From Haplodiscus bocki (taxonomy: Eukaryota): a DNA stretch of 64,000 nucleotides. The stretch lies in contig OZ296654.1 in assembly GCA_965655095.1 (NCBI GenBank), positions 69,316,001 to 69,380,000 on the forward strand, given 5' to 3'. The notes beneath the pieces were generated by a model, which ran no database searches, was not told the DNA's origin, and saw nothing but the letters and a program-made list of their open reading frames with translations. Shown here in pieces: positions 1 to 64,000 of the stretch. The translations under genes and the position numbers were made by a program. How positions within the stretch are numbered: the first letter of the stretch is position 1; every line of letters starts with the position of its first letter.

Positions 1-716
1 ACTCGGTGTTCTTGTAATTCTGATCGTAGATTCTTCATCTCTTGGCCCAAAGTGGCGATCTGAGCCTTGGTCTGTTCTTCGTCATTTAAGAAATTAGAAG
101 AAACTTGGAATGATACATCTCTTTGAATTATTCTGGTAGAAAAGTCATTCCACGTAGCGTTAGGGTTCTCCATCAGATATTCTTGTGCTTTTCGTTGTAA
201 GTATCTGGGTCTGAGTCCCTCTAACGAGTAGTCGATGTATCTTTGTCTTCTTTGTCGTCCTTGAGCTGCACCTTCAGCGGCATATTGAGCAGCCTCAATA
301 CCATTTAGATCATCGGGCCAGCCGCTGTCAACCGTTCGTTTGATACGGTGTAAGAAATTCCGAATTTCTTCTCCATATCCTCTGATGCAATGTTCCATTT
401 ACATTCGAAATCGGAATTTGTTTCGTCCATCTGAAAATCTAGTGATAAAATTCGTTCGAACATCCTCCCAGGTTCTTGCGTTGCTAATATTGCTCTCGTA
501 CCACTCAGCGGCTGGTCTTCGGAGTAAAGAAGAAAACAGCGCTTTCTTCCTGAAAGTGTAGTTGACCAGTTCACCAGCATCTGCGGGTGCGTCTCCAAGA
601 GCAAAGTTAATCTTTCGTTCTATTAATTGGATAAAAGATTCAGCGTCCTGATCGGGATCTGTGCCAGAAACATTGTCAATGGCTAGATCAGGGTAAGCAA
701 GATGAGTATTGGCCAT
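1..716 (-). pseudogene. gag: Retrotransposon Gag (capsid-like), one in-frame stop at 399-401
   Basis: MANTHLAYPDL...DAESFIQLIERK...KKALFSSLLRRPAAEWYESNISNARTWEDVRTNFITRFS matches the retrotransposon Gag A..WY...TW..(L/V)...F..RF pattern. The frame continues past the TAA (MEHCIRGYGEEIRNFLHRIK...) to position 1. Confidence 0.8.
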
Positions 717-732
717 TATTGGGGTTATAATG

Positions 733-1074
733 TTAAAACAGGGTGTCCAGTAATTCTCCAAAAATATGAAGTTGATAGGAGTTCAAATGGGGTTCAGGGA
801 AGTCTTCGTAATTGTCTAGAACTTCTGACAGAGATACGAGTAGCGGATTGTGCTTGTTAATATTTATTTGTTTTGAGATAGTAGGATTCCCTTCCGGATG
901 AGCGGTCACTCTTATCCAAAAGTCATAGTTAAAGGTCCATATCAAACATGTAATGACATCTGTTAGAGTTTCGTTTCCAGAGGTGATGGTCCATGGGCAA
1001 TTCAATGGAATATGCTGGCATTCGTCGTCAATTTCATCCCAATTTGGAGGATTATTCTCAAGATTTTTTGGCAT
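733..1074 (-). CDS. Intact 113-aa ORF of unknown function between PBS and gag (ORF0)
   Basis: Uninterrupted ATG-initiated ORF on the element's sense strand, ending just upstream of the gag ATG at 716. Confidence 0.45.
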   Translation of the reverse strand: MPKNLENNPPNWDEIDDECQHIPLNCPWTITSGNETLTDVITCLIWTFNYDFWIRVTAHPEGNPTISKQININKHNPLLVSLSEVLDNYEDFPEPHLNSYQLHIFGELLDTLF

Positions 1075-1443
1075 TTACAATGTATTCAAATTCGACATAA
1101 AAATTAGGATTATAAAAAGAACTGCAATTTTGGGACTCAATTTCCAGAAGTTCGGTTGCGAACGATTTTCTCCAATTCAGGGACTGCTAAAAGATAGGTA
1201 GGCGTTAGGAGTAGGGCAATAACAGCAATTAAGAAGAAATATAGCGCCAGAATCAAATCAGTTCTCATTCCGAGAGTTTAGACGCGAAAGATTCGAGAAT
1301 TATTAGATGAGAGTATTCTAATCAGAGCAATTGTTAAAATTCCCAGGGATATAAGAAGATTAAACGTCACAAAAGGAAATATAAAGAAAAGCATTTAGCG
1401 CAAAATAAAATTCACTAAATCGCTCAGAAAAGTTTAAAAGCAT

Positions 1444-1457
1444 CACTGGTCGCACCA
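1444..1457 (-). promoter_or_regulatory. Primer-binding site TGGTGCGACCAGTG
   Basis: Starts with TGG (complement of tRNA CCA), 3 nt after the LTR-terminal CA. tRNA identity not established. Confidence 0.7.
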
Positions 1458-2874
1458 GTTTGTCGCAGAGGCTTAATGGGGGGATGCTATTTTACTACGA
1501 TCATGCGGAAAATCGAACTAATGCTTAAATTTAATTCTTTTTCTAGTTCTAATTTTCTCTATCGCTTAGTGCTGCAAGTGATTAGCGTTCCTTTTGTTGT
1601 CTAGATGAATACAGCGGTGGCGCCGCGGCGGTTGTTTTGTTTAATGAAAATAAGTCTCAGGGGCATTTTTTGGTTTACTCTCAGGTGGCTTGCAGGCCTC
1701 GCGAACAAAACTTGCGTAACTTCAAAACAAGGACTTTATGAGCGATGGAGCGAAAATAGAAAGTGGAATAATCAATTATTCAGTCAACCGGGGGAAGAAA
1801 TATAATCAAACGGGAAATGAAAGAACTGCGCTAATGGACAATGAATCACGCATTAGCAATAGTAGCAAAAGTGGGAACAGAGGAAATTTCAGTCCCCGTA
1901 TAAATCGTGTACAGCACTCGGTAGTAGAAAATTTTATATAGTTGAAAATTATTACAAATCATTCCCTTTGGAAATTTTATAGTTAAATCCAATTCTTGTA
2001 AATATTCCTCATCAAATTGCAAAATTTATCAACTCAGCAGAAGCTTCAAAAACGTATTATTATGAAATAACCAAACAGATGTTGATCTGAACAGATTGGA
2101 TAATGTTAAAAATTATTAGGTTTACAAATTCTCGATATAAGTAAATCCATCCAAAATTTCAATAACATATAAATTCAGTTAATAAAAATGTAAGGTATCC
2201 TTTATAAAACTCCCAATAATTGTATTTGGGATAATTTTTAGGAGGTAAGAGAATACTTTTCAAGGTTTTTTTTGTTTTGGTTGGGCCAGGAAAGAGAGTC
2301 GGGTTCTCTTATTTTTCAGGCTCTATTTTTTCAAGGGTCGGGCTTGAGTTTTTTGTTATCAGTTAAGGTTATGTCGTACATAAACTCTACTATTTTTTGT
2401 CTACACTCAGTACTGGCGTCAGCGCAGCAACCGGTTGTATTCTTATCTTCCCCGATTGTCCAAACCGTGAATAAGTCACCGGAATTTGTTGGCGGGGTTT
2501 GATTTGGTTTAAATTTTGTCTATTACTCAGGAAAAGAGCTCGCTTTTTGGCGGCAACCTGGTGATGTTATCTTAGTCCCTCTTGTCCAACCGGGATTTTT
2601 ATCTAGCGGATTTTATGGAAGGGGTTTATGAGAGATTAGGATTGATCAGAGAGATATACTCACTCTGAACTAGGAAACTCTTTAACTAACGATTACCGTC
2701 GATGGGGCTGGATGATCTGCTGATAACTCAAGGACTCTCCTCTTTTTGGTCTGACTTGCGAAGAAATTGAGTAGGAAATATCAAATTAATGCAAAGAATG
2801 GATTTATGGAAATCAGGAATGGACGGTTTCTGCGTATTTAATCCATAACTCGGAGTTTAGAATAAATTCTAAAG

Positions 2875-3383
2875 ACTTTCTGTTAAGAGGTTGTGTCCAA
2901 TTCACTGGTAGTTTATTATTGAAACTTTTGTCTTTGTTAATCATAGCATTTAATTTCCATTCTAGAGGACGCATATTATGTTTAGTATAGAAATCATATG
3001 TCATATTCAATTTATTAGCTAATGTTATAATATGCATCTCTGCTATATGGTTGAAAGTATACCCCTCATCTTTAAAATTACTAATTTTTTTTCTAAGAAG
3101 TCATTGTTTTAATATCAGATAACTAAGACGTGATATATGGACAATATTGATAATCACTAAAAACTAGTTGAAATTCACATTTCACAAGATAATAATCGAA
3201 TTTTTCATTGTGTTCAATAATGTAGAAACAAAATGGTTCATCTACATTTTTGATGTCAATATCTTTGAGAGATAATATTATATGTTTACATTTATCGAAT
3301 TCTATGTGAGACTTTGATTTGAAATGTTTGTATTTGTTTTTAGCTTTGATAATTTTAAGACACATTTCACAATAGTAATCCAT
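2875..3383 (-). pseudogene. Polinton C2H2-type zinc-finger protein (frameshifted)
   Basis: YCEMCLKIIKAKNKYKHFKSKSH (C-x2-C-x12-H-x5-H); continues in ORF 2813-3037. Confidence 0.6.
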
Positions 3384-3570
3384 TTAACAAGAACATTTTT
3401 TTAAGTTATCGTTATACAAAATGAACATTAAAACTAATTTACTTGAACATTATGTCAACTTTGTCGATACAACAAAGAAACAAAATAAATACTTATGCGT
3501 ATGTACACTTATACTTGTATTTATAGTGATTACAATTCGTATTTGAGATGAAAAAATTATATAATATTAA

Positions 3571-4018
3571 ATGGATAACACTTTTCCTCTACAACAAATA
3601 TCTAAATCAGGTAATCTTGATTCTAATTTGACATCTCGTCAATATAAACTAAATCTTATGGCTGACATTATGCGGATGAAATATGGAAATCCAAAATTGA
3701 AGTAATCTGAAATAGCAAATCAATTAGGTCACTCTTCTTCTACTTTACAAAGATACAGAAACGATATAAACATGTTTTCACCCTTTAGAATTCAACCAAA
3801 TAACTTTGAAAAACGAAAAAAAGGGTTCAAATACTAATTTTGACAACAATTCACAGGGTGAACATGACCTCAAAAGACCTCGTTTGACATCAAATGACCT
3901 CAAAAGAACCTCAAACGAATCAGTTAAAAAAAAGAGAAACAAAATAAGAGGTGGCGGTGCTGGTAAAGTTCAGATTAACGGAAAAGATCTTATTGAACGA
4001 GTAATTTCGTTTAATTAA
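3571..4018 (+). pseudogene. Helix-turn-helix DNA-binding protein
   Basis: Manual translation from ATG 3571: ...NPKLK*SEIANQLGHSSSTLQRYRNDINM, a typical HTH pattern, followed by a basic tail after a frameshift. Confidence 0.65.
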
Positions 4019-4019
4019 T

Positions 4020-4389
4020 TGGCTGATTTTATAGAAATGATAAAAAAGATACTAATATCTAAAATGATACTTCACAAATCATTGATAAGTACAACTAAGA
4101 ATCATTTTCAACGAGATCTCAAATAGGTCAAAACGCTTTAATTCAAAGTAAAGTTTTTAAACAAGCTATAAACAATATGGGTGAAACAATATCAAAAACG
4201 GACATAGAGTTAGAACAAAAAGATAACAAAATACAATTTTTAGAGGATAAAATTTTAATACCAGATTCTAAAGTTAAAGAGGACATGAGTAGTTTAGATT
4301 TAAACAGAATATCAAACAGAGAAAAAAATGAGAGGTTTATGAATAGATTAAATAAAACACTTAATAATCATAGATATATTAAAAGTTAA
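4020..4389 (+). pseudogene. Small coiled-coil Polinton protein, unknown function
   Basis: Heptad-like ISKTDIELEQKDNKIQFLEDKI; 5' part disrupted. Confidence 0.4.
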
Positions 4390-4519
4390 AAGTAATAAAA
4401 TTATTACTTTTAAATAAAAGATTTGTTTTGATAATGACTTGTTTAGTGGAAAGACTTAATAATAATTATCTATTTGTTTAATTAGTTTTGTATACAACCC
4501 CATTTATGCTTGTTAAATA

Positions 4520-4964
4520 ATGGCTTTTAGTTCTTATTACAAACTTTCGGAGAGTGAATTTGATAACATCGTTTCGAAAATAGATAAATTACAAAATTCA
4601 AATATCACTCAATTAAAACTCGAAGTACACGATACATATAAAAAAGATGAAAAGGAAGAACAAACTTTGAACCTATTAATAACGAAGACGTATAAACAAA
4701 GCTTACTTAGACGATAAGCTATCAAAAATAAATCGTCAGTTATCAAAATTGGAAAAAGATTACAACGAAGTTAAATTACAATACAACAAACAATCTGTAG
4801 AAGAGGTCTTAGTTCAAAGAGTTGGAAAAACGACGCTACAAATACATTATGATAAGGCTTCATTTGATAATTATGCCAAACCTGATAAAGTTTTAGAAGA
4901 TTTTTTATTTACAACAAGAGGTAGAGATGACTTATCAGAGCAAGTAAATGATGTCGTTCAATGA
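4520..4964 (+). pseudogene. Uncharacterised Polinton protein (frameshifted)
   Basis: Two consecutive ORF fragments (4520-4717, 4749-4964) directly upstream of the protease. Confidence 0.4.
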
Positions 4965-5406
4965 TTTTATCAAAAAATATAATTTGAAAAATAAAGCAAC
5001 ATCCAATATAAAAATTCAACAAGTCCTTTCATTTTTGTCTTTGAATGATGTAGGAATCTATTTAAGAGATGAACCGTTTTCGAGTGATATAAGAATTGTA
5101 TTATTACATACTTCAAAAGGTACTCATTGGGTTTGTTATATAGGTGAAAATTATTTCGATAGTTACGGTTGTGCTCCTCCTCCCAAACTAACTAAATTTA
5201 TTATAAAACGAAATGGATATTGTCTTTATTCTGAATACAAGATACAAGGTCTGACAAGTAAAAAAGATAGTTCCTGTGCATCTTATTGTTTATATGCAAG
5301 TTACTTGACAGAAGTTATAGGAATGAATTTTAAATCAATTGTTTTTAATTTGAATTATCAAAGAATTTCTCAAACAAATTATTCGTACAACTTTAAGAAT
5401 AATTGA
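4948..5406 (+). CDS. Adenain-like (clan CE) cysteine maturation protease
   Basis: Catalytic motifs GTHWVCY, YFDSYG and Q...SSCASYCLY in an uninterrupted 152-aa ORF. Confidence 0.9.
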   Translation: MMSFNDFIKKYNLKNKATSNIKIQQVLSFLSLNDVGIYLRDEPFSSDIRIVLLHTSKGTHWVCYIGENYFDSYGCAPPPKLTKFIIKRNGYCLYSEYKIQGLTSKKDSSCASYCLYASYLTEVIGMNFKSIVFNLNYQRISQTNYSYNFKNN

Positions 5407-5569
5407 ATTATTATTCATATTCGAATAGGTGTTATTATATTTTTTATTTTAATTTATTGAATAATTTAATATGAATCAAAAACAAGTTAAAGTATTCATA
5501 CAAGTAAAATAATAATTATTATGTTATTAATCGTATTTCAATAAGTGTGATTACGCAATTACAAATATT

Positions 5570-5779
5570 ATGAGTGACGTTGCTAACTACTGAACTATAT
5601 CGAAAATAACTAATGATAATAGCGTAAAATATATTCCAAAAGGTGAAAAAACAAGAGAAATTAAACAAAACACGATGAAGAATGAATCAACTCCTAGAAA
5701 ACAAATGAAATATATTTCACAGAACAATGAACAATTCGCTAAGAATGTGGCAGCAGAAGGGTTTGGTTTCCTTATTTGA
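5570..5779 (+). pseudogene. Small basic putative core protein ending in a GxG motif
   Basis: ...FAKNVAAEGFGFLI*, one internal stop. GxG resembles adenain cleavage sites (inference). Confidence 0.3.
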
Positions 5780-6845
5780 ATAATGAATTGTTCTTTTTAA
5801 TAAAAAACATACTGATACCTTGATTGAGCAAACAAAAACAAAACCAAAAGAGACCCTTGAATTTAAAATCAACAAGCAAATGGAAACGTTTTCAGTTAAT
5901 CCTCCGATAAACCTTTCTGAGGAAGATAAATGATTACTAGGAGTGACTTTGTTTGAGTGTACAATTTCTGTTTTTAATGTAATTGTTGAAAACAATAGCT
6001 TTTCGATTACTACACCAGGTCATTGAACTTCTGAATCTGCCGAAAAAACTTTTGACGAACTAAATAAATTAATAGAGCTTAGATCTGAAAACGATAATAA
6101 GTTAAATGTTGAACAGTTTGAAAAAAAGGAATAAATTTAAAAAAAACTGTTCTTTATCCAGTCTTGGTACTTTCAAAAATGAAAAACTTGAAGATTTAAA
6201 AAAATCAAAATACATTGATTTTGGAGATATGGTATATAGATTCCAACTAACATATGATGGAAATATAAAAACATTAGACCTAAAAATTATTCCAACAACA
6301 ACTATGGGGTATATTCTACCACTTGGTAAGTATGAAATCATTGATAATAATTTTAAGTTAAAGTTTTTACTTCCGAAAGAAGTAAAAGTAAATATTACGA
6401 TTGATGATATTAGACTAAAATCAAATTTAACTACAAATAATTTAATTAGGTTTATTAAAAATCTTTCTTCTATATAATTCTCCGTTTTACTCAATCTCAA
6501 TCAGGTGAATTAGGTGATATCCCAGGTTTTATTCAATCAATTCCAGATCTTACAAAAGCGATAACCCAATCAACATTACAGGGATTGATGAACTTCATTT
6601 GAAATGTGATTGTTTACGAGGAAGTACAGTCAGCGGTACCCATGAATCTTTTTTATACTCTTTTGCTCTCGATCAACAACCAGGGCAAAAAATTCACAAA
6701 GAACCTAAATTCAAAATTTTTAAAATGAATAGTAAATCTGTTCTGTCTCATAGAATATATCATTCAGAAGATAACGATCACAAAGCAGTTGATTTTAACA
6801 GAGAAGTGATCAGTTTGACTTGTCAACTAGTTAAAATTTCATATT
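5776..6845 (+). pseudogene. Minor capsid protein (penton), paralogue 1
   Basis: N-terminal ETFSVNPPINL...LLGVTLFEC; C-terminal HLKCDCLRGSTVSG...LYSFALDQQPGQKIHKEP...DHKAVDFNREVISLTCQL, the Polinton penton pattern. Several frameshifts. Confidence 0.75.
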
Positions 6846-7036
6846 CGTATTTATATACATACCATTATACGAGTTATCATACTAGAGGTATACATACAAT
6901 TGTATTTGTATTTATATGAGAGACATATCTAGAAATACATTTGTATTATTACTACAAATATATGAGTGTTTATACAAGGGTATACATACAGCTATATGAA
7001 TATTTACAAGTATACGCAAATTAACTGAACTTAAAT

Positions 7037-8120
7037 ATGATTGGACCCAAAAATCAAACAGAAGATTAATTACTTTCAATAACTAAAAACTGTGAAACGC
7101 TTATTGAACAAACTCATGGAAAAGCAGAAGAGGTATTGGAATTTTCAAAGACAAAACCAAGAGAAACATTTCGTTTAAATCCACCAGTTGCAGTTAAAGA
7201 AGGTTGGATGATTGGATTAACGAGTCTACAAGTTTACAATACTACTTTTATTATAACAGAAAGAATAACAAATTCGAACTTTATAACTGTACTGTTGAAA
7301 AAAGTGGTGGTGTTTCATATGAAAAAGTCAAAGATGTGATTGAAAGAGATTTGGATGTTTCAGGTATTACAGCTACCGATTTACAAGATGAAAGAATAGC
7401 TTCGAATATTAATAAAATATAGAGAAAAAGTTACAAAAAGCATGAAAGATGATCAATCTATGCTTATTTTATCACTTTATGTTAGTTCTATATTTCAGGA
7501 ATTTTGAAAGTTTTCTAAGAACAGAAGTTGATTTGGTTGAAAACGATATTAGATTGGTTTTAGATGATTATAATTCAAGTTTTTTTTACCTATGACTCAG
7601 AACCAGGTCTTTTTACTTTCAAAGATCTTTCCAAAGCTCTTTTTAACATTCTTCAACCAGAATTTGAACTATATGACAACTCAGTTGATATTGAATTCGA
7701 TGATATTACCATGAAAACTAAATTAGTTATAAGACCGGGTATTTTAGCTGTAAGATTTGATGAAGAATCGTTTTTCAGTAGTATCCTTGGTTTTACTTCA
7801 GGTTGGGATTATAAACACTATAACGAATACACTAGTAAGAAAATTAAAAACTTGAGTATCACAAAAAAATACATTGGAAATGTGACGTTATAGATGGTAG
7901 TGTAGTTAATGGTTTAAGACAGCCTATACTTTTCAGTTTTGTTTTAGATAAACCGAGTATATAAAAACTGTTTTGCGAACCTGAAACAATACACTACAAA
8001 AAAAACAAAAACGAATCTGTTTTGATTACATTAAGATTTTATTTTGAAAATGATAAAAACGAAGAAGTTAATTTTAATCAAGAAGTTTCAACTTTGACAT
8101 TACAAATGATTAAAATTTGA
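7037..8120 (+). pseudogene. Minor capsid protein (penton), paralogue 2
   Basis: ETFRLNPPVAVKEGWMIGLTSLQVYN ... KCDVIDGSVVNGLRQPILFSFVLDKP...EPETIHYKK...NEEVNFNQEVSTLTLQMIKI, colinear with paralogue 1. Confidence 0.8.
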
Positions 8121-8302
8121 ACTAACCTGTTTACATACAATTTTTGAGTGTTTCTAATTGTGTTTACATACATTTATATGAGTATTTATATATGTTTATT
8201 TTTACACGAGTGATAATAAATCTGTATACATACAATTATATGAGTTTTTGTTTCTGTGTATACCTATTTTTATACAAGTAATAATACTTATTTGTGTAAT
8301 AA

Positions 8303-8720
8303 ATGAGCTTTCAAAAATTTAAAACTAATAGATATTGCGTTGGTCAGAAACACTACTCTTCTACAAAAAACATGGTGAAATAACATTTTTTAAAATCCGG
8401 TAGAGATATTAAATTATTAGTTGCAGAAGATTCGATTTGTACTAGAAAAAAATCAAGGATAGTCAGTGATAATACTATACAAGCAGAGGGGCCATGTAGT
8501 TTTTTCAAGAACTTGGGAAGGGTTTCTGCTAAAGCCTGTAAAAAATTAGCAACAAATTTATTAAAAAATCCAGGTAGAGTTCTCGAAACTGCTTCGAAAA
8601 TTGCTGCTGCAGCCGCAACTAGAAGCCCACCCAAAAGCAGCTTTGTCATCATTACCTGAGGTGATAAATTTTTACCACACAGGAAAACGGCTTTACTTAG
8701 GCAAATTTGTACAAATTATA
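8303..8720 (+). pseudogene. Zn-ribbon plus amphipathic-helix protein (adenovirus pVI-like candidate)
   Basis: YCVGQKH...SICTRKKS then AEG|PCSFFKNLGRVSAKACKKLATNLLKNPGRVLE; frameshifted. Confidence 0.5.
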
Positions 8721-8728
8721 CTATATAA

Positions 8729-9258
8729 ATGGAGCAAAACAACAGATAGCTTATATCCCTCAGCACCACTTGAAAATAAAGATTTAGAAAAAAGACTAGG
8801 AAAAAACTTAAAGGATGTTAACAGCTTTAATAACCACATCAACAACATTAAAAAATGATTACATATTTCAAAGATAAAAACAACAAATCCAAAAAATATA
8901 GAAAAATTGTAAAACTCTAAACACAATATTACAATCAGTAAACAGTATCGTTATTAGTGCGGCAACATCAACTTCTATGATTCTATCGATTACTGGTTTA
9001 GGTTTGATTGTTTTACCAATGTCAACTGGTATTGCATGTAGTCTATCAATAGGTAAGAAAAAATTACACAAGATAATCATAAACAAACACAATAAATACA
9101 AAAAACAATATGAAAAGGTTCGACAAACAATCAAATCTTTCGATAAATTATATAGAAAATTTTTACAAGATAATGTAATCGATAAAATTGACTATTGAAG
9201 TCTATGTAATATTTTAACTAAAAATTTGGATGAAATGAAAAATGAATCTTTTTTTTAA
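8729..9258 (+). pseudogene. Membrane protein with coiled coil, hydrophobic hairpin and LYPSAP motif
   Basis: LYPSAPLENKDLEKRL... then SIVISAATSTSMILSITGLGLIVLPMSTGIACSLSIG, then a basic helix and QDNVID. Confidence 0.6.
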
Positions 9259-9333
9259 AATATGAACATAAAAACAAAATTAACTTTTTTTAGTAATAAT
9301 AAATTAAACTTTCAACCTAGAGGTTAAAAAATT

Positions 9334-9562
9334 TGTTCTGTTCAATGTGAACTGTTCTGCTTAATGTGAATTCTTCTGTTCTCTTCAAATGAACTGTTCT
9401 GTTCAGGAGAACTGTTGTGTTCAAGTGGACTGTTCTGTTCAAGTGAACTGTTCTGTTCAAGTGAATTGTTCTGTTCAAGTGAACTGTTCTGTTCAAGTGA
9501 ACTGTTCTGTTCAAGTGAACTGTTCTGTTCAAGTGAACTGTTCTGTTCAAGTGAACTGTTCT
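9334..9562. repeat. 18-bp tandem array (GTTCAAGTGAACTGTTCT), ~12 units
   Basis: Directly visible. Right-hand units are near-identical and left-hand units degenerate. Confidence 0.97.
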
Positions 9563-9614
9563 AATCAATATTACTGCGAATTATTCTGTTCTGGAGGTAA
9601 AACTTACATATTAA

Positions 9615-10394
9615 ATGAATCAAATTTGTAATACGTGTAACCTAGAAATAGGTGAAAATAATTACAGGAAGGATAGAACTGTTTGTAAAAGTTGTTACTA
9701 GGAAAAGGAAAGAAAAAACAACAATAACACCTTAAACCAAAATCAACAACAAAACATCGATAAAATCAACAATAACAACGACAACAACCCTAATGTTTCA
9801 ACATATGAAAATCAAGCCTATATTGTTATTGGCCCAAGAAGTGTTGGTAAAGCTTACTACATGCTCAAAATGCCAAAAAAAATAAATTACAAAAGACTTA
9901 TTCATATAATAACTCGATTTCCCAATTAATGTCCAAATTATAAAACAACCACTGACATTAGATCAATAGACAAATACAAAGGTTCAATTGTTTTTTTCGA
10001 CGATATGTTAGGAGCTCGAAACAGTTCTCGAATAGATGAAATGTTTGCGAGAGGATGACATGAAAATTTAGATGTCTTTTACACTAGTCAGAGTTATTTT
10101 AGTTTACCGAAACAAAGCATTAGAAATAACAGTGATAGATTAATTCTGTTCAAACAAACATTAAGAGAAGTTCAAAGTATGTATGATGATATCGGAGCTT
10201 ATGATATGTTCAATTCAGAAATTAAAGAAATGTGTCATAAAGCTTGGAGTGAAAGAATTTACTATCTCTGCATTGATATGACTAAAAATAAAAATGAAGG
10301 TAATTATCGTATTTTCAATGAAAGCAAAAACACATATATTGAATGTATTTGCGAAACTGAAGCGTCCCAGTTTTTTAAAGGCTGTTTGCAGTAA
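9615..10394 (+). pseudogene. A32/FtsK-HerA family DNA-packaging ATPase with N-terminal CxxC...CxxC
   Basis: One frame from ATG 9615 with three stops: Walker A IGPRSVGKA, Walker B IVFFDDMLG, RG*H, and SQSYFSLPKQSIRNN. Confidence 0.92.
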
Positions 10395-11196
10395 AAATAT
10401 AGAAGATTTGAAAAATTTAGAAGACCTAGCTGTATTGAAAAACCAAGTCGAAGAAGTACTATTAAAAAATAGGCTAGGTAAACAGAATTTTCATGAGGAT
10501 ATGAAAAAAATCTTTGAACCAGTTACCAAATCACTTGTAAATACCTCTCAAGATATAACTATTGTAGAAAGGTCTAATAATAACAACAAAGCATTAGAGA
10601 ATTTAAACAACAAACTTCTAGAAATATTGAATGATAGAGGTATATTAGCAAGTTATTTGATATCCCCTTTATCTAAAATCACTAATCCTGAAAATAATAC
10701 TCAATTCAGATTGGTAAAAGATTCTAGCTCAAAGAGAGTCTTTGATTTGTTAATACAAAACTCAATACCATTTACTTTACGAGACAATTTGTTAGCCTTT
10801 CGTGATACAGGTAAAAAATTCGAATTAAAATGAGATCTCTTGAAAATGATAAATAAAAAAAACTATAACGTTGATCTTGCTAGTTTGCAGGATAAGAAAC
10901 TAAAGTGTGATTTTGCAAAACAAATGAGTTTTGATTTAAAAGCTCAAGGTAGTAAATCTACTCGAGATCGAACGTTTATAAAATTACTTAAATCACCTGC
11001 TACCATGGCTTCTGGGTTTTCAACAATATTTTTATCTTCTGATCTTGATCAACTTTGTAATAGATTAAAATTATTATTACAAGAAAAACAAGCTAGAAAT
11101 AATACTGATATCATTATTGAGGAAAAAATAGTTGTTATAGTTGATAAATTGTTAGAATACAAATGTTTATCTAAAAAAAGCATAAACAAATTATGA
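10380..11196 (+). pseudogene. Conserved Polinton coiled-coil structural protein
   Basis: KIFEPVTKSL and C-terminal LSSDLDQLCNRLKLLLQEKQARNN, resembling the D(P)NEL..RL.LL....GN motif of Polinton proteins; lies between ATPase and capsid. Confidence 0.6.
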
Positions 11197-11270
11197 TTAA
11201 AGGTAATCTATTATATAAATGATATATTTATTATCACAATTGTATGTATACATAATTTTTTACATTTTAA

Positions 11271-12525
11271 ATGTTCAAACTAAGTGAAAAAAATGAGATA
11301 AATAGAAACATTTTCAAAGGTGGTTGTATACGATATAGTCCACGCGAAAATAGTACAATATATACTGCAAATTCTCAGATATATATTAATATACCCAGAG
11401 AAGATAGTGTTTTTTAGTTTGGTAAAAATTTATCTTGAATTGAATTTTGATGTATTACGCGCTGCTACTAATAACAGATACGCAGATGGTAATGATATAG
11501 GGTTAGTTAACCTAGGGCCAATAGCTTTAATTAGTATTTATAAATTAGCAACAAGTCAGGCAAACACATTGAAGAGGTAAACGACGCTCATATTGTGAGT
11601 TTATTGTATGAATTATTACTAGTGCTAGAGGCTGTGATGATTTGTCTATTGGCTTTTATCGTGATCGTAATAGAAGACAACTTGAGTTGACTAATAACAA
11701 AACTATCAAAGGAAAATATCACCTCCGGATTATGTTGAAGGATATATTTGGCTTTGCCGAACATCAAGAAAAAGGCACATTTGGAGTCGGTTACAAATTA
11801 ACATTGACAACAAATACTGACAACGCTGTTTTGAATAAAGGTGGCGCAATCAACAATGGTAAAATTAAAATTAATGCTTTAGAATGGTATGTACCTCATT
11901 ATACACCGAGCATTACACAACAAAATATACTAAAGAATCAGATTTTAAAAAAGATGGCTACAGAACTACAATATCCAGAAAGATCTGTATTCATGAAGGA
12001 ACTCAATACTCAAATTTTTTGGACATTTGCATTGGAGCACAAGAAGGTATTAACATTCCTATATGGATATTTACAGTTTTCCGACAAAGTGATAGAGAAC
12101 ACGATGGAAATTTAAACAACGATACTTTTTGTAGGTTACCTGTAACACCCGCTCAAGTAATTATCGGAACAGTAAAGTATCCCGACTCTGGTATTTTATT
12201 AAAGTATGATGGTGATGATTATAGTCATGGTTATGGTCAAATTAAAGAAGCTTTAAAAGCTCTTACAATTGATAACTTTCTTTTACCATATAAATCTGAA
12301 AATGATTTTAGATCGTCTAATGATGATAATGATATTGGTTCTAATGTACACAGTTTCGATATACGATATCAGAAAAATTTTGAAAGTGCTCAACCTGTGA
12401 AAGTAGTATTTAATTATTCAGAAAATATTCCTGCTGCAGTATATGTTTACGCTTTAGTTTTAACGAATAGATTAGTAAGCATAAGTTTAGACGGTCAACG
12501 AATGTTAGACCTATCTTTGGTTTGA
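11271..12525 (+). pseudogene. Double jelly-roll major capsid protein
   Basis: About 415 codons across frameshifts: YLELNFDV, LKDIFGFAE, LEWYVPHYTPS, IPIWIFTVF, IGTVKYP, VHSFDIRYQ, VYALVLTNR. Confidence 0.88.
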
Positions 12526-13357
12526 CTTTTTCATAACACTATTATTTTCTTTCATTGTTAACTCTGTCTTTTTCAACAAGGCTTCGATTTATCTTTCTGG
12601 TAAATTGTCGATTTTATAACATGGTAATGTATCATTATTTCTGTAGTCTTATACAATTTATAAGACCAATTAGGTGTATCTCCTTTTGAGAACGTTTTCT
12701 TTAAATCACCTGTTCTAACGAGACCGTTCACTTGAAACTTTAGTTTTATTCTTTTTTTCTTTTCTAATAAATTATTGTAAACATAACCTTCATTCTTTTT
12801 TAAACTAGCTGGAATCGGTTTCAACTTAGTCGATGAATGTACTCGATTATTATATTGTTTCGTTCTTGGGGTTAATACATCAACCCAATTACCGTAACCC
12901 TTTTCAAGAACTGGTCGTTTAAGAAGATTTCTTATGCTTCTATTAAAGCGTTCTGCAAAAACAGCTCCAACAGAAGTTTTTCTAGAATCGAGTTTAATGT
13001 TATTGTTATCTCAGAACTTTTGAAAAATATTATTTTAAAACTCCTTACCACGATCATTTTCGGTTAAATTTGTTTTTTTTTTGAACATATCAAAAATTTT
13101 TCGAAAGAGTCTTTTACTGTTATAGCATTTTTATATTTGAGAGGTACTGTCCAACCAAATTCATTGAAATTTTCTATGATAACTAAAACATATGTATAAC
13201 CTCTATTGTTTTCAGGACCGTAACCTCTTAGGTCTAAAATATCTAAACACCAAATCTTATCGGTATAGTAAACATCGGTTTCATTTGTGGGATATTGCTT
13301 TTCCGGTGGTATCGAATAGATTTCGTTTATAAAAATTTTAAGTGATTTCTGAGTCCT
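12518..13357 (-). pseudogene. RVE (retroviral-like) c-integrase
   Basis: WCLDILD...YVLVIIENFNEFGWTVPLK...NDRGKEF...AVFAERFNRSIR...YNNRVHSSTKLKP...FQVNGLVR...FSKGDTPNWS. The D,D,E triad is recognisable. Confidence 0.92.
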
Positions 13358-13989
13358 TTACTTCTGAGTATATACAATATTTTTTTTAATTCTCCAGTCT
13401 CAAGAAATATATTTGCACCACTAACAGAATTTTCCAGTCCTTCGTCGTTAAAATCATAATCAAAAAGATTATCGGGTACTGAACCCTGAGCATTACTAAT
13501 AATATTAACCCAAAATTTATTTCTGTTCTCGAGAGTATCAATTTCATCATGTTTACATTGATCTTGAAGACTGAAATTCTTATTATTTAAATCTTGTTTA
13601 AATTGAGCTATCATATCATTTCGATATCCACATCCCGATTGCTCGTCTTCATCTGCATCAGCAAACCACGGGCACATAGATATTTTTATTAGTACACATC
13701 CTAAAATATAAATATAAAAAATCATACACTTCTATACATTCATCGGTTACGAATATCATCTCCCAAAAAGCTTTATCGAGTTTCATACCCTCATCTCGGG
13801 TTAGTTTTTTTGTGGAAAACATGCTGGCCAATATCCGTTCACTCCTCTATGCAAAGGCCCAATAAAGATGTTTATTCCATTCTTCTTTAGTATTGAATCT
13901 ATCACAAATTTGACAATATATATCGCTAAAGACTTCCATTTAGTTATTAATACAAATCTATTCATTTTTTTGGTTTTTTTCTCATACAT
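13327..13989 (-). pseudogene. Zinc-finger-containing Polinton protein (frameshifted)
   Basis: An alternative frame gives YCQICDRFNTKEEWNKHLY, joined by frameshift to ORF 13327-13725. Confidence 0.5.
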
Positions 13990-13994
13990 ACATA

Positions 13995-14288
13995 TTAATC
14001 AAAACACAACACATTCAATTTTTCAGTTATTGTATTAATTTTAGTATATAGATCCTGCATGAGTTCAGCATGTGTGTTAATTGATTTTCTACTTTGTTCA
14101 AGTTTTTCTTTATTGTTTTCCCCATATAGTCTAGATTTTTCTAATATTTTTTCGCTTTTTCTGATAGTGTTTACACACCGTATACTAGCTCATTTTTTAC
14201 ACGCAGCATATAATCTATGATACTCATCGTACTCTCTTTGAAAACCGCAAACACGGCATAGTTTAATTATTTGGCTTTCTTTACTCAT
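13995..14288 (-). pseudogene. Small CxxC/basic/coiled-coil protein
   Basis: MSKESQIIKLCRVCGFQREYDEYHRLYAACKK...; TAAATG start. Confidence 0.4.
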
Positions 14289-14387
14289 TTATTTAAGCAT
14301 AAATTTATCGAATTCTTTCTTATATATTCATTTAAATAGTGTTTTTTAACACAAAATAATTTAATTCAACGAAATTGTATATCATAA

Positions 14388-17300
14388 ATGAGTTTATATA
14401 AACACAAAAAAGTAAAGAAACAATATATTGAATCAAACAAAGTAATTGAATATAAAATAAAGACTGTAAACTATAAAATAAAAAACACCGAAAAACAAAT
14501 CCTAACTAACAAAGTTTGCTAGAAGGAAAAAAATAAAAAACAGAAAACAGAATTGTTATGGATCAAAAAAAACCGTTCTTAATAACAATCTCGATGTTTT
14601 AAACGACTCTAAAACCGAGTTAGTCACCAGACTCGATAAGAACAACAAAGAATTAAACAACATTGACAAAAAAATTCGAGATTCTAGACGTTTCGGTAAA
14701 TAAAGTTTTTTGATTTTCATGTTATTCCGCAAGATAACAATGTTGAGTCTGATTTAAACAAATCTCTAGATCTAGCTGAAAACAATGTGTCTTTTTTTGA
14801 AAACGATTCTATTTTCGATGTTGCCAACAATGTTGTTAGAGATAAACACCCCCTCATATTATAAAGCACACTAAATAAACGACAGCGACTCCACTTCTGT
14901 TAACACTTTCTTTAAAGATGTAAACGCTCTAAACAACCGGATTGAGAAAATAAATGATAACTTTGATGAAACATTAAACATCACTTTTACAGGAGAATTG
15001 ATTAAATACACTATAACTTTCAACAAAACACAACGAAATGATTACGGAACCGGCTGCGATAGCTTTCAAAAGATCATCGAAGATCGAGGAGACCTGTGTT
15101 ACATACCTGAGGAAAACGAGTGTTTAAGAAATTGTTTGGAATATATATCCAAAAAAGACTTGTCTGAAGAATATCGTGATTTTATCAAAGAATCTCAAAG
15201 AAATAAAGACAAATACGTCAGCTAAAATACAACCCTTCTGTAAAAAATACAACATTAATCTAGGTGCTTATAATAAAGATCAACGGTCAATTCTATTTAA
15301 ATCGGTCAAAGAACGAAAAATATGTCTATATTTTCAGAAAAACCATTTTTGCCTGATTTGGAAAACGATAAATACAAGTCTCACAGATGCAGTCAAAGAA
15401 ATAGAAAACAATTTTGAATACAAACCCAACCACATTACTGATAACATTTTAAAACAAATTGTTGAAAATATATTCCCTATATATAATGAAAAAGATTGTT
15501 TGTTTGCGGTATTTTTTTGATCTTGAAATTGTTAATGTGCAGTATCAAGAATTTTGTGAAGCGTATGCGGCTGGTTGTTATCACCTAGATCATTTAAAAG
15601 AATATTATAACGGTGATTTGACAGAAAAAAAACAAGATGTCGAGAAACAGTATGTTCATTTATTCGGTCGCGCTAACAACAATCCCCTTTTAGATATGAT
15701 TGAATATATTATCACAAATCATAGAGGTAAACCACAATATTTGAAAGATAAAAACGGTGAGTTCAAAATATCACCTTATAGATGTCAACAATTCGGTCAC
15801 AAATCTAGTGGTTTTGAGAACGCTATTGTTCTGAATTCACTACCGAAGAAATATACAAACAAAAACATGAAAATCATGAAAACATCTCGAAGATTCTTAA
15901 AATTAAGCTTTAGAGTTGGTACTGTTTACGAAGATGGTTAAGAAATACCACAATACATGAAATTTGTCTGTTCAAAAGTACATATCCCAGGATCTTTACA
16001 GAAAATACAAAAAGAATACAACCTTCAACCACAACTAATTTATGGTGAAATCGATCAGAATCTAATAAATTTATCGAATTAGAAAGAACATGAAAAGTTA
16101 TAGAAACCATATCTCATAGACGATGTTTCAGGACTAGCAGCAGTTGTAGCAAAACACGGTAACAAAATTCAAAAAATAACAGGTGTTTCGTTTAAAAATT
16201 CGTTAACAGAATCTTCTCTAGCAAGGTCTACTTTAGGAAAATACATGAAACAATCGGGAGAATCGGTCTACATACCATACATGTTCCAGATTTCATTCAA
16301 GTAACCGTACACGGCGGTAAAGTTGTTGCCTTGAATCGTAAATTTTTATCAATCTCGTTCATTCAAATAGTTAACATTCTGAGAAGATACCTAGGTAAGG
16401 AACATGAAATATCAACTTTATCTGAAATATACTTCCATAAATCAGATAAATTTAAAAACACTACCCAAAAAAAATATGAAAACAAATTCGATGATTATGG
16501 GAAAATAAACAAACAATTCTGAAGACTATATCATGAATAAACTATCAAACCTACCAATTTCCAAAAAATTAAACAAAATCGATAAATCAGATCTTCTCGT
16601 GTCAAGCGATTATAAAAGTTTATATTATCTGCAATGGCTCACGATGACTCAACTTGGCCGGCGATAGAGACAGCAAAAGCAATAAATCCGGAAGATAGTG
16701 AAGTATATTGTGAATTGTTCAATAATGACCAGTAGGAAACCTTAAACAAAACAGGATTCATTAAAGTTAAATATTACAACCCTGAGAACTTGATTCCTCA
16801 ACATATCGCTGTTAAAAAAGATGTATACAACGAAACCAGACATAAATGTGAATGCGTTAACCGATTTAGAAATGGAGACATAACTCAACATCTAACCAGT
16901 GTCAATATCGAACAAGTTGTAAGAACCGGCGGTATTATTAAACATTTCTACGAGGGTTTTATCTGCGATAATCTCAATTTCAACCCTTTCAAAGAATTTT
17001 TTTAGATATGACAGCGAAATAAAAGAATACAAAAAACAGGGTAAAAACATCGTACAAGATTTGTGTAAAAAAACATCAAATGGAACATATGGTGGTTGTA
17101 TTAGATGTGATGTTCACGATGTTTTGAAATGTATATCAGAAAATTGGATGAAAACAAATTATGATGACAGAGTTAAAGAATATATAGCCTTTAAAACCGA
17201 AAGTTTTTTAGTAAACATAAAAGATCATGATGGTGTGGACGATAATGGTGTGAGTAAAAAGGTAAATTCCCAGCCATATCAATTTGGATCTCTCATTTTA

Positions 17301-17984
17301 TCACTTTCGAAAAGGTTAAAGAATGAAGTTATATTGGCGTTAGACGGTTTCAAAAACGATAATTTTACTACGGAGACACGGATAGTTAATATATACACAA
17401 AAACGACAATGATATTCTCAAAATTAAGGGATTAGTTGGTAAAAAACTTATTCAATCAAAAAACGATTATGGCAACGGCGCCGGATTTTTTTATGGTTTG
17501 TTTTCAGCCCCCAAAGTCAAATATTGTATTGCTATCGCTGAAAATGGTGTATTAGCTCAAAAAACAACTTTGAAGGATTTAGCCAAAAATTAATAACGTA
17601 ACTTTTGGAGACTTTCTTGATCTGGAACAAGGTGAAACACTTGAAAATGTATAAAAACTGAAATGGAAACGTGAACTTGCAGGTATTAAGAGACCACGGC
17701 GTAAAGTTGGTTGTGAAAATTGTGATGAAAGTAAAAACTGTGTTGATTGTGTAATAAAACCAGAAAAGAATTGTTTGACTTGTGAAATAAGCAAAAATTG
17801 TCAAAATTGTTTAGTTAAAATAACTCGTGTAGCGGAAAATTCAGTAGAAATCATTAAATTAAAACGACAACGTGAAAACGAATTTGGTTATATGTTCCCA
17901 TATTATGAAACAAAAGACAATGTTATTATAGAAAATCCCGTTCAAAAAGAAATCAAAAGTGTAGTAATTGTGAAACAGAAATAA
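14388..17984 (+). pseudogene. polB: Protein-primed family B DNA polymerase with putative terminal-protein/vOTU N-terminus and Cys-rich C-terminus
   Basis: ExoI FFDLE (~15515), ExoII GHKSSGFE, ExoIII YLIDDV (~16110), HGG, motif A SDYKSLY (~16605), motif B KKTSNGTYGG (~17070), motif C YYGDTDS (~17365), APKVKY. Many frameshifts; exact start uncertain. Confidence 0.93.
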
Positions 17985-18539
17985 ACCCTCATAACTATAT
18001 TAAAAACAAAACTATTTGTAGAGCTTGTCTTAAAAAGAATATGAGAAACCGACGTAAAAAGTATTTGTTGAAGTATAATTACACCTATTCAGATACGGAT
18101 GCTAATATAATTATCCTAATACTTGTACCAATGCTTTTTGTATAAATATACTTTTATGACAACACCCCCACTGTCTTGAATTACCTAATCTTTTATGATT
18201 TTTTTGTAGGATAATTCATAAATAAATTTCTAACAAATATTTTTATTCGGCCGGAATGAGTTATTTCATAATATTTACCTTCAACTAACAAACCGGAACA
18301 ATATCAACATCTTAATTTTATCTTTGCATCATCTCTACAAATTGGACACACACCCATTTATGATGATAAAAATAAATTTTTCCTATAACTGTACAAATGT
18401 TCAATTTAGTTTATGCTAGTTTTTATTTGAAGTCAATCGGATACGTATTCATGGAGAAATCCTTAAAAAACTATGTGCTAGTCATCATGTTAGTACACAT
18501 ATTTCAAAGAAATCGTGTTTTTGTTTAGGACAAAAAAGT

Positions 18540-18937
18540 ATCCACTGACCAACTTTCGTGTCTAGCTTTTCAACTGTCTAGCGAGTGAGCATTCCTGGTG
18601 GATATCCCCATTGATCAATTCTACTCTTTCAAGCTTCAAGACATGGACAGTTCCTCCATATAGCTTTGTGCGTGATGTGACATAGACAGTTGCACGTTGG
18701 CTAGGCGTGAACCGCAAACACGACGACTATACAATTAAGCACAGCCTTATCTTTAGTGAATGTTACAAATACCACTAGGCTATACGGAGACAGAATAGAA
18801 AGAGAGATAGAGACAGACTAGATAGATTAGAAAGACAGAAATAGAAATAGAATAAAAATACATAATCTGTTATGTCGACATAATTTTTTCTGTCTCGTGT
18901 ATCATGTCGACATAATTGGTAATGGTGAATTTTTACT
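18540..18937. repeat. Putative right terminal repeat region of the Polinton
   Basis: Non-coding, with a purine-rich AGA(C/T)AG tract and two GTCGAC-centred palindromes (18870-18883, 18904-18913); ends ...TTTTACT. No partner TIR in the window. Confidence 0.5.
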
Positions 18938-19661
18938 TTTTTGGTTGCCTGTCTTGCGCGTTACTGACCGCGTTACCGTGGTTGCGTTTTATCAGCACAC
19001 GTGTTTATTATTAACGAAGGAAAGAGAACGATTCACTTAGCCATTAAGCGACCTAACAATCCATTAGCTGTTTAATTGGCGTGGAGAACATTTCATCACA
19101 TTCAAGGTTGCTCATTCATTTTCTCCTATTTTGTTTTTTTGTTTCCACATTTTCAGCAAATCGACTACCCCAAAACCCAAAAGCGACGCCTGTATCAATG
19201 GACAAGAACACGAACGAAGAAATGCCAAATGATCTTTTTTTTGTTGATTTTTGAACACTCTATGAAACCTGAATCATCAAAAGGACTTTTATCGATGTGG
19301 AAAAGCCATCAAAAAGAACCGAGAATAACAATAATTGAGACTGATTAGCTGTCCGAGGTGGCTAACTGAGAATACGATTAGCCGTTCACTATCGTATACC
19401 GAACACGGATACGAATTGCATTCGTCAACCGAACAAGGATGACGTTACCGACTGACACCGAGTGAAACTCCATTCTACGGAAGCATGATTCTAAGAACTT
19501 TTTTAATACATAACGAATTTGTAAATTAACCGGTGTCTAGAACTTATAACTTTTTATGTACTGTTCAGTATCATTATTAGAACTAATTGCAACAAAGTTG
19601 GTTGTCACTCAATAAAAGATAGTATCAAAAATCTAACCGTTTCGTATAATTCGTTGCGACT
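18938..19661 (+). mobile_element. Possible LTR fragment
   Basis: AATAAA near 19611 followed about 45 bp later by ...TTGCGAC, similar to the TGCGACA termini of other LTRs in this window. Confidence 0.3.
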
Positions 19662-22569
19662 TTCAAGTTTTTGAACTGAAACAATTTCCAAAAAGAAACT
19701 AAATTTTTGCTTCTTTCTGAATGTTTTCAAAGTGCCTTCATAAAATGTTTCACTGACTATACAAATGTATAAATGTTAAGCAAGTAAAGCAAAACATTAT
19801 TTAGAAAAAAATTATGCTGCAGTTGACCATAGAAATGTCAGAGGGACAGGTTTAGTTTTATATAATCTGCATTGAATCGTAACTAATTTGGCTGTAAATT
19901 TGATATGAAGACTGGAGCCTCGTGGGCAGTTGAGCCCTGCTTGAGCTTTGGTAGGACCAGCAGCGCGGCAGAGGTAGAACACAAACTGTAACATTTGAAA
20001 ATGATTTGAGATCATCAAATCTATCAAACATCAGTCGCCTTCATTCTAGAGATACCTCGTTGTGCATTGTTTGCAAATTGCTGTTAACCACAACCAAATG
20101 CAATTTCGCTAACCGCAATAACGATAACATCAACAATAACAGGGCTTCCAATTTTACAGAGCCATCAATTAGAAAAAATGGTGGCCCTGTTAAAAATTGG
20201 AAGCCTTAAACTTTTTTCAATGGGAAATTTTGTTAGCAGTCGTGAGCTGGCCTAAATGACTCAAATTTGTTGAAAATTTGATCGCTGAAAAAAAAATGAG
20301 TAAATGGTAGAAAAACGTGACTTCTGCAACATTTGAGCTGTAGCAATGGAGCTTTTCACTGGATTTCTACAAGGTTCAAAATCATGAATGAAATGAAAAA
20401 AAGATGAGATTATTACTACTTGTAAAAAAGGCAACGGTCACGTGAGTCGTTTTAAAAGCGAGTTCTGCGCTGATTGATGTTAACAAAGTAATCAATATTT
20501 CGTCCATTTTTTAAATTGAGAAACATGGTTTTTGAAAACCCGAATATCGTGTCACTTGTTAATCTTGAATATTTTGAATGACGCATTCCCTAAGGGGCAT
20601 TGAGGGTGAGTCATTTTTATATGGGGAGGGACGATTTTTGAATGAAAATGTCTAAAAGGCAGTTTGCTGACCATAGTGTATCGTCGAATTAGACTAAAGT
20701 GGGTGAAGACCTGGATACCAGGCCAGAACTGGAGTTAAAGCCTGGAAATTATCGTTATTTTGTTTGAGGGACACAATAGCTGATTCAACATCAAGAGTAT
20801 TGCAGAGAAACTTTGCAAGTGTGATCATAGAAAGAAACAAGATCACCCTAGAAATGCGAATCGAAGTGACTTTTAGACACTACCCGAGTTCGAATCGAAA
20901 ATCAGGTACAAATTTAACAAGCAAAAAAAAGTAGCTGCGGGAACGAACCTGGAGTTAGAGATAGAGTGATCGCCAATTCAGAGTACGCTATCGCAGTCAC
21001 AATTTTCAAGTCAACTCAACCTTGGCTGGTTCCTGCAGAACCCACGCCCACCTAAAGTTATGAGCGATTTAGTAGACTCCCCAGTTGCTCCTTGATGACG
21101 GCAGTCTTCTGGAAGCTATCTGAAGAACGTAAGGAGAGCTTCGCGGTTGATAGATTGCTTCGCCAGAAAGAAGTCCCGCAGATTTAATGATTGTGCTTAG
21201 CTTTCACATCTGGTTCCAGCTAAGTAGTTTTTAATTCTGGATGGTTGTTTCCCCACCAATTTGATTCATTTTCGTGGAACCAGTTTCCTCAAATGCATTT
21301 GGTGAGCGTGTTTTGTAGCTTAAGTATTTGAGAAAGGCTGTGTTGTGCTTTGTTCATTTTCTTTCCAATTGGGGAAAAGGCAGATCCTAATTTTGCTGCC
21401 CTGGATAGATGTTTTTCCTTGCGACCTGCTTACAGTTAAACATGATAGCGTTGTACCGTTGACCCTCGAATGCTATTTGAAGATATAACTCCTGACTCTA
21501 CTTAACGAAATCATTAAAATATCTGTCAGCGCGGATACGCACTGCTAACTTATGGAACAATTTTATTTTGCGATGCATAGAGCACAGCTTGTCTCAAGTG
21601 AAAACGGAAAGAAAAAACGCATCTTTGTTGAAAATGCTGGCTTCTTGTGGTTGTACTTTCTTTTTTCAAACTTGTATGACGTAGCGCTAGACTCTTCAGC
21701 CATCTGAGAAATGAATTTATTTGGAAGGAGAATTGACTGTAACATCCAACTCCAAACTAACACCACAAATCTAATTGGTACTTCATAGTTGTGTCGTTAG
21801 TAGATGGAAAAAGTTAGAAAGCATTTTCCTGGAAGTGTGATTGCAAGACAGTCTTTGGTTTGGTACTCGGGTTCATCTTTTCCACATCCTTGTTGAGAGG
21901 CAAGGTTTCAACTACAGTTTTCCTTTCAACAGTTTCTGCTTTTTTGGTTGTAAGGTGTAAACAGATCAAAAAGGTGATGAGACAACTTTCGGAAATGTAG
22001 ATTATATTAAAAGTTGGTTGGTCAGCATAGACTTTTGTAAATAAATTTCCGCACAGTTGTTTCATCGCTTGATTGAGAAAATGCTCCAAGCAGTTGAAAG
22101 CAAACCCCTGCATGCAAAGTTTTACAGAACTTCAAAACATTCAAAATTAGCCAACAAAACTTGAGTTTTATGGCTGGCTCACATTTTCAGAAAAACTATC
22201 ATCTATCAGTTCATGGTAAAGATTAATAGTTCTTCCAAAATGAGCATGCTTTTATCTTTTATCCTGTAATCTGTAAGCATTAGCCACGAATTGGCCTGGG
22301 TGTAATATAAAAGAAAACGTAATTTAAAGAAGTTTGCATGGTTAAAGCGGGCCAAATCAAAGTGTACCCACCACCAGCTGGCTCTCACCCGAGCTTGAGC
22401 TCAAATTAAACTTGAATTCATCCACTTGTTTTGAAAAAAAAAAGAAAAAAAACATTATGAGTAAAACAACTCAGGATCATGACGGTCATTGCCTGAGACA
22501 TCATGGATGTTTCTTGTTTATTTTACAAACAAAAATTTGACATGTTATTACGAATTATTAACTGTAACA

Positions 22570-24130
22570 ATCACCCCATGGATCAACCGAGTCAAATCCT
22601 CTAGCTGCCTCGTTAAGGGGCTGATGTATTTCTTGATCGGTTCATCGACTTCTTCTTGAATCAGGATGCGTGTTTCAGATTCGGAGTCTGCATTGCTTCT
22701 GCGAGCAGTCAGGAGAGCATTAGTTTGTGAGCTCTCGTTTTGGATACTTCCAGTGTTTGCGATCGTTTCGTATTTCTTACTGCTTCTAAAGTCTTGAAAT
22801 GAGTGAAAGACTGACATACAACTAATGAAGACTCGAATTTATTTCCGATGAATTCAGATGAAGTTTCTATGTGGTTTACAATGCGTTGAAAATAAATAGC
22901 ACTATTTACAAACGGTGTATTCAGTAGATGCAGGGTCAATGAAGTTGTATGTGTGCATCTTAAATTGTTCTGTGTGCTGTCTGGTAGGTTCTTTAACTGA
23001 TTGAGCTAAATTTGCATAGGCTCTTGGTAGATTTGCATGGTTACCTGACCAAGGGTGAGACGCAAATATTACCATCGGCGAATTGTCATTGGCTCACCAG
23101 TTGCCGTGCTAGAAAACTAAGTAATGTGTGAACGCGAATCCACCGCAAACTGTGGTCTTTGTGAATTGGCAACATTTCAATTATGCAATTTCAGCGTAAT
23201 AAACATGCAAAAACCTAATATGGTAGAATATATATAAATTACAAAGCATGGTCTAAGTTATATTTGCATGATGAGAAATTTCGACGAATACAAGCTGCTT
23301 TGTTTCTTCCAAAAATAATTAACGGTGGTCGCGGCGTTGTCTTATACCAATTTCATGCAGTTTTTTTCTATCGGAATTCATTACTTGGTTTGGTTACAGT
23401 TTTCGTATGGGCTGTCAGTGTTATTCTGTTGTTAGTTTGCGTCTTTTTTTAAAGTTATATATATTCTTATTTAGTTTGAAAAGAATCCAATCATTTGTTT
23501 ATTCTACAGATTGTCGATATGCCGTACTGCGGTTTGAATCAAAATCCGTAAACTTTTTGGTGAAAAACGACGAACTGTAAGGTCATCACTTAAGGCTGGG
23601 TTTTCAGTTTGCATCGCTAGGATGAAAACTATTGAAGTTTAAAATCTGTTTTAAAGGTCAATCAGAGTGACTTTTGCCCTTCCGATGGAAACGAAGATGT
23701 CAGTAAAAATAATTGCTTCGTACATATGTAACATACCATAAAATTAGGGTTATGTAGACATCGCAACCTTACCCTATGAAGGCATGACAGTCTACATGAC
23801 AAAAACAAGAAAGTTATTTTGTGTTGGCAGAATTCTGCCGTTGACATGAATTGCGAATCACCGTTGCCAAAAAATAGGAAAATCATCAAAACACAGTTAT
23901 AGTTACCCTGTGGCCATTATCAATTTCATCATTTTCCGTGGTGAAAAAAGGCAAGTACTCAATTCAGTAGTCTGAAGTTTTTTCCTAATTTGACGCCCAG
24001 AATCGTCTACAGAGTCCTTGATGTCTTGCATAGGACATGTTTCAGGTGTCACCATGGTTGGGAATTCAGAGGCAGCGGATCTCAATCGGACTGTCGACAA
24101 TCAGCTTCACAACGTCTCAGATACAAATTA
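22570..24130 (-). mobile_element. Remnant of a dispersed repeat, paralogous to 40500-42900 (internally deleted copy)
   Basis: Shared peptides QEEVDEPIKKYISPLTRQLEDLTRLI and CRLSCLHRVRLRCLHNPNFMVCYIC, plus shared non-coding blocks (GTGTGAACGC(G/A)AATCCAC). Confidence 0.6.
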
Positions 24131-24879
24131 AGGCATTTTGGAAATACGAAAGCAAGAAACAGGGTTTCTTCTGACAAAATATGGGTTTTCTTAATAAACG
24201 GGCTTTTTTCCCTGAAATGATCCGATTTTCGACGTAACTGCCACAAATCGGTTTTTTCCTGAGTAGTTTTCAAGAAAATGGAAAAAACTTTTTGCTTGTT
24301 TTTAGAAGCCGAAAAAAGTTATAAATGATACAACTGTCAAAAAGTTTAACTGTAAAGGTCAGCAAATGATTTTTTCAAGTCTTTATATATTGGTTGAAGT
24401 CCAATATCCTTGTTTCTCCGGGGTCGGAAAATACAGTTTTAGTTCAAAATCATATCTACTGGAACCTATCTTGTTTTGATTTCCACATGCAGGAAATGCC
24501 TAAAAGCGGAATTAGTATGGACTTTCCTGGAAACTGCAACTAATTTTATTCCAAAAAAACCAAGTTAAGTTTTTGCATCAAAGACTCACTCTCTCGTTTT
24601 GTACTTGTACAATGGTAATAAATTGCTTTTGTTCCTTGTATCAGAATTCGGATAGAACTGTAATGTAAAAAAAATGCCATCCTTTTTTTGAAAAGCTCGG
24701 ATATCAATTAATTTACTTCTACTTAACTACTTGGTCGATTCGTTGAATCAAGTTCCTAATCTATTGCTTTCAACTTAAGCCAAACTATTTCCTTATAAAA
24801 ACTGTTGATTCTGTTCCTTGCATAAAAGACTTAATAGCCCTAATTTTCTCAGAAAAGACTACTTATTTTGATACAAATC

Positions 24880-27540
24880 GCTTTTCCAACTCATCCATCT
24901 TGATAAATACAGGTTTGATTTGTTCCATGAAGATTTGAGTCGGAAGCTTCACATTGGTAGAGGAAGATTCAGAAAATCGTTTTGCATTGATCGATGCTTT
25001 GAAATTTCATAGTCCGCAAGTTCCAAAATGTTCCGTTAAAATTCATACTTCCCTGATGCGAACTCATGGTTGGCCGTGACTACAAATTCAGTTTCCTCCA
25101 TGTAAGTCTCAATCGAGAACTTCACACTAATGGAGGACGATTACTTCCAGAAAAAGTATATCCTGAGTCTTGGTTCAGACTTCTGATAATCTGAAGATAC
25201 CAAAAAAAGCTATGATGTGATTCATCCCGAGATTCAAGGTGTTTTTTCCTAGTTTTCACAGGCTTCATTTCTTCCATGAAGCTTTAAACCGGAAGCTAGC
25301 ACATTTAAAAGGAGTTTTTTAGGAAGAACAAGTCAATTTGTTCACAGGTTCAGAAAAACGGTTGTCGAATAGACCCAGAAGTTACTTTTCTCTCCCCACT
25401 CAAACTCAACTTCAAACGTAAGCACAAGCGTCATTTCTTCCACCAAAGTATCGATCAAAAATTTGTCATTTTGGATTTCTTTCTCTTCACAAAATCATTC
25501 ACTTCAAGCCTTGCATCAGATTCCTGATAGTCAGAAAAAATGTCAATAGTATTGACTTATCTCGTTGATGGATCTCAGCTTTCTACGTAACTATAGGTTT
25601 GATCTTTTCCACCGACATTTCAATTTAACATTTTGCACTTGTAGGGCTTGATCCGCTTGCGAAATTGTTCACTCTGGCTCTTGCATTAGATTTTTGATTG
25701 TCCGAAATCTCCAAAAAGTGCTTTTTTTAATGAATTATCCCAATATTCGAACTCATGTATCTCTGTAATTACAGGTTTGATGTCTTTCATCGAGGTGTCC
25801 AGAGAAAACTTTACAATATAAGACGAGGAGTCGATACCAAAAATTGCTCACATTGACCCGTGCATTGGAATGCTGGTAGTCCAAAATAACGGTTCAACTC
25901 GAGATTCCAATGTCTTTTCAGTACTCACAGGTTTCATGTCTTCCATCAAGTTCTAGGTTGAAAGCTGAAAGCTGTAACCCTTGTAAAGGAGCAATCCATT
26001 GAAGACCCAATCATTTCGTTCTATTTTTCAAAATGTTGATACTTCCAAGAAATGCTAGTGTTTTTGATTTATCTCGACCTTCAAGTCATACATTTCAGTA
26101 ACTACAGGTCTCGTTTTTTCCGAAAAAGTCTTCATCGGAAACGTTACATATGTGGAGGCGGATTAAAAACAGACATTTCTTTCCAAATTTGGGGTCAGAA
26201 ATTCGATAGTCTGAAAAATCCAAAAGCTGCTTTCAATATTGAATCTTTGCGATATTCAAGCACAATTTTTCCGTGAGTATGGGCTCAGTTTTCATTAAGG
26301 CTCAGTCAAGAAAATTTGAGCGTTTGAACCAATAATACCGTAAAAAACTATTCATTCCGTTCGCTGCGTTAGAAGTGTAACAGTGCAGAAAATCCTGTTT
26401 TTTTTCTTTCGACCCAACTCTACCTCTCCAAACTCATAATTATCCATAACTACAGACTAAGTTTCTCCCATCAAGCATCAAGATCTTGATCGACATTGTT
26501 TCAGTCGTAGAGGCCCCTAGGAGCTAAAAACTGATGGAGTTTTCGTTTGATATTCGACAGCCAGAAAATACCAGAGGAGTGCTTCATTTTTGACATTTTT
26601 TCGTTTTTCAAACTCAATTTTCTTTTTATTTTCTGACTTAATTCCTTCCTTTAAAGTTTCTCTCTAGCTTTTTTCGTTGTTTGTGGAGTAATACAATTTC
26701 AGAAAAATTGATTTGGTTTTTCGCGTCGGAATCATGATAACCCGCGATTACCAAATTGCTAAAATAATCAGAAATTCTAATTATTCGTTTAAACTCGTGT
26801 TTCTCCAAAACTACAGACTTGGTCACTTCGCAAAAAGTTTCATTCAAATTTTTGCTCTTTTTGAAGTAGTATTGTGTAAAGAAACTATCAATTATGTTCA
26901 TGCATTGGAATCTCGATGGGTTGGGAATGCCAGAACTGCTTGTAAGATGGGCTCAATTTGAATTGGGAACTCGTGTTTCTCCAAACCAACGGGCATGATT
27001 TCTTCCTTCAAGGTCCTAAATTAGAGTTTTCTACATGTGTTGCAAATTTCCGTAACAAATCATTGGTTTCTTTTTCATTCGTGCAGTAGAAACCTGATGG
27101 ACCAAAAATGCCTTTATTTTTGACATGCCGAGATAATCCAACTCATTTTTTCTCAGCTCTACTTGGTTCTGTAAAAGTTGTCATTCGATACCTTTATATT
27201 TGACGCGAACAATTCATTTCAAAATATCATGGGGATTAATCTCTAGGTCAAAATTGGAGTCCTGATTGATAGCAAAAGTCCTTACCATACTGGGTTATCT
27301 CGATATTCCAACCTGTCTTCTCGAGATTTACAGAGTTGTATTCTTGTATCAAGGTTTGACTTGACAGTGATATCTTTTTGGGTGTTTCTCAGAAGGAAAA
27401 ATCTCTGAATTTGTCCCATCGATTGGATTGTTGATGGTTCGAAAACGCAAAAGGGTCCTTCTGACATTTATTTTTCATCGATCCTAAAACTCACAATTCC
27501 TTAAAGCTACCGGCTTGAATTCTTCCGACAAGGTCGACAG
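24880..27540 (-). repeat. Highly decayed ~173-175-bp tandem array, ~16 units, possibly once coding
   Basis: An AACTCA/G...TACAGG-like anchor recurs at ~24888, 25061, 25403, 25750, 26432, 26612, 26792, 26968, 27140 and 27489. Confidence 0.65.
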
Positions 27541-28516
27541 TGAGACTTTCTTGTCGATAACGGGTTTCTCTCTGTAATTGATTTGTTGTGTGTTCAATCA
27601 GTTTTTGTTGCGCGCCATTGACAAAAAAATCGCTCTGCGACTGCGTCTCTTGGTAAAGGATTTTCGTTAGTAGGTCCCAGTTTAAAACAAATCGAAGAAG
27701 TACCAGTGCATTCCACCGATATACGACCTGCAACAAATACCCTAGAAAAGCATGAAAAGGAACTCAACACGAATACTAGACAGTGCATCATCCAATTAAC
27801 TACCCAAGTGGCCGTCCTTACTACTTTCGGAAATAATCGTAAAAACTCCAAACTGATTCAACGATTAAAAAGACTTTTCAGAATGGTTCAGAACTGTTGA
27901 TTGATGCACGTTGCATAAATTTCAATGGAAATAGCGGCTTCCATTCAAAACAGCCATTTGTTAAACAATGGGAATCAGTGATTCCCAGAGCTGAAACAGT
28001 TGATCTGAAAACTGAAAATCCCTGCTCCTTTCGGAAAATGTCTGACAAACACTGAACATCTATGAAAATCTTTGGTCATCTTTCACATATTCAGATAGTA
28101 ATTTTCCGCTGGAATGTTCAATTTTCGCGTAATTTTTCAAATTACCTTATTTTCGGAGCCAACTTCTGATTCTCAGCCCACTTGGTGAGAAGAAGAGTTC
28201 TACAAAATTTTTCTGTTCAATCCTTTCACAGGCCAAATATATAACGAAGACTTGAATTTTTGATTTTTGGGTTCTGTGATACTGCTCAAGTTACACAACT
28301 GATTCGGTTCAATTTTTCAAAAACATTTATTGTTTAGTGGGGTCAACTTTCAAGATTTTCCTTGGAAACTTTGAGTTTTTGCTGTCTTTTGGCACAAAAT
28401 TTAAGAACTTTAACTTTAATACCAGAAACGCCATTTTAATGACTCGTTTTTTGCATTTTCATCACATCTGAATCCATTATCACATATTGATTTTCTAATA
28501 TACATCTGTTATTATT

Positions 28517-28796
28517 AGAGCTGCCTCAGAATTAATCAACGCTGAAGATTGAATGATTCAGAGCTAAGAAATTCAACGATTGACAGAGATGAGAGCTGAT
28601 TCTCTTTGAAACAGTGCTGTTTAACGCTGAAATTTTCAGTTTTGAACAGCATTGCTTTAGAGAAAATCAAAGCAGATCAGCTCCGAAGCACCACTTATTA
28701 GCGCTGATGTTTTTCGTGTTTTCTGAATCAGCGCTGAACAGAAGTCTTCGAAACAGCGATGTTCAGCACTGCGTATCTCTGGGACTTCAACACGGA
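28517..28796. repeat. CAGCGCTG-rich MITE-like fragment
   Basis: Many degenerate CAGCGCTG/CAGAGCTG palindromes; termini incomplete. Confidence 0.4.
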
Positions 28797-31647
28797 TAAT
28801 GACAAGACTAATATGGGCAAAAAATACAAACGATAAGGCACAAAAGGCCCTTCTTTTTTTCCTATTCATTTTTGAATATTATGATTTCCGTTATCATTAT
28901 AGAAACGTCACCATCTCGTCACAAAATGCATTTTTATTTTGTGCCCATATTGAGAATATGGAAAGCAAAATCTTCCTCTCAAATAGGTGCGTTTTTTTAC
29001 CTGATGTTTGTCAATTGAGATCGCCCTAAACAAGCCAACATGGGTTGTTCATGTGTCTGAATTTCAAAATTTTTTTGTCATCAAACTGTAGCAAATTTGT
29101 CGTAGAATGCGACTGAAATAGTAAGATTTCTCAAAACGTTCAAAATTTGGGGTTTTTCCTAAAAACTGGATGGGTTTTTCAAAAAAAATCTTGAATCTTT
29201 TTCAAAATCGCAAAAGGTAGTAAATTTGCAGTAGAATGCCTATTCAATGGTAATTTTTCATAAAAATGTCTTTTCCGCTCTCATTATGAGGGTTTTTCGG
29301 CAAAAAAATCAGATAACTTTGAACGGTGGAAAAATTAGAAAATATGATGAAGAAAAAGTGTTTTTTTTCGAAGAAAAAACGTTTCATCTTTTAAAAATGC
29401 TTCTCTACCAAATTGGGAAGGCGCAAATTATGCCGATGGTAGCCGGCCGTTTTGTATGTTTTCTTCGCGCCCATATGTGGTTAAAACACATTCGCAACCT
29501 CCAAAGACCAAAAAAACTGATGTTCATTAACAAATTGTCTATACCCGAATACCGGTAAAATACCGAGTGATTAAGAATATAAGGGATTACGGGATGCAAT
29601 CTACATCTCAATGTTATTCGATTGAACAATTTTCGGTCATTTCATTACTTGTCAATACTCTGGTAAGGACGGAGACCTAAGGTTTTTCATCCTTGAGAAG
29701 TTTTCTGAAGTTGTAATGAAAATGATAATTTACCCGACGTTTGCACAGCAACTGTCAATATTTTTTCAATAAATTGACCGAGCGTATTATGTGAAAACGT
29801 CGAATTGAAAACAACTGAAGTTTCAAGCAAACATCTCGATGAAATCGTTTCGATCAGTTTCATAATAGTCATAGTTGCTTTTCTCTTTGAAAAACTTCTT
29901 TGCTGTTTATGTCTTTTTTTATTGTTTTATATTTCGACTGGATGCTTCAAGTTTTACAGTTTGTCTTTTCAGTTACACCCCTAAGATTCCAATAACATTA
30001 TGAACCTTCATTACAAAAACTCTCTTTTCTTAGGTGTTAGAAACAAAACTAGCAATGGGAGAGCTTTCTGCTTCCACAAAATGTCCCTGCGCCGAATTTG
30101 TGGTGTTGTCAAACTTCAGATTAAGCAGTTTCAACTGTTCAAAACAGCCCAAAAAAAATGGCCGGAAATTCATAACTTCAGCTGTTTGTTAATTTCTATA
30201 ATTGGGAAATGATAATAAGAACAAATCAAAATAGCATTCATGCTGCGTTTGTCTAACACGGTTGGGATTTTGGAGAAACGGAGTGTCTTCGAGGTTTGAA
30301 GTTTCGGCGGCAATGAACCTCTCCAAATAGTTCGCTCGACAGTACCTGTATTACAATTGGGTTACCTAACTTATTGAACGTTGTCACATTTGTTACGTCA
30401 CAGACGACCATGGCTATATGGTTAAAACGCAACACCACCATGAAACTACAATATGTCAAGATGATGAAATGCATGAATTTCATTGTTACGAGAACTCTAT
30501 GCCTGGCCAATTCATCCAATATTTTCGGTGATTACATGGTTTACGCAATTAAATGTTTCTCTATGAAAACTGGCAATCAATTTCCGATTTGTTTCGTGTT
30601 TACATTGTCTGGACTAGACGTCTTAAAGATGAAAACGGCCGGTGTTATATAACATTCATGTTTTGGGAGATTTCTAGTCGATTTTATTGAGTAGGCTATT
30701 AGTCCTTCTATAATCTTAAGTCCGATAATCCAAAACACTCATTCGAAACTTGATTGCAGAGTTTGTTCTTTTGGTTTCAACAAAATCTAGTTTTTGGCAT
30801 GTTTCCGCTTTGATCTAAGGTAATGAATCATCCAATACTCAAACAAGGTACTTAGCTATGGGCAGTAAAATGAATGAATGAATGAATTGAGAAACAATTG
30901 TCGCAAGTTCTTTATTATTGATAAAATTTTGCAGTCATCAAACTGGTCCAAAGTCTGTAAAATATGGGAAGACAAACAGGCAAACTCTGGGGAAATTTTC
31001 ATTTTCGCACTACAATTTAAGGGAAAAACGTCAAACACCAGTAATTTGAACAAAAAAATGTGCAAACATTGTTTTTGAAAATCGAATTTTTTTTTCAAAA
31101 ACTCCATATCTTTGGCACAAAGCAGTTTTTTGATGAAGACTAATACAGTTAAAAACTGTTCAAATAAAAAATTTCAGCGTACAATTTTGCTAATCAGTTT
31201 TCGGACATTTCACCCTGAAGACACTTCACCCTAGTACATTTAACCCCAAAGATAATCCACTCCTGTAGGTTTGACCCCGAAGACATTTCATCCCGGAGAC
31301 ACTTCACCCCACGAATATTTCATTCCAATTTTGGAAGTTTCTGATAATGCTAAATCGGAAGTCTAATTAAAGAAGAGTTTACTTTCTTCTTTGAACTGCA
31401 TGTTGTAGAGGCAAGACACTAGTCACTACACAGCTCACAACAATTTAATAGTTCGCCTAGAAATGCGTGCTACGAAGTGAGAGGTCATATTGCGTGCGTA
31501 TGCACACTTAACAGAATACATGTCAGTGAAAATTTTATGGCAATAGTTGAAAACTCACTTTAGAAAAAACATTGAATTGCATGAATATTTTTTCATATAT
31601 AACGATAAATTAGTTTTCGCAGCAAAGTTAACGCTGATCCCATAACT

Positions 31648-31661
31648 TGGCACTGCAAGCA
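31648..31661 (+). promoter_or_regulatory. Primer-binding site, probably tRNA-Ser type
   Basis: TGGCACTGCAAGCA directly after the 5' LTR equals TGGCGCTGCGAGCA with two CG>CA changes. Confidence 0.6.
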
Positions 31662-31682
31662 ACCCATTCTTCTAGTATCCGA

Positions 31683-34600
31683 ATGGGCGTCTCTCCAGGG
31701 AAAGCCGTCCCTTCGGCACTACCTGGTCTCAATCTTTATTGGAGTGACCGTCGGGAACAGCCAATGCTTGAGTGGGAGAAGTGGATCGAACTCTCGACAG
31801 TTGCCATGATCGCAGAACATTCGATTTTTGTCAAAAAATTGACTCGCACCGAAGGAGTTGAGCAAGTGCCGGCTCTCATGGGAAGTTTAGCTGAAGAAGC
31901 AGCCTGTAAAAAATTGAATAATATCTTTTTCCTTTCGATTGGACAAGCCGCAAGGAAGACGTTATTGGATAATTTTCCCACCATGCAAACATACAATTTG
32001 CTACCATACCTTTGCAAGAGCTGCTGGAGCGATGTAGGAAAACATTCGTGTTGAAAATGAACAGAACCATGACCATTTCCGTTTCTATTTTTCGTTAACA
32101 GGAGCCAAAAGCGTGACTGCAACAACTCTGGAGTGCGCTGAAAGGCCTCGCCACGAACTGTCATAGTTTGAAGGACGGACCAACAGCTTTGTGAACGATA
32201 TCTTCATTTTGAATCTGCATAACAAGGAAACTGAGGAATGGTTGAGATCAGAACCGAAGAGTAGAACGGAAGAAGTGCTTCAATTGGTTCTTGCATTTGA
32301 AAAATGACTGGAAAACAAGCCTCATATGGAAGCCAAAATCGGGACTCCAGGTCCGATATGAAAACTAAACCTGATTCCAGTGTGTACAATCACGGGCGGG
32401 AAAGATTGTTTTTAGTATCGGATGCCCAATGTCCAATTTCACACTGCAGCACATTTCGCATTGCAAAGCAGCTGAGAAAAAATTGGGAAATGCCGCATTG
32501 TCGGCCATTTTGCACGATGCTGTGGGACTTTTAGGCCAAGAAAACTAGATGTTGCCCTAACCAAAAGTAACCAGAATGCAGCCCGACGCATTAATTACAT
32601 CAATGACGGCCAATCCAGTATTAGTAGTTATGACGAGGCTACTGGCCGTCTATTTTCGATGATTGGAATTATATTTGAAGCACCACTTGCAATGAAGGGC
32701 AAAATAAAATTTTTTGAATTTACGGCAAGTATTGATTCTGGTTCATCGGTTAATATTCGTACAACGCCATGTTTGAAAAAAAAACTAACGTGCTCTTTGC
32801 AGGATGTTTACCGCAGTTGGTGAAATACGTAGATTTTATTCAGCGACAGTTGGACATCGCGAAATTTGTCCATGTGCATATAAAAGTTGCGAAACAAGAA
32901 TTAAAACGAGCACGGATTTTGGTAACAGCCAAAAGCAGACCGTCAGTCAGACGCCACTGGCTAGCATCACTGAAGCACCAATTCACGCCATCCAATCAAA
33001 TAGCCGCGAGTGAGTGTTTTTCAACGAATAGTAAGAAATTTACGATTGCTGTGTTAAAACTTGAAAATAACGAGGATGTGAAATCCACACGAAAAAAGTA
33101 AGCGCATTCCAATTCAATTGCAGGCAGCGGTTCGAAAAAAAAACTGTCGACTAGTGAATAAAAAGCACATTGAAAAAGTGTCTAGAGTTAACGATAAAGT
33201 GTTCTTTCAGCCGACGAAAATGACAGTGAAAAAGGAGTGCGAAAATTGCAAAAGATCAGCAAGATCTGACAATATACTTGGTTAGAGTTGATTACCGAAT
33301 GCACCTAAAGTTAGATACCAAATGCCGAACAAGGGACACTCTATTAATCTGGCTGCCAAACAAATAGAACAGCCGGAAACGGAAGCTTGGATCACTTCGT
33401 TAGACATGCGAAATGCTTATGTCCAAATGCAAATAAATAAAAATGCGGCGGCGGCAACGTGTTTCTTCCGAACTTTTGGCGGCGAAGCGACCGACAGTTA
33501 TAGAGGTTTTTTTTGTGTTTTTATGGGTTAACTACGATGCCAACAAAACTTCAACAAATCGTGGACAAAAAATTGGAAGGACTGTCAAGCACTTATACTT
33601 TCATTGACAACATTTTCATTGTTACAAAGGGCACTCAGGAGAGTCATTGGGGGAAAGTCCTTAATGTTTTGCGGACAATAAAAAACATTAATATCCGCCT
33701 AAAGAAAATACTGTAAGTTTACAGAGCAGGAGGCCGAATGACTAGGATCGCAACTTTCACTAACAGATGATAAAACACTAAGTATTAAAATTCGAGGAAT
33801 CATGGACCGACCATTTAAAAGAGTTGCGGTCAGTATTAGGCGCGTTGAACCAAATGAATTGATTCATTCCAAAACTTGCCCATTTCTGTTTTCCGTTCAG
33901 GCGGCTTCTAAAAATTGAACAAAATTTGGAATGGAATAGCGAACAAAATATTGGCGTTGCGCAAATATTAGAATGTATCAAACGGGTAACGGAAGTAACT
34001 CACTTTAAGCGCAATGCTAAGCTCCATTTCTTTCGGAAGTAGAGCTTGATTAGGCACGGTCTTTCAAAAAAGTGAAAATATTCAACATTGGCAGCCTATC
34101 CACAATGAATTGCGACTTTTAACTGAACTAGGGGGTCAAAATTCTAACAACGAAGTGAAAACAAAAACGGTGGTGTGGTCAGCCGAACATTTCGGAAAGT
34201 ACGTGTACGGCTAGAAATCCAAGTTATTCCAGATCATGAAGTTTTGAGTAGTGTACTGAAACGGAATAGGGGAAATAGACCGTATTCCGGTTGCCCACTT
34301 AGAGGGGTGGACCGCTTGTTGCCATTTCAGTTCGGAGCAATACGTGCGCCGCAAACGCGAGTATTTGCAGATGGTTTATCGCGGGATCCGTCGCCGATTT
34401 ACATCGAAACATTAGGAGCTGGAGAAATATGGAAAAACTGGTTTACGGCAAACCACTTCAAAGCATTCAACTCTGTTTCAACGAAGCAATTGGAAGAAAC
34501 ATTCAGATGCAAGCAGCTTGACTGAGTGTGTGCGACGACGTCTTTGTCGTGAACGAACAAACATACTTTGAAATCAATGACTCAGTTACTAATTAACAAC

Positions 34601-35790
34601 GCTCAATAAACGTCAAGTGAAAATAGAATGGAAACTCAAAAAATCAGGAAAGTACTCCGGAGAAATCAGCTACATCGATTTGCGTACAATGGCTTCTTCA
34701 GCAATTCTTAACCACTTACATTTTCCAGATCATTACAGTCCCGGTGACAACAACATGTTAACGAAATATGCAGCTGATAATGATCTTCAACGAACACTCA
34801 GGGATTAATTAAACAGCCCAGTAAAGCAAAGTTTCAGAAATTTCTCGCTCCTCGACGTGAGTAGTTTTCCATTCTCTTCCTTGAAAATAACGGGTACAGT
34901 CACAGGGACGACCGGCTGCGGGTTCCAAAAGCCCTGGGCACGGCCTGGCTACGCTCTCTTTGTCGGGTGCACACTGGCTGTGATAAATCTATGTGGGAAT
35001 CTTCTTTTTTTGATGTCCGCAGATTCTTAGCCATGTGATGCTTTGTGTCCAGATATGCAAGGAGTGTACCGAAGCAGGTAAAAAAGTCACTTCCAATAAA
35101 GTTCAAACTGAACAAGTTACACTCGAAATTGTAAATGATGAAATTTTCATCGATTCAGCAGACCATGCAAAGTAGCTACGAGTACATTGAAATATTTACT
35201 AGTGTCGCTTGATAGTATAAATGAGTGGCCGGAATCACACTTTTAGGTAATTCAACGGCTGCTAAAGTTCTTGAGTTCTTAAATAACTACCTAGCATTGT
35301 TTGGCATTCCGACGCGGAAAAAGACTAATCCAGCATCACCAATCAGGTCGGTTAAGTGTTAAAAATTTGGCGAGGAGAGGTTGATTGAGCATATCGAGTG
35401 TCCTGTTGGGGGTTATCGAGGAAATGGGAGAATGAAGCGCGGTTTCCGCACATTAATTTAACGTCTGCAGAATAATAAACGTATCGTCTTTGAAAAAGAC
35501 AATAGAGGTTTGACTGAAATTTTATTTGCATTGCGCACGCCTCGGGTAGATAAGGCGGCATCACCAACTGAGTACCAAATGGGTCGGAAATATGATTTTG
35601 TTGGGGACCCAATAGATTTTTCCTTTGCTAATGTTTCAGAAGAAAACTTGAGATTCCAGCTCACCTCGGATAACTTTCCACATGACGCATATTCCACCAT
35701 TCTTGTACGAAAGTGTGCTCGCGGTATTGAATTGCATTCCGCTGCTTGCAAGCAAAAAGAGAATCATCGACCGCACCAATTTTAAACTGT
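31683..35790 (+). pseudogene. gag-pol polyprotein remnants
   Basis: Gag WEKWIE...FLSIGQAARK; knuckle remnant KCRIVGHFARCC; protease IDSGS (~32730); RT SLDMRNAY, FYGL..MP..LQ, FIDN; RNase H VVWSAEHFGKYVYG, DH; integrase FGIP. Confidence 0.88.
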
Positions 35791-36849
35791 CGCTGTTACC
35801 GTAAAGGAAGTCTGCTCCTCGGTTATTGTCTAAGCGTGATGTGGTTTACGTGCCGGCTAAACAACACCCCAAGTTTTAAGATTGATTTAAGACAGAAGCA
35901 CTGCCAAGCAGATTGATAGGCCACAAAAGGACCACAATTCACGTCATCCGGCCCATAGACGAACGGATTGATACCAGCTGCTTGAATCTTCGGACGCTGA
36001 CACTGATTTGCCAATTCAAATTACTAAACCAGCGGCTATAAAAAGCGAAGCTTAACAATCAAATGGGATACAGAAAAATCCTCTCCTTCTCCAGATGCAA
36101 TACCAACCAACGGCCACAACCAAATGCGCACCTGCTTTGCAGTCTCCTAGTCAAAGGATATGGCCATGTATTTGGAACCGAAGACGCAACGCGCTCAACC
36201 GTTATTGAATGAGAGTTTTGATTTCAGCTGTTTATAATGCATATGACAAGAGAGGACATGAAACCAAGAAGGAACTTCTGGCCGAAACCGCCAAGTTTCG
36301 CAACCCATGGAAGTGAGAAACAAGAACTGTGAAACAGCTACTGTTGTTAAACGTAAACGTTTCAGGTGCTTTGTTGATTTAGTTATCATTAACGTGAATT
36401 CGATTTTAAGAATATTATATGCTAGTAAGTGTATTCTATTATAACAATTGCTAAGTATTGGAAGTGTTGTAGTGGCTAGACACTAGTCACTACACAGCTC
36501 ACAACAATTTTTTAGTTGACCTTGAAGTTCGTGCTTCAAATTGACAGGTCACATAGTGTGCGTATGCACACTTAACGGTATACCTGCCAGTCAAAATGTT
36601 GTGGCACTAGTTGAAAAGTTACTTGAGAGAAAAGATTGAATTGCATGAACCTTATTGCACATATTACTCTATTTTAGTTTTCGCAGCCTTGAACCTGTGG
36701 CACTGCACCCTAAATATATCAACTATTTTAATGAATTAGCAAGAGATTTGTGCTTTTAACACCTTCTTTCAGGACCTCCGCACAGAACTATTGCCACTAA
36801 CACTTGAATTTATTTATCGTACTAGTAATCTTTTCGAATTGTTTTGAAT

Positions 36850-37073
36850 CCCGGGTCGAAATGTTGGCCGAAAATTTTTCCGGTATAAGGGCGTTAACGG
36901 CGGTCAAAATTAGCCACAGAAGCCGCTATGAACCATTAAATAGCGGCGTTAACGGCGGTCGTTGTCGGTATAAAGGCGTTAACGGAGTTTTGCTAGAAAA
37001 TTAGCGGTGTTAGTGTTGTTTACGCCACTATACCGGAGAATAACGGCGTATTCCCGAAAAAGTTCGACCCGGG
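36850..37073. mobile_element. MITE with 11-bp TIR CCCGGGTCGAA and AT flanks (CMC/EnSpm-like non-autonomous element)
   Basis: Perfect TIRs, AT on both sides, internal GGCGTTAACGG repeats. Confidence 0.8.
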
Positions 37074-39769
37074 ATGCATTTCATAATAAGCGCTAATTAA
37101 AGCTACTTTTTGAATCGGGATGAATCTACTTGGGGTGAAATATACCGGGGTCAAATGTCTTGGAGTGAAATGTGCTCAACTTTGCTTATCGTGCAATTGG
37201 CAGATTTCATGTAGATAAAACAGAAGATTGGATGCATGACTTTCTTTGTATGAAATAAGGGTAGAAATTAATGGAAAGATTCTGTACTTTGATAGTCCAG
37301 TCAAGATCATGATTCATGCATGAATCACCATTTTAACTTTGCCCGGAATAGCTGTGCATTTTGATGGAAGTCATTATATTACAACTGCATGAAGAACTCT
37401 AGGTCACATTTTCGCTCAACTGAGATTTCTGATGTCAGTGAGAGGAGTCTTTCATTACTTCGATAGTACTTGTTCCGAAAAATAATTAGGAAGTTTCAGA
37501 GTATCCCGCACTGAAAACCCGGTTTCAAATCTTTACACAGGTTCAGATGTTCAAATGTTTAACCGCTTCTCAGTAATTACATGGCTCTGAAAGTTGACAA
37601 TTGCTATCCCAATCCCAAATTGCAATTACATGGCTGGCAAGAGAAGCAGCACCGTTATTACATTTTTCGTCAAAAACGGCGCAACAATCATTGATGGAAA
37701 GTACTCAATTCAAATTTGTCAAAGAAATTAGGTATAACGCGATTTTGGAGGAAGAAAAACTGCTCGCAACTTTTGCAGTTCTAGACTGACAAACTTAGAT
37801 TGGGAGTAACAGAGCCATGTAATTAATCATCTATTAACCTTCTCGAAGCAGCTATTGACGAAAAAATTTGACGGAAGAAAAACGACTGGAGAAGAAAACA
37901 GTTTGAATATCGCTTTGGAATTCGCGGACCATGGGAATTACGCAAGGAGATGCTGCAGCTAAAATCTTCGAGTTGATTTTGTGTCCTTTTGACAATCAGG
38001 AAGAAATCGAAACACGAATGCTGGGAGATGTTTTCAGCGAAAATTTGAAATTTTGAAACGGAGGTTAACTTTTGTTGAGGAGCTTTATAAGTATCGGAAA
38101 ACCGAAACTTTTCGGGAGTCGAATTTTTTTTTCAAAAATAAAAAAATCAAAATGAATTTTTCCATTCGGTCTTGGCAAGTTTGCCATGAAAAATTTTATC
38201 AACAGTAATTTTAGTCAAGGTTTTAATTCCAAGTCGGTTTCTGGAATTTCAGTTTTGATTCATGTAAAAAGCCATCGAGTCCAAGTATACGCCGAAAAGA
38301 GTAAATTGAAAGTGAAAAAAGAAACAACCAATAAAATAGGCGTTGAGGTGCTTAAAGCAAAGCTGATGGTCATGAGTGACGAACATTGTGCCTCATAGGA
38401 ACTCGGCTGCAAGTATTTCAAATCATTCGCTTTGACTTATCAAAACCAAGACTTATCGAGTGAACTCAAAATACAAAAACAAAACAGTTTGGATTTTTTT
38501 GCTGATATACCTAACTAGAACACTCTCCTGAACACACAAAACAATAATACAAACCCAGCGGGGACCTTATTATCCCCGGACACTAAATAGCGAAACGCAT
38601 TGGCCAACATCGGAGTAGCAAACACTATGAACAATAAAAAACACACAAAAACTGATATTTCAATTTTTTTGCATAAATTTTAGCAATAATGACATCCACG
38701 GGGCAACAAAATGCTGCTAATACAAGGCACAATCTCATCGCGGTGTTTAAACTTTTACGATTCGGCCTTCAATTATTTGAATCATTCCATAGCGATAAAA
38801 AATTCCCGGTGTCGGAAAAAACACGAATTTCAGGAAAAAAAACATTTCTTGATATTTTCAAACAAAACTTCCTAGAAACAACACGCAAACTTCTTTTCAA
38901 TTTTTTTTTGGAATTTTAGAACGCATTAGTATGCACGAATTACTGCAATTTTCTTGAGGAAGGCCTCGTTTTGCAAAGTTGCAGAAAGTTCTGTGTACAA
39001 AAATTTCCATACTATGGCACAAAAAATTTCAAAATTTTCCAACTAAATTCGTGATAACCCTTTCTTGTACCGAAATTTTTCAGAAATCACAATATTGGAA
39101 CATCAAAGAGTCCTCTTCACAACATTTTTCAAAGTCAAACAGAATTCCCGGCCCTCCTTGGACGAATGCTCTTTTCAAAAACTCCAAATCCAAAAAATTT
39201 TTAAGAAGCCGCCCATAAGTCGAAAAACGCCAAAGAAATCCAAATACGGAGGCGAGAATCAACTGAACAAAATACCCTATTGCATGTTTCAATAATGTTG
39301 TGTTGGAATTCTTGTGATACCCCCTTTCTAGATGACGCGGTAGTGATTAGAATTCCAGAAAAATTCAAAAAGTTGAAGCTTTTTATGTTAGAGGTTCCCT
39401 TCCTCTAAAATTTTTGAGACATGCGTGTGCCCTCTAGGACCGATACCGGCTCATTAACTTTAACGAAGTCAGAGGACGGTTGATTCAAAAGGTTTCTCTT
39501 CAGTTGACTTGAGATTAGCCCAGGAGAGCAGAAAGAATAGCTTTTTTTGCAATCGAAACTATTTTAATAAATGAAGAATTCCAACAAGTGTTCCATTATT
39601 GCGGAGTAAAAAGTGTTTTAATAACGCGACAAAACTAAACAAAATGCTTTTTTGTAATTTTCTCTCGTTAAACATTGCGAGATGAAAATCCTTCTCTAAG
39701 TTTGCAAACTTTTTTCTCCTGCTTGTGATCGGAGTGAACATGATCTCGCTTGAAAAAATAAATACTTCA

Positions 39770-40165
39770 ACCCCAAATGTTCCTCTGGATACGTAGAATG
39801 CAATTTTGACAACTCTGCCAGAATTTTTTTGCTCAAGGTCCGAAAATTTTTTGCTGAAAGACCGAAAATGTTTAGAAAATTAACATTTTATTTCAAGAAA
39901 ATGTTCCCCAAAAATGTTCATCTGGACCCGTATAATGCAGTTTTGACAACACTGCCGAAAATTTTTCGATCAAAGTTGGAAAAAATTTAATTTTAAAAAC
40001 TAAAGTTTTTTTTCAATAATTTATTCCGCCAAAAAGTTCCTTTGGTTTCCTAGAAACTTTTTTGCCCAAAACTTGAATCAAATATTGAAATTTTTGATTT
40101 TGTCCAAAAGCATCGCTGAGAATGTTCCAATGGACACGAAGTAATGAGTTTTGAGAATACCAGTT
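39770..40165. repeat. Degenerate tandem units (AAATGTTCCTCTGGA..CGTAGAATGCA.TTTTGACAAC), 3-4 copies
   Basis: Units begin near 39775, 39912, 40033 and 40121. Confidence 0.6.
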
Positions 40166-40499
40166 TTTTTCTGAAGTTGTACTTATTGAACTAAGAGCAG
40201 GCCTCCTGGTACCCTTGGGTGCCTATGTTTTTCCTGCAATATTCAGTTATTTCATTTTACGGCCATTTCCTACCCACCGTTGACGGAAATATCTCAGCGC
40301 TGCCGGACCTCTTCTTTATACTTAGAGCTGGGTGTAAATTATGGATGTTGTTAATTCTTGAAACAAAGGACTGTGGTATGAAGAACTCACATGACAACAC
40401 AAAACAAGAATGCGTGTGGTGTTTTTTGTTTTTGTTCTCGTTGCATGCATCCAGGCTTTCTAGAGCTTCTCTTTCACTCAAAGCTTGAGCGCTTCAAAT

Positions 40500-42900
40500 G
40501 AATGTTGTTTGCCTTCCCCAGTAGAACATCAAGGTGTCCTTAGGTACAAAGGCAAAAATGGTGGGTCATAATGGACTGTAGGTCGGCTATGGCATCTGTT
40601 TGATTCATAGAGTCAATCGGGAGCCACATTATGCTAGGAGGGGAGAACATAAATAAGTTTGGGTATTCACAGCGTCGCTGTGTAGCAGGGTATCCAGAAT
40701 AATCGAAAGGGTTCACCAAGAAAAGCTCAGGTGCCTTGCTGAGAGTCAGGTGCACTAAAACTAGTGCTAGTACTGGCCCTGGGGTAAAAGGTAAAATGCT
40801 GAGCGGTGGAAATCCCTTGGATCAACCGAGTCAATTCCTATAGTTTTCTGGTTAGCGGGGCGATGTGACTTCTTATTTGATCATTTACTTCTTCCTGAGT
40901 AAAAACGTGAGCTTCAGGCTCGTCTCTAACGTTACATCCCGAGGCGTTCATCACTGGGCTACTTTCACCATTGTTGTTTTGTTTCAGTTTGGAAATTGTA
41001 GTGTCGTACTTTTTTTCGTTCCTCAGCTGTCGTAATATGTCGAAACGTTGCATGAAAATTTCAAGACTTGAATTGGATTGGCGAAATTAGATGAATTTTA
41101 GTGCACAAAGTATGAGGGATAGGTTATGCCAGTTTTACAAAGAGTGGATTTACCGGACTCGATATTTATTGGAGAATGCTGCAGGCGATCATTTACATAT
41201 ATTGGTAAGTTGGGTACGTTTCGCGAGTAGTACAAGCCTGGTTTTGCGAGTTCTTTCTGTTTAGCTGATTTGGCCAGATCTGCGTTGGGCTTTTCTGCAT
41301 TTGTGTGGTCACGTGATCAAAAGGAAGGGCAATTCTCACAATCTGCGAGTTGTCATTGTCTCGTTGGTTATCGTGTTTTTTGAATGAATAGTGTGTGAAC
41401 GCAAATCCACTATAGTAGTTACCTTCATGAAACAAGATGTTTATGCAAAATTAGCGCATTAAACTTGCTTAAAGGCAATAAGCCGTGATATATAGAGATT
41501 ACAACACTAACATGGGTAAAATTTTTGAAAAATGTTCGGTGTTTTACTGCTTTTTGGACGGTTATAGCTTTGCTGTGGGTTGATTTCAGTTGACTTTAGT
41601 TTTCATTGGAATTGATCAGTTTCGTCAGTTATTTTCTTCTGATATGCTATTACTCCGTGGCTAGTTAGTGTCAGTTCCCAGAGTTAGATGAATTCCGATA
41701 TAATTCAGAATTAAATTGTCGCAGTTCATTCACATCATTCTAGCTGGTTTTATTCATCAATTAGGTATTTAAATCGATATTTTTATTGTTTCTCGACCAA
41801 TGTTGGTAAAATAAATTTATCATCTGAATTCGGGTTGTAGTTATCAACTCTTGGACGGAATTTGATGAAGTTTCAATTCGCTAGGAAAGTTAGTCGGATT
41901 TTTCATCCTTGTGATGAACCCAGAAAATTGATGTTGCAGTCAATACAGATTTTTATCTGTTGGATGAAAACCGATGAAAGTTTAAATACCAGTTACAGCA
42001 TTTTTAGTACTTTACACCGCGGGGATATAAACCGATGAGATTTGTATTGGCCAATATTCGTTTCTGTCTTTGTTTACACACTTGTGCAAAATCTATTTTC
42101 AATCATAATGGGGTTTATGTTTCTCAGAATAGAGTGATGGTGTGAAAACACCAAACGGATATTTTCCGATGGAAATTTACTCCAGTTCATTTATGGTTCT
42201 GTGTCTGTGTGGCCATTGTAGAGGATACTTGTGGTGTCGCTCAGTTTTACCGTTGGAATTTACCGGTGTCTTTCATCGAAGTCATAATCTACTTGAGCCT
42301 TCATCGTAACTTGTCGTTTTCACGGATGTGTTCCAGCATTTTAGTCTTCGATGGATGACGATAACTCTAAGAGCTCAGCAATGCTTTCTAGATAGCACAT
42401 ATGGTTGTTTACACACTGCATAGTCTCATTTACAGCAGGCAGGTAGAAGCGAATGTAGTAGTATATAGTTGCATTGATTCATTCATGCGATTTGTGGCTA
42501 CCAAACTTGCATTAAGATCGTAATAAGAGAAATGGCTTCATACATAAGTAACATACCGTAAATTTAGGGATATGTAATTGTCTCATTTTGCCCTCATGCG
42601 GGCATGATATCAGGCAGTTGTCTAGAAGATCGTCAATATCTGTCAAACTGCAATGATCGTAAATAATGAGTTCAAAGTCGTGGTTATCAAAATCGGGGAA
42701 TGGGACCAAAAAGCAATAGTTTGGAGAGGCGGAAGGAGAATCATTTTGTCGGGCGGCTGTAAACTGCTTCTGAGTGTCTTGGTGTAACCTGTGATTGTGA
42801 CGAGAGTAGCTGAGAGCTGAGAAATTGTATCATAAGCAAGGGTGTACGGTCTCATAATGCGTGGAGTCAGTGGTTCAATGAGTTCTGAGATGACAACTTT
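40500..42900 (-). mobile_element. Remnant of a dispersed repeat with decayed ORFs, paralogous to 22570-24130
   Basis: QEEVNDQIRSHIAPLTRKL*ELTRLI and CLISCPHEGKMRQLHIPKFTVCYLC match the peptides at 22.6 and 23.7 kb in the same order and strand. Confidence 0.6.
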
Positions 42901-43064
42901 TGAGTTTGTGACATCTGAGTAACAGAGTTTGCGCGGGACTTATTTGCTTGGTTAAATCTACTGCGAAGAGGTTTGATTAATCAAAACTCTTCGCAGCAGA
43001 TTACACAAAGCAAATAAGTCCCGCGCAAACTTTCTTACTCTGATGTCACAAACTCAAAAAAGTT
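42895..43064. repeat. ~170-bp spacerless palindrome centred on TTGATTAATCAA (42978/42979)
   Basis: TGAGTTTGTGACATC...TTTGCGCGGGACTTATTTGCTT...CTGCGAAGAG is mirrored by CTCTTCGCAG...AAGCAAATAAGTCCCGCGCAAA...GATGTCACAAACTCA. Confidence 0.95.
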
Positions 43065-45648
43065 CCTCTAGGTATCCAGCGATTCTTTATTGAGGGCATT
43101 TTGTGGGTCGCTTCGTAGGGAGTTACAGAGGTGTTGAGTTTCAGTTATCAATTCTTCGATTGATGCATTCACAATCCGATCTAACTTCCAATACATCTCA
43201 AAATAGATCCCAGCTCGCATAGTTTTGCTGCGCACCTCTCCAAACGCAGTCTCAATCTTTGTGACATATAAAAAGCCAGCAGTATGGTTTACTTTTTGTC
43301 ATGGGTCAATCCCTTATCGATATCAGTGAGGACTTCGATAACATCGACATCAATCCGAACAGGCACCTCCACAATCATGCAATGATAAAGGCATGGTGGT
43401 CATAATTAATGGCATGATCATTGAAAGAGCAGCATGTTTTCAAATTTTTTAAGATTTGAAAACGTAAAACTTTTTGTCAGTATAATCTATTAATTAACAT
43501 TAGTCTCAATAAAAAATCCAGAGTTACAGCAATTTGTCGTTTTGACTATTTTAATTTTTGGTAAACAGATCCATTTTGGTTACCACCTGCAGGGACGCTC
43601 CTGAATAATTATTTGAACATAATCCTCGTTATAAAAAGGGAACCACCACGTCGATACTATTTAATAATTTGTTTTGGATTTTTAGCGTTCAAATTGTTTA
43701 ATTAATGAGCGTGGTCTTAAGCCTCTCGTTCCATAACCCCAAACTCTACCCCTGTGCTCTACCGTTTTAATAGAAGCAATTTCAAATTGATTAAATTTCA
43801 ACGTGGTGGTAGCAATTACTACTAACACGTGGAAATCTCATTAACTTGGAATTGTTATAGTCAGAGCGGATATAGGGCAGCGGTATAGCATATTAATATG
43901 GAATACATAATGTATTGTTTCAGTCACATTTAGGGCATGTGTCTTCCAAATTTAGTGCATTCAAATGTTGAACCTAGATCCTGACAGGAAACTCAGGAGT
44001 TCAAGATTCCTACCAGGAAATTTAGGAATACAGGATTCCTGGCAGGAAATTCGATACATTCCAGGAAGTCAAACGCTGGAAGCATGCTTTGAAAATTTTC
44101 TTAAAGCCTTTTATACGAGAACGGAGGTAACTTCAGGTGAGGGACTCAGGTAGAGAAGGACCCCTCGAGGGTTGCCAAACATATCTAAGAACTACCTGAG
44201 TTTTCTCGGGAAATAACCGCACGAGAACTCAGATTAAATTCCATGAAACGCTCAGGTAATTTTACCAGAGTTTTTAATAACACTACTTGAACCTCAAGTG
44301 ATTTTTACTTTGGGTTTTCATGTGAATTTGAGCGAGCTCCTCAATTCATCTGAGACCACTATTTTGTGCCTTAAATGGTATTTTTCTCAAACGTAGACCA
44401 TCTGAAAGGCAGAGTCAAAACTTTCTCTGCCAATTGCTGGAAAAGAAGAGGTGAAGACAAGAACATTCTCTCAGGCGCTCTCTGAAGTGAAACAGTTTCT
44501 AGCTAGTTTATTTTCCAAATTAGAGAATGACGCGTTGAAACCTAGTTTAGTTCAGAAAACTCTTAGAAACTCATAACACCTCCTGAATGCTGCTCTTGAC
44601 AATTAAAAATTCAATATTTTGATATGCTTAAGGCATCAATTTTGTTCAATTCAGTTGCCGATACTTATTGAGACGTTAATCACAGTATAATAACGTAATG
44701 AGTTCCCTCCGATACTTATAATTATATAAATTTTAACTTGTTTGCCATTGAAATGATTCCCAATGGAATTTAAAATCCGTTTTAATGGTTGTATTCATAA
44801 AATTCTGCATGGTGATAAGCGATCAAAAATTCGTTTTCAATTTGAAGGATTGTCTATTTACAATCATTTATCCATTTATTTATCAATTTTAAAATTTATT
44901 AGCGAAAACAATGATTAATTTATCACATTTCGCCACAGATGTGGTACAATCATACTGTAGCGCTTCTGGTATGTTTCAAAAAAATTATTCCTCCTTAATA
45001 GTTTCAAATTATTTTTCTGCTGCTCTTCATTACAAATATTTTTGAATTGGAAAAACCAAAACAACACTCCTATTGCGACAGAACAACACTCCTATTGCGA
45101 CGGAACGGTTGTCCAATGGAAACGTAGTTAATCGGTTACTTGCTCATATCTTGAAATTATTCATTGAAAATCATTATCTGTACTGTACATTTCGTTCGCT
45201 TCTTTCTTCAAATAAATATCACTCAATGTAAACGTCTTATTTATACTCACAGTACCTTGAGATTCTCACCCCCTTTAAAAAAATTAGTTTGCTTCAAAAT
45301 AAAATTGTGGAATCAACATTTCAGCTCATTTTCTTTGTCAAAAGAATTATTCTCCAAATTGCAAAAGAAAGTCAAAAATTGGAAATCTACAAGACTTGCA
45401 GGGGAATCTTCGAAAACAGTGAAAATTTAACTCAGGTAAATTTTGTGTGAGCGAACTCTGTTAATCAGCAAATCAGTGTACCTGAGGTAACAGAAAATTT
45501 TGAGTTGCAGTTTGATTTATCTCAGGAGGACTTACGTAAGTTTCTTGAGTTATTGCTGATGATCGTTTTTTATAGCCATTTGTAATTCCGGATCTCGGTT
45601 CATTACCGATCGTTCATGATCATGCCATGCTGAGTGTGTAACACCATG

Positions 45649-45873
45649 CTCTTGCAATCACCATGACTTCCACCCGGGACGATCAGGTAAAGTTCAGAGC
45701 TTTTCCAATCTCGGTCAAGAATGAACCTCTTGCAATCACCATGACCTCCACCCGGGACGACCAGGTAAAGTTCAGAGCTTTTCCAATCTTGGTCAAGGAT
45801 GAACCTCTTGCAATCACCATGACCTCCACCCGGGACGATCAGGTAAAGTTCAGAGCTTTTCCAATCTTGGTCA
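45649..45873. repeat. 78-bp tandem repeat, ~2.9 near-identical copies
   Basis: Units start at 45649, 45727 and 45805. Confidence 0.95.
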
Positions 45874-48800
45874 GATTTAAAATGGCGACGACCTTCAACT
45901 GGAACCCAAATGGCCCCCACCTGGAACCAAAATGGCCAAGGAACCAAAAACACCAAAAAAATACCCCACGAATTTTTTTCGGTACTGTCTTGGAAAATTG
46001 TGATGCCCCTTCTTATGCATATTATTTTCGATACCGGAAACTTTCATAAACTCCAAAATCTTACCTCCCTCACGATTTTTTTTTTGGTATTGTGAGACAA
46101 AAAGTTTTAGACATTTTTTTTGTTATAACCCCCTTATGTTTTACCAAAATTTTTTGCCCGACAGATTTGCAGCACCGACTTTGAGCTGTTCTCAGTTTGT
46201 TAACCATACACAAGACATTTTGCCTTCATGAATTAACAGTATTGATAAGCCACCGTCTGTCAGGTTAACCACTGAATTATTTTACTTGTTATAACTTGAG
46301 TCACGCAGGTGCTTACAAATAGCAAATGAAGCAACAAAACGCGAGGCCACCAGTGACTAAATTTTTGCATAAATTTTTCTTGAAAAAAATTGAATGAAAA
46401 TTTCCTGTAAAAATATCGCGGTAGGCGTCTTATTGTTCCAAAAATTTTGTTTTGACGCACAGCGAAGCTGTAAAAACAATTCAATCCTATTTCAAAGAAA
46501 AGAGACATAATTTGAAAAAATATTTACAGATAGTGAAACTCCGCCTTTTTGTTAAAATTCCCCATGTGCTAGCCTTGCAATCCAACCAAAGGAATAATCG
46601 GCTCAAAAAATCGTCCTCTAACCTTCAACTCACAGTAATGACATGAGGAAATAAGAACTCAGACAAAATCAAATTTGTTCTTTTTAACCTTCTTTGTGAT
46701 ATATTCCTGAAAAAAGTAGAATTTTGAAATATATTCTCACTGGACGCCAATGCCTTTCCACAAGCTCTACCAATACCAACCTGTAATTAAACTAAAAAAG
46801 TCAATATTTTCACAAAAAGTTATTCACCGAATCCGATTTTAGTAAATCCCGTAACAGACAAGTAATCTAAAAAAAATGAGTCACCCAGATTATGTAAGGT
46901 GCTCGGTGCTTTTCAAGTATTTCGTTACATGAGAAGGCTTCATCATTATTATGGCTGATTAAAAAGGTATTTTTAAAAAAAAATAATCAACTAAATTTTG
47001 GAATATTAGGAATAATGCTGAAGTTAAGTCACTTGGAAATGTGAAGTAGACTTTGCAATCTTCTGAAGCGACGATAAAATTGGTCTCCAGACCTCCAGAC
47101 GTGCGTCATAATTGATTGAATCAGCATCCATTTTGAACTTTTTCAGAGAAGTCCTGCATTTTTCCAGTCAAGCATGAAAGGCGGAAAATACTTCCACTGA
47201 CTCAATCAAAATCGAGTCTCACACAAAAAGCTCAAATAAGCTCGAGTAAAACAAAAATTTGATTAGCTGCGAATCAAATTGAAAGGAGTTCACTGCTAAA
47301 CACAATTCAAATTGTTCAGCTTAAAATGAAAAAGGAATCTGTCTTTAAAGGAAAGTTACAATATCAATTCAGAAATTCTCCCAGTTGAGAAAAATAAAAC
47401 ATTTTCTCCCTAACCTACGTATATCTCAGGTGCTGAATAAATTCCCAGAACAAAGCTTCCAATTTTCCTTGATCAAAACTGATCAATATTAATTCCTTAT
47501 TGAGTTCGAGCAATTCTGCAATGAGGTGAAAATAATCAGTTATCGCACAAAAATGTGCACTAGATGCCTCATAAAAAGAGTCATAAAAGGCTGTATGACC
47601 TGGAAAGTCAGAATTGGTAAAGGCGATTCTGCTGTGGGTTTAGTCAATGATGACAGTTTATGCTGAACCTTAAGGATCTTTTCATTTTCTTGGAGGAGCC
47701 CTTTTCTCAGGTAACTAAAAATGTTTCTTTTACCGGGTTGTCCTCCCAGAGATGAAACTTAGCATTCTTAGTAAGACAAAGATGGGCCCAGAGGTAACAG
47801 AGACATCATGATAAGTTCCACCTCTGGGCCATGACAATTTATCTCTGGGCCCAGCTAACTCATCCAAGATCCTAACACCTGAAATTTCGCAAAAAAGTTC
47901 GAAGAAGCGCTTGATAGTTAATACAGTTCACGAAGTTATCAGCACGAAGAACTGGAATTGAGAGAAATTGTTTCCCTTATGGAGATACTGATACAAAATC
48001 ATTTCAAAATTGTCGAAAGCATGAAATTTTTATTTAAACTAAAATTTCTTGATTCTTTTGTCTGGGAATAGTAACAAAAATCGACAATCTTTGTCTGCTT
48101 TTAATTTAATTCGTCCATTTGGATAAGATCATATTTGTTTCAGTTTTGTGAGTCAAGTCGCTTCTTTTCATTTTTCTAAGAACACAAAAACATCAAAATC
48201 GTCAGAAACTGCTGAAGAGTCGAGCTCAAAAAAAGTTTGACGATAAAAATTAAAATTGCATCTGTAGATCGATAGACAACCTATAAAGTTCTTATTACGA
48301 CCTAGATATAACTTACTAAATTCCATCTCACTTTTTGGTTTCTGATATTCATGCACCTGATGCTGGAAGCAACCACCAAAATAAATTGAGCATATTTTTA
48401 CAGATAAAGATGTTTCGATCGGCATTCTGATGGAGGAAGATCGTCCAACACGTATCAGCAAAATTTTTCAAAGTGATTTTCAAAAACCAAAAACGATCAC
48501 AAAATTGAGATTTTCTGGGACTTTTGAGACTATGAGATGCAAGTCGTATCACGGACGATTTTATATTTGAATTACCTTCTGGAGTAGACACTAAATGGTA
48601 TGGTAGTTGATGGAAAGTTTCAACGAGATGAAGTTTAAAGAGCAAAGTTCGAACATCATGAAAAACCATTAATGAACGCTCTTTTCAGTGCATTTTTCGA
48701 GTAAAAGTTCTAATACAAGGAACGAAACTGAAAAATTTATTCCTGGAACATTTAAATTTAAAAAAAGGGTCGATTCAGACTTTGATGACAAAAACCATCC

Positions 48801-50565
48801 GGAAAATTTGGCGAAAACAAAATTGAAAGATCACAGGAAAGTCAATACCTATAAAATACTCTGTATTTTCGGACGACCAAGGTTGCAGTGTAATGAACCA
48901 AACAAATTATTTTCCTGTTGAGTCCCCTGCTGATTGTGGGAAACTGTTGATTGAGGTCTTTGTAGAAAAAAATGTAGACGGTAAGTTTGAAGAAGTTTGA
49001 GATTGAATATCAGAAAATGAAAAAAAGTAGCAATTTCTCACATTTTTGACTTCGCAAAAATCCCATCTAAGAACAAAATTGATGATAAACTATTTATAGC
49101 TTTCCAGAAGTAGGTTGAATCTGTTTGTGCTTTTGATGGATGAAATGTAGACTGTGGTTATCGAGAAAATTTGAATTGAAAATCGATGAGAGCCATTACT
49201 GACGGCAATTTGTGGCCGGCTAGGCCAATCAAAGTTCCGACGCAAGAGAAAAAATCGGAGGTTTCTTATCCAATTTTTTGATATTTGAAAAGCTTTTGTT
49301 TCAGACATTCCTTTCAGAAAAACAAGCCGGACTTTTGGACTTTTTGACTTTTGGAAAAAATAAGTTTGAACATTAAGAACTGTCGAAACCAGTGCACTTA
49401 CTTGACTTTTTTGACCCATCAAGATTCCAATGCAAGGAACAGAAAATCCGATCGAGACCCTGATGGCTGAAATGCACCGAAATGTTTTCGATGAAAGTGA
49501 GTTTGAAAATCTGCGATAATCATTACCAATTGCATTCTGAGGAATTTTCGGTCTATCAGGTTTCAATTGCTGGGAACAAAATCAGTAATATTCATAACCA
49601 ACTTAATCAAGGGTTTTCCTTTTTTTCGAAAAAGAACGAATTGTTTGTCATTCTTGGAGAAATTGAGATTTTTTGAGAATAAAAGCAATGTTTCATCAAC
49701 AATTGTTTTATATCAATGAAAAACTCTGTTTTCGACAGAAAAAATTTGGAAAGTTTTGAAAATTTTCTGAAACTTGGCTTGTAGATTTGGAAGAGGCTAC
49801 CTGCTGCCAACATAACTGCGATAACGTCGCACTGAGGTACTATGCAATGTACTAAGCTGCTGCAAGAATGTCTGCGTGACATTGTCAAATTCTAATAAAG
49901 AAAGAACTGGTTCCTCATTTCAACATTTTCCTTTCAGAATTTATTCCTCGGAATATATTTACCATCTTTTGGTTTACTTTGAAAGATAATTCAATTGCTT
50001 TACACTTTCGATTTTTGTGTCATCGTTATCGCGTGTCTACTGTGATCTGCGCAAGGGACCATTGATGACTTTTACCATAAGGCGGAATGCTCGGAAAGAG
50101 ACTATCAGTCAATGTTGAAACGGAAGAACTTGCTTTGGTTCTATAGCCACTTTGAGTTATTTCTGTGTGAGATTGCCGAGACGCTAACAGCGGGAGAAAA
50201 TGCGACGAGTATTGTAGAGGACAACACAATTAGCTTGAAAAATGTCAACAATCAGTCAGATCAAAACTGAGAAAGAATACAGGTTAAATGTTCCCTGAAA
50301 GAGTGGCACAAATGGGAAGCGAAATCTTTATGCTGTCCAAAAAATATACGAAAAATCGAGAGAGAATGTTGAGAACAATTCGCTTGGATTTTTGGACTAT
50401 GCAGACAAAGAAAGAAAGAAAAATTGGAAACCAAGATCAGAGCCCCCGCTTTATTTGTGTTTAGAAAACTTCCCCGCCTCATCAATTGAGTAAATTTAAC
50501 TGTTGTTAATAATAGTTAAATAACTACTACTAACTCAGCGCCATGATTGATAATGAATTGTATCA

Positions 50566-50883
50566 CCCTAGGCGAGTAAAAATGCATTTCTTGCAAAAAT
50601 TTTGCAAGTTTCGTTCAAAAAATAAGTCTTGCGAGAATCGTGCAAGATAATACAAGCGTTGTAAGATTCTTGCAAGACCATACATTTCTTGCAAGATCCT
50701 TTCGGGCAAAACATTTCTTGCAAAGTCCTGCCAGGCATTACAATTTTTGCAAAAAATCTTTTTTTGGAAGAATTTTGAAAGAAATACATCTTGCAAGGTT
50801 TGTGCAAGAATATGCATTAATAATGCATTTTTTTGCAAGACTTTGCAAAAACTTTCCAAAAATGTATTTTTATTCAACTAGGG
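50566..50883. mobile_element. MITE with CCCTAG termini and internal CTTGCAAG palindromic repeats
   Basis: Imperfect ~40-bp TIR: CCCTAGGCGAGTAAAAATGCATT vs CCCTAGTTGAATAAAAATACATT. Confidence 0.8.
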
Positions 50884-53299
50884 TTCTTGAGAAAAAACGT
50901 GGGGTGGAGTCAAAGCTTCGCACTTGGCTCCTCGATAATGAATACCTTTCTGTATGAAAAATGGTTAGAACAGTGATAATATCATTTTTCTTATCATCGC
51001 CAACCAGATTATGAATCTTAAGGGACATAGAACCAGTCAAGAATGTCATTTGCAGATGAATTCGATTAGTTCCCGGCAAATTGTTGCAAAGATGGTAATC
51101 CACAACCGAGATATTTGTTCTAATAGTCCCAGGGTTATTCATATTAAACAATGTTCTCGAAGAAGTGGGTCAAAACTTTAGATGATGGGTAGCTGAAAAA
51201 AATTTAAAAGCAGATGGTGTAAACTACTCAACAGTGATAGAAACTTAAGGCTTTAATATTGTTGAGTAATTTACAGCACTTGCTTTTAAATGGAGAAAAT
51301 AACAATAATTTCGGCCCATATTTATAATACAGATGGAAAATCACCCACTCAAAACGCTTTTCGCACGCTTACTGGGAAATTGATAATGTACTCTGAATGT
51401 CAGTGTCCGAAAATGACGAAAATGACGGATCTGACCGTAAAATTTTTCCATCATCAAATTGTAACAAATTTGCCGTAAAATGCCACTGAAATAGTAAGAA
51501 TTCGCAAATACATATGCAATGATGGAAAGAAGTATCCCTAGCTTTTTGACGAGTTGTCATTTCCTGAAGGTGAGCTGAATTTGGGTAAAATCTTTTCGTT
51601 AAAATTAAGCACAACAAGCCATAAAAACCAAATGCGCTCTCAAATATCAGCCTGATATGTATTTTTAACAGGTTTTCATAGCAAAGTGTAATTTTTTCGA
51701 AACTACATTTTTAAAACAAACTGACAAGCAGGATTTGTGAAAAACAATTTTCACAGATCTTTGTAGGTTTACGTACAAATGAAGATATTAAACATCGATG
51801 AACTTGTGAATAGGTTTTCACAAAAACAAAAATTGAATCTTTTGAAGCATATAAAGCATATGAAACTTTTTTTCGGCCAAAACTCGATACTTGCAGAGTC
51901 AATAAAAAGTCAATTATGGCATGCATTCGAATCACAGAAAAGGCTAAATCAAACCAGTACATTTTGGTTTTGTCTGGTCAATTTAGGCCAAAAAAGGCTG
52001 GCAAAAATTGTGCGTCATTTTTCGCACTTTTCTAGCAGTCTTTCACCAACGATTGCATTTTTGTCTGACGATGTACTTGAGCACCAATTCAGATGTGCTA
52101 AAATGGTGAGGTGCCGTGATTATCAGAAACATGGATGGCCACTTCTTCGCCCTCCATGAGTTTATCCAATAACTCTCTATCAACACATTTCTGTGTGGTG
52201 CAGTATCACACAAAATCATGCTGCCTTTACGAGACCCAGCGCGTCCGTAAACTCTACTTGGAAAAATTTGTACGGCACCCCAAAGAGTGTTTTTACTGAC
52301 CGTTGTCGGACTTTTTTCCGACTGACTGTTCGATTGACTTGTCTGCTTTGTAAAGCAGCTAGTTGTAAAACGTCTTACAACCAAAAAATCCACATTTCTT
52401 GATTAAACAATTAGTGATTTGATAGATGCTATTCAGAGGCAAGAAACTTAGTTTTTCGCATTCAAAATCTTAAGAAGATCATTAGTAGATATTTTCCGGA
52501 ACGCCACGCTATGCAAAGAAAAAAGATGACAGCGTCTAGCAATGGACATTTGTTACCATTCATCTTGTCACTGACAACAAACATTTCTGCTGCGGTCTGT
52601 CCTGCTTTTTTGAGTACCCATTGTCTGCTCCAGGTTAGTACTTCGTCGTTTTTAAACTACTCAAAAATCACTTATGCACAATTATCTGTTCTCTTAACCA
52701 AAAATTCCAACTGGTACTTCCGCCCGATTTTGGTGTTTCTCAATAACCCCAAGCCACTTGCTTTTCATAACAGAAAGCATTTTACCAGTCACCGTTTCAA
52801 TTTTATTTGACCAGAAATGCTCGTTACGGTACCGGGATTGTTAATTAAGAACACCAAAATAATTTCGATTCGAAACAATGTCAGTGGACTCCACTGAAGT
52901 TTTTGAATTTGCAAACTTCAATGTTGGTTTTGACTGTTTTCTGTGCATATTTTGTATTTTTGTACCATTTTTTGAGATTTTTGTATTTTTGTAGATATTT
53001 TGTGCCATTTAAAGGGAGAATAATGCGCACGAAATGAAAAAAAAATTGTTGAAATTATCAAATTGTTCATCAAAACGCCTAGAGCTTTTTTATTGTTTCA
53101 CAACTGAAGCTCATTTCAGATGTGAAAATGGCTGGATAAGTCACCACCATATTTCGGGCACCAATGATAGAATTGAAGCTTAGAAAAAGAATGATGCAGT
53201 TTTTAGTCAGAAAAACAATTTGTATTAAAAATATGACATAAGACTTCTGTAATATTGCGGTGATGGCGCAGGATTCTAAATTTTTTGTTCCCTATTCTG

Positions 53300-54300
53300 G
53301 AAGAGGAGGCCATATTCAGCTCCACCGGTGTGCTTTGGAAAAACTTAAGCCGACACCGCAGTTGAACTTGAAATGTAGTACTTTACAAATCCAATAAGGT
53401 TAGAATGGAATGGAAATTCACTGTGTAGTTCGTTTTAAAAGGCAAAAGGGGTTCTTATCCACCTTACTGATACTATCACATCCAAAATGTTTGTTGGAGC
53501 CTTTTTGGGGCTCGATTGCTATATCATAGATTCCAACAAAAGTTGCAAAAGTTGAAGGAAATGAAGTTTTAGAGTTTGCAGTCTTAGACGGCAACATCGT
53601 CTTGGAAGACTTTTGGAAGCTTTTTTGTCTTGCCGAGACATGTAAACTTGTTTAGCTTGAGGCATCAAACGGAATTTCTCGGACTTTCTGCTAAACTATT
53701 TTGCCTAGATCTTGGCTAGAAACCCAAACTGCTTAAGGTTTTTGAAGCGCCATAAACAAACGTGCCAAAAAGGGGTAAAGAAGCAAGAAATCGATTTTCG
53801 GTCTATTTTATTATTGGGTTTTGATGCCTGAATGAATTTTGTTGGTTCAAGGTTGATTGGAACGCCGCCATAAAAAGAAGTTGGGAGGCCGTTATCTCGA
53901 GAAGTCTGGCGTTAACTACCTTAAAAATTAAGATATCAGAAGTTGAAAGGGAATACTGGTAATGCTCAATGTTAGACCCCATATTTTCTGAGCCAGGCAA
54001 TACCTGAATGGAAAAGTTGCGTAACTCAGGAAAAAAAATAGGAATTTTTTTCTCAAGTCGCTTTGGCCCTTGAAGGCCTTCTGTCTATCTCCAAAGTAAC
54101 ATCAAAGCGATATTTTAACAATTTTTTTTCGGAAGCGAAGTCGGCAACGCTGCAAGTTCTAGCAGCAATTAGAAAGTCGAACAAGCTCGCCCTGGAGAGC
54201 AAGAATTCAAAAAAGGCTTCCAAAATTGCACGTGGAACTTTGTAGAGGATTTCTGGTACAAAAGCGGAGAGACCCAATTACTGGAAAGAGGTGTGACTGG
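53300..54300 (-). pseudogene. Possible very old non-LTR (LINE) reverse transcriptase remnant
   Basis: Weak motif echoes in the expected order: HYQYSLSTSDILIFKVVNARL (like NYRPISL...RL), RQNSLAESP (like QG..LSP), FQDDVAV (like YADD). Confidence 0.25.
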
Positions 54301-54928
54301 TTTTTAAATAGTGGGTTGGTTTGTCTAAGTATGATATATAGTTGGATCAGCCCCGCATAAACAGCTCTGATTCAAGAATTGGTTGAGCCCAGTTTAATCC
54401 TCTCCTAGTGATTTTGGTGCCTATGGCCCATGCTTTTATGACCCGCATGTCCTGTAAAAGGATTGGTGTTCATGTCAGCTCCTGAGGAACGCTTCCGCCA
54501 GGACGTCCTTTTTCAAAAACTTCCCCGAAAGTGGAAGAGGACCTTTCCATCAATTTACTCCAAAGTAATGCCTGATTATGTCAATCAGCGGAGAGAGGAG
54601 GAGTGGTACCGGGTGAATTAATCCGGCTGAGTAATCGTATGTATCAACAAATCAAAAATTGGCATTAATCGGCAAAAATCCAAAAAATAAATCAAACTAC
54701 AATTCTTCAAAATATTTCCTAAACATTTCATAGAGCATTTTCCAATGATACATTTTGTTTTCTTTTTAAAAAATTTATAACTTTAGGTAAGTAGAAAGAA
54801 TACATAGCAATTCGCATAATGTTTCGTATATATTGTCATTTCAACTTACTTCAAAGTTTTGAGATGCCATGAATTGTGTGGGAAGTCACTTCATTTGCTT
54901 TAGAAAATAACTCAAAATCCAGTGAAAC

Positions 54929-55316
54929 TGTGAGGATTTGTTTCTGCCCCTGAGATGGGGGAAGCAAACTCCACTTCAGGCCCAGGATCGTCTGAGGGAC
55001 GATCCTCATTGGTTCCCTGGCTTTCTAAATTGTTGCTCCTAGAGGTTCCGGGGGCAACTACGGAACAAGTCCGAACTTGTGGGTTCAAGAGAAACTCGTC
55101 AAGTTTCGACAAGGCTCCCAAAATACGTGATTCCGTCCTGCTAAATTCCTTTGAGAGCTTTTTAGTAACTCTCCCTTCAATCTCCTCGGAGACCTGAGAG
55201 ATATACTCCTGAGTAAGTTCTGGATCTAGAACGCTTGGTGCTTTCCCACTTCTGGTACTTTCAGGTGTTTCCCTTGAAACTGCTGCTAACTTTCTTTTAT
55301 TTCTCAATGTTGCCAT
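54929..55316 (-). CDS. LTR-encoded N-terminus (~129 codons) of the element's first ORF (putative Gag leader)
   Basis: MATLRNKRKLAAVSRETPE... stays open to the LTR end (…NPH) and is conserved with 57378-57783. Confidence 0.65.
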
Positions 55317-56717
55317 TTTGCTTGGGGAAAACCTTTTCAGCTGTGAAGACTGAATTTTTCTACTTTATTTTCTTTATTCAAATGATGCTCCTCTTTTAAT
55401 ACGAGGGAAAGAGTCTTCAAGATTTAAACAGTCACAAACGTCAATAAATGAACAGTACTTGCAGGTAGCAATTTAAATATTAAATAATTGTACTTTCATT
55501 TCTCCTATTTATACCTTTCCTTGGCGGGAAACATAATTGTTTACACGCCAGATCAAGGTACAAATAGGGAAAAGTACTTTAATCATATTATATATCAAAG
55601 AAAAGATGCCGACTCTGGCGGGAAATAAACACCCTTCCATCCATTTCTTCCCTCACGGACCGCGTCCTTTCCATCTTTCGACAGAAAAGAGTACGGTCCG
55701 ATCCGTCGGAAATGGACATCAAAGTGGTTATTCCCGCGCCGACACATAAATATTGACAAAAAGTAAAGATCAAAGCAATTTCCATAATTGGAGAATACTT
55801 AAAAATGCACTTGAAAATAAATGGAAATGTATGAAATAAATGTGTACTATTAATGAAAATTTTCATGGTTACATGTTGCATCGGTTAAATTCATTTTCTG
55901 GGACAAACTAGGCGTAAATCCTAGCCCGTTCCATGTTTCTACTAGGCTACGGCTCACCCCGGCCGTGGTGACACGTGGCGGCTACGTGCCGCTTGTAGCA
56001 CTGCCTTCCGCAGTACTACTAAGGAGAAATGAATCCGGTGGCACGTAGACGACACGTGGCCGACCAAAGTTGCGCAGCCTAATAGCACATCTGATTGGTT
56101 AAGAATTCTAGTGACGTCACCAGATTAGTTACGACGGAACACATACGGAACAAATATTCACTTTTAAAGTCAAGCTCTGTTCTTAATAGTCAAGCTATTG
56201 AAACTCGACAAGCTGTCAATTTAGATAGAATACATACTGCACTAATCTGTTAAAGAGGTGGATTTATATAATAATTAGTTTGATTAATTATATAAAATAG
56301 CACCTAATATAAATATAAAATACAATGAATATTCGTTTGTTCCGTATCTATTCCGTCCCAATAAGGATCAGTTCACCAGAATTCCACGTACCGGGCACGT
56401 GCCTTTTATAATATGGGGCGGCACGTAGTTACTACGTGCCTTTCCAAGAACAGAATAGTGTGGGGTGGCACGTGGCTGCCACGTGCCATCCACGTAAACT
56501 ATTCATATTTTTGTGCATTAGAGGGGGTACGTATATATACGTGCCCATATGTGTGCACACAATTAAAGTACATCAATTATTAAATAAAATGGTTAGTTTT
56601 AAAAGTTCTAGGAGTCAGTTTGATTCTGGCACAGTTCTTAATTTCTAGTTGATGGGCCTGGGGTGTCCTTTGCTGCTGGGATTATCTGCCCGCAGGCTTC
56701 GCAGGTGTGCTGCGACA
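54929..56717 (-). mobile_element. Solo LTR (1789 bp) with 5-bp TSD GAAAC
   Basis: TG...CA termini (TGTGAGG...CTGCGACA on +); GAAAC at 54924-54928 and 56718-56722; colinear with 57378-59146. Confidence 0.93.
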
Positions 56718-57377
56718 GAAACAGCTGAGAACACCAGCAGAAATAAATAAATCAAGGCATTTGGCCAATACAGAGATTAAAACTGAATTGATTGAAATAA
56801 ATGAAGTTTTCAATTCTCCGACTCTTTTTGCGAGTAGCCGGGTTTTAAGTCATGAACAAACAGCTTGAAAAACATCAATCTGAAGTGATCACGTTAATTA
56901 TCGCTTCCACAACTTATTCTGGTAAAATAGATTGTCTGGTTAATTTTCAGGATCTCAGTTTTGTTCACAAAGGAAGCTCGTCACTTCATTTTTTCGTAAC
57001 CCTGCCAGTTGCACGATTTTGTCAAGTTATGTGCAATTAATGAAAGCATATTGTTTCCAGACTACATGTATTGATGTAGTAAAACTTTTGAGCTACATTT
57101 CGACTGATGATTTGAGATTGCACATTTTTAAGAATTTCGAAGTTCTATTGGAGACGGTATCCCAACATTCCTGACAAGAAAAAGAGCAACGGTGAAAAAT
57201 TAGCTGCCAGAGAACTTCAAGGCCGCCTCACCAGAAAAAGAGTTGGAAAGAACCGATCGAGGCCACCCGCCCGAAACCCGGCACGGAACAAAAGACCGCA
57301 AACTGACTGAAACTTTTTAGATAGTATTCTTATTTTCTTTATCGGCGAGCTAAAAGAATGTCTCTTAGAACACTTGT

Positions 57378-57783
57378 TGTGAGGGTCGTTTTCTGCCTCT
57401 GGGCTGTTAAGATGAGCAGAGTGGTGAGAAAAGTACCCCACTTCGGGGTAGGGATCGTCTGAGGAACGATCCCCAGTGGTCTCCTGGTTTCCTGAATTAT
57501 TGTTCCTGGATGTTCCCGGAACAGCTACGGAACAAGTCCGAACTTGTGGGTTCAGAAGAAACTCATCAAGCTTTAACAAGACACCCAAGATACGTGACTC
57601 TGTTTTGCTAAATTCTTTTGAGAGTTTTTTAGTTACTCTTCCTTCAAACTCCTCAGAGACCTGGGAGATGTAATCATGAGTTAGTTCAGGGTCAAGTACG
57701 TTCTGTGCTCTACTGCTTCTACTGCCTTCAGGTGTTTCTTTCGAAACTGCTGCTAATTTCCTCTTATTTCTTAATGTCGCCAT
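57378..57783 (-). CDS. LTR-encoded N-terminus (~135 codons) of first ORF, copy 2
   Basis: MATLRNKRKLAAVSKETPE...ENDPH; similarity to copy 1 stops exactly at the LTR boundary. Confidence 0.65.
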
Positions 57784-59146
57784 ACTGCTGAGGGAAAATT
57801 CTTGTCAGTGGTGAAGACTGAATATAATTTTATTTTTGATTATCAGTAATGATCTCCTCTTAGTATGAGGGAAATTCTCAATGAATACAAACAGTCAAAT
57901 GACTTGAAAAGAATGGTACAATACCGAAAGGCTACAATATATATATAATATTTACTGTACTTTTATTTCTCCTATTTATACCTTTCCTTCGCGGGAAACA
58001 TAATTGTTTACACGCCGAATCAAGGTACAAATAGGGAAAAGTACTTTAATCATATTGTTTATCAAAGGAAAAGATGCCGACTCTGGTGGGAAATAAACAC
58101 CCTTCCGTCCATTTCTTCCCTCACGGACCGCGTCTTTTCCATCTTTCGACGGAAAAGGTGCGGGTCCGATCCGTCGGAAAAGGACGTCAAAGTGGTTGTT
58201 CCCGCGCCGACACAATAAATAAAAAAACATAAACAAAAGATCAAAGAGATTTCCATACAGGGAAAAAATCCTAGAATAAAATAGAAAAATAATTTAAAGT
58301 ATGGAAAAAAGAAGTTTATAATACTAAAAACGTTCATGTTTACATGTTACATTAATTAAAAACACTGTTGGGAATAAACTAGGCTTATTTCCTAGCCCAT
58401 TCCACGTTTCTACCAGCTCTGGCCTCACTTTGGCCGGAGCGTTCCGTGGCGACTACGTAGCCGCTTGTAGCACTGCCTCCCGCAGTGTTTCTGAGGAGAA
58501 TGAGTCTGGTGGCCACGCAGACATTCCATGTCCGTCCAAAGTGAAACAGCGTAGTAGCATAGCGGCCTGGCTGAAATTCTAGTGACGTCACCAGATTAGT
58601 TACGACGGAACACATACGGAACAAACATTCACCTTTAAAGTCAAGCTCTGTTCTAATAGTTAAGCTATTGAAAACTTGTTAAAACTGTCAGTCTAAAAAA
58701 ATTACTGCACAGATTAAAAGGTGGATTTATATAATAAATATTTAGATTAATTATATAAAATAGCACCTGATATTAATATAAAAATACAGTGAATATTCGT
58801 TTGCTACGTATCTATTCCGTCCCAATAAGGATCAGTTCACCAGAATTACACGTATCGGATACGTGTTTCTACAAGAAATAAAAATTATGGGACGATACGT
58901 AACTACTACGTATCGTCTACATTAAATACCTGTGAATACTAGGTGGATACGTATCTACTACGTATCCCAAATACAAATTAATGAGTACATGATGCGTTGG
59001 GTTTTTAAATGGACAAAATTATAAGTTTAATAGTTCGTAAGTGAGCTTGAAATGTCTTTAAAGTTTCTAATTCTTGTTTGATGGACCTGGGATGTCCTTT
59101 GTTGAGGGGATGGTCCGACCGCAGGCTTCGCAGACGCGCTGCGACA
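57378..59146 (-). mobile_element. 3' LTR (1769 bp) of a second element of the same family; internal region extends rightwards
   Basis: Same termini as the solo LTR, and immediately preceded on the minus strand by a polypurine tract. Confidence 0.92.
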
Positions 59147-59792
59147 CTCCCCCTTTCTTTGCAAAGGACATTGCCAGGCTCAATTTCCTCTTGAGCTTTC
59201 GTGGCGGCGGCGGCGGTGTGGTAGGAGTTGATGGCAAAAAAATATATTTTCCGGGGTTCATCATCGGAGTTAAAGGTATTATCTGACGAGATATCCCAGT
59301 AGCTCGTCGAGGTTCGTCACTGGTATAAAATGTGTTGTCGTCAGTTGTTGTGTGCGACGTCTCCCAACTGTCAACGGTGCTGACGTTCATTGGGGGCGTC
59401 GATATCGACGACAGTTCGTAAGGCCCCGGTGACTGCGGGCTGTAATCGTCGTTATCATCCTGTGTATGAGTTATCACCACCATGGTTGCCAAGATGTTGA
59501 ATGGATTGGGCGGCAGGTTCAGGTCATTTAAGCTCGGTGGAGCAATCGGAAGCTGCCGTCCAAATCCTTATGGCATCGTGGGCTCATTTGAGTCGTCATT
59601 AATAGTAAGTATCTCGGGTTCGGGGGATGCAATTGAAGACACTGAAGGCATCCATGCCGTGTGGGTTTGGGATATCTCAGTTGAGTTGAGGATATTCGGA
59701 TAATTATTCCGTCGAGGACTAGGCTCGTTGGATATTTGCTCCACATAGAAGACATCGGAATCACTCGAAGCAAGGGAGATATTGGATGACAT
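59067..59792 (-). pseudogene. Ser/Thr/Pro-rich accessory ORF (~241 aa, one premature stop) reading through the PPT into the 3' LTR
   Basis: ORFs 59568-59792 and 59067-59492 share a frame. It ends PPPPPRKLKRK...KKGGVSQRVCEACG...GPSNKN*. The solo LTR retains the homologous tail SQHTCEACGQIIPAAKDTPGPSTRN*. Confidence 0.7.
59147..59160 (-). promoter_or_regulatory. Polypurine tract AAAGAAAGGGGGAG
   Basis: Abuts the TGTCGCAG start of the 3' LTR. Confidence 0.9.
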
Positions 59793-60182
59793 GTTGATTT
59801 TAGAAGAATGATTTAAATTAATTCATGATGATGCAACTGGTTTCAAAAAATGAAAATGGAAAAGTGATCAGTATTGCGGGTAATGCTACTTCACTGTTAT
59901 TAAGCGGAAGTTGCTTTGATGTTCCCTCGCCGCTGCTCAGCATCACTGAAGGTAGGAAGTGAGAAGTGCAGTTCAAGTTAATGAGATGTAAAGAAGTCTC
60001 AAAATTGGAGTCTCTAATTTTGAGGAACTTTTGAGTATCGTTCCTCAATGTGTCCTTGGAAATGCATGCTGCCGTCATTGCTGGCAGACAAATTAATCAG
60101 GTTTTAAATGAAATAATCAAGAATTTTATGAATTAACGTGTAAATCCACCATGTAATAGCTCATTAGCCACGTCATTCATTA

Positions 60183-63100
60183 TTGGTAATAGTGAAATCA
60201 ACCGAAGAAGAACGAGAAGTGAGGAGGACATCACCGTTTGTGGATGAGGTTGCTGAAGAAGGAGCATCGGAGGTTGATGAAGGAGTAGTAGCGAAGAGTG
60301 TGTCCCTTGATCCCCCATTTGTCCCCAGTTTCGGTGTAGCAGAAAGAGAAGGAATGGAGTGCGTTCGGAGAGCTTTAGAGCAATTAAGCAGCGAAGTCAT
60401 TTGTGGTATGGAGCCCGTGCTTGACGCGGACGATGACGGCGAGGATTCATTTGTGGACGTGGTTGACGGCAAACGAAGAGATGGGGGCGCAGAATCTGAA
60501 GGTTTCACTTTCGCTGATGCTCTCATGCGTGCGAATCAGCTTTCAGAAACTGTTTCGGAGGGTGGTGTCGGTTCATCCGAATTGCCATTGTGTTAGTCAT
60601 CATTTTTCATATTCCATTAGCTTTTAATTTGAGGAGTAATATGGTGGCCATCCATGTTCTCCATCAACTAGAACTCAACGCGCGCCTCTTCATGAAGATG
60701 GCATCATGGGGCTATTGTGTTTCAGTATATGATTCTGCCGGGGAGCCTGCTGCTCGTCCTGAAGATGGTTTTGCGGATGTTCCGGGTTATTGCGGAAGTG
60801 AATTTGAGGTGGGACATGCAACAACTTGTGATGACGTGCCCAGTCTTGAAAAAAGATATCCCATGGATTGTGCATCAAGTTTGTAACAATATTTCATATT
60901 GTTTTGGCTATGTTCGGGACAGTTGGATATTCTTGGTATTTCATAGGCATCAATGAGGTTGCTATGATTTTGCCTGATTGTGATGACATCCCAACGGAAG
61001 CTGAGACACGAAGCCAGGTTCGACCACGTTGTGCTGTTGTGACGCGACGCTTGGTCCTTTGGATGGTATTGCTCCAGTGCCTTTTGCCAGTAGCAGCCAC
61101 GAACGCAGTGGAGAGCTGTTGGAAGGGGCCTTCGACAATGGTATGTATCAGTTCAGATGGGAATATTTTTGTGGTGTTCCAAGATTGCTTCTCATTTCTT
61201 GTCTTTGTTGTTGCAGATCATTTCACTAACGATCCTGTAGCGACTCCAATCAATGAAGGCAACAGGGCATGAACTGGTGACTTTGTGCAGGTCCTTCTGC
61301 GCCGAGGATAGGGCACAAATTTTGGAGCCGTTAATGAGCAGTAAGTATTGTTGCCGCATAATCCACGTATGTTCCTTGGCATGTGTTCATCATTTGCTTG
61401 GTTGATCACAGAATTAGATGACGTTTTGGGCCGTGTGGAACGCATGAAACAAAGTTCGCCGCGTACTGTACCTCACACATTTGAGACAAGTGACACTAGT
61501 GGCGATGAGACGGACGTGAGTGAGCCCCGGAGAAGGGTCCGTTCAAAGCGGACGTTCAAAATGAAGAAGGTGTGGTGGGGACTGATGAGCTGAGTCGCTT
61601 CATTTTGACTGGGCCAACGGACGCATCCGGGAAACACAGTCATTTTCACAGCGGTATTTGCAGGAAAGACGCGTCTGTCATGACCCACGGAGTACACGAG
61701 ATCTTGCGCCACTACCAAGGGACAAAGCTTTTTCCACGGGATCAGTGTCTTCGTTTAGAGACTCCGGGTTGGCGAGGGCTTGATTTCGAAGGCAACGTCA
61801 TGAGAGAAGTTGAGCGCCAGCGGGAGTGAATCTTGAGGGCTCCACAGGTAGTGAGGGATAGAGAATATCCTTTGGCAGAAGATTTGATTGTGGACAGTTC
61901 TGGCTCAGTGGACGCGAGTCTCCAGTGCTTGCAAAAGTTTCTGCTTTGGTGGAGTCATTGCGTTTGGGCGGGAACTACGAACTAGTCCATCAGCTGTGGT
62001 CCCAGTTCATTCTGATTGCTGGGCAAGTGAACGTAGACGTTACGTGGTCCCGGATTAGGTGTTGGTTAGTGGTTTCCTTTTGCCATATTGTACGTGGTCA
62101 TCCCGGTTGTACATTGTTGTTATGCTTTTAGTCAGTCATCCTGAATGGCTTGAACCCCCGCATTCTGAGCAAGGTTTTCACTTGGACAAAAGCGCATGGC
62201 TATTGCGTATTAGAGTTTGCGGGGCAGGGCGAGCACATCTGGGTGTTCATTCGATGCTGGGACAACAATCAGTTTCGTCGGGTGTGTGTGGCAATTCTTG
62301 ATCGGTTTAGACGTGTATGAGGAGGTGGTTGTGCTGGGACACATCATTGACGCACTTGGTCCAGATGTTCGTGTGGTGTCAGTGCAGGGCGGTCCACATG
62401 CACTTGTGAAAGCTTCCGTAAACTTCTTGGGCAGTGGATATCAGCAAAAATTGATCGAATATCCATTGTTTGACTTGCGCTTTTTCAAACGTTGCTTACA
62501 ACGGACTGCGTCAAGTGTTTTCAGAACTCTGGACTCATACTCCATGACAGAGTTCATCGTGAACAGGCTGAAAGGAGCGGAGAGTGGTGACTGGATGGCT
62601 TCGCGACCAGCACTGAAGAAGGCTATCATCATCAGCAGCCTTACAATGCCCGAGTTTGTTGACGTCGAGGCCAATATTGTGGGAGTGTGGACGTTGATTG
62701 TGTCGTAATTGAAGGAGACAGGGCGAAAATAGTCTTGTGTTATGATCTCCTCTTTCAATTGTATTGGCGCTGTTTCGTACGCATGTACTATGAATTTTTG
62801 ATGTTTAGAAGAAGGGTATGAATGGGTACTTTTATCTTGACCAACTTGCTCGTTTGAAGTTTCGTGTCTTCCACATGGTGCTTGAAATATGTAAGTACTT
62901 AAGCAGTTTTCACTATCAAGTTCCTTGTCACGTTGTGTTCCGGATGATCTCCTCAAGTTTCTAGGAACGCTTCCGTGTGGATCCCTGTTGGTTCCACGTT
63001 TTCCTTTCATTGAATTTGGATCATTTGGGCACATTGGCTGTAGGTTTCGCGTCATTGCCATGTCTGTGACGTATGTTCTGTTTCAGTTGCCACCAATTTT

Positions 63101-64000
63101 GTCCATGCTCAGTCCGCTGCCGATTACTACACTTTTGGTGAAGTCGCCCCTTTCGTTTTTTATCTTCTTCAGAAGATTAAGCAGAGCCGCGTCTTGCCAA
63201 TAGTTGAGCAGTGGGAGGAGTACATGGCTCCTAATCACTCAAAGTTTGCTGCCATTGAAGAAGATCGTTTCCTTGCTGGTACCCGTGTGCTGTCAGCTCT
63301 TGAAAAGGTGGGAAGTTCCTACCCAAAGAAAGAGTTCAGACGAGATTGCAGTAAGTTCCTAGAGGACTTCGTTAACTGTGTACTGTCGACTGTTGCCGCA
63401 AAGTCTGCAATAGGCCAAGGGTTAAGTTGTTTTTGCCCTCCTATTCTGGTTGGTGGACACGATCATGCCCCTATACAACTCTTTGACATGTTCCTTTATG
63501 ATCTGCTGGGTGAAAGTTGTGTGATGGGCGCAGAAATGGAAGGCTGCAAGTCAGAGTACCAGTCAGTCGTGCAAGAGCACAGGCAGCTGGAGCGGACTTC
63601 GAATAGGAGCCGCCCTGAGGTAAGGAACGTCCTGACTTTTTACTCTTCACAGGCTGGCTTCCGTGTGCGGCGTCATCTGTATAAAGTATGTATTTTCTCC
63701 AAAATGCGGTTTCAATCTTGCTGCAACTTCTAGCTTCTTCATGTTTTGTTTCAGGTCTTTCAATTAACAGCACTTGCCATACGTGGGTCAGTAACATCTG
63801 GAGAGAGGTTTACTGTGAATTTGGATCGAGTGGCTATCAGGGAGGAAGTAGTGCGCGGCGTGCTGCTGTGTGTTCAGGATTTTGTGAGAGATGCTGTTTT
63901 CACGCAGCGCAGCTTCTTTTCAGAGACGGATGTGGCAATGCTATCTGAGGCTGCTGCTATTTCTGACAGCATCACTAGCAGTTCCCTTTATGCCCCCGTG
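60183..64000 (+). pseudogene. Multi-exon gene resembling a diverged hAT transposase (BED-like finger, eroded RNase H core, hATC-like C-terminus); 3' end off window
   Basis: GT-AG introns at 60592-60725, 61141-61216, 61341-61411, 62065-62131, 62891-63086 and 63686-63754. Peptides: KRTFKMKKVW, GICRKDASVMTHGVHEILRHYQGTK, CVLEF...IWVFIRCW, VVSVQGG, HLYK/VFQLTALAIRGSVTSGERF. Confidence 0.65.

Follow-up and report, generated by a model that had tools for sequence, protein, structure and literature searches.

Organization of the element in the window

We analyzed a stretch of 64,000 nt of the Haplodiscus bocki genome (contig OZ296654.1, positions 69,316,001 to 69,380,000; hereafter the window). It contains a decayed Polinton/Maverick copy, assigned to lineage A, whose borders were placed by homology to other copies near 2862-2883 and near 19012-19017. 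GC content drops to 25-33% in this region, and no terminal inverted repeat pair was seen for this copy. The hallmark genes of Polintons were recovered: a protein-primed DNA polymerase B (DNA_pol_B_2 in copies, with homology to window positions 14902-16516), an rve integrase (E 4e-12 in a copy, weak in the window), and a double-jelly-roll capsid (PF21738) together with an A32-like ATPase (PF04665), both found in copies and present as pieces in the window. The features are as follows, with "family TAA" giving the number of family members in which TAA precedes the start codon and positions such as -13 counted from the ATG.

~2860..19015, no strand: decayed Polinton/Maverick copy, lineage A (homology with other copies)
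3381..3386, minus: zinc-finger-like gene (MDYYC...) starting with TAAATG (N-terminal homology; family TAA 8/9)
3568..3573, plus: start of an HTH gene, TAAATG and T at -13 (HTH_24 in a copy; family TAA 25/26)
4514..4522, plus: TAAATAATG, initiator shifted 3 nt ahead of the ATG at 4520 (homology; family TAA 26/27)
4945..4950, plus: putative maturation protease gene (4948-5406) starting with TAAATG, T at -13 (family TAA 29/30)
5775..8117, plus: pair of related genes encoding putative minor capsids, each without its start codon in the window copy (homology)
8300..8305, plus: 137-aa family gene starting with TAAATG (homology; family TAA 20/20)
8726..8731, plus: 177-aa family gene starting with TAAATG, T at -13 (homology; family TAA 20/22)
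9612..9617, plus: broken packaging ATPase gene, extending to ~10394 and starting with TAAATG (homology; family TAA 20/22)
11268..11273, plus: broken double-jelly-roll major capsid gene, extending to 12525 and starting with TAAATG, T run at -15..-12 (homology)
12520..13357, minus: rve integrase gene, broken, start codon lost and TAA retained (family TAA 22/23)
13937..13942, minus: TAAATG and T at -13 at the start of a zinc-finger-like gene (TAAATG in 16/18 aligned close copies)
14286..14291, minus: small cysteine-rich gene starting with TAAATG, T at -13, and diverging from 14388 (close copies)
14385..14390, plus: TAAATG and T at -13, where the broken protein-primed DNA polymerase B gene (to ~18000) probably begins
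18355..18360, minus: TAAATG and T run at -15..-12 at the start of a weakly supported small cysteine-rich ORF (aligned in 1/20 stretches, TAAATG kept)

Some of these gene labels are provisional. The product of 4948-5406, which has no Pfam match, is a putative maturation protease on the basis of its catalytic motifs. The minor capsid label was inferred from size and position; in other copies these two families have TAA at 26/27 and 27/27 starts. Assignment of the packaging ATPase is supported by a Pox_A32 match (E 2e-7) in a copy. The frame of the 177-aa family gene is disrupted right behind its start at 8729 in the window copy.

A preliminary description of this DNA had listed ten TAAATG sites as gene starts. 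All ten are present, and eight (3383-, 3571, 4948, 8303, 8729, 9615, 11271, and 14288-) are conserved gene starts as judged by N-terminal homology. For 14288(-), close copies have ATG in 13/19, TAAATG in 8/19, and T at -13 in 19/19. The ninth, 14388, is borne out in close copies (ATG in 14/19 and TAAATG in 12/19), with polymerase homology from 14902 on, while 18357(-) is weakly supported since it could be aligned in only one of 20 stretches. The list was incomplete, as the start at 13939(-) and TAAATAATG at 4520 had been overlooked. The start codon has been lost from the window copy at five further starts (5591, 5775, 7025, 10378, and 13357-), three of which retain the TAA. Altogether, TAAATG is intact at nine of the 15 window starts located by homology (binomial p 5e-9 against 4.8%).

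TAAATG is enriched by position rather than by frequency

The word TAAATG is not enriched as such. It occurs 62 times in the window, with 75.06 expected, and 24 times in positions 2800-18450, where Markov models predict 18.7-25.6 occurrences and there are 499 ATGs. Its signal is positional and resides at gene starts. Across 22 gene families in 30 other copies, TAA occupies positions -3 to -1 at 383 of 402 starts defined by homology, and all 22 families show it; the background is 5.5% when all ATGs are considered and 20/398 for other ORFs. When ORFs were taken without filtering, TAAATG starts made up 330/492 in lineage A and 228/352 in lineage B/C, versus 8/175 in 20 IMG/VR loci encoding a protein-primed DNA polymerase (pPolB). 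The preliminary description had proposed comparing the ATG context with that of host genes, and the motif is found at only 2 of 39 host gene starts. TAA has been retained despite synonymous divergence: in 15 gene families, dS ranges from 0.36 to 1.12 and dN/dS from 0.15 to 0.48.

Such a short word could arise by chance in AT-rich DNA, and the total count, equal to expectation, would fit this. The contrast between 95% at starts and 5.5% at all ATGs refutes it, and the proportion remains 383/511 even when all dropped clusters are counted in; moreover, the IMG/VR loci are also AT-rich (GC 0.22-0.42) and yield only the eight cases given above. We consider the probability of chance to be negligible.

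The trinucleotide might instead serve translation, either by insulating each ATG with an in-frame stop or through stop-restart coupling on a polycistronic RNA. TAA is indeed an in-frame stop at most starts, and the adenines at -2 and -1 are reminiscent of host contexts, 11/39 of which have AAA. However, only 13 of the 383 TAAs close an upstream frame of at least 50 codons, and the choice of stop is specific to the starts: genes end in TAA 232 times, TGA 110 times, and TAG 36 times, while TGA precedes two and TAG none of the 402 starts. These figures exclude stop-start coupling as the source of the motif, in line with the earlier claim. In addition, TAAA is often out of frame, and a translational role leaves the T at -10 described below unexplained. 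We regard this explanation as very improbable. The observations correspond to the poxvirus late initiator TAAAT, which in these Polintons usually overlaps the ATG.

A T-rich core lies ten bases upstream of the initiator

In vaccinia virus, late promoters have been described as TAAAT followed by the G of the start codon, with a conserved T at the tenth base upstream (PMC11980589). We found T to be the majority base at -10 from TAAA in 36 of 45 gene families (17/22 in lineage A and 19/23 in lineage B/C). For lineage A, none of 20,000 shifts reached 17/22, and the value at non-start TAAATG is 0.29; in the lineage B/C profile, -9 equals -10 in height. The major capsid family provides an example, with TAA at 24/25 starts and T at -13 in 24/24 of its TAA starts. 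A T at -10 within a T-rich core reproduces the layout of vaccinia late promoters (PMC11980589), and the resemblance to the vaccinia late initiator that the preliminary description had noticed is strengthened by it, as well as by the Rpo18-like gene described below.

In lineage B/C, TAAA overlaps the ATG at 276 of 346 starts and is displaced from it at 63 more. One polymerase start has TAAAT 14-15 nt ahead of the ATG in 10/10 copies, with T at -10 by reading. Given how frequent such displacement is, the signal does not depend on the reading frame. A single-position test of whether the T moves with the displaced TAAA gave 24 versus 21 of 45. Gene interiors show no depletion of T-N9-TAAAT (ratios 1.09 and 0.94), and no further common 6-mer stood out upstream. 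Replication genes bear the same late-type signal. The poxvirus intermediate promoter class, with an A-rich core 15-19 nt upstream and no T at -10, was considered but found no support: only a few families resemble it, and the frequency of AAAT at -20..-13 was 0.127 compared with 0.131 in a control window (p 0.45).

The same sequences could be a compact nuclear promoter for host RNA polymerase II, perhaps assisted by a factor that the element itself encodes, for instance the HTH protein, with the Rpo18-like gene as unrelated cargo. The elements integrate in the nucleus, the HTH gene is conserved in lineage A, and titles cited in PMC5294985 report host TBP and YY1 acting on vaccinia late promoters. 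However, if the T run at -13 were read as TATA-like, transcription would start inside the ORF, as a TATA box lies at -25 to -30. The motif is, as noted, missing from host starts, AATAAA past stop codons is no more frequent on the sense strand (0.19 vs 0.15), and TAAATG is found at none of the 47 starts in five Polinton-like IMG/VR loci that carry integrase and ATPase. We find this account unlikely.

A sister lineage carries an Rpo18-like gene

The same genome harbors a sister Polinton lineage whose capsid is ~25% identical to that of the window's lineage and whose promoter layout is the same. It encodes a protein matching PF03293 (E 1.8e-17, 64 bits against a cut-off of 25), found in at least 150 places, confirmed in copies fetched independently, and evolving with a dN/dS of 0.22. 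When its profile was searched against the PDB, vaccinia Rpo18 was the sole significant match (E 1.5e-19), ahead of African swine fever virus (ASFV) and cellular Rpb7 by at least four orders of E-value. The predicted structure (pLDDT 83.6) has a TM score of 0.72 to 6rfl_G, and the best fold matches of the model are vaccinia and salmon gill poxvirus Rpo18. The gene encodes a poxvirus-type Rpo18-like protein, with a predicted Rpb7-like fold closest to that of poxvirus Rpo18. It was found neither in the window nor in 60 fetched stretches of the window's lineage. RNA polymerase catalytic subunits and a capping enzyme were not found among the ORFs scanned in the window and copies, and 43 ORF-cluster representatives yielded no RNA polymerase or transcription-factor family except Rpo18 and the HTH protein.

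The ranking in the Atlas was different: unnamed Nucleocytoviricota clusters (0.92-0.93) stand above the poxvirus Rpo18 cluster (0.87, rank 27), so the donor of the gene may be an unsampled relative. This bears on the possibility that the promoters serve a helper outside the poxviruses, such as another nucleocytovirus or a cytoplasmic linear element with a similar TAAA initiator. In yeast virus-like elements, TAAAN serves a pox-related polymerase (PMC6211774), and the search of the host for nucleocytovirus sequences that had been suggested earlier came back empty, with no match in the assembly for VLTF3 (PF04947), the NCLDV capsid (PF04451), or Pox_Rif (PF03340), a result that is weak since the profile controls were silent too. 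Against a non-pox helper, a T at -10 is a described feature of poxvirus late promoters (PMC11980589), and both the HMM and fold searches rank poxvirus Rpo18 first. We judge such a helper to be improbable. Rpb1-type loci in the assembly number only three, as expected of cellular polymerases; like the empty marker searches, this speaks against the helper reading proposed below, as does the missing Rpo18-like gene in the window's lineage.

Relatives outside the host genome

Viral contigs scanned with capsid, polymerase, and Rpo18-like queries, at the protein and alignment level, gave no relatives, and a clade-specific pattern search returned three loci, all unrelated. A metagenome scan produced ten loci. 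One of them, L311, has 85% polymerase identity and TAAATG at both genes that follow the polymerase; L316 reads TAAATATG, and the remaining eight were uninformative. Protein searches were dominated by unnamed near copies. For three lineage-A families of undefined function, profiles had no PDB match below E 0.03, and the Atlas returned only unnamed clusters for one of them.

A helper virus may read the promoters

Almost all genes of this Polinton family start with a two-part signal, TAAAT(G) with a T run centered ten bases upstream, which is likely a promoter. We propose, with a probability of roughly 0.65, that a co-infecting poxvirus-like cytoplasmic virus, and not the host, supplies the RNA polymerase that reads it. 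By analogy with vaccinia, transcription would start within the AAA, with slippage on the template TTT, and produce mRNAs that have hardly any leader, bear an untemplated poly(A) head at the 5′ end, and would be well translated in infected cells. Two sequencing runs compared with locus L023 consist of contigs of unrecorded kind, which span all 30 bins without showing start sites and carry no information on expression. By analogy with mavirus and the EMALEs, integrated copies would be largely silent until infection by the helper, whereupon the element would be replicated by its own pPolB, packaged in its own capsid, and reinserted by its own integrase. The Rpo18-like protein might supplement or redirect the helper polymerase, which is a guess. 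How a nuclear copy would meet a cytoplasmic polymerase is left unexplained by the helper reading.

In a more specific form of this helper reading, to which we give even odds, the two deeply diverged Polinton lineages would be endogenous poxvirus virophages wired to the pox late machinery, one of them having captured and kept a subunit of the helper polymerase, and their many divergent insertions would be the record of infections that a chordopox-like virus caused repeatedly. Two views of animal Polintons, as autonomous nuclear viruses or as satellites of large DNA viruses, become testable through a promoter signature that names the helper family. If true, the proposal predicts an undiscovered poxvirus-like virus in Haplodiscus bocki, and TAAAT with T at -10 offers a simple sequence screen for helper-dependent Polintons in other genomes.

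Comparison with known systems

With other Polintons/Mavericks and the "adintoviruses" (PMC8502044), these elements share pPolB, the rve integrase, the double-jelly-roll capsid, the A32-like ATPase, a length of ~16 kb, and many genomic copies. The words "promoter" and "helper" are both absent from the main text of PMC8502044, and the 20 IMG/VR pPolB loci lack the TAAATG pattern at their starts (8/175 ORFs). The yeast cytoplasmic virus-like elements pGKL1/2 (PMC6211774) are likewise linear pPolB elements with a TAAAN initiator, which leads to 5′ poly(A) by slippage; they differ in having their own two-subunit RNA polymerase, a capping enzyme, and an early-type upstream sequence, none of which was found here.

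The late promoters of vaccinia and mpox (PMC11980589, PMC5294985) resemble the present signal in TAAAT with the G of the start codon, the T at the tenth base upstream, the T-rich core, and the AT-rich surroundings. Here, however, the signal belongs to an integrating Polinton that lacks a multisubunit RNA polymerase, and it precedes almost all genes, including those for replication. Polinton-like elements with genes in common with poxviruses have been proposed as poxvirus hyperparasites in association with entomopoxviruses (Barth et al., 2024, PMC11296320). Those elements came from occlusion bodies of infected insects, while our evidence comes from endogenous copies, in the form of their promoter anatomy and a polymerase subunit, and chordopox and fish pox viruses, not entomopox viruses, provide the nearest Rpo18 folds. 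The terms motif, TAAAT, transcription, upstream, and late gene do not occur in that article's main text.

Integrated small dsDNA viruses with promoters matching those of a large cytoplasmic virus are exemplified by mavirus and EMALE04 of Cafeteria with CroV (PMC10945749) and by PgVV Gezel-14T with PgV (10.1101/2022.07.28.501842). A promoter motif shared with a large DNA virus, a virophage-like trait, is present here as well. In those systems the hosts are protists and the helpers are known, cultured Imitervirales, whereas the present elements live in an animal, have a motif of the pox type, and depend on a hypothetical helper in the proposed reading.

Identity and divergence of the element

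Homology with other copies in the 1.5-Gb host genome, which also carries intron-containing tubulin, Ras and HSP70 genes and histone arrays, delimited a decayed Polinton in which most reading frames are broken. The window contains:

About 2,860-19,015, decayed Polinton
3383 (-), 3571, 4948, 8303, 8729, 9615, 11271, 14288 (-), 14388 and 18357 (-), start codons within TAAATG
9341-9592, 18-nt unit repeated in tandem about 11 times, separating two genes of the element
6887-7017, 8130-8295 and 11222-11251, spacer repeat (GTATACATACAATT...) between genes, one copy inverted
1-1080 and 59000-64000, flanking the Polinton, retroelement look-alikes (putative gag and other ORF fragments)

Copies of this Polinton gave Pfam matches for pPolB, rve integrase, DJR capsid and A32-like ATPase; we take further genes to be a protease and minor capsids. 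For the 152-aa ORF at 4948, at least 150 scored matches emerged from 15,627 candidates in the same genome. Mean nucleotide identity among copies was 78%. Across 15 families, each with up to 10 full-length copies, dS was 0.36-1.12 and dN/dS 0.15-0.48, so the copies diverged while under selection and not through decay alone.

The pPolB gene varied among copies of this family (lineage A). In copy L024 (3468-5867, +) it harbors an intein bearing a LAGLIDADG homing endonuclease (PF14890, E 4e-8; PF14528, E 2e-8), and in copy L012 (1130-3898) a domain resembling endonuclease VII (PF02945, E 2e-5). Two distinct pPolB types occur (L038, L044, L068 and L246 versus L066), one of them common to a sister lineage, B, at 70% identity although the capsids are about 26% identical: polymerase modules have been swapped.

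TAAATG at gene starts

All ten TAAATG sites listed in the preliminary description are present at the coordinates given there. As a word, TAAATG is no commoner than chance, with 62 occurrences in the whole window (75.06 expected) and 24 within the element (18.7-25.6 expected), so the claim that it marks genes hinges on these sites being true starts; since most frames are broken, true starts are not readable from this copy alone. By homology, 15 window starts could be placed: 9 with intact TAAATG, 1 displaced (4520) and 5 lacking a start codon. The start at 14388 is conserved in close copies, while that at 18357 was alignable in just 1 of 20. As controls, a non-start TAAATG at 14331 was present in 0 of 19 close copies, and one within coding sequence at 14954 in 10 of 19.

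We grouped 800 ORFs from 30 of 150 listed copies (60 stretches) by their common N-termini, disregarding upstream bases, and retained 21 of 40 clusters, one divided in two to give 22 families. TAA occupied -3 to -1 at 383 of 402 starts and in the majority of starts in all 22 families. By comparison, the share among ATGs overall was 5.5%, and TAA stood before 20 of the 398 remaining ORFs. As clusters were chosen after the counts had been seen, the 19 discarded clusters (109 ORFs, none with TAA) were checked: 11 had been marked as internal starts, 6 were largely covered by a longer ORF, 1 small cluster was unaccounted for, and the last was a polymerase start, with TAAAT 14-15 nt before ATG in 10 of 10 members and a T ten bases upstream. 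With these clusters included, TAA was found at 383 of 511 starts; in an unfiltered test of non-overlapping ORFs of at least 100 aa, 330 of 492 had the motif.

Stop-start coupling could in principle account for TAA before ATG, but, as had been proposed, it does not: the TAA closes a frame of at least 50 codons in only 13 of 383 cases, and TGA or TAG, which end 146 genes, directly precede only 2 starts. Nor is it the usual context of host genes, with TAA at 2 of 39 host starts and A at -3 in 19 of 39, in a small control from three gene families (54 loci, 15 with no in-frame ATG, a few assignments doubtful).

Neither are TAAATG starts general to pPolB elements, as they occurred at 8 of 175 ORFs in 20 IMG/VR loci (25 matched the pPolB pattern; 5 without pPolB homology were dropped). 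Seven IMG/VR loci (L283, L286, L292, L295, L296, L304 and L305) had a different signature, TATATA-like runs often lying directly before ATG.

An upstream T element and a sister lineage

Giving each of the 22 families one vote, T peaked at -13 from ATG, at 0.73 against a background of 0.39, and was the majority base there in 17 of 22 families; 0 of 20,000 circular shifts reached this, and a Wilcoxon test gave p 4e-4. The peak lies within a region, -15 to -12, rich in T and almost without G. At non-start TAAATG sites the value was 0.29; T at -13 was found at 7 of the 10 window sites and in 1 of 19 copies of the 14954 control. Vaccinia late promoters, as described in PMC11980589 and similarly PMC5294985, carry TAAAT, typically with a following G that belongs to the start codon; at the tenth base upstream, one conserved T stands amid less conserved Ts. 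The Polinton T, tenth from TAAA, occupies this same position, so the proposed likeness to the poxvirus late initiator extends to a second element. The two-part start signal is real, strong and specific. This late-type signal also precedes replication genes.

A capsid-family search revealed the sister lineage (capsids 23-27% identical to lineage A; 40 stretches, 23 of 33 clusters retained). The 10 discarded clusters, all without TAAA, were taken to be internal or antisense, one being an upstream in-frame ATG. Of 346 starts, 276 had TAAATG, 63 had TAAA 1-6 nt farther up and 7 had neither. T was maximal at -9 to -11 from TAAA and was the majority base at -10 in 19 of 23 families. As to whether the T run moves with a displaced TAAA, a single position did not discriminate (24 versus 21 of 45), and three positions together were in favor (2.09 versus 1.45 T among 47 unique starts, with the higher value in 10 of 14 groups).

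Contigs aligned to copy L023 (1000-10000) contain joints between points that lie shortly before different gene starts (2064-8586, 2065-4392 and 8572-2071, for example), suggesting that gene cassettes are shuffled at promoter segments.

A poxvirus-type polymerase subunit

Of 49 ORF-cluster representatives, 43 were scanned, and one of these, belonging to copy L241, matched Rpo18, a poxvirus-type RNA polymerase subunit (PF03293, E 1.8e-17). The family had at least 150 scored matches among 456 candidates, a dN/dS of 0.22, and TAAA 0-5 nt before ATG in 29 of 30 ORFs. Vaccinia Rpo18 was the sole significant PDB match of its profile and the best match of its predicted model (pLDDT 83.6; E 1e-10, TM 0.72), followed by ASFV (8e-6) and yeast Rpb7 (2e-5); among viral models, salmon gill poxvirus matched best. 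One result counts against a strict poxvirus origin: the Atlas ranks unnamed nucleocytovirus clusters above poxvirus. Neither the window nor the lineage-A stretches showed this sister-lineage gene; the window thus contributes a lineage without Rpo18, together with the controls. Upstream of the Rpo18-like gene, loci L326-L355 mostly have AAAT about 14-17 nt before TAAA and no T run, similar to an intermediate-type core; a general test for this core across all families was negative.

Proposed mechanism and relation to known systems

From promoter sequence and gene content, we consider it reasonably likely (probability roughly 0.65) that the polymerase of a co-infecting poxvirus-like helper reads the two-part signal; service by any large cytoplasmic helper is quite probable. 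Transcription would start in AAA, with a poly(A) head added by slippage, as outlined for vaccinia and yeast elements in PMC6211774; such heads may confer a translational advantage (PMC5595341). Helper markers were not found in the host genome assembly, where the marker-search controls were silent too.

In titles and abstract openings, spanning few subscription journals and no supplements, we found no description of animal Polintons with TAAATG promoters or Rpo18. For entomopoxviruses, associated Polinton-like elements have been published, the main text containing no promoter analysis (PMC11296320), and Trichomonas Polintons are described as having acquired KilA from relatives of poxviruses (10.1101/2024.03.23.586382). 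Protist virophages (PMC10945749) and PgVV (10.1101/2022.07.28.501842) are established cases of promoter sharing. Integrated copies of the Polintons described here would await their helper as EMALE04 awaits CroV (PMC10945749), in a virophage-like way of life.
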